Assembly: GCF_001457595.1 (NCBI RefSeq)
Contig: NZ_LN831039.1
Span: 5,880,001-5,912,000 of the forward strand
Source of the DNA: Mycolicibacterium smegmatis
GTDB lineage: Bacteria > Actinomycetota > Actinomycetes > Mycobacteriales > Mycobacteriaceae
Direction: 5' to 3'
Length of the DNA: 32,000 nucleotides
Each line of letters begins with the position of its first letter. The first letter of the stretch is position 1. Made by a program: the position numbers and the translations under genes. Of the stretch, positions 1 to 32,000 are shown piece after piece. The notes under the pieces are model-generated. The model worked only from the letters and a program-made list of their open reading frames with translations. It had not been told where the DNA came from and did not search any database.

Positions 1-1
1 C

Positions 2-103
2 GGTGGCCGGCCCGCCGCCCGGGGTTGACCAGCAGAAGTGGCAGGAGGCCATGGACGCGTGCGCGACGCTGGCGCCCGGCCCCGCAGAGGCTCCGCAGGG
101 CTG
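2..103 (+). CDS. 3' end of a proline-rich secreted protein (5' part lies outside the window); paralogue of the next gene
   Basis: Frame 2 is open from the window edge to TGA at 101-103. The tail GPPPGVDQQKWQEAMDACATLAPGPAEAPQG aligns with the C-terminus of ORF 183-560 (PPPGVEQADWDDARAACESLAP). Confidence 0.45.
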
Positions 104-182
104 ACGTCTCGGCGGGCGTCTCACAGCCGGCGCATAGCGGGCAAAAAGTTGCTGCTCAGCGCGCCTTCCTACCGTCACAGGC

Positions 183-560
183 GTGATACAGACAGTTCTG
201 CGTTCGACGCTCGCCGGCCTGGCCGCGGCCGCACTCGTCGGTTCCGTCGCGGCATGTTCGTCGTCGGAAGATCCGGCCGCGTCGGCGTCCACCGGTGCCG
301 TCACGTCCGCTGAAACCACCGCCTTCGATGCGTACGGGCAGTGCCTCATCGAACACGGCATGCCCGCACCACCTGCGGGATTCGGGCCCCCGCCGGGACA
401 TCCGGACGGGCCGCCACCTCCGCCGCCCGGCGGCACGCCTCCCGGCGGGCCTCCTGGTGATGGTCAGGCTCCGCCTCCGCCGCCAGGCGTGGAACAGGCC
501 GACTGGGACGACGCACGCGCGGCGTGCGAATCGCTCGCGCCCGCTTCGCCGCCCCGGTAG
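183..560 (+). CDS. proline-rich lipoprotein
   Basis: GTG start. N-terminal signal peptide with lipobox (LVGSVAA-C). Polyproline core (GPPPPPPGG, APPPPPG). Two Cys motifs (YGQCLIEHG, RAACESLAP). Confidence 0.6.
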   Translation: MIQTVLRSTLAGLAAAALVGSVAACSSSEDPAASASTGAVTSAETTAFDAYGQCLIEHGMPAPPAGFGPPPGHPDGPPPPPPGGTPPGGPPGDGQAPPPPPGVEQADWDDARAACESLAPASPPR

Positions 561-573
561 GGCCACGCGGTAA

Positions 574-642
574 CCGCCCCCAGATATGGGGCGGCCCCCG
601 AGCCGTTGTTCCTGGTTGGACTGACCAAGGGGCTCGGGGGCC
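574..642. terminator. two adjacent GC-rich hairpins between convergent genes (candidate bidirectional terminator without U-tract)
   Basis: CCGCCCC (574-580) pairs with GGGGCGG (588-594) around a 7-nt loop. The perfect 12-bp stem GGCCCCCGAGCC (593-604) pairs with GGCTCGGGGGCC (631-642), with an inner TTGG/CCAA mini-stem. Confidence 0.45.
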
Positions 643-812
643 GGGTGGCTGCGGGGAATTCGCCAGCGCGCGCGGGCTATTCTCCCGGCGCTGCTAGCGG
701 GCAGCCACCTCACATGTCCATAAGTCACTCAATTTGTCGGACCACCTCCTTCCCTGTGTAAAGGCGAAGGTACCCGCGTGAGCTGCGCCCTTCAAGCTAT
801 TTTCTCCAATGC

Positions 813-1700
813 TCAGCGATCACCGAGGATCGCGGTGTCGACCAGGCCCGCGATGTCGGGTGCCGAGGCCGAGGTGCGCAGCCGCGTGCCGTCGAGGGTG
901 TGCACGCGGGCGGCCAGCGTGATGCTCGAGATCAGCCAGATCCCTTGTGCGGTAAGGAGATCCGCAGGGCGTAGGGCGCGGTAGTCGCAGTCGATGCCCT
1001 TGTTGCGCGCCGTTTCGAACAGGGCCTGCTGGGTGGTGCCGCGCAAGATCGGGTACCACGGCGGCGGCGTGAGCAGCAGTGGCTGCCCGTCGTCGCCGCG
1101 CGTGGCGATCACCACGGTGGAGCGCGGCCCCTCGAGCAGGAACCCGTCGGAGCTCACGAAGATCACGTCTCCCGCGCCGTTGCGTGCGGCGTGACGCAGC
1201 GCGGCCATGTTCACCGCGTACGACAACGTCTTGGCGCCCGCGGCCAGCCAGGGCATCTCGCTGGCGCCGACCGGAAGGCCACGGTCGAGCGTGATCGCGG
1301 GGACGCCGTGCCGTCGTGCACCGGCCACCCGGTCGGCGAGCGCGCCGATCGTGGCGAACGCCGTCGGCGGCCCGCCACCTTCGCGGCCCCGGCTGTACAC
1401 GAGCCGCAGCACACCCTCCTCACCGTTCGCGGAGTGCTCGCTCGTCCACCGCTTCACACCGAGGGCCACCGCGGCCCGCCACGCGTCCAGGTCCGGCTCG
1501 GGCAGATCCAGCATCCTGGCGGATTGGGCGAGCCGCGCGAGGTGTGCCTCGAGCAGGCAGGGCCGCCCGTCGCGCACCAGCAGCGTCTCGAACACACCGT
1601 CGCCGCGGACCGCCGCCAGGTCGTCGGCGCACAGCAGCGGCGCGTCCGGATCGTGCAGTTGACCGTCGAGGGTGACCAGCACCGCTGGATGGCTTGCCAT
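813..1700 (-). CDS. pabC: class IV aminotransferase / 4-amino-4-deoxychorismate lyase
   Basis: 295-aa ORF with the typical fold-type IV N-terminus (RGDGVFETLLVRDGRP..LEAHLARL). Position next to ygfZ matches Rv0812 synteny, recalled from memory. Confidence 0.8.
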   Translation of the reverse strand: MASHPAVLVTLDGQLHDPDAPLLCADDLAAVRGDGVFETLLVRDGRPCLLEAHLARLAQSARMLDLPEPDLDAWRAAVALGVKRWTSEHSANGEEGVLRLVYSRGREGGGPPTAFATIGALADRVAGARRHGVPAITLDRGLPVGASEMPWLAAGAKTLSYAVNMAALRHAARNGAGDVIFVSSDGFLLEGPRSTVVIATRGDDGQPLLLTPPPWYPILRGTTQQALFETARNKGIDCDYRALRPADLLTAQGIWLISSITLAARVHTLDGTRLRTSASAPDIAGLVDTAILGDR

Positions 1701-1770
1701 GGGGCCAAAGCGTAGCCCCGGTCCTCAGTGAGTGGTGCCGCCGCGAGCGGTGGGGACGACGCGGGTTCCC

Positions 1771-1776
1771 TAGAGT
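1771..1776 (+). promoter_or_regulatory. -10 box TAGAGT, 6 nt upstream of the ygfZ ATG (leaderless-type promoter)
   Basis: TANNNT hexamer followed by tgatgt and then ATG at 1783. No SD sequence upstream. Confidence 0.35.
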
Positions 1777-1782
1777 TGATGT

Positions 1783-2862
1783 ATGTCAGCAGTTCCTACG
1801 CCCGAGGGCAGTCCCGATGCCGGTGCCGTGTGGCACTACGGCGACCCACTCGGCGAGCAGCGCAGCGCGGCCACCGACGCGGTCGTGATCGACCGGTCCC
1901 ACCGGGCGGTGCTCGCGTTGACCGGCAAGGACCGCCAGGGATGGCTGCACAACATCTCGAGTCAGCACGTCAGCGCACAGCCCGACGGCACCGTCACCGA
2001 GAACCTGAGCCTGGACATGCAGGGCCGGGTCGAGGACCACTGGCTGCAGACCGAGCTGGACGGGACGACGTACCTGGACACCGAGTCGTGGCGGGGCGAA
2101 CCGCTCGCGGCGTATCTGCGCAAGATGGTGTTCTGGTCCGACGTGCAGATCGAACCCGCCGATCTCGGGGTCCTGTCGCTTCTCGGTCCGGCTCTCGCCG
2201 GTGACGCCGTGCTGTCGGCCCTTGGTCTGAGCGCGCTGCCGGAGGAGGCCACGGCACAACCGCTGCCCGGCGGGGGTTTCGTCCGCCGCGTGCCTTCCGA
2301 GGGCCTGGAACTCGACGTGCTGGTCGCCCGGGAGACGCTCGACGACTGGAAGCAGCGCCTCGTCTCCGCGGGTGTACGCCCCGCCGGGATGTGGGCGTAC
2401 GAGGCGCACCGGGTGGCCGCCCAGCGGCCACGCCTGGGCGTGGACACCGACGAGCGGACGATCCCGCACGAGGTCGGCTGGATCGGCGGCCCCGGCGTCG
2501 GCGCCGTCCACTTGGACAAGGGCTGCTACCGGGGCCAGGAGACCGTCGCACGCGTGCACAACCTGGGCCGTCCGCCGCGGATGCTGGTGCTGCTGCACCT
2601 CGACGGCTCCTCGGACCGTCCGGCCACGGGCGATCCGGTGCTCGCGGGCGGCCGCACCGTCGGGCGGCTCGGCACGGTCGTCGACCACGTCGACGACGGC
2701 CCCATCGCGCTCGCACTCGTCAAACGGGGCCTGCCCGCCGAGACCGAACTGGTGACCGGTGGCAGCGTCGAGGTGCCCGCGAGCATCGACCCGGACTCAC
2801 TGCCTCCGCCGGACAGCGTGGGTGCCGGCCGGCTCGCCATCGAGCGCCTGCGTCACGGTTAG
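1783..2862 (+). CDS. ygfZ: folate-binding YgfZ / GcvT-like protein (Fe-S cluster repair factor family)
   Basis: 359 aa with the family signature KGCYRGQE. Aminomethyltransferase-like N-terminus. Confidence 0.85.
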   Translation: MSAVPTPEGSPDAGAVWHYGDPLGEQRSAATDAVVIDRSHRAVLALTGKDRQGWLHNISSQHVSAQPDGTVTENLSLDMQGRVEDHWLQTELDGTTYLDTESWRGEPLAAYLRKMVFWSDVQIEPADLGVLSLLGPALAGDAVLSALGLSALPEEATAQPLPGGGFVRRVPSEGLELDVLVARETLDDWKQRLVSAGVRPAGMWAYEAHRVAAQRPRLGVDTDERTIPHEVGWIGGPGVGAVHLDKGCYRGQETVARVHNLGRPPRMLVLLHLDGSSDRPATGDPVLAGGRTVGRLGTVVDHVDDGPIALALVKRGLPAETELVTGGSVEVPASIDPDSLPPPDSVGAGRLAIERLRHG

Positions 2863-2872
2863 CGTCACCGAC

Positions 2873-2890
2873 GGGCCCGGGAACGGGCCC
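2873..2890 (+). terminator. hairpin directly after the ygfZ stop
   Basis: GGGCCCG-ggaa-CGGGCCC, a perfect 7-bp GC stem with a tetraloop, 11 nt after TAG. No U-tract. Confidence 0.45.
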
Positions 2891-3040
2891 GCCCACGCGA
2901 AGTCGAAGGTGAATCCTGTCACGTCGAAATCGGCCTGCAACCTGCCTCGATGCTGGTGACGCTGAGGTAAACGAGGCGTGCGGTGTCCCGGAGGCGGGAT
3001 TCTGGGGCAGGGCCTGCCAGCGCCAGACTCGCGGGCACGG

Positions 3041-3069
3041 TAAAGTGTCGGCAGGACAAAAATGACACT
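3041..3069 (+). promoter_or_regulatory. candidate -10 (TAAAGT, 3041-3046) overlapped by the inverted repeat AGTGTC-N14-GACACT
   Basis: TANNNT hexamer. 6-bp perfect inverted repeat at 3044-3049 and 3064-3069, upstream of the DUF3073 gene. Confidence 0.3.
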
Positions 3070-3126
3070 CAGATCGGAGCCGCCTAATAATTGGGCCGCT
3101 CCGTTATTGCGCGAGGGGGTCCCCCC

Positions 3127-3300
3127 ATGGGCCGCGGCCGGGCGAAGGCAAAGCAGACCAAGGTTGCACGTGAGCTCAAGTACAGCTCACCTCAAACCGA
3201 TTTTGAACGGCTCCAGCGCGAGCTGTCGGGCGGTTCCGCCTCCGACGGTGTCAACGACGCCGACGACGACTGGGCGACTGAGGACGACTGGCGGCGCTGA
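3127..3300 (+). CDS. DUF3073-family small conserved actinobacterial protein
   Basis: Starts MGRGRAKAKQTKVARELKY, the characteristic N-terminus of the family, and has an acidic Trp-containing tail. The track ORF (3091) is trimmed to the internal ATG preceded by GAGGGGG. Confidence 0.8.
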   Translation: MGRGRAKAKQTKVARELKYSSPQTDFERLQRELSGGSASDGVNDADDDWATEDDWRR

Positions 3301-3330
3301 GCCCGCCGCCGTCCTCACCACCCCCGCTTC

Positions 3331-4413
3331 CTAGAACCGTGGGTGCTGGCCGACCAACTGGGCGCGCACACTGTCCTTGCCGCCCTTCTTGACCGTGCCC
3401 AGCGTCCAGCAATTCAGATGCCGAGCGGTCAGTATGGCCAGCGCACGATCGGTGTCCTCGGGAGCGACGACGGCGACCATGCCGACACCCATGTTGAACG
3501 TCTTCTCCATCTCGGCGCGTTCGATCCGTCCGCGCTGAGCGATCATGCCGAACACCGGCGCCGGGGTCCACGTGCCGCGGTCCAGTTCGGCGGTGAGGCC
3601 GTGCGGGATGACGCGTTCGAGGTTGCCCGCCAGGCCACCACCGGTGACGTGGCAGAAGGTTCGCACCTGGGTCTCGGCGGCGAGCGCCAGGCAGTCCTTG
3701 GCGTAGATCAGGGTGGGTTCGAGCAGCTCCTCACCGAGCGTGCGGCCGAACTCCTCGACGTGGCCGGCGAGGTTCATCCGGTCGATCTCCAGCAGGACCT
3801 TGCGGGCCAACGAGTAGCCGTTGGAGTGCAGACCGCTCGAAGCCATGGCGATGATGACGTCGCCCGGCCTGACCCGGTCGGGGCCCAGCACGTCGTCGGC
3901 CTCCACGATGCCCACACCGGTCGCGGAGATGTCGTAGTGGTCCGGTTCCATCAGCCCCGGGTGCTCGGCGGTCTCGCCGCCCAGCAGCGCGCATCCGGCC
4001 CGCACACAGCCCTCGGCGATGCCTGCCACGATGGCACTCACGCGCTCGGGCACGGTGCGCCCGACGGCGATGTAGTCCTGCAGGAACAACGGTTCGGCGC
4101 CGCACACCACGAGGTCGTCGACCACCATCGCGACCAGGTCGAGGCCGACGGTGTCGTGCTTGTCCATCGCCTGCGCTATCGCCAGTTTGGTGCCGACACC
4201 GTCTGTGGACGAGGCCAGCACCGGCTCTCGATAATCACGCTTGAGGGCGAACAGGCCCGCGAAACCGCCGAGGCCGCCACGGACCTCAGGGCGGGTGGCC
4301 TTGGCGGCCAGAGGCTTGAACAACTCCACGGCGCGATCGCCAGCTTCGATGTCGACCCCGGCCGACGCGTAGGAGATTGCATCACTGGAAACGGAGTCTT
4401 CGCGATCGGTCAT
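3331..4413 (-). CDS. purM: phosphoribosylformylglycinamidine cyclo-ligase (AIR synthetase)
   Basis: 360 aa from MTDREDSVSSDAISYASAGVDIEAGDRAVE. The track ORF (596 aa) is trimmed to Met237. Clear PurM homology along the whole length. Confidence 0.95.
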   Translation of the reverse strand: MTDREDSVSSDAISYASAGVDIEAGDRAVELFKPLAAKATRPEVRGGLGGFAGLFALKRDYREPVLASSTDGVGTKLAIAQAMDKHDTVGLDLVAMVVDDLVVCGAEPLFLQDYIAVGRTVPERVSAIVAGIAEGCVRAGCALLGGETAEHPGLMEPDHYDISATGVGIVEADDVLGPDRVRPGDVIIAMASSGLHSNGYSLARKVLLEIDRMNLAGHVEEFGRTLGEELLEPTLIYAKDCLALAAETQVRTFCHVTGGGLAGNLERVIPHGLTAELDRGTWTPAPVFGMIAQRGRIERAEMEKTFNMGVGMVAVVAPEDTDRALAILTARHLNCWTLGTVKKGGKDSVRAQLVGQHPRF

Positions 4414-4458
4414 CGCGCCTAAATCTACCGGTCGTCCCCGCGCAACGGCAGCCGGACC

Positions 4459-5856
4459 GTGACCTCGCGGCGGTGGGGGCGGTTTCGATCCGAGTGTTTC
4501 GGGCAAATCCGTGGCGGACCCACTGCCTCCGCACCGACCCGGAAGGAGACCGTTCTGGCGCGCTGTCTGGTTACCGGAGCCACCGGCTACGTCGGGGGCC
4601 GTTTGACGCCGCTGCTCGTCGCCGCGGGTCACGACGTGCGGGTGCTGGCCCGCACCCCAGAGAAACTTTCCGGCGTACCGTGGCGCGACGACGTCGAGGT
4701 GGCCCGTGGCGACCTCTCCGACCTGGACTCGCTGCGCAGCGCCTTCACCGGCATCGACGTCCTCTACTACCTGGTGCATTCGATGGGCACGGCCACCGAC
4801 TTCGCCGACTCCGAACGCGAGGCGGCCGCCAATGTCGCCGAGGTCGCCAAAGACGCGGGTGTGCGGCGCATCGTCTATCTCGGTGGTCTGCACCCCGACG
4901 ACGCGCAGCTGTCCCCGCACCTGGCCTCGCGGACGCTGGTGGGCGAGACGCTCATGGCCTCGGGCGTGGAGACGGTCGTGCTGCAGGCCGGCGTCGTGGT
5001 GGGTTCGGGGTCGGCGTCGTTCGAGATGATCCGGCACCTGACCGATCGCCTGCCCGTCATGACGACGCCGAAGTGGGTGCACAACCGGATCCAGCCGATC
5101 GCGGTGCGCGACATCCTGCACTATCTCGTGCAGTCCGCGAGCGTGCCGTTCCCGACGACGCGTGCCTGGGACGTCGGCGGGCCCGACGTGCTCAAGTACG
5201 GGGACATGATGCAGGTCTACGCCGAGGAGGCCGGCCTGCGCCGACGCCGGATGGTGGTACTGCCGTGGCTGACGCCCACGATCGCGAGCTGGTGGGTCGG
5301 GTTGGTCACGCCGATCCCCTCCGGCCTGGCGCGTCCGCTCGTGGAGTCACTGCATTGCGACGCGATCTGCGGTGAGCACGACATCGATGCGGTGATCCCG
5401 CCACCCGAGGGCGGGTTGACGTCCTACCGCGACGCCGTCGCGCTGGCGCTGGCATGCCAGTCACGCCCGGACACCGGGGCGGCGTGGTTCAACGAGCCCG
5501 CCGACTCGTTGCCCTCGGACCCGGACTGGTCGGGCGCCCCGGCCGAGGTCGCCGAGTTCAGGACGCCTTCGCGCGGTGCCGATCCGACGGCGACGCTGCG
5601 GAACGTGGCCGAGGCAGCGTGGGAGCGTCAGGGTTGGCGTGTGCTGCCCGACGATCCCTCCGGACCGTTGACGCTGACCAAAGATGCTCGCCTGGGTCGC
5701 GCGTGGCTGCAGTTCACGGCCGAGGGTGACGGGGCTGTGGTCCACCGCAGCGTGCTGCGCCCACGTGGACTGCTCGGACAGGTCTATGCCGCGACCGTGT
5801 GGCCACTGCGGCGCCGCATGCTGCACCGCCGGGCCGACGCACTGTTCTCGGGGTGA
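4459..5856 (+). CDS. NAD(P)-binding SDR/NmrA-like oxidoreductase with a C-terminal DUF2867-like domain
   Basis: Rossmann motif VTGATGYVGG about 40 aa from the GTG at 4459, which is the only canonical in-frame start upstream of the motif. The C-terminal 170 aa resemble DUF2867. Confidence 0.7.
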   Translation: MTSRRWGRFRSECFGQIRGGPTASAPTRKETVLARCLVTGATGYVGGRLTPLLVAAGHDVRVLARTPEKLSGVPWRDDVEVARGDLSDLDSLRSAFTGIDVLYYLVHSMGTATDFADSEREAAANVAEVAKDAGVRRIVYLGGLHPDDAQLSPHLASRTLVGETLMASGVETVVLQAGVVVGSGSASFEMIRHLTDRLPVMTTPKWVHNRIQPIAVRDILHYLVQSASVPFPTTRAWDVGGPDVLKYGDMMQVYAEEAGLRRRRMVVLPWLTPTIASWWVGLVTPIPSGLARPLVESLHCDAICGEHDIDAVIPPPEGGLTSYRDAVALALACQSRPDTGAAWFNEPADSLPSDPDWSGAPAEVAEFRTPSRGADPTATLRNVAEAAWERQGWRVLPDDPSGPLTLTKDARLGRAWLQFTAEGDGAVVHRSVLRPRGLLGQVYAATVWPLRRRMLHRRADALFSG

Positions 5857-5863
5857 GCCCGTA

Positions 5864-7399
5864 TCAGGGCCTGCGCAACGCCGAGGCGTTGTCGTTCTGC
5901 GCCACGGGGATGCCGCTGCGGGCCGCCGAGGCGAGCATGTGCTCGATGACGTTCTTGCCCAGGGCGGTCTCGCCGGGCAGCTCGATCGGGTACTTGCCGT
6001 CGAAGCACGCCGAGCACAACCGCGACGCGGGCTGCTCGGTGGCCGCGATCATGCCCTGCTGGGAGATGTAGCCGAGGCTGTCGGCGCCGATCGCGTGGCG
6101 GACCGCTTCGAGCATCTCGCCTTCGTGTTCCTGCGAGGCCGCGTTGGCGATGAGCTCCGCCGGGGTCGCGAAGTCGATGCCGTAGAAGCACGGCCACTTG
6201 ACCGGCGGGGATGCGATCCGCACGTGCACCTCGAGCGCCCCGGCCTCGCGCAACATCCGCACGAGCGCACGCTGGGTGTTGCCGCGCACGATCGAATCGT
6301 CGACGACGATCAGCCGCTTGCCACGGATCACCTCGCGCAGCGGGTTGAGCTTGAGGCGGATGCCCAGCTGGCGGATGGTCTGGGACGGCTGGATGAAGGT
6401 GCGGCCCACATACGCGTTCTTCATCAGGCCCTGGCCGAAGGGGATGCCCGATTCCTGCGCGTAGCCGACCGCGGCGGGCGTACCGGATTCCGGCACGCCG
6501 ATCACCAGGTCGGCCTCGATGGGATGTTCACGCGCCAGGCGGCGGCCGATGTCGACGCGGGTCGCGTGCACCGAGCGGCCGACCAGCGTGCTGTCGGGGC
6601 GGGCCAGATACACGTACTCGAACACGCAGCCCTTGGGCTCGGGGTTGGCGAAGCGCGTCGAACGCACTCCGTCGGCGTCGATCGCGAGCAGTTCGCCGGG
6701 TTCGATGTCGCGGACGAACGAGGCGCCGACGATGTCGAGCGCCGCGGTCTCCGACGCGACCACCCAGCCGCGGTCAAGGCGGCCCAGCGACAGCGGGCGT
6801 ACGCCGTGCGGGTCGCGCGCGGCGTAGAGGGTGTTCTCGTCCATGAACGTCAGGCAGAACGCGCCGCGGACGGTGGGAAGCAGTTCGAGGGCGGCCTGTT
6901 CGAGCGTCGCGTCGGCCGCGCCGTGCGCGAGCAGCGCACCGAGGATGTCGGAGTCGGTGGTGGCAGCGGGGCCGCCCTTGAGCTCCATCAGACCGTTGTC
7001 GCGGGCACGGGCAGCCAGCTCGGCCGTGTTGACCAGGTTGCCGTTGTGACCGAGCGCGACGCCGGTGCCCGCCGCGGTGTTGCGGAACACGGGCTGCGCG
7101 TTCTCCCAGGTCGTGGACCCGGTGGTGGAGTACCGGCAGTGGCCGACGGCGACGTGACCCGGCATCGCGGCCAGGGTCTGCTCGTCGAACACCTGACTGA
7201 CCAGGCCCAGATCCTTGAAGACCAGCACCTGGGAGCCATCGGCGACCGCGATACCCGCGGCTTCCTGCCCGCGGTGCTGCAGGGCGTAGAGGCCGTAGTA
7301 GGTCAGCTTGGCAACTTCTTCGCCCGGGGCCCAGACGCCGAAGACGCCACATTCCTCACGGGGTTCATTTTCGGACTCGTTGTCGTCGTGGCCGATCAC
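5864..7399 (-). CDS. purF: amidophosphoribosyltransferase
   Basis: 511 aa. Short propeptide followed by the catalytic CGVFGVW. PRPP-binding VVDDSIVRG. C-terminal Cys ligands (CFYG, CSACFDG). Confidence 0.95.
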   Translation of the reverse strand: MIGHDDNESENEPREECGVFGVWAPGEEVAKLTYYGLYALQHRGQEAAGIAVADGSQVLVFKDLGLVSQVFDEQTLAAMPGHVAVGHCRYSTTGSTTWENAQPVFRNTAAGTGVALGHNGNLVNTAELAARARDNGLMELKGGPAATTDSDILGALLAHGAADATLEQAALELLPTVRGAFCLTFMDENTLYAARDPHGVRPLSLGRLDRGWVVASETAALDIVGASFVRDIEPGELLAIDADGVRSTRFANPEPKGCVFEYVYLARPDSTLVGRSVHATRVDIGRRLAREHPIEADLVIGVPESGTPAAVGYAQESGIPFGQGLMKNAYVGRTFIQPSQTIRQLGIRLKLNPLREVIRGKRLIVVDDSIVRGNTQRALVRMLREAGALEVHVRIASPPVKWPCFYGIDFATPAELIANAASQEHEGEMLEAVRHAIGADSLGYISQQGMIAATEQPASRLCSACFDGKYPIELPGETALGKNVIEHMLASAARSGIPVAQNDNASALRRP

Positions 7400-7480
7400 G
7401 ATATGGCTGCTCCCGGATGGGCTGTGGGTGACTGGTTCAGTCTACGGGCCATATCCCGGGTTACGTGAATCCGCGACGTG

Positions 7481-8830
7481 TCATGGAACACGTCTGCGTC
7501 GCCGTTGGCTGTGTTCTGCGACACGCCACAGCACCGACGGCCGGAACAGCCGGGTGGGCGGGTCCAGCATGCTCATCACACGCAGGAACTGTTCGGCGAC
7601 GCCGTCGTCGACAGCGGCCGTGGCGAGGACTTGACCGGTGAGCCAGTTGGACAGCCTGACACCGGCCGTGCGGCGGCCGGGCACCTGGGGCAGGGCGAGG
7701 TCGCTGTTGACGGCCATGCGCCACGCCTGGTCGACGTACTCGGCGGCGGCCCGGAAGAAGCGTCGCGCGAGGTCGCGGTCGCCCTCGCGCAGCAGGTCGC
7801 GCAGAGCATGGGCCTCGTACGCCGCGACGGACATGCCCTGCCCGTAGATCGGGTTGAAGCTGCAGATCGCGTCGCCGAGCACGAGCAGTCCGGCCGGGAA
7901 CCGGCGCATCGCCTCGTATCTGCGACGACGGCTGTTGGGCAACCGGTGGCGGTGCGGTTCGGTGAGTGGTGTGCCGTCGCGCAGTGCGGCGTCCAACTGC
8001 GGCACCCCGAGCTCGGCGACGAAACGCTGCCGCCCCGCCAGATCGGCGGGTGGCTCCGTCCCGGCGATCCCTGCCACCGTCAGCATCCAGGTGTCGTTCT
8101 CGTAGGCGAACAGGGACGCACCGGTGGGACGCTCGGGTGTCGCACCGACCAGGATCATCGCTTCGTCGACGAGCCCTGCGGGCAGCCTGAGCATCTGGCT
8201 CACGTAATTGACGTTCACCGTGAGGCTGTCCTCGGCCGGTCTGCCGTAACCCAGTGACTCCAGCAGCGCAGGTGTGCGTCCGCCGCGTCCCAGGGCGTCG
8301 AGAACCAGATCGGCCTCGATCACATGTTCTTCACCGCCGTGGCGGTTGGTCACCCGTACCCCGGTGATGCGCTCGGGTGTCGCGGCGAGGATGTCCACGG
8401 CGTCGTGCGCGTCGAGGACCTTGACGTTCGGGATGCCGAAAACCCTTCTTCTGATCGTCATTTCGAGGAACGGCCGGCTCACCGAATAGATGGTCACCGG
8501 ACGGTTCATGACGCCAGAGGTCTTCAGCCAGTGCCCCTGCAGACACAGCTTGACCCGCGACAGCCCGCCGTTCTCCAGCACGATCGCCCCGGATGCGGAC
8601 AGTTCGGCGAGCAGGCCCGGGAACAGCCGGTCCAACACCTCCGCGCCACCGCTCTGCAACGCGTGGCCGTGCCGCGCCTGCGGCGCACCGCGTCTCGGCA
8701 TCGCGTCGACCGTGAGGGTGTCGCGCTCGACGACGACCACCTCGTCGTAGTACTCCGACAACACCCGCGCGCCGAGCAGCCCGCTGATACTGGCTCCGAG
8801 AACGACTGCGCGCGCGCCGATTCGGCTCAT
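7481..8830 (-). CDS. FAD-dependent monooxygenase/oxidoreductase (group A flavin monooxygenase-like)
   Basis: 449 aa from MSRIGARAVVLGASISGLLGA (GxGxxG at the N-terminus) with a GDAICSFNPIYGQGM motif. Preceded by AAGGGGAGAGG as RBS. The track ORF (749 aa) is trimmed to Met301. Confidence 0.8.
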   Translation of the reverse strand: MSRIGARAVVLGASISGLLGARVLSEYYDEVVVVERDTLTVDAMPRRGAPQARHGHALQSGGAEVLDRLFPGLLAELSASGAIVLENGGLSRVKLCLQGHWLKTSGVMNRPVTIYSVSRPFLEMTIRRRVFGIPNVKVLDAHDAVDILAATPERITGVRVTNRHGGEEHVIEADLVLDALGRGGRTPALLESLGYGRPAEDSLTVNVNYVSQMLRLPAGLVDEAMILVGATPERPTGASLFAYENDTWMLTVAGIAGTEPPADLAGRQRFVAELGVPQLDAALRDGTPLTEPHRHRLPNSRRRRYEAMRRFPAGLLVLGDAICSFNPIYGQGMSVAAYEAHALRDLLREGDRDLARRFFRAAAEYVDQAWRMAVNSDLALPQVPGRRTAGVRLSNWLTGQVLATAAVDDGVAEQFLRVMSMLDPPTRLFRPSVLWRVAEHSQRRRRRVP

Positions 8831-9013
8831 CGTTGACCTCTCCCCTTGTGCCGTCACCGTCTCCGTAGGTGTGTTCGGCCTTGTCTGTGATGACGCCGGA
8901 TCCGGCGAAAGCATTCGTGTGTTTCGTCGCTCGGACGCGAATTCAGTTGCCCCGTCGGGGGCGAAACCTGTAGCAGTAGAGGTCGGACCATTCGAGAGGA
9001 GTCCACTGATCTC

Positions 9014-10333
9014 GTGACGAGCCAACTCTCCGAGAAACCGACGACCGATCCCCCGCAGCGATGGTCGACCGCCACGAAGGTCGCATTCCGTTTCTGCTTC
9101 GTCTATTTCGGCCTGTTCTGCCTGGTGTTCGCCCAGATCCTGTTCGTGTTCACCGGTTTCCTCGGCCATTGGCTGCCCGACCGGGCGATCCTGTGGCAGA
9201 TGGTGATGCTGGACCCGTTGCTCGGCTGGGTGGGGCGCACGGTGTTCGGCGTCGACGCCACGCTGAACCTCGACTCGGGCAGCGGTGATCAGCTGGTCAT
9301 CTGGCTGCTGGTGTTCTGCCTGTTCACGCTGGCGGTCGTCGCCACCGTCATCTGGTCGGTACTCGACCGCGCCAGGGCCGACTACACGCGGCTGTGGGCA
9401 TGGTTCCTGACGTTTCTGCGCCTGTGCGTGGCCGGGCAGATGCTGTTCTACGGGATCGCCAAGCTCATCCCCACGCAGATGCCCGCGCCCGGCCTGGCGA
9501 CGCTGCTGCGGCCCTACGGCGAGTTCAGCCCCGCGTCGGTGCTGTGGCTGCAGGTGGGCAGCTCCTACCCCTACGAGATGGCGCTGGGGGCCGTCGAGGT
9601 GCTGGCCGGGATCCTGCTGTTCGTGCCGAGGACCGCGACGTTGGGCGCGCTCGTCGGCCTGGTCAGCATGGCGCAGGTGTTCCTGCTGAACATGACGTTC
9701 GACGTGCCCGTCAAGATCCTGTCGGGACACCTGCTGCTGATGAGTTTCGTGCTGCTCGCACCGCAGGTGCGGCGCCTGGTGGACCTGTTCGTGCTGCAGC
9801 GTCCCGTGGGCCCGCTGAGCCAGCCGGAACTGTTCGACGATCCCCGGTCACGCAGGATCTCGACGCGGGTTCAGGCCGTGCTCGGCGTGTGGGCGTTGAT
9901 CGGCTGTGTCGTGATCACCGGCAGCGGGTGGTTCGAGTACGGCGGCGGGCGCGACAAGCATGAGCTGTACGGCATCTGGGCGGTAAGCGAGTTCGTCGTC
10001 GACGGCAAGCCGCTGCCGCCGTTGACCACGGACCAAACGCGCTGGAAGCACGTTGTTTTCGACGAGCCGGGCGTACTGACCTATCAACGCATGGACGGTG
10101 CACTGGTGCCCGCTCCTGCCGAGTTCGACGATGGCACCATCGCGGTGTCCGATGACCAGGGGGGCACGGTCGCCGATTTCCGTGTGTCACGGCCCGATCC
10201 GCAGCACCTCGAACTCGATGGCCGCCTGGCGGGCCGCCCGGCGCACATCACCCTGGAGGAGGTCGACCCGAACGGGTTCACGCTGCGCAACCGCGGTTTC
10301 CACTGGGTGCAGGAGTACCCGTACTTCCGCTGA
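9014..10333 (+). CDS. polytopic membrane protein, DoxX-like N-terminal region plus a soluble C-terminal domain of about 130 aa
   Basis: 439 aa with several hydrophobic helices (FRFCFVYFGLFCLVF, LFYGIAKLIP). The hydrophilic C-terminus ends RGFHWVQEYPYFR. Family assignment is from memory only. Confidence 0.65.
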   Translation: MTSQLSEKPTTDPPQRWSTATKVAFRFCFVYFGLFCLVFAQILFVFTGFLGHWLPDRAILWQMVMLDPLLGWVGRTVFGVDATLNLDSGSGDQLVIWLLVFCLFTLAVVATVIWSVLDRARADYTRLWAWFLTFLRLCVAGQMLFYGIAKLIPTQMPAPGLATLLRPYGEFSPASVLWLQVGSSYPYEMALGAVEVLAGILLFVPRTATLGALVGLVSMAQVFLLNMTFDVPVKILSGHLLLMSFVLLAPQVRRLVDLFVLQRPVGPLSQPELFDDPRSRRISTRVQAVLGVWALIGCVVITGSGWFEYGGGRDKHELYGIWAVSEFVVDGKPLPPLTTDQTRWKHVVFDEPGVLTYQRMDGALVPAPAEFDDGTIAVSDDQGGTVADFRVSRPDPQHLELDGRLAGRPAHITLEEVDPNGFTLRNRGFHWVQEYPYFR

Positions 10334-10342
10334 ACCCAACGG

Positions 10343-10729
10343 CTACGGGTCGATACGCACCACGGGCAACCAGTGCGCCACCTCGGCCGCGCGCGAACCG
10401 GACATCTGCACCGAAGCGCCCGCATCGGCGATGTCGAGCAACCCGGTAGCGAGCAGGAGCCAGGTTCGCGCATCGGTCTCGACGACGTTGGGTGGTGTGC
10501 CGCGCGTGTGCTTGGGCCCCGATATGCACTGCACAGCAACGAACGGCGGAACCCGCACCTCGACGCTCGCACCGGGGGCGACGGCCGCCAGCGTCCTGGC
10601 GGTGAGCCGCACGGCTTCGGCGAGTTGCGCGCGGGCGGGCGACTCGCGCTGCGGGTCACGCAGCCAATCGGCAACGGCGGACACCGCTTCGAGCGTCTTC
10701 GCCGGATCGGCACTACGGCGGCTGGCCAT
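10343..10729 (-). CDS. small conserved protein, sterol-carrier (SCP)-family-like
   Basis: 128-aa ORF with normal composition, in the position of Rv0807 next to purF (from memory). The SCP-like label is a recollection of annotation practice and is not verified. Confidence 0.55.
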   Translation of the reverse strand: MASRRSADPAKTLEAVSAVADWLRDPQRESPARAQLAEAVRLTARTLAAVAPGASVEVRVPPFVAVQCISGPKHTRGTPPNVVETDARTWLLLATGLLDIADAGASVQMSGSRAAEVAHWLPVVRIDP

Positions 10730-10733
10730 ACCC

Positions 10734-10739
10734 TAGTGT
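10734..10739 (+). promoter_or_regulatory. -10 box TAGTGT, 6 nt upstream of the mce GTG (leaderless-type)
   Basis: TANNNT hexamer inside the 16-bp intergenic region. It overlaps the opposite-strand hexamer GACACT, which lies 5 nt from the SCP-like ATG. Confidence 0.35.
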
Positions 10740-10745
10740 CTCAAA

Positions 10746-11960
10746 GTGTCTGTCGAGCGCCGCAAACCGCCGTACAGAACAGCCGGGCTCGCCGCGCTGG
10801 CGATCATGGCGCTGCTGCTCGTGCTCGTCGGCCAGTCGTTCCGCGGCGCGTTCGACCCCAAGGTCCGGCTGACGCTGTTGACCGCGCGCGCCGGACTGGT
10901 TCTCGACCCCGGCGCGAAGGTGACCTACAACGGTGTGCCGGTCGGCCGCGTGGCCGAGGTCGGCACCGCGGCCCGCACCGGAACCGGTGTCCGCGCGCGG
11001 GTGATGCTCGACGTCGACCCCCGCTATGTGCCGTTGTTGCCGGCCAATGTGGAGGCGTCGGTCACCGCCACGACCGTGTTCGGCAACAAGTATGTCGCGC
11101 TGCGCTCACCGGAACACCCCAGTGCACAACGGGTGTCGACGGCGACGCCCATCGACGCGACCGGCGTCACCACCGAGTTCAACACACTGTTCGAGACCAT
11201 CATGCGGATCACCGAGCAGGTCGACCCCATCGCGCTGAACCAGACGCTCAGCGCGGCCGCGCAGGCACTCACGGGCCTCGGTGACCGGTTCGGCGCGTCG
11301 CTGCTCGACGGTAACGCCATCCTCGCCGATCTCAACGCGGGCATTGCTCCCCTGCGTCGCGACGTCGCCGGTTTGGCCGATCTCGCCGCGATCTACGCCG
11401 ACAGCGCCCCGGATCTGTTCACCGGACTCGACGACGCCGCACGCGGTGCCGCCACGCTCAACTCGCAGCGCGGCGACGTCGACGCGGCGCTCATCGCCGC
11501 CGTCGGCTTCGCGGGCGCCACATCGGACATCCTCGAACGAGGTGGCCCCTACCTGCTGCGCGGGGCCGCGGATCTGGTGCCGACGTCGCGACTGCTCGAC
11601 GACTACCGCGCCATGATCTTCTGCACCATCCGCAATTATCACGACGTCGCACCGGAACTGGATCGTGCGCTGGGTGGCGACAACGGATATTCGCTGTCGG
11701 CCGCGGGCACGCCGTCGAGCATCGGTGCGGGCAACGTGTATGTGTATCCGGACAACCTGCCGCGCGTGAACGCCAAGGGCGGGCCCGAGGGACGCCCGGG
11801 ATGCTGGCAGAAGATCACCCGCGAGTTGTGGCCAGCGCCGTACCTCGTGATGGACACCGGGCTCTCGGTCGCGCCGTACAACCATGTGGAGTTGGGCTCA
11901 CCGATCTTCGTCGACTACGTGTGGGGCCGTCAGATCGGCGAACCGACCATCAATCCCTGA
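10746..11960 (+). CDS. orphan MCE-family (MceA-like, MlaD-domain) protein
   Basis: 404 aa. N-terminal TM anchor, MlaD-like domain (VTYNGVPVGRVAEV), helical middle and a conserved MceA-type C-terminus (GRPGCWQKITRELWPAPYLVMDTG..APYNH). No yrbE or further mce genes in the window. Confidence 0.85.
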   Translation: MSVERRKPPYRTAGLAALAIMALLLVLVGQSFRGAFDPKVRLTLLTARAGLVLDPGAKVTYNGVPVGRVAEVGTAARTGTGVRARVMLDVDPRYVPLLPANVEASVTATTVFGNKYVALRSPEHPSAQRVSTATPIDATGVTTEFNTLFETIMRITEQVDPIALNQTLSAAAQALTGLGDRFGASLLDGNAILADLNAGIAPLRRDVAGLADLAAIYADSAPDLFTGLDDAARGAATLNSQRGDVDAALIAAVGFAGATSDILERGGPYLLRGAADLVPTSRLLDDYRAMIFCTIRNYHDVAPELDRALGGDNGYSLSAAGTPSSIGAGNVYVYPDNLPRVNAKGGPEGRPGCWQKITRELWPAPYLVMDTGLSVAPYNHVELGSPIFVDYVWGRQIGEPTINP

Positions 11961-11964
11961 TCTT

Positions 11965-11986
11965 GACCTCAACTTTCGTTGAGGTC
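11965..11986 (+). terminator. perfect 9-bp hairpin after the mce stop
   Basis: GACCTCAAC-tttc-GTTGAGGTC, 4 nt after TGA (11958-11960). No U-tract. Confidence 0.5.
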
Positions 11987-11999
11987 CTACCGTGGCGGC

Positions 12000-12422
12000 A
12001 TGACGTTCAAACCCCACGAGATCGCCTACCTGCAAGCCGCCGACCTGGGTCGACTGGCAACCCTCCAGCCCGACGGCACACCCCAGAACAGCCCGGTGGG
12101 ATTCACCTTCAACGAACAGCTCGGCACGATCGACATCGCCGGATATCGCATGTCGCAGAGCCAGAAGTACCGCAACATCGCGCGCAACAACCGGGTCGCG
12201 TTCGTGGTCGACGACATCTTCTCGCGCGATCCCTGGCGCGTGCGCTGTCTCGAGATCCGCGGCACCGCAGAACAAGTGATGACCTCGGGGGCGATGGGCG
12301 CCGCCGGCGACGAACTGGACGCCGCGATCATCCGGATCACGCCGCGCCGCATCATCAGCTTCGGCATCGACGACCAGGAAACTCCGCCGCACCAACTCAA
12401 AGCGGATATACGAACGGTCTGA
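12000..12422 (+). CDS. PPOX-class (pyridoxamine 5'-phosphate oxidase fold) probable F420-dependent oxidoreductase
   Basis: 140 aa from MTFKPHEIAYLQAADLGRLATLQPDGTPQNSPV...SQKYRNIARNNRVAFVVDD, a typical FDOR/PPOX signature. The track TTG start at 11979 lies inside the hairpin, so I trimmed to ATG 12000. Confidence 0.8.
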   Translation: MTFKPHEIAYLQAADLGRLATLQPDGTPQNSPVGFTFNEQLGTIDIAGYRMSQSQKYRNIARNNRVAFVVDDIFSRDPWRVRCLEIRGTAEQVMTSGAMGAAGDELDAAIIRITPRRIISFGIDDQETPPHQLKADIRTV

Positions 12423-12442
12423 TCGGCCCTACTATCGGGGCG

Positions 12443-12874
12443 ATGGGGGGAATTCTGCGGCCCCGTGCGGTCGCCACCGGCGTCGCGGTGATGGTGGTGC
12501 TGTCCGGATGCCAACCGTTCGGCGCCGATCACGACGCCGAACGCTTCGTCAGACCGGGCGCACCCAAGGTGTCCCCGTCGAACATCTACACCGCCACGGT
12601 GGAACGAGGACCGCAACCCGACGGTGCCGAGACCTGGGTGGCGGTGATCATCGACGAATCGGGCGCCGAGGTGTTCCACGACGACCACGCGTTCGGCGCC
12701 GGACGCGAGACGCGCATCACGTGGTTGTCCAACGAAGACCAATTATGGCTGCTGTCACGCGAAGTGGGCTCGGCCCACGTCGACCGTAACCCCGACGGCC
12801 GATGGGTGAAGACCACGGTCTCCCCGGATGCCGACAGCGTGCCCGACGAGATCCGGGAGCTGCTCGATGCCTAG
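12443..12874 (+). CDS. lipoprotein of unknown function
   Basis: 143 aa from MGGILRPRAVATGVAVMVVLSGC (lipobox LSGC). This is the tail of track ORF 11801-12874, trimmed to Met215. Confidence 0.65.
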   Translation: MGGILRPRAVATGVAVMVVLSGCQPFGADHDAERFVRPGAPKVSPSNIYTATVERGPQPDGAETWVAVIIDESGAEVFHDDHAFGAGRETRITWLSNEDQLWLLSREVGSAHVDRNPDGRWVKTTVSPDADSVPDEIRELLDA

Positions 12875-14159
12875 ACGACCCACCGCCGGTGCGGTGCCCA
12901 TGACCAAGTCCGCGAGGGCAGCGGCCAGGTCGGCCGCCGCGGACCATGCGCCGCCGGTGCCGATGTGGTGCGCGGTCGGCCTGTCCCTCGCGATGATCGG
13001 ATCCGCGGCCTTCAACGGCGTCGGCGTCCTGTGCGCGACGGTTCTCGTGGCGGTGGTGATCGTCGCGCTGACGCGCCTGCACGCCAGCGCCGCAGGTGCG
13101 GCCACCACATCGGAACTGCTGGGGTCGGTGCTCGGGCCGGTGTCCGCGCGGTTCACCGGGCTGGTGCAGCTTGCGGCGTACGCCGCCCTTGGTGTGGGCG
13201 CGGCGGTGTCGCTGGGGCTGCAGCCGTTGGGCATGGCGGGCGTGGACCCGGAAACCGTCTTGACCAGCTGGCTTTGGCCGATGTGGGCCGGCATCGGGGT
13301 CATCGTCGCAGGCACGCTCGTGGCGGTGCTGCCGACCAGGACGGTCATGGCGGCCGTCGCGGTGCTGGCCGGCCTGGGGTTGCTGGCGTACTTCTATCTG
13401 GCGCTCGCTGTCATCGCCAAGATGGCCTCGGGCAGCCCGCAGGTCATGGGCGGCACCGAGAGCATCTCGACCGTCGACATGCTGGCCGCTGCCCTGCCAC
13501 TCGGTCTCAGCCTGTTCGGCTTCGAGGCCCCCACCGCCGCCTCGGATCGGCTGCGCTCGGTCGCACGACCGCTTGGTGTTGCGGTCGGCATCACCGCGGT
13601 GTGTGCGGTGGTACTGCTGGTCGCGGTGAACCTGTCGACGATCGCCGGTTTCAGCCACCGCGCCACCGACCTTCCCCTGATCGTGCCTGAACTGTTCGGC
13701 GACATGGGCAGACAGAGCCTGAACCTGGCGTCGGCGCTGCTCGGGGTCGCCGTGGTGCTGGCCACCATGTGGGCTGCCACGCGCGTCGCCGCGCGGTTGT
13801 TCGGCGGCGGCGTGGTGACCGCGGTTTCGGTGCCCGCGGTGATGTGTGTTCTCACGGTGGTGGCGTGCCGGTTCCCCGAGGACATCGGCGAACTGCTGTT
13901 CGTCGTGCCGGCACTGCTGCTGTTCGTGGTGTACGTGGCTGTCGGGGAGGCGAATGCCCGGGTCGCGGGTTCCCCGGTCGCCATGCAGCTTCCGCGTGCA
14001 GTACTGGTCGTGGTGTTGCTCGCCGTCCTGTTGATCTCGGTGCGCGAAGGCTATTTCATCCTGGGGTCGATCTGGCCGCTGCTCGTGGCGGCCGTGATCA
14101 CTGCGGCCGCGGCGATTTTCGCGCGTACCACACCGCGGCCAGCGCACCCGCCTCGTTGA
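12867..14159 (+). CDS. polytopic permease, APC/amino-acid-transporter-like
   Basis: About 430 aa with about 12 hydrophobic segments. ATG 12867 overlaps the lipoprotein stop (ATGCCTAG); ATG 12900 is an alternative start. The opposite-strand 490-aa ORF is Arg/His-rich nonsense. Confidence 0.65.
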   Translation: MPRRPTAGAVPMTKSARAAARSAAADHAPPVPMWCAVGLSLAMIGSAAFNGVGVLCATVLVAVVIVALTRLHASAAGAATTSELLGSVLGPVSARFTGLVQLAAYAALGVGAAVSLGLQPLGMAGVDPETVLTSWLWPMWAGIGVIVAGTLVAVLPTRTVMAAVAVLAGLGLLAYFYLALAVIAKMASGSPQVMGGTESISTVDMLAAALPLGLSLFGFEAPTAASDRLRSVARPLGVAVGITAVCAVVLLVAVNLSTIAGFSHRATDLPLIVPELFGDMGRQSLNLASALLGVAVVLATMWAATRVAARLFGGGVVTAVSVPAVMCVLTVVACRFPEDIGELLFVVPALLLFVVYVAVGEANARVAGSPVAMQLPRAVLVVVLLAVLLISVREGYFILGSIWPLLVAAVITAAAAIFARTTPRPAHPPR

Positions 14160-14754
14160 GCGCAAGATGCACCAGCAGCGGCGCGGCAAGGCTTTTCGTA
14201 CGATGCATCAACCAGTCCAGGAACCAGCCCGCCGCGCCGGTCGCCAGCACGGTGCCGACCACCGGTTCACCGGCCGCGCGTGCATCGGGTATGTGTGACA
14301 GTCCGAATGCCGTTGCCTGCAGAAGCCTTCCGCCTGTGTGCCCGAACGCGCCGGTACCCACTGCGCCGAGAGCGCCGCGGAACGCGGCCTCCTCGGACCA
14401 CACGGTTCCCAGCGGGATCCCCAGCATCAGCCAGAACGCCACGGCAGGCGGCAGTTCCCGCTCGCGCATCGCGGTGCGGACCGCAGGCAGCGCCGTGGTC
14501 GCGACCACCGAGGATGCCACCACGGCCGCGGCGACCGATCCGGTGCGCATCCCCGACCACAGCGCGGGCGGTCTCAACCCGGACCGCCTCGACCCCGGCG
14601 CGGCGCGGCTGAGGGCGAGCAGCGCCGTGCCCACCAGCGCACGCACCACCGGCCTGCACCGTTCGGGAAGCCGCGGGTCGACCACGACGTTCCACGCCGT
14701 CAGCGCCGCCGCCAGCGCCAGTGCACGGAACTTGGCGGCGGTCATCGGGGCCAT
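14098..14754 (-). CDS. CPBP-family intramembrane glutamic endopeptidase (CAAX protease / Abi-like)
   Basis: 218 aa with motifs SEEAAFRG (EExxxR), FGLSH (FxxxH) and HLALN, embedded in hydrophobic helices. Confidence 0.8.
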   Translation of the reverse strand: MAPMTAAKFRALALAAALTAWNVVVDPRLPERCRPVVRALVGTALLALSRAAPGSRRSGLRPPALWSGMRTGSVAAAVVASSVVATTALPAVRTAMRERELPPAVAFWLMLGIPLGTVWSEEAAFRGALGAVGTGAFGHTGGRLLQATAFGLSHIPDARAAGEPVVGTVLATGAAGWFLDWLMHRTKSLAAPLLVHLALNEAGALAAVWYARKSPRPQ

Positions 14755-16484
14755 CAGTATTCGGGTCCGTCGTTGGCGGCAGTCTTCTGCAGCGCCATAC
14801 GGATGCGTTCGGTGTCCTCAGGTGTCCAACCGTCCGGCGGCGCCACGGCGGCCCAGCCGTCGAGCACCGATTCGCCGTAGTTGTGGCCGTGGCCCGCGGG
14901 CACGCTCGACGCGTTGGTCATGTCGGCGGCCACCTGCCAGAACGTGATGATGGGATACCACCGCATGGACGCGGTGCGGTCGCCACCGGGCGGTTCCACG
15001 AGCCAGTCGGGCCGGGAGAACAGCAGATCTGTCGACCACCACACGATCGGGTCGGAGGGGTGCTGCAGGAACAGTACGCGGGTGCCCTCCCACGGTTCGG
15101 CGGTGTCCCTTGCGATCTGGGCGGGGTCGGCGGCCTCGGAGAACCGGACGGTGCGGCCGTTGTCGTAGCGCGGACGCACCTCGGGTGTGCCCGGGTCGCG
15201 GCGCACTGTCAGCCCGTGCCACAGCGGGCTCGCGTTGGGCGGCCCGACCCACAGCACCGAGGAGAACCCCTTGCGCGCGATGTCGGGCAGCCAGGAGAAC
15301 GCACCCTGGCCCGCCATCGAGCCCAGGCTCTCTCCGTAGAGCACGAGTTCGGGCCTGCGGTCGGGAGGTAGTGCCTCCCAACGGGACTGGATCGCGTCGA
15401 TCATCAGGCGCCCGGTGTGCATGGATATCTCGCGGTCGCCCAGAAACGAGATCCAGCTCGGCAGATACGAATACTGCATGCCCACCGTCGCGGTGTCACC
15501 GTTGTACATCAGCTCGATCGCACGCGCGGCCACGGGGTTGACCCATCCGGTTCCCGTGGTCGGCACGATCACCAGCACTTCCCGGTCGAACGCATGGGTG
15601 CGCTCAAGTTCACTGAGCAGCAACGAGATCCGCTGTTCCTCGGTATCGGCGCTCTGCAGCCCCACGTAGACGCGGATCGGTTCGCGGGCCGGCCGCCCGT
15701 TGACCTCTTCGAGTTCACCCGCACGGGGTCCGGTCGCGACGAAGTTGCGACCCTGGTATCCGAGTGTGTCCCACGGCGCGAAAGATTCCGGGCTACCGGA
15801 TCTTTCGGGCTCGGTCGGCTGACTCACACCTTCTCGGGTGGTCGAGTTCTGCGGCCGGAACACATTGCTGGCGCCCAGCAGGAATCCCCGGTACAGCACG
15901 CCGTTGACCAGGGTCACCACCAGCACCACCACGACCACGGTGCCGATGAACTGCGCGACCTCGCGGTGCAGATGCAGTCGGCGGATCAGCACCTTCGCGA
16001 CCTGGCGCACAGCATCACGCAGCACCCGCGCCGTCGCGATCAGCGCGCCCGCGACGGCGGCCGCGAGAACCGCGGTGCGCAGGTATCCCGGTGTCGCAGG
16101 GCCTTCCATGCCCATGAGCGCCGAGACCTGACGCTGCCAGGCCGCGGCGGGGATCAGCATCAGCACACACGACGCGATGGAACCACCGACGATCAACGTC
16201 TTGGCCCACAGCAGCACCCAGTTGGGCGGGGGCCACCACGTGCGGTTGCGAAGCGCGAAGCGGTACATCGCCTTCCCGAGCACCACGCCAAGGCCGTAGC
16301 CGATCGCGGCGTTGACACCGCCGATCAGACCGGCGAACAACCAGTCACGCGGCAGCAGCGACGGCGTCAGCGAAAGGCAGAAAAACAGCGCGCCGACGGC
16401 GACGCCCGCGAAGTCCAGCCGCAGCAGGCTCCAGGCCCAGCGCAGCAGAGGATGACGAAGGGTGTGTGAGTTCTCCTCGATCAC
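14754..16484 (-). CDS. membrane-anchored alpha/beta-hydrolase (Abhydrolase_9-like)
   Basis: 576 aa from the GTG that overlaps the purL stop (GTGA). About 4 N-terminal TM helices, then a hydrolase domain with nucleophile elbow GESLG. The track ORF is trimmed at Val86. Confidence 0.8.
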
Positions 16485-18778
16485 CCGAACAGCCTGGGCA
16501 GCACGCCCTCCGACGTGCTCCGCAGCTCGGACAGCGCAACGCTGAACTGGTCCTGGACCTCGACCGAATCGCTTCCCTGATCGACGACGCCGACGCGGGT
16601 GACGGGAAGTCCCCTGGCCTCGCACATCGACCGGAAACGGCTCTCCTCGGTGCGCGGCACCGCCACCAGCACGCGACCCGACGACTCGGAGAACAGGAAG
16701 ACGAAGGGGTCGGCCCCTTCGGGAATGATGATCCGGCACCCGGTTTCACCCGCGAGCGCGGATTCCACGACAGCCTGGATCAGCCCGCCCTCGGACAGGT
16801 CGTGCGCCGCGGAGATCAGGCCGTCGCGCGAGGCCGCGGTGAGCACCTCGGCCAGCAGCTTCTCGCGGTCCAGGTCCACCTTGGGCGGTACGCCACCGAG
16901 GTGGTCGGCGGTGACCTGCGCCCAGATGGACCCGTCGAACTCGTCGTGGGTGTCGCCGAGCAGCAGCAGCGTCTCGCCGGGTTCGGTGCCCAGCCCCGTG
17001 GGGATCCGGCGCTTCACGTCGTCGATCACACCGAGCACGCCGACCACGGGGGTCGGCAGGATCGGGGTGCTGCCGGTCTGGTTGTAGAAGCTGACGTTGC
17101 CGCCGGTGACCGGGATGCCAAGCGCGGCACAGCCGTCGGCCAGCCCGCGCACGGCCTGGCTGAACTGCCACATCACACCGGGATCCTCGGGCGAGCCGAA
17201 GTTGAGGCAGTTGGTCACCGCGACCGGGGTGGCGCCGGTGACCGCGACGTTGCGGTAGGCCTCGGCCAGCGCAAGCTGGGCGCCGGTGTACGGGTCGAGC
17301 TGCGTGTAGCGACCCGACGCGTCGGTGGACACCGCGATACCGCGGCCCGTGTTCTCGTCGATGCGCAGCACACCGCCGTCGGCGTGTTCGGCCAGCACGG
17401 TGTTGCCGCGCACGTAGCGGTCGTACTGCTCGGTGATGAACGCGCGGCTGCACAGGTGCGGGCTGCCCAGCAGCGTGAGCAGCGTCTCCTTGAGTTCGTC
17501 GCCGGTGGAGGGGCGCGGCAGCTTCGCCGAGGTGTCGGCGATCAGCGCGTCCTGGCTCTCGGGCCGCTCGACCGGCCGCTCGTACACCGGGCCCTCGTGC
17601 GCCACGGTGCGCGGCGGCACGTCGACGACGGTCTCGCCGTGCCACGTGATCTGCAAGTGGTCGCCGTCGGTGACCTCGCCGATGACGGTGGCCAGCACCT
17701 CCCACTTGCGGCACACCGCGAGGAACGCGTCGACGTTCTCCGGCGTCACCACCGCGCACATACGTTCCTGGGACTCGCTCGACAGCACCTCGGCCGGGGT
17801 CATGTTGGCCGCGCGCAGCGGCACCTTGTCCAGCTCGATGTGCATGCCGCCGTCACCGGCGGATGCGAGTTCCGAGGTGGCACAGGACAATCCGGCGCCG
17901 CCGAGGTCCTGGATGCCCACCACCAGGCCGGCCGAGTACAGCTCGAGGCAGCACTCGATGAGCACCTTCTCCATGAAGGGGTCGCCGACCTGCACCGAGG
18001 GCAGCTTCTTGCGGCCGGGGCCGGAACCCTCGTCGCCGCCGAAGGTCTCCGACGCCAGCACCGACACACCGCCGATGCCGTCGAGACCCGTGCGCGCACC
18101 GAACAGGATGATCTTGTTACCGGTTCCGGACGCGAACGCCAGATGCAGGTCCTCCTTGCGCAGCGCGCCCACGCACAGCGCGTTGACCAGGGGGTTGCCC
18201 GCGTACGACGCGTCGAACACGGTCTCGCCACCGATGTTCGGCAGGCCCAGGGAGTTGCCGTAGCCGCCGACACCGCGCACCACGCCGTCGAGCACACGCC
18301 GGGTGTCGGGGGCGTCGGCCGGACCGAACCGCAGCTGGTCCATCACCGCGACCGGTCGGGCGCCCATCGCCATGATGTCGCGGACGATGCCGCCGACGCC
18401 GGTGGCCGCACCCTGGTAGGGCTCGACGTAGGACGGGTGGTTGTGCGATTCGACCTTGAAGGTGACGGCCCAGCCGTCGCCGATGTCGACGACGCCTGCG
18501 TTCTCGCCGATACCGGCGAGCATGCCCGCGCGCATCTTCTCGGTGGTGGTCTCCCCGAAGTAGCGCAGGTGCACCTTGGAGGACTTGTAGGAGCAGTGCT
18601 CACTCCACATCACCGAGTACATCGCGAGTTCCGCATCGGTGGGGCGCCTGCCCAGGATGTCGCGAATCCGCTGGTACTCGTCGTCCTTGAGACCGAGTTC
18701 GCGGTAGGGCTGGGGCTGATCGGGGGTGGCGGCTGCCCGCTCAACGGTATCTGTCTGGTGAGTGAGCTCCGACGTCAC
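16481..18778 (-). CDS. purL: phosphoribosylformylglycinamidine synthase subunit PurL
   Basis: 765 aa with unambiguous PurL homology ([28 protein letters not shown]). Confidence 0.97.
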
Positions 18779-19983
18779 GAGGACAGTTTAGTTTGTTGCC
18801 TCTGGTAGGCGCGGGCAGCCGCAGGTGCGCCGACGCCGTGCAGCACGACGCTGCCCAGAACCGACACCACCAGAACCATCGCGACCGTGCTCTCCGCCAC
18901 ACCGTCGAGCGCGTTGAACGCCAGCAGACCGAACACGATCGACGTGGTGCCGCGGGGCCCGAGCCAGCCCAGCAGCAGGCGTTCGGGCCAGCTCACGGGC
19001 GAGAAGAGAAGCGCCAGCAGCACCGGGACGATGCGCACGACGGTCAGCGCGAGCAGGCAGAACGCCACCAGCCCGAGCGGCACGCCGGAGCCGAGTGCGA
19101 GCACCGCGGTCAACCCGAACACGAACCACATGAGCGCCGTCATGAGGAAGCCCACATCGTCGACGAGCTCGAGTTCGGTGTGGAACTGCTCCGAACGGCG
19201 GAAGTAGTTGAACGCGATGCCGCACACGAACGCCGCGACGAAGCCGTTTCCGCCGATCGCGAGGCTCGCGCCGAACGACAGCAGCGGCGCGGCCACCAGG
19301 ATCATGCGCTTGGCCTGCGCGGTCATGAAGTCGCGTCGCTCGGCGGCGTTGGCGGCCAGCGCCAGACCCGCGCCGACCACGACGCCCGCGATCAGGGCCT
19401 TGACGGCCTCGGGCACCGCGGCGCCGAGCGCCTCCATGGGCGTCGACGCGTGCTCGCTGTCAGCAGCCAGCACCAGCGCGAAGATGAACACCGGCGACAC
19501 GATGCCGTCGTTGTAGCCGGCCTCCACGTTGAGCAGTCCGCGCACGCGTTCGGGGATCCGCGTGTCGCGCAGCAGCGCCGAGTTGGGTGCGAAGTCGATC
19601 GGCACCACGATGCACGCGACGGCCAGCAGCACCGCCCACGGCAGCCCGGGCAGCAACCAAAGCCCCAGCAGCACCGACAGCGCCAGCCCCACCGGCATCG
19701 CGATGAACAGCATCCGCAACGCCGCCTTGGGTTGGGCGCCGAGGAAGCCGCCTCGGACGTCGGTCGCGTCGACGAACAGCAGCACCGCCAGGATGAGTTC
19801 GGCGATATGTTCGGCGCTGTCGGTGTTCAGCGTGACGCCGAGGTGGTCCTTCATCGTGAAACTGATGGCCATGCCGGTGAGCACCAGCACCATCGGCGCC
19901 GTGAGCCGCAGGCGCTGCATCTCGCGCGACAGCAGGGACCACACGGCGAGCACCACGGAGATCGCGATCAGCGACAGCAACAC
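18775..19983 (-). CDS. cation:proton antiporter (Na+/H+ exchanger, CPA1-like)
   Basis: 402 aa, highly hydrophobic with 10-12 helices and exchanger-like motifs ([14 protein letters not shown]). The stop overlaps the purL GTG (GTGA). Confidence 0.8.
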
Positions 19984-19989
19984 GAGGAA

Positions 19990-19995
19990 ATCATT
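19990..19995 (-). promoter_or_regulatory. -10-like AATGAT with upstream TG, 6 nt before the antiporter GTG (leaderless-type)
   Basis: Minus strand reads TGCAATGATttcctcGTG. Same 6-nt geometry as at ygfZ, mce and dyp. Confidence 0.3.
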
Positions 19996-20044
19996 GCAGC
20001 CGTCGCACAGGTTTCCCCGGTGGCGACGCGGGTACCACCGCCAG

Positions 20045-21835
20045 ATGAGTCAGACAGTCGCCGAATATGTTCTCCAACGTCTCCGCGAGTGGAATGTGGA
20101 GCAGGTGTTCGGCTATCCGGGTGACGGCATCAACGGGCTGATCGCAGCGTTCGGCAAGGACGAGTCAGCGGGTCCGCGCTTCGTGCAGACCCGGCACGAG
20201 GAGATGGCCGCGCTCGCCGCGACGGGCTACGCCAAGTTCTCCGGCAACGTCGGCGTGTGCATCGCGACGTCGGGTCCGGGTGCCATCCATCTGCTCAACG
20301 GCCTCTACGACGCCAAGCTCGACCACACCCCGGTCGTGGCGATCGTCGGCCAGACGGCCCGCAGCGCGATGGGCGGCAGCTATCAGCAGGAAGTGGATCT
20401 GCAGGCGCTGTTCTCGGATGTCGCCAGCGACTACCTGGTGGAGGTCAACGTCGCGGGTCAGCTGCCCAACGCGCTCGACCGCGCGTTCCGGACCGCGCGC
20501 GCACGCCGCGCGCCCACCGCGGTGGTGATCCCCTCGGATCTGCAGGAGCAGCCGTACGAGCCGCCCGGACACGCGTTCAAGCAGGTGCCGTCGAGCGCGC
20601 CGCACGACGCCGAACCGGTGCTCTCACCGGATCCCGCGGCGCTGCAGGACGCCGCCGACGTGCTCAACGCGGGCTCGAAGGTCGCGATCCTCATCGGGCA
20701 GGGCGCCCGCGGAGCCGCCGACGAGGTCACGCAGGTGACCGATCTGCTCGGCGCGGGTGTCGCCAAGGCGCTGCTGGGCAAGGACGTGCTGCCCGACGAC
20801 CTGCCGTACGTCACGGGTTCGATCGGTCTGTTGGGCACACGGCCGAGCTATGAGCTGATGCGCGACTGCGACACGCTGCTGATCGTCGGCACCAACTTCC
20901 CCTACAGCCAGTTCCTGCCGGACTACGGGCAGGCCCGCGCGGTGCAGATCGACATCGACGGCGCCAACATCGGGATGCGCTACCCCACCGAGGTCAACAT
21001 CGTCGCGGACGCGAAAACCGCTCTCGCGCAACTGGTCCCGCTGCTCGAACGCAAGGACGACCGGTCCTGGCAGCAGTCCCTCGAGAAGGGGGTCGCGCAG
21101 TGGTGGGAGACCGTCGAGCGTCAGTCGATGCTCAAGGCCGATCCGGTCAACCCGATGCGGGTGGTCTGGGAACTGTCGTCGCGGCTGCCCGAATACGCCA
21201 TGGTCGCGGGCGATTCGGGTTCGTCGACCAACTGGTACGCGCGGTGCCTGAAGTTCACGTCCACCACCCGTGGTTCCCTGTCGGGCACGTTGGCGACGAT
21301 GGGGTCGGCCGTGCCGTACGCGATCGGCGCGAAGTTCGCGCAACCCGACCGCCCGGTGATCGCGTTGGTGGGCGACGGTGCGATGCAGATGAACGGCCTC
21401 GCCGAACTGCTCACCATCCGCCGGTACGCGCACCTGTGGGCCGATCCGCGAATGGTGATCTGCGTGTTCCACAACAACGACCTCGCGCATGTCACGTGGG
21501 AACTGCGCGCGATGGGTGGTGCCCCCAAGTTCGAGGGCTCGCAGAGCCTGCCCGAGGTGTCCTATGCCGACGTGGCACGCGTGATGGGGCTGCGGTGCAT
21601 CACGGTCGACGATCCCGAGCAGATCGGCGCGGCGTGGGACGACGCTCTGTCGGCCGACGAGCCCGTGTTGCTCGACGTCCACACCGACCCCGAGGTGCCG
21701 CCCATCCCGCCGCACGTCACCTACGAGCAGATGAAGGCCACCGCGCAGGCGTTCGTGAAGGACCCCAACGGGTGGCACCTGTTCGCCGAGATCGCGAAGA
21801 ACAAAGCGGCCGAACTGCTTCCGAACCGGCGGTAG
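20045..21835 (+). CDS. thiamine-pyrophosphate enzyme, pyruvate oxidase / pyruvate:quinone oxidoreductase-like (PoxB/Pqo family)
   Basis: 596 aa from MSQTVAEYVLQRLREWNVEQVFGYPGDGINGL. TPP motif GDGAMQMNG...NND. The track ORF is trimmed to Met173. Confidence 0.85.
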   Translation: MSQTVAEYVLQRLREWNVEQVFGYPGDGINGLIAAFGKDESAGPRFVQTRHEEMAALAATGYAKFSGNVGVCIATSGPGAIHLLNGLYDAKLDHTPVVAIVGQTARSAMGGSYQQEVDLQALFSDVASDYLVEVNVAGQLPNALDRAFRTARARRAPTAVVIPSDLQEQPYEPPGHAFKQVPSSAPHDAEPVLSPDPAALQDAADVLNAGSKVAILIGQGARGAADEVTQVTDLLGAGVAKALLGKDVLPDDLPYVTGSIGLLGTRPSYELMRDCDTLLIVGTNFPYSQFLPDYGQARAVQIDIDGANIGMRYPTEVNIVADAKTALAQLVPLLERKDDRSWQQSLEKGVAQWWETVERQSMLKADPVNPMRVVWELSSRLPEYAMVAGDSGSSTNWYARCLKFTSTTRGSLSGTLATMGSAVPYAIGAKFAQPDRPVIALVGDGAMQMNGLAELLTIRRYAHLWADPRMVICVFHNNDLAHVTWELRAMGGAPKFEGSQSLPEVSYADVARVMGLRCITVDDPEQIGAAWDDALSADEPVLLDVHTDPEVPPIPPHVTYEQMKATAQAFVKDPNGWHLFAEIAKNKAAELLPNRR

Positions 21836-21845
21836 TCCTACCCGA

Positions 21846-22196
21846 CTAGTCGCCGCCCCCGATGCAGAACGCGTTGCCCTCGGGATCGGCCAGCACGACC
21901 CAGCTGAACTCCGGCCCGTAGCTGTGCCGTCCGGTCTCCTCCGCGCCCAGCCCCACGAGCCGGGCCACCTCGGCCTCGACATCCGCGGCCGACAGGTCGA
22001 GGTGCAGGCGATTCTTGCCCGGCGTCGGATCGGGCACCTTCTGGAAGCCCAGGCGCACGCCCTCGGGGCGCACGAGCACCGAGAACTCGCCCGGCGCCAG
22101 CACGTTCACGTCACCGCCGACGGCCTGCGACCACCACTGCGCGAGCGCATCGGGATCGGCACAGTCCACGGTCACCATTTCCACGGAGAGTCCCAT
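21846..22196 (-). CDS. VOC-family (glyoxalase/bleomycin-resistance fold) protein
   Basis: 116 aa. Typical small VOC pattern (VDCADPDALAQWW...LHLDL...DPEGNAFCI). Confidence 0.8.
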   Translation of the reverse strand: MGLSVEMVTVDCADPDALAQWWSQAVGGDVNVLAPGEFSVLVRPEGVRLGFQKVPDPTPGKNRLHLDLSAADVEAEVARLVGLGAEETGRHSYGPEFSWVVLADPEGNAFCIGGGD

Positions 22197-22211
22197 GCCG
22201 GTGACCCTAGA

Positions 22212-23477
22212 TCACGCCGGTGACAAGAACGCCTGCAGCGCCGCCGAGTACGCCGCGACGTCATGCGCGCCCATGAACTCGCGCGCCGAGTGCATCGCGA
22301 GTTGCGCCGCGCCGACGTCGACCGTGGGGATTCCGGTGCGCGCGGCGGTCATCGGCCCGATCGTCGACCCGCACGGCAGATCGGCGCGGTGCTCATAACG
22401 CTGCAGCGGCACGCCGGCCTGATCGCATGCGAGCGCGAACGCGGCCGCGGTGCGCCCGTCGGTCGCGTAGCGCAGGTTGGGCTGCACCTTCAGCACGGGC
22501 CCGGCGTTGACCTCGATGAGGTGGCCGGGTTCGTGGCGCTCCGGGTAGTTGGGGTGTGTCGCGTGCGCCATGTCGCCCGAGGCGACCATCGAACCGGCCA
22601 CGCGGCGCAGGAAGTCCTCGCGGCTCTGTCCGGCGGCGAGCGCGATGCGCTCAAGCACAGTGGGCAACAGTTCGGACTGCGCACCGTGATCGGACTGCGA
22701 GCCGACCTCCTCGTGGTCGAACAGCGCCAGCACGGGTAGGTACCCGGACTCTTCTGCGGCGAGGAACGCCTCCAGCCCCGCGTAGCACGTGGCCTGGTTG
22801 TCGAGCCGCGGTGCGCTGACGAACTCCCCGGCCGCGCCGGTGACCGCCGAGGGCGCGAGGTCGTGGGTCATCAGGTCGAAGCCGAGTACGTCGGCGGCGT
22901 CGACACCGGCGCGGTCGGCGACGAACTCGATGAACACACCGGGCCGCTCCCCCAGGCCCCACACACCGTTGAGGTGTCGCTGCGGATCCGGGCTGACCCC
23001 CTTGCGGTCATCGGACAGATGGATGGCCAGCTGCGGCACCCGCAGAATCGGATCGTCTATCCGCACCAGGTGGTGCGCGATGCCGTCGTCCGCGCTCTCG
23101 TCGCGCAGCGTCAGCCTGCCGCTGATCCCGAGGTCGCGGTCCAGCCACGAGTTCAGCCAGGCCCCGCCGTAGGGCTGCAGCGCGACCACCTGCCAGCCTG
23201 CGACCATGCGGTCGGGACGCTGCTTGACCCGCAGGTTGGGGCTGTCGGTGTGACCTCCGACGATGCGGAACGGTGCGCCGGTGTCTTCGACGGTCCGCCA
23301 GGCCACCAGCGATCCGGCCCGCACGGTGAAGAACCTGCCCGACGCGGGCCATGCGTCCGTTTCGGCAAGCTCGGTGTAGCCCGCGTCGCGCAGCCGCGCG
23401 GCCGCGGTGGCGCACACATGGAACGGCGACGGCGACGCGTCGATGAACTCACACAAGCTGTGGGGGCTGGCTGGCAT
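22212..23477 (-). CDS. pepC: M18-family aspartyl aminopeptidase
   Basis: 421 aa with M18 features ([30 protein letters not shown]). Corresponds to Rv0800 by synteny, from memory. Confidence 0.9.
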
Positions 23478-23514
23478 ATCTCTATCTTGGCCGTGATTTC
23501 CCGCCGCGCCGCGT

Positions 23515-23520
23515 TAGGGT
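23515..23520 (+). promoter_or_regulatory. -10 box TAGGGT, 6 nt upstream of the DyP GTG (leaderless-type)
   Basis: TANNNT hexamer, then ccattt, then GTG at 23527. No SD sequence. Confidence 0.35.
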
Positions 23521-23526
23521 CCATTT

Positions 23527-24558
23527 GTGCCCGCACCACAGCCTCAGCCGGTTCTCGCCCCACTGACCCCGGCTGCCGTCTTCCTGGTTGCGACCATCGA
23601 CCAAGGCCAGGAGGCGACAGTCCACGACGCGCTGCCCGACATCTCGGGTCTGGTCCGCGCCATCGGCTTCCGTGACCCCGCCAAGCGACTCTCGGCGATC
23701 ACCTCGATCGGATCCGATGCATGGGACCGGTTGTTCAGCGGCCCACGCCCGGCCGAACTGCATCCGTTCCGCGAGATCGACGGTGGACGCCACCACGCGC
23801 CCGCGACGCCGGGCGATCTGCTGTTCCACCTGCGCGCCGAGTCCATGGACGTGTGTTTCGAACTGGCGACCAAGCTCGTCGAGGCCATGTCCGGGGCGAT
23901 CACGATCGTCGACGAGACGCACGGATTCAAGTTCTTCGACAACCGTGACCTCATGGGGTTCGTCGACGGCACCGAGAACCCGGACGGCAACCTCGCGGTC
24001 GTCGCGACCCAGATCGGCGACGAGGACCCGGATTTCGCCGGCGGCTGCTACGTGCACGTGCAGAAGTACCTGCACGACATGGCTTCCTGGAACTCGCTGT
24101 CCGTCGAGGAGCAGGAACGCGTGATCGGCCGCACCAAGCTCGACGACATCGAGTTGGACGACGACGTCAAACCCGCCAATTCGCATGTGGCGCTCAACGT
24201 CATCGAGGACGAGGACGGCAACGAGCTCAAGATCATCCGGCACAACATGCCGTTCGGCGAGATCGGCAAGGGCGAGTTCGGTACGTACTACATCGGTTAC
24301 TCGCGCACACCCAGCGTCACCGAGCGCATGCTCGACAACATGTTCATCGGTGATCCGCCGGGCAACACCGACCGCATCCTGGATTTCTCCACCGCCATCA
24401 CCGGCGGGCTGTTCTTCACCCCCACCGTCGACTTCCTCGACGACCCACCACCTCTTCCGTCGGAGGACGACCGTGCCGAACCGGCTTCGGCGCCTTCGGC
24501 CGACCCGGTCCACACCGACGGCTCACTCGGAATCGGCAGCCTGAAAGGAACCCGCTGA
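23527..24558 (+). CDS. DyP-type haem peroxidase carrying a C-terminal encapsulin cargo-loading peptide
   Basis: 343 aa with a DyP core (FVDGTENP, HNMPFG). A Pro/Ala/Ser-rich linker is followed by the terminal DGSLGIGSLKGTR, which matches the family-1 targeting-peptide consensus. Confidence 0.92.
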   Translation: MPAPQPQPVLAPLTPAAVFLVATIDQGQEATVHDALPDISGLVRAIGFRDPAKRLSAITSIGSDAWDRLFSGPRPAELHPFREIDGGRHHAPATPGDLLFHLRAESMDVCFELATKLVEAMSGAITIVDETHGFKFFDNRDLMGFVDGTENPDGNLAVVATQIGDEDPDFAGGCYVHVQKYLHDMASWNSLSVEEQERVIGRTKLDDIELDDDVKPANSHVALNVIEDEDGNELKIIRHNMPFGEIGKGEFGTYYIGYSRTPSVTERMLDNMFIGDPPGNTDRILDFSTAITGGLFFTPTVDFLDDPPPLPSEDDRAEPASAPSADPVHTDGSLGIGSLKGTR

Positions 24559-25355
24559 TGAACAACCTCTATCGCGACCTCGCCCCGATCACCGAATCCG
24601 CTTGGGCCGAGATCGAACTGGAGGCGACCCGCACGTTCAAGCGTCACATCGCCGGACGCCGGGTGGTCGACGTCAGCGGGCCCAACGGTCCGACGACCGC
24701 GAGCGTCAGCACGGGTCATCTGCTCGACGTGAGCCCGCCCGGCGACGGCGTCATCGCGCATCTTCGCGATGCCAAACCGCTCGTGCGCCTGCGGGTGCCG
24801 TTCACGGTGGCGCGCAGGGACATCGACGACGTCGAGCGCGGCTCGCAGGACTCCGACTGGGATCCGGTCAAGGACGCCGCCAAGAAGCTCGCGTTCGTCG
24901 AGGACCGCGCGATCTTCGAGGGCTATGCCGCCGCGTCGATCGAGGGCATCCGCAGTTCCAGCTCCAACCCCGCGCTCGCACTGCCCGACGACGCCCGCGA
25001 GATCCCCGACGTGATCGCCCAGGCCCTCTCCGAGCTGCGTCTGGCCGGTGTCGACGGGCCCTACTCGGTGCTGCTCTCGGCCGAGACCTACACCAAGGTC
25101 AGCGAGACCACCGCACACGGATATCCGATCCGCGAGCACATCAACCGCCTCGTCGACGGTGAGATCATCTGGGCGCCCGCGATCGACGGTGCGTTCGTGT
25201 TGTCAACGCGCGGCGGTGATTTCGACCTGCAGCTCGGCACCGACGTGTCCATCGGCTACCTGTCCCATGACGCCGAGGTGGTCCACCTCTACATGGAGGA
25301 GACCATGACGTTCCTGTGCTACACCGCTGAGGCCTCTGTCGCGCTGACCCCCTGA
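24558..25355 (+). CDS. family 1 encapsulin shell protein (linocin M18 / Cfp29-like, HK97 fold)
   Basis: 265 aa. The N-terminus MNNLYRDLAPITESAWAEIELEATRTFKRHIAGRRVVDV is nearly identical to what I recall of M. tuberculosis Cfp29. Its ATG shares 1 nt with the DyP TGA (TGATG). Confidence 0.95.
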   Translation: MNNLYRDLAPITESAWAEIELEATRTFKRHIAGRRVVDVSGPNGPTTASVSTGHLLDVSPPGDGVIAHLRDAKPLVRLRVPFTVARRDIDDVERGSQDSDWDPVKDAAKKLAFVEDRAIFEGYAAASIEGIRSSSSNPALALPDDAREIPDVIAQALSELRLAGVDGPYSVLLSAETYTKVSETTAHGYPIREHINRLVDGEIIWAPAIDGAFVLSTRGGDFDLQLGTDVSIGYLSHDAEVVHLYMEETMTFLCYTAEASVALTP

Positions 25356-25380
25356 CCCCGTAGCGGGTCACCCCGCACCG

Positions 25381-25439
25381 CGAGCGTGCGTGTCTGCCGC
25401 CCGGCACACCGCGAATCAGCAGCAGTCGGCGCACGCTCG
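25381..25439. terminator. 10-bp inverted repeat with a nested hairpin between convergent encapsulin and purQ
   Basis: CGAGCGTGCG (25381-25390) pairs with CGCACGCTCG (25430-25439). The loop contains a GTG..TGCC/GGCA..CAC stem. No U-tract. Confidence 0.4.
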
Positions 25440-25490
25440 TGGATGGCGAGAGTGCGCAGAGTGCTCAGCTCGGCGGACTCAGAAGCGAAA

Positions 25491-26165
25491 TCAGACCGAC
25501 AGGATGGCGTCGAGCGCGGAGTAGAACAGGCCCAGTCCGTCGTCGGACGGTCCGGTCAACGCCTCGGTGGCGTGTTCGGGATGCGGCATGAGGCCGACGA
25601 CGCGGCGATTCTCCGAGCAGATGCCCGCGATGTCGCGCATCGACCCGTTGAGGTTCTCGCGATAGCGGAAGACCACGCGGTCCTCGCCCTCGAGTTCGTC
25701 GAGCACGGACTCGGACGCCACGTAGCGCCCCTCGCCGGACTTCAGCGGGATCAGCAGGTCGGCACCGGTCTCGTAGCGCGTGGTCCACGCCGAGGTGTTG
25801 GACGCCACTTCGAGCCACACGTCGCGGCAGACGAAGTGCAGACCCGCGTTGCGGGTCAGCGCGCCGGGCAGCAGGCCGGCCTCGCACAGCACCTGGAAGC
25901 CGTTGCAGATGCCGAGCACGGGCATGCCCTTGTTGGCGGCCTCGACCACCGAGCCCATCACGGGCGCGAACTTCGCGATGGCGCCGCACCGCAGGTAGTC
26001 CCCGTAGGAGAAACCGCCGGGCACCACGACCGCGTCGACGCCGTGCAGATCCGCGTCGGCGTGCCACAGGCTCACGGCCTCAGCACCCGCCAGACGGACC
26101 GCGCGGGCCGCGTCGATGTCGTCCAGCGTGCCGGGGAACGTGATCACGCCCACACGAGTGGTCAT
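25491..26165 (-). CDS. purQ: phosphoribosylformylglycinamidine synthase glutaminase subunit PurQ
   Basis: 224 aa. Catalytic GICNGFQ and MPHPEHA motifs. 4-nt overlap with purS. Confidence 0.95.
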
Positions 26166-26401
26166 GCGTCCTCCCGGCTCACAGTGAAGTCCTCGATGAC
26201 GGTGTTCGCCAGGAGCGATTCCGCGATCTCGTTGAGGGTTTCGTCGGTCACGGAATCATCGACCTCAAGCTCAAAACGCTTGCCCTGCCGAACGTCTGAT
26301 ATGCCTTTGTGCCCGAGTCGGCCAAGCGCTCCCACGATGGCCTGACCTTGCGGGTCGAGGATCTCAGCCTTGGGCATGACGTGCACAACCACCTTTGCCA
26401 C
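26162..26401 (-). CDS. purS: phosphoribosylformylglycinamidine synthase subunit PurS
   Basis: 79 aa from GTG ([22 protein letters not shown]...). GTG 26410 is an alternative start. The track ORF is trimmed at Val14. Confidence 0.9.
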
Positions 26402-26411
26402 GGCGTTCACT

Positions 26412-27080
26412 CTACCGGCACGATCCCAGGTAGGCGTCACACAGTGGTGCGGCCATCGCGTCGAGCACCTGGCTATCGGCCACCGACGGCCACGGCACCT
26501 GCGGCGGGGTCGTCGACCACAGCGCGAGCTCCACGACGGTGCTGTTGTTGGGGTCGGCGAGCAAATACTGGCGCAGAACCCGGTCGCCGAACGCGATCAC
26601 CGCGGCCAGCCGGCCCGGCTCGTCGGTGGTGAGTGACGGTGAGCTGTCGGGCGCCACCAGCTGACACGCCCGGATCGCGGCGGCCGACGCGGTCACGGCC
26701 TCCATCGCGAGCTGCCCGCCCCGCCAGGTCTCACCACGCCAGTGGATGATCTGCGCGGAGAGCTGCCACTGCCCCACCGGCCGGTCCACCTCGGCCCGCG
26801 CGCTCACCGCATAGTGCCGCGGATCGTCGGGCAGCAGCGGCAGCGCGCACTCCTGTTCGAACCGGAACCGCGGCGACACCGTCGTCACGGCCAGACCCGC
26901 CAACCGGGGCCAGCGGTACTCGCGGTACAGCGGGATCTCGGTGGCGGCGATCCACGCCGAATCCGGGATGCGGTCGCACATCGGCGGGCAGTTCATGGGC
27001 GCGGCCCCGGCCGGCACAGCAACCAGTGTCGTGGCCGCCAGCCCCGCCGCGGCGAGCAACGTTGCCCAGATCAACCGCAT
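26412..27080 (-). CDS. secreted Cys-containing protein of unknown function (possibly a PknH_C-like sensor domain)
   Basis: 222 aa from MRLIWATLLAAAGLAATTLVAVPAGAAP (signal peptide). 6 Cys in the mature part. RBS GGGAGGA lies 3 nt before the ATG. The domain guess has low confidence. Confidence 0.6.
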   Translation of the reverse strand: MRLIWATLLAAAGLAATTLVAVPAGAAPMNCPPMCDRIPDSAWIAATEIPLYREYRWPRLAGLAVTTVSPRFRFEQECALPLLPDDPRHYAVSARAEVDRPVGQWQLSAQIIHWRGETWRGGQLAMEAVTASAAAIRACQLVAPDSSPSLTTDEPGRLAAVIAFGDRVLRQYLLADPNNSTVVELALWSTTPPQVPWPSVADSQVLDAMAAPLCDAYLGSCR

Positions 27081-27111
27081 GAATCCTCCCACCGAGGGCA
27101 ACAATATAGAG

Positions 27112-27750
27112 ATGCAACTGACCCATTTCGGACATTCGTGCCTTTTGGCCACCATTTCCGATACGACGGTGTTGTTCGACCCCGGCAACTTCTCGCACGG
27201 TTTCGAGGGCATCACCGGGCTGTCGGCGATCCTGATCACCCATCAGCACCCCGATCACGCCGACACGACGCGTCTGCCCGCGCTGCTCGACGCGAACCCG
27301 CAGGCGAAGCTGTACGCCGATCCGCAGACGGCGGCGCAACTCGGTGAGCCGTGGACCGCAGTGCACGTCGGTGACGAGTTCACCATCGGCTCGATCAACG
27401 TCCGCGGTGTCGGCGGCAAGCACGCCGTCATCCACCCGGAAATCCCTGTCATCGACAACATCTCGTACCTGCTCGGTGACGACGAGCATCCGGCCCGGTT
27501 CATGCATCCGGGTGATGCATTGTTCGTCCCAGGCGAACCGGTCGACGTGCTCGCGACGCCTGCGGCCGCGCCGTGGATGAAAGTGTCTGAGGCCGTGGAC
27601 TATCTGCGTGCCGTCGCACCGCGCGCCGCGGTGCCGATCCATCAGGGCATCATCGCCCCGGACGCGCGCGGCGTCTTCTACGGGCGCCTGTCGGAGATGA
27701 CGTCGACGGATTTCCAGGTGCTGCAGGAGGAGAACGGCACCGAGGTCTGA
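27112..27750 (+). CDS. MBL-fold metallo-hydrolase
   Basis: 212 aa from MQLTHFGHSCLL, with the THQHPDH metal motif. The track ORF is trimmed to Met58. Confidence 0.85.
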   Translation: MQLTHFGHSCLLATISDTTVLFDPGNFSHGFEGITGLSAILITHQHPDHADTTRLPALLDANPQAKLYADPQTAAQLGEPWTAVHVGDEFTIGSINVRGVGGKHAVIHPEIPVIDNISYLLGDDEHPARFMHPGDALFVPGEPVDVLATPAAAPWMKVSEAVDYLRAVAPRAAVPIHQGIIAPDARGVFYGRLSEMTSTDFQVLQEENGTEV

Positions 27751-27762
27751 GTCGACGGTATT

Positions 27763-29406
27763 TCAGGCGATGTCGGCGGCCGCACCGCGGCCGGCGGCAC
27801 GCCCGGAGAAGATGCAGCCGCCGAGGAACGTCCCCTCCAGCGACCGGTAGCCGTGCACGCCGCCGCCGCCGAATCCCGCGGCCTCACCGGCCGCGTACAA
27901 CCCGCCGAACGTGGTGCCGTCCTCTTTGAGGACGCGCGAGTCCAGGTCGGTTTCCAGTCCCCCCAGCGTCTTTCGCGTGAGGATGTGCAGTTTCACCGCG
28001 ATCAGCGGACCCGCCTTGGGATCGGTGAGGCGGTGCGGTGCGACGACGCGCGTGAACCGGTCGCCCAGGTAGTTGCGCGCGGCGCGGATCGCGGTGATCT
28101 GGCCGTCCTTGGTGAAGCGGTTGGCCACCTCACGGTCGCGCGCGGTGACCTCGGCCGCCACCTTGGCGTAGTCCAGCGGTACGACGTCGGGCAGATCGTT
28201 CATGCCTGCCACCAGATCCCGCAGCGAGGTGGCGCTCACGAAGTCGACGCCGTGGTCGACGAACGCCTGCACGGGCGCCGGCGCACCGGGCTTGACGCGC
28301 GAGAGGAGGTCGCGCACGTTGCGTGATGTGAGATCCGGGTTCTGCTCCTGGCCCGACAGCGCAAACTCCTTGGCGATGATGCGCGCGTTGAGGATGAACC
28401 ACGTGTAGTCCTGCCCGCTGCGGCAGATGTGCTCCAACGTGCCGAGCGTGTCGTATCCGGGATACAGCGGGACAGGGAGCCGATCGCCGTTGGCGTCCAA
28501 CCACAGTGACGACGGACCGGGCAGGATCCGGATGCCATGGTTGGGCCACACGGGGTCGTAGTTGGTGATGCCTTCGGTGTAGTGCCACATGCGGTCGTTG
28601 TTGATCACGTGGGCGCCCGCCGATTCGGCGATGCCGATCATGCGGCCGTCGACGTGCGCGGGCACGCCGCTGATCAACTGATCGGGCACCCGGCCAAGCC
28701 GCGCCGGCCAGTTCTTGCGCACCAGTTCCAGGTTGCCACCTATGCCGCCGCTCGCGACGATCACCGCGGAGGCTCGGAATTCGAAGTCGCCGACCACTTT
28801 CCGCGACGACGCGACACCGCGCGGGGCGTTGCTGGGCTCCAGGATCGAGCCGCGCACCCCGGCCACCAGGCCCTCGTTGACGATGAGTTCGTCGACCCGG
28901 TGCCGGTGGGCGAACCGCACCCGCACGCTGTCGCGGATGCGCCGCGCGAAGATTTCGACGAGCGCCGGACCGGTGCCCCACGTGATGTGGAACCGTGGCA
29001 CCGAATTGCCGTGCCCCAGCGCGTCGTACCCGCCGCGCTCGGCCCAGCCGACCAGCGGGAAGGTCTGCAGCCCACGCGCCCGCAACCAGCTGCGCTTCTC
29101 CCCCGCCGCGAAGTCGACGTAGGCATGGGCCCACTCACGCGGCCAGTGGTCCTCGGGCCGGTCGAAGCCCGCGGTGCCCAGCCAGTCCTGCAGGGCGAGT
29201 TCCTGGCTGTCGCGGATCCCGAGCCTGCGCTGCTCGGGACTGTTGACGAAGAACAGGCCCCCGAACGACCAGAAGGCCTGGCCACCGATGTTGGCCGCGT
29301 TCTCCTGGTCGACGATGATCACGCTGTGCCCGCGTTCGACGAGCTCGCATGCGGCGACCAGTCCGGCCAGACCTGCCCCCACGACGATGACGTCGGCGTC
29401 TGCCAT
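27763..29406 (-). CDS. FAD-binding dehydrogenase (succinate dehydrogenase/fumarate reductase flavoprotein-like, Rv0785-like)
   Basis: 547 aa. N-terminal DVIVVGAGLAGLVAACE dinucleotide motif. C-terminal GLYAAGE...GG motif. Confidence 0.85.
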   Translation of the reverse strand: MADADVIVVGAGLAGLVAACELVERGHSVIIVDQENAANIGGQAFWSFGGLFFVNSPEQRRLGIRDSQELALQDWLGTAGFDRPEDHWPREWAHAYVDFAAGEKRSWLRARGLQTFPLVGWAERGGYDALGHGNSVPRFHITWGTGPALVEIFARRIRDSVRVRFAHRHRVDELIVNEGLVAGVRGSILEPSNAPRGVASSRKVVGDFEFRASAVIVASGGIGGNLELVRKNWPARLGRVPDQLISGVPAHVDGRMIGIAESAGAHVINNDRMWHYTEGITNYDPVWPNHGIRILPGPSSLWLDANGDRLPVPLYPGYDTLGTLEHICRSGQDYTWFILNARIIAKEFALSGQEQNPDLTSRNVRDLLSRVKPGAPAPVQAFVDHGVDFVSATSLRDLVAGMNDLPDVVPLDYAKVAAEVTARDREVANRFTKDGQITAIRAARNYLGDRFTRVVAPHRLTDPKAGPLIAVKLHILTRKTLGGLETDLDSRVLKEDGTTFGGLYAAGEAAGFGGGGVHGYRSLEGTFLGGCIFSGRAAGRGAAADIA

Positions 29407-29427
29407 GAGACGTCACCATAGCGCGAG

Positions 29428-30144
29428 TCAGGCGGCCTTGTTCAGTACAGAGGGCGAAGCAGATTCGGGCTGCCATCGATACACCGTGGGCACGCATCCG
29501 TGCAGCAAAGCCAGATCGACCGCGTCGAGCATGGCCTGGCGCGGTCCCGGCGCCCGCAGGTGCCGCGCGGCAACCGCGACTCGCACCACCCCGCCGCGGC
29601 GCGCGGTGCGCTCGGCGGTCAGCACCAGCGTGCGGCACCACCACGGTTCGGTGAGGAAACCTTCCCCGATTCCGACGACGCGGGCGCGGGTGGTGGTCCG
29701 GCGGACCAGGTCGGTGATCCCGTGCAGGTCGGCCACCAATCGAAAGCCGTTGCGCGGCAGCGCCGTCACCGTTCCCGGTGAGACGTTCCAACCGGGGGCC
29801 GCGAACAGCCTGGTGCGCAGGCCCAGGTGTTCGAGGATCCGGTCGGCGCCGAGCAACCGCAGGTTGGCCTCGTGCGCGGGCAGCGCGGCGAACTCACCGC
29901 GGCGTTTCTTCGTCGTGGCCTCGTCGTAACCGTGCAGCACCACGGCGTCGCCGGACGCGCGCCGCGCGGTGAGCCACCCGACGGTCTGGGCATCGCTCTC
30001 GAGCCGGTAGCCACCCTTGAGCCGCGGCACCACCAGCAGTGACGCGGGCACACCGCGGGCATCGAGTTCGGCGCAGAACGTCGCGACCTCGTCCAGGGTG
30101 CGGTGGCTGATCTGGGAGATCGAGACGATGAGTTGTCCGGTCAC
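29428..30144 (-). CDS. DUF2334 / polysaccharide-deacetylase-like protein
   Basis: 238-aa ORF with normal composition, 21 nt upstream of the FAD dehydrogenase on the same strand. Family label is from memory, with moderate confidence. Confidence 0.55.
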   Translation of the reverse strand: MTGQLIVSISQISHRTLDEVATFCAELDARGVPASLLVVPRLKGGYRLESDAQTVGWLTARRASGDAVVLHGYDEATTKKRRGEFAALPAHEANLRLLGADRILEHLGLRTRLFAAPGWNVSPGTVTALPRNGFRLVADLHGITDLVRRTTTRARVVGIGEGFLTEPWWCRTLVLTAERTARRGGVVRVAVAARHLRAPGPRQAMLDAVDLALLHGCVPTVYRWQPESASPSVLNKAA

Positions 30145-30181
30145 GACGCGAGTGTGGCGTCCCCAGGTGTCGCGATGGTTG

Positions 30182-30207
30182 CCGGCACCCGCACTGCGGG
30201 TGTCCGG
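30182..30207 (-). terminator. strong hairpin immediately after the gpx stop
   Basis: CCGGCACCCGC-act-GCGGGTG(t)CCGG, 11 bp with one bulge, adjacent to TAA (30209-30211 on the minus strand). Confidence 0.45.
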
Positions 30208-30208
30208 T

Positions 30209-30694
30209 TTACGAAACGACCTTCTCGATCGCCTCGATCACCTCAGGCGCGTCCGGTTCTGTGCGGGGCCGGAACCGGTTGACGACGGTGCCATCGGCGG
30301 CCAGCAGGAACTTCTCGAAGTTCCACTGGATGTCGCCCGCCTCGCCACCGGCGTCGGGGGTCTCGGTCAGTGCGGCGTACAGCGGGTGGCGCTCTGCGCC
30401 GTTGACGTCGGTCTTGGCCAGCAACGGGAACGTCACGCCGTAGGTGGTCGAACAGAACGTCTGAATTTCCTCGGCCGTGCCCGGTTCCTGTCCCATGAAT
30501 TGGTTACAGGGCACACCGATCACCGTGAGGCCGCGGTCACCGTATTCCTGCGCGAGTTTCTCCAGTGCGCTGTATTGCGGTGTCAGACCGCATTTCGAGG
30601 CGACGTTGACGACGAGTGCGGCCCCGGGGGCCAACTCGCCGAGCGTGGTCTGCTTGCCGTCGAGGGTGGTCAAGTTGATGTTCTTGAGGCTCAC
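30209..30694 (-). CDS. glutathione peroxidase-family thiol peroxidase
   Basis: 161 aa from GTG (VSLKNINLTTLDGK). Motifs NVASKCGLTPQY, GVPCNQFMGQEPG and WNFEKFL. The track ORF is trimmed at Val106. Confidence 0.85.
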   Translation of the reverse strand: MSLKNINLTTLDGKQTTLGELAPGAALVVNVASKCGLTPQYSALEKLAQEYGDRGLTVIGVPCNQFMGQEPGTAEEIQTFCSTTYGVTFPLLAKTDVNGAERHPLYAALTETPDAGGEAGDIQWNFEKFLLAADGTVVNRFRPRTEPDAPEVIEAIEKVVS

Positions 30695-30713
30695 CGGTGC
30701 GACGCTACCGGAG

Positions 30714-31259
30714 TCAGCCGTCGAACAGGATGGCTCCCAGACGCTCGACCGTGGCGATCGGGTCACGGTCGGTGTCGATCGCGTCGTTGAGCCACAGCAG
30801 CGAAAAACCGTGCACCATCGACCATGCCGCGAGCGCAGCCCCAGCCGGATCGTCCTTGGCCTTGGGGTCGTCGAGGGTGCCGACCCCGCGGTTGAGCTCG
30901 GCACCCGCCGCCGAGGCGGCCGCGACGAGACCCGGGTCGGTGTCGTCGTACAGCGACTTGTCGAACATGACCGCGTAGTGGCCCGGATGATCGAGCGCGA
31001 AGCGCACATACGCCTTGGCGGCGTCGATGAACTGCCCGCGCACGTCTTTCAGCGCGTCGGCCAGCAGTTGGTACCCCTCGGTGGCCAGCGCGGTGAACAG
31101 GCCGCGCCGGTCGGTGAAATGGTGCGCCGGCGCGGCGTGAGAGACCCCCGCGGTGCGCGCGAGTTCGCGCAGCGAGATGCCGTCCGCTCCGCGCTCGGCC
31201 ACCAGCGTCGCCGCGTGCTGCAGGATCACAGCCTTGAGGTCGCCATGGTGGTACGCCAT
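30714..31259 (-). CDS. TetR/AcrR-family transcriptional regulator
   Basis: 181 aa from MAYHHGDLKAVILQHAATLVAERGADGISLRELARTAGVSHAAPAHHF (HTH). The track ORF is trimmed to Met43. Confidence 0.85.
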   Translation of the reverse strand: MAYHHGDLKAVILQHAATLVAERGADGISLRELARTAGVSHAAPAHHFTDRRGLFTALATEGYQLLADALKDVRGQFIDAAKAYVRFALDHPGHYAVMFDKSLYDDTDPGLVAAASAAGAELNRGVGTLDDPKAKDDPAGAALAAWSMVHGFSLLWLNDAIDTDRDPIATVERLGAILFDG

Positions 31260-31266
31260 ACCGACG

Positions 31267-31272
31267 ATCCTA
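31267..31272 (-). promoter_or_regulatory. -10 box TAGGAT, 7 nt upstream of the tetR ATG (leaderless-type)
   Basis: Minus strand reads TAGGATcgtcggtATG. Confidence 0.3.
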
Positions 31273-31277
31273 TCGAA

Positions 31278-31340
31278 CCAATCTTGACAGTGCCTAAATC
31301 GACGCGCACAATCGCAGGATCTAGCCACTGACAAGATTGG
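31278..31340. promoter_or_regulatory. 15-bp inverted repeat (candidate TetR operator pair) bracketing the doxX promoter TTGACA-17-CACAAT
   Basis: CCAATCTTGACAGTG (31278-31292) pairs with CACTGACAAGATTGG (31326-31340), 14/15 complementary. -35 TTGACA at 31284-31289 and -10 CACAAT at 31307-31312. Confidence 0.5.
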
Positions 31341-31347
31341 ATGGAGC

Positions 31348-31797
31348 ATGGCGGTATTCGCGACACTGGTGCTCGGCACCGTCATCGCCAGGATCGTGGG
31401 ACTGCTCGGCGTCGCCTACGTCGACACGTGGTCGTCGGCGGCCGCGGTCGGCCTGGCCGCGATGTTCGCGCTGACCGGGATCGCCCACTTCGTCGATCCG
31501 TTGCGCCGCGACATGATCGCGATCGTGCCGCCGCGCCTGCCCGCGCCGGGACTGCTGGTCACCGTCACCGGCGCGCTCGAACTCCTCGGCGCGGCAGGCC
31601 TGCTGTACCCGCCGACGCGCGTCGCGGCCGCGGTGTGCCTGTTCGTGTTGATGCTGGCCATGTTCCCGGCCAACGTCTACGCCGCGCGGATGCCCGATCC
31701 GCCCAAGTCGATGACGTCGAAGCTAGGTGTCCGGACCGCCGAAGAGGGCGTCTACCTGGCCGCTGCCGTACTGGTCGCGATCGGCGGCGGCCAATAG
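31348..31797 (+). CDS. DoxX-family small membrane protein
   Basis: 149 aa with 4 hydrophobic helices. GGAG RBS at 31342-31345. Divergent from tetR. Confidence 0.7.
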   Translation: MAVFATLVLGTVIARIVGLLGVAYVDTWSSAAAVGLAAMFALTGIAHFVDPLRRDMIAIVPPRLPAPGLLVTVTGALELLGAAGLLYPPTRVAAAVCLFVLMLAMFPANVYAARMPDPPKSMTSKLGVRTAEEGVYLAAAVLVAIGGGQ

Positions 31798-32000
31798 CCA
31801 CGCGTACTGGAACGCGGCCTCGCGCCACCGCTCGTAGCGTCCGCTCAGCCCACCGTGGCCCGCCACCATCTCGGTCTTGAGCAGCACCGGGTTGTTGTCG
31901 GTCTTGGTGTGACGAAGCGCGGCAACCCATTTCGCCGGTTCGACGTAGTACACGCGGGTGTCGTTGAGCGACGTCATCGCCAGGATCGGCGGATAGTCCT
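31723..32000 (-). CDS. ptrB: 3' end of S9-family oligopeptidase B / prolyl oligopeptidase (5' part lies outside the window)
   Basis: The frame stays open upstream of the track's Met to the window edge (..DYPPILAMTSLNDTRVYYVEPAKWVAALR...KTEMVAGHGGLSGRYERWREAAFQYAWLL), the typical S9 C-terminus with the catalytic His region. Confidence 0.8.
   Translation of the reverse strand, partial: DYPPILAMTSLNDTRVYYVEPAKWVAALRHTKTDNNPVLLKTEMVAGHGGLSGRYERWREAAFQYAWLLAAADRDQYGSGQVDALFGGPDT

Follow-up and report, generated by a model that had tools for sequence, protein, structure and literature searches.

The DyP peroxidase-encapsulin operon of a Mycolicibacterium smegmatis strain, with targeting-peptide codons that may double as a ribosome-binding site for the encapsulin gene

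Encapsulin compartments are protein organelles already known to shield mycobacteria from peroxide, and the two-gene system in which a dye-decolorizing peroxidase (DyP) is paired with an encapsulin is well studied. In M. smegmatis mc2155 (MSMEG_5829/MSMEG_5830; PDB 7BOJ and 7BOK; PMC8072242, PMC8244302), the natively loaded particle has been purified and its structure solved by cryo-EM (Tang et al. 2021, PMC8072242). The shell protein has an HK97 gp5-type fold with an A-domain, a P-domain and an E-loop, and 60 copies of it form a closed T=1 icosahedron. The native particle carries 12 DyP molecules per shell, with a single hexamer in 26% of the particles, and the targeting peptide itself is not resolved in the map (Tang et al. 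2021, PMC8072242). An independent study arrived at a ratio of 10:1 and found DyP to be the main native cargo. Among the remaining M. smegmatis proteins, only BfrB is reported to have a comparable tail.

Two further systems bear closely on the locus described here. In M. tuberculosis, Cfp29 (Rv0798c) and DyP (Rv0799c) are encoded by a two-gene operon with a stop/start overlap and the shell has the same T=1 architecture and HK97 fold (PMC8635971, PMC11676171). The DyP C-terminal peptide ends in SLSIGSLKGS, and structure 9BKX shows it bound to the shell (PMC11676171). The system, orthologous to that of M. smegmatis, confers protection from peroxide at low pH (Lien et al. 2021, PMC8635971), and it is already known to affect survival in macrophages and susceptibility to pyrazinamide; the oxidative-stress and pyrazinamide phenotypes are results for M. 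tuberculosis and not for M. smegmatis (PMC8635971). The DyP encapsulin of K. pneumoniae (PDB 8U50/8U51; Jones et al. 2024, PMC10960027) is likewise a family 1 shell with a DyP hexamer as cargo. In its peptide, modelled as SGSLNIGSLK, the Leu, Ile, Gly, Leu and Lys residues are each essential for loading, whereas the residue that follows the Lys is of little importance (PMC10960027).

The stretch of DNA analysed here (the window) is 32 kb long. We have very little doubt that it contains the MSMEG_5829-5830 operon of an M. smegmatis strain other than mc2155, and that this operon encodes a family 1 encapsulin nanocompartment whose core cargo is a DyP haem peroxidase; we met no evidence that contradicts the identification. 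The first gene (23527-24558, + strand) starts with GTG and encodes a B-type dye-decolorizing haem peroxidase of 343 residues, the orthologue of MSMEG_5829. Both ferredoxin-like domains, N- and C-terminal, are present (Dyp_perox_N PF04261, 2e-34; Dyp_perox_C PF20628, 1.7e-61), and the match to TIGR01413 scores 286 bits against a cutoff of 100.5. The GXXDG motif reads G144-F-V-D147-G148, with D147 as the catalytic Asp, and the distal Arg, R238, is also in place together with the proximal His, H220, the haem ligand of M. smegmatis DyP (Tang et al. 2021, PMC8072242). The protein has the length, linker and targeting peptide of its mc2155 counterpart and is identical to 7BOK at 340 of the 343 positions. 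The three differences (Q26 for E, H33 for Y and K135 for R) mark it as the allele of another strain.

The second gene (24558-25355, + strand) encodes the family 1 encapsulin shell protein Cfp29 (MSMEG_5830; 265 residues). The Linocin_M18 profile PF04454 covers residues 1-251 of 265 (6e-96) with no additional fused domain, and the equivalog NF041155, 'family 1 encapsulin nanocompartment shell protein', covers residues 4-263 with 343 bits against a cutoff of 100. The protein is identical to PDB 7BOJ at 265 of 265 positions, and its HK97 fold follows from this identity to an experimentally solved structure. Exact-protein look-ups led to M. smegmatis entries for both, annotated as a Dyp-type peroxidase and as a family 1 encapsulin shell protein. 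The operon features discussed below were compared over 79 related loci. Among the locus matches listed, the closest is that of M. wolinskyi (97%), and there is no 100% match among the 80 loci listed.

These results bear out a preliminary description of the locus, made from the DNA letters, which had expected the two genes to match the Dyp_perox and encapsulin profiles and the shell to have the HK97 fold; what it said of the open reading frames, linker, peptide, junction, promoter hexamer and neighbours holds throughout, positions included. It was also right that the family is described in mycobacteria, but this understates the case, as the M. smegmatis operon itself has yielded a natively purified and solved particle. 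Of the questions that it regarded as open, cargo-to-shell stoichiometry and the leaderless start have largely been answered in print, and that of other cargo has been answered in part.

The two domains of DyP are followed by a flexible linker (residues 304-330; 24436-24516, + strand) that contains 7 Pro, 5 Asp, 4 Ala and 3 Ser in its 27 residues. Residues 307-330, encoded at 24445-24516, read PPPLPSEDDRAEPASAPSADPVHT; this is the segment previously called Pro/Ala/Ser-rich, an apt term to which Asp can be added. The sequence and length of the linker vary greatly over the 79 loci, while the flanks on both sides are conserved, and in M. tuberculosis the linker is 11 residues shorter than in M. 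smegmatis. The protein ends with the targeting (cargo-loading) peptide DGSLGIGSLKGTR (24517-24555, + strand), the core of which, SLGIGSLKG, is encoded at 24523-24549. In the form SL[GAS]IGSLKG this core is near-invariant across the related loci, and the string DGSLGIGSLKG occurs identically in a solved encapsulated ferritin. The K. pneumoniae peptide matches DGSLGIGSLK of M. smegmatis, and by sequence L334, I336, G337, L339 and K340 correspond to K. pneumoniae L340, I342, G343, L345 and K346. The near-invariant core and the presence of the residues essential in K. pneumoniae support the earlier assignment of the peptide to the family 1 targeting consensus.

When the whole window was searched in six frames with five targeting-peptide patterns, a single site emerged, 3 codons before the DyP stop, and no other cargo in the window. 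The match exceeds chance: the sole site in 32 kb lies at the end of a DyP gene that itself abuts an encapsulin gene. On the side of the shell, the putative peptide-binding residues R34, D38, T217 and D229 are present and V230 replaces I230 of K. pneumoniae; Arg34, Asp38 and Asp229 are thus shared with that shell, which is the more distant one (332 bits vs 583 for 7BOJ, whose shell is identical). By analogy with the M. tuberculosis and K. pneumoniae structures, we infer that the peptide contacts the shell in M. smegmatis as well. One difference concerns the residue after the targeting Lys, which is Lys in K. pneumoniae and an invariant Gly (GGA) in M. smegmatis. The mycobacterial Gly codon appears to double as part of a ribosome-binding site, as discussed below.

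The DyP gene is preceded by the hexamer TAGGGT (23515-23520, + strand), a -10 promoter element of the TANNNT type that occupies positions -12 to -7 from the GTG, leaving a gap of 6 nt. About 76 of 78 related loci have TAgggT or TAaggT at -12 or -13 relative to a GTG that is likewise conserved, and the flanking sequences diverge. As the majority of mycobacterial promoters carry a -10 element only, the lack of any match in a sigma-70 consensus promoter scan of 23300-25600 is uninformative. In mc2155, the MSMEG_5829 transcript starts with the G of its GTG codon and has a 5'-UTR of 0 (Li 2017 Table S3), and since the GTG thus coincides with the transcription start, the mRNA is leaderless. The DyP gene has the leaderless layout of mycobacteria, with GTG at a published start site, a TANNNT hexamer and no Shine-Dalgarno sequence. 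The earlier suggestion of leaderless expression agrees with both the published start site and the conservation of TAGGGT and GTG. MSMEG_5829 is absent from the supplements of Shell 2015, in which the rows for Rv0799c are distant start sites. Co-transcription of DyP and encapsulin has been reported by two studies (Li 2017, Martini 2019), and the latter lists 5829-5830 as a high-confidence operon under rules that bar downstream genes with a start site 500 bp or less upstream.

The divergent neighbour of the operon is pepC/apeB (22212-23477, - strand), an M18 aspartyl aminopeptidase orthologous to MSMEG_5828 and not a part of the compartment (Peptidase_M18, 6.7e-139; NF002759, 563 bits). It lies divergently beside DyP in 78 of 79 related loci. 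The intergenic region of 49 bp (23478-23526) holds both promoters: the published start site of pepC is at its own start codon (5'-UTR 0), 50 bp from that of DyP in mc2155 (Li 2017), and among 78 related loci the distance stays within 42-52 bp in 72. On the other side, purQ (25491-26165, - strand; profile matches) is convergent with the shell gene, purS is on the same strand, and purL and purF are more distant, so the operon does sit between pepC and purQ within a purine locus, as had been proposed. In M. tuberculosis pepC (Rv0800) presumably adjoins the Cfp29/DyP operon, and we take about ten genes, an IS element among them, to separate cfp29 from purQ there. The mc2155 locus has the same neighbours, with divergent pepC upstream and convergent purQ/purS downstream. 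In M. smegmatis gene numbers, the region corresponds to MSMEG_5828 to 5832.

The two genes of the operon meet at TGATG (24556-24560, + strand), where the DyP stop TGA (24556-24558) and the shell ATG (24558-24560) share one base, exactly as first described. Of the related loci, 53 have a -4 overlap at this junction, 16 have a -1 overlap and 7 a spacing of 0 to +4. A Shine-Dalgarno sequence of the encapsulin gene, GAAAGGA (24543-24549, + strand), lies 8 nt before the ATG within the Leu-Lys-Gly codons of the targeting peptide, and synonymous-site conservation singles it out. Its reverse complement, TCCTTTC, lies within what we take to be the 3' tail of 16S rRNA. The peptide codons read cTG AAA GGA, with AAA in 79 of 79 loci and GGA in 77 of 79, against codon bias: in the genes of the window, Lys is encoded by AAA in 15% of cases and Gly by GGA in 7%, and elsewhere in the same 69 orthologues, at columns where Lys or Gly is invariant, AAA accounts for 23-35% and GGA for 0-26%. 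The 8-nt spacer is retained despite differences between loci in tail length and type of overlap. The tight coupling of the two genes suggested earlier is hence correct as regards the stop/start overlap, but the shell gene has a conserved Shine-Dalgarno sequence of its own in the peptide codons.

We lean somewhat towards a dual role of the Leu-Lys-Gly codons, which would encode the Lys anchor and at the same time form the shell ribosome-binding site at a fixed distance of 8 nt, and which, together with the leaderless GTG of the cargo gene on the same mRNA, may hard-wire a shell:cargo ratio of 5-10:1; with the same reserve, pepC and DyP may be under joint control of a bidirectional promoter region of about 50 bp and conserved length, in which both published starts are at start codons. 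One promoter gives a bicistronic mRNA beginning with the G of the DyP GTG. The shell would be translated mainly from its own GAAAGGA, with the stop/start overlap as a secondary aid, and a layout in which a leaderless GTG cargo gene shares its mRNA with a Shine-Dalgarno-driven ATG shell gene would produce shell in excess of cargo. Such an excess fits the observed subunit ratio of 5:1 to 10:1. DyP assembles into hexamers, and its SLGIGSLK peptide, on a flexible linker of about 27 residues, would dock in an inward-facing pocket of the shell protein. Because the C-terminal peptide docks there, the hexamers would be enclosed during shell assembly, one or two of them being taken up while 60 shell subunits form the T=1 icosahedron.

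A different origin of the shell excess, which we regard as unlikely, is a second promoter within the DyP linker codons near 24454, so that an encapsulin-only mRNA, and not translation, would supply the surplus. For MSMEG_5830, Li 2017 (Table S3) indeed gives a 5' end at 5897531, situated 104 nt ahead of the ATG, and the operon table of the same study (supplementary file 7) labels this gene an 'alternative' sub-operon. However, the + strand contains no TANNNT hexamer from 24201 to 24560, the mapped base is C and the site falls in the hypervariable linker. Furthermore, the rules by which Martini 2019 called the high-confidence operon exclude a start site so close upstream, and the starts of Li 2017 represent 5'-end enrichment of RNA-seq reads, an approach that in our view does not tell primary ends from processed ones. 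Taken together, these points make a processed end likelier than a promoter. Were this 5' end of MSMEG_5830 genuine, it would offer a further way of making surplus shell.

It is more doubtful still that the shell is translated solely by termination-reinitiation at TGATG, which would impose a strict 1:1 output and leave GAAAGGA conserved merely for the Lys-Gly of the peptide. Stop and start overlap or nearly abut in 76 of 80 loci, and the Lys is indispensable for loading in K. pneumoniae (PMC10960027), both of which such a scheme would explain. Protein-level selection cannot fix synonymous sites, though, and the invariance of AAA-GGA, in genes whose other invariant Lys and Gly codons vary freely, therefore counts against selection on the peptide only; nor does the position after the Lys matter much for K. 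pneumoniae loading (PMC10960027). Two unusual loci are also instructive. In one (L061) the adjacent DyP tail has been lost to an insertion, and in the other (L071) the shell gene is preceded by something other than a DyP tail; AAGGAA or AGGAA is kept in each at the same distance from the ATG. Finally, a 1:1 output does not match the 5:1 to 10:1 composition of the particle. As to the identity of the genes, we give practically no credence to a remnant prophage capsid of the HK97 type beside an EfeB/deferrochelatase-type peroxidase that is free or secreted. Encapsulins and HK97 capsids do share a fold (PMC8072242), and DyP weakly matches TIGR01412, a Tat-substrate deferrochelatase model, but at 47 bits against a cutoff of 428; the shell exceeds the cutoff of the curated family 1 equivalog more than threefold, DyP carries the conserved targeting peptide and there are no phage genes nearby. 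This reading is already refuted by the native structure, as the shell is identical to one purified with DyP inside.

The proposed dual role of the peptide codons has a practical side. Since the ribosome-binding site of the shell is contained in the peptide codons, removal of the last 13 DyP codons would take it away too. Targeting peptides are commonly deleted or recoded in experiments and in engineering, and doing so here would thus alter shell expression as well unless GAAAGGA and its 8-nt spacing were kept. No paper in the literature that we searched brings up both an encapsulin targeting peptide and a Shine-Dalgarno sequence. Over the published work, the comparison of 79 loci adds modestly: a conserved TAGGGT/GTG start, a probable ribosome-binding site in the peptide codons and a compact pepC-DyP promoter region of conserved length.

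Downstream of the operon, the 135-nt gap after the shell gene contains no match in a consensus terminator scan; elsewhere, the scan matched once inside DyP and once inside purQ on the - strand. RNA folding predicts a strong hairpin (25374-25448) between the convergent encapsulin and purQ genes, a candidate terminator that lacks a U-tract; the minimum free energy of 25353-25493 is -69 kcal/mol (z = -3.0). The shell gene is followed by a 21-nt unit, of which the window has one copy. Four assemblies that share this DyP allele were compared; two of them likewise have one copy, and the other two have two or three.

The cargo gene, which encodes a dye-decolorizing haem peroxidase (DyP), runs on the forward strand from a GTG at 23527 to a TGA at 24556-24558 (343 aa), and its translated product ends in ...FLDDPPPLPSEDDRAEPASAPSADPVHT-DGSLGIGSLKGTR. 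The shell gene follows on the same strand from the ATG at 24558 to 25355 (265 aa), and the stop and start share one base in the junction TGATG. The ORF listing and a direct reading of the sequence bear out the preliminary description of both ORFs, the tail, the junction and the upstream TAGGGT. Both ORFs also matched the profiles with which it had proposed to check them. DyP matched Dyp_perox_N (2e-34), Dyp_perox_C (1.7e-61) and TIGR01413, and the shell protein matched Linocin_M18 (6e-96) and the curated equivalog NF041155, 'family 1 encapsulin nanocompartment shell protein', at 343 bits against a cutoff of 100. In a search of solved structures, the shell protein was identical to 7BOJ_A at 265 of 265 positions and DyP to 7BOK_A at 340 of 343 (the differences being Q26/E, H33/Y and K135/R). 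Both structures come from native DyP-loaded encapsulin of M. smegmatis mc2155, in which DyP is named MSMEG_5829 (PMC8072242). By exact sequence, too, both proteins are assigned to M. smegmatis. The DyP allele in the window is a variant other than that of mc2155, and the catalytic residues are present (D147 within a GFVDG motif, His220 as the proximal histidine, and Arg238). The reading of this pair as a DyP/encapsulin nanocompartment operon is correct. It is also a re-identification of an already known system, as structures of these same proteins, isolated in native form, had been determined before. The new residue is small: a dual-coding ribosome-binding site within the targeting peptide and a conserved, compact bidirectional promoter region between DyP and its neighbor pepC.

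Five targeting-peptide patterns, scanned in six frames over all 32 kb, hit a single site, the DyP tail; the match is not due to chance. Among related mycobacterial loci the SL[G/A/S]IGSLKG core is essentially invariant, and both the sequence and the length of the preceding linker are free to vary. The core can be aligned to SGSLNIGSLK, the peptide modelled for K. pneumoniae, in which alanine at any of Leu, Ile, Gly, Leu or Lys abolishes loading (PMC10960027). In the window's shell protein, a sequence check found R34, D38 and D229 of the peptide-binding pocket.

A comparison of 80 related mycobacterial loci (shell identity 86-97%) shows a 4-base overlap of the DyP stop with the shell start in 53 loci, a 1-base overlap in 16, and a spacing of 0 to 4 bases in 7. 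For the Lys-Gly pair of the peptide, 77 of 79 loci use AAA-GGA and the remaining two AAA-GGG; AAA makes up 15% of Lys codons and GGA 7% of Gly codons in the genes of the window. A control from the same phylogeny was taken from 69 DyP orthologues, at further Lys and Gly columns that are likewise invariant: AAA is found in 23-35% at the other three Lys columns and GGA in 0-26% at the other twenty Gly columns. Since AAA-GGA is nearly fixed whereas the control codons vary, selection acts on the nucleotides. In most loci, 8 nt separate GAAAGGA from the shell ATG, despite the differing overlap types and peptide tails (TR, IPQ, TRQ and others). Its reverse complement, TCCTTTC, is contained as a string in the 3' tail of 16S rRNA, CACCTCCTTTCT. 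In locus L061 an insertion sequence separates the two genes, and in locus L071 the contig ends about 100 bp upstream of the shell gene, where the sequence is not a DyP tail; both loci have AAGGAA or AGGAA at the usual distance from the shell ATG. From these sequence comparisons we conclude that the targeting-peptide codons contain a conserved, putative Shine-Dalgarno sequence of the shell gene itself. A Shine-Dalgarno-driven shell gene paired with a leaderless GTG cargo gene would result in an excess of shell over cargo. As a practical warning, a construct lacking the 13 terminal codons of DyP would lose the ribosome-binding site of the shell gene as well.

The L061 insertion, in a metagenome-assembled Mycobacterium genome, carries an IS110-family transposase gene (L061:2543-3820, reverse strand; DEDD_Tnp_IS110, 2.8e-48). 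It directly follows the peptide's AAAGGA, lengthening the DyP tail and leaving AAGGAA before the shell ATG. The M. moriokaense contig (L071:1-101) breaks at about the same place.

The TAGGGT hexamer (23515-23520, forward strand) is located six bases before the DyP GTG. Table S3 of Li 2017, whose column headers were verified for this reading, lists MSMEG_5829 at 5896604..5897635 with a start site at 5896604 and a 5'-UTR length of 0. Co-transcription of 5829 and 5830 is given by Li 2017 and, as operon #250, by Martini 2019. About 76 of 78 related loci retain a GTG start with TAgggT or TAaggT at -12 or -13, and the intergenic sequence around these elements diverges; their conservation amid diverging flanks therefore lends independent support to a leaderless promoter. 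The earlier suggestion of a leaderless operon agrees with these data.

Upstream of DyP and divergent from it lies pepC/apeB, an M18 aminopeptidase gene (22212-23477, reverse strand), whose published start site is its start codon (Li 2017). Two leaderless starts thus face apart across 49 bp (23477-23527; start sites 50 bp apart). pepC is adjacent and divergent in 78 of 79 loci, and the start codons are 42-52 bp apart in 72 of 78. The candidate pepC -10 hexamer, CAAGAT (forward-strand positions 23484-23489), is an imperfect TANNNT. The pepC product and encapsulin are two of four abundant complexes in a stationary-phase M. smegmatis lysate (PMC8244302); co-regulation of pepC and DyP is a lead only.

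An 'alternative' 5' end of MSMEG_5830, reported by Li 2017 at mc2155 position 5897531, 104 nt upstream of the ATG, could mark an internal promoter of the shell gene at about 24454 of the window. However, this position falls within the hypervariable DyP linker codons and its base is C, no TANNNT hexamer was found across 24201-24560, and it follows from the operon rules of Martini 2019 that this study saw no start site at that point. Hence, the 5' end at about 24454 is probably an RNA-processing site, and an internal promoter is a minor alternative.

Cargo-to-shell stoichiometry, previously listed as an open question, is largely answered by published values. The native M. smegmatis particle contains a DyP dodecamer (two hexamers) within a 60-subunit T=1 shell, with a single hexamer in about 26% of particles (PMC8072242); an independent shotgun-EM study gave a 10:1 ratio, or one hexamer per shell (PMC8244302). 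The question of other cargo is answered in part: DyP is the main native cargo in both studies, and localisation sequences in M. smegmatis are found only on DyP and BfrB according to Kirykowicz and Woodward (PMC8244302). In M. tuberculosis, DyP, FolB and BfrB can each be loaded on overexpression in E. coli, and the orthologous system confers protection from H2O2 at low pH and influences how susceptible the cells are to pyrazinamide (PMC8635971).

Downstream of the shell gene, purQ and purS are convergent to it. To place the operon inside the purine locus, as was done originally, is fair, although the pur region is loosely scattered, with purL (16481-18778) and purF (5864-7399) further away and unrelated genes between. 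A match to an MSMEG_5819-named family at 11979-12422 agrees with the mc2155 gene order. As the distance between the encapsulin stop and purQ varies across related loci, from -1 bp to 3.9 kb, and the upstream side is fixed, this junction looks like a recurrent insertion site. In M. tuberculosis the spot downstream of the encapsulin gene holds about ten genes, IS1547 among them. The gap in the window (25356-25490) contains one copy of a 21-nt unit, GGTCACCCCGCACCGCGAGCG, which two further M. smegmatis assemblies with the same DyP allele (L082:4829-5006 and L084:4829-4993) carry two or three times in tandem. This short tandem repeat, polymorphic among strains, lies at the foot of a strong hairpin (MFE -69 kcal/mol, z = -3.0).

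Elsewhere in the window, the ORFs at 9014-10333 (forward), 12828-14159 (forward) and 26412-27239 (reverse) gave no NCBIfam or Pfam match in the profile search and have a good coding signal (third-position GC 0.86-0.90). Because the last of these overlaps the start of a metallo-beta-lactamase-fold gene (26941-27750), the start of one or the other has probably been called wrongly. The longest ORF of a thiamine-pyrophosphate enzyme, the MSMEG_5826 orthologue (19529-21835, forward), overlaps an antiporter gene (18775-19983, reverse) by about 450 bp. Its family match begins at residue 173, and in Li 2017 the MSMEG_5826 start site falls 516 nt into the gene as annotated, which probably puts the true start near 20045. 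The actinobacterial small RNA Ms_IGR-5 (RF02471) has an Rfam match at 586-759 (reverse; 195.5 bits versus a gathering score of 45), directly downstream of an aminodeoxychorismate lyase gene (813-1700, reverse).
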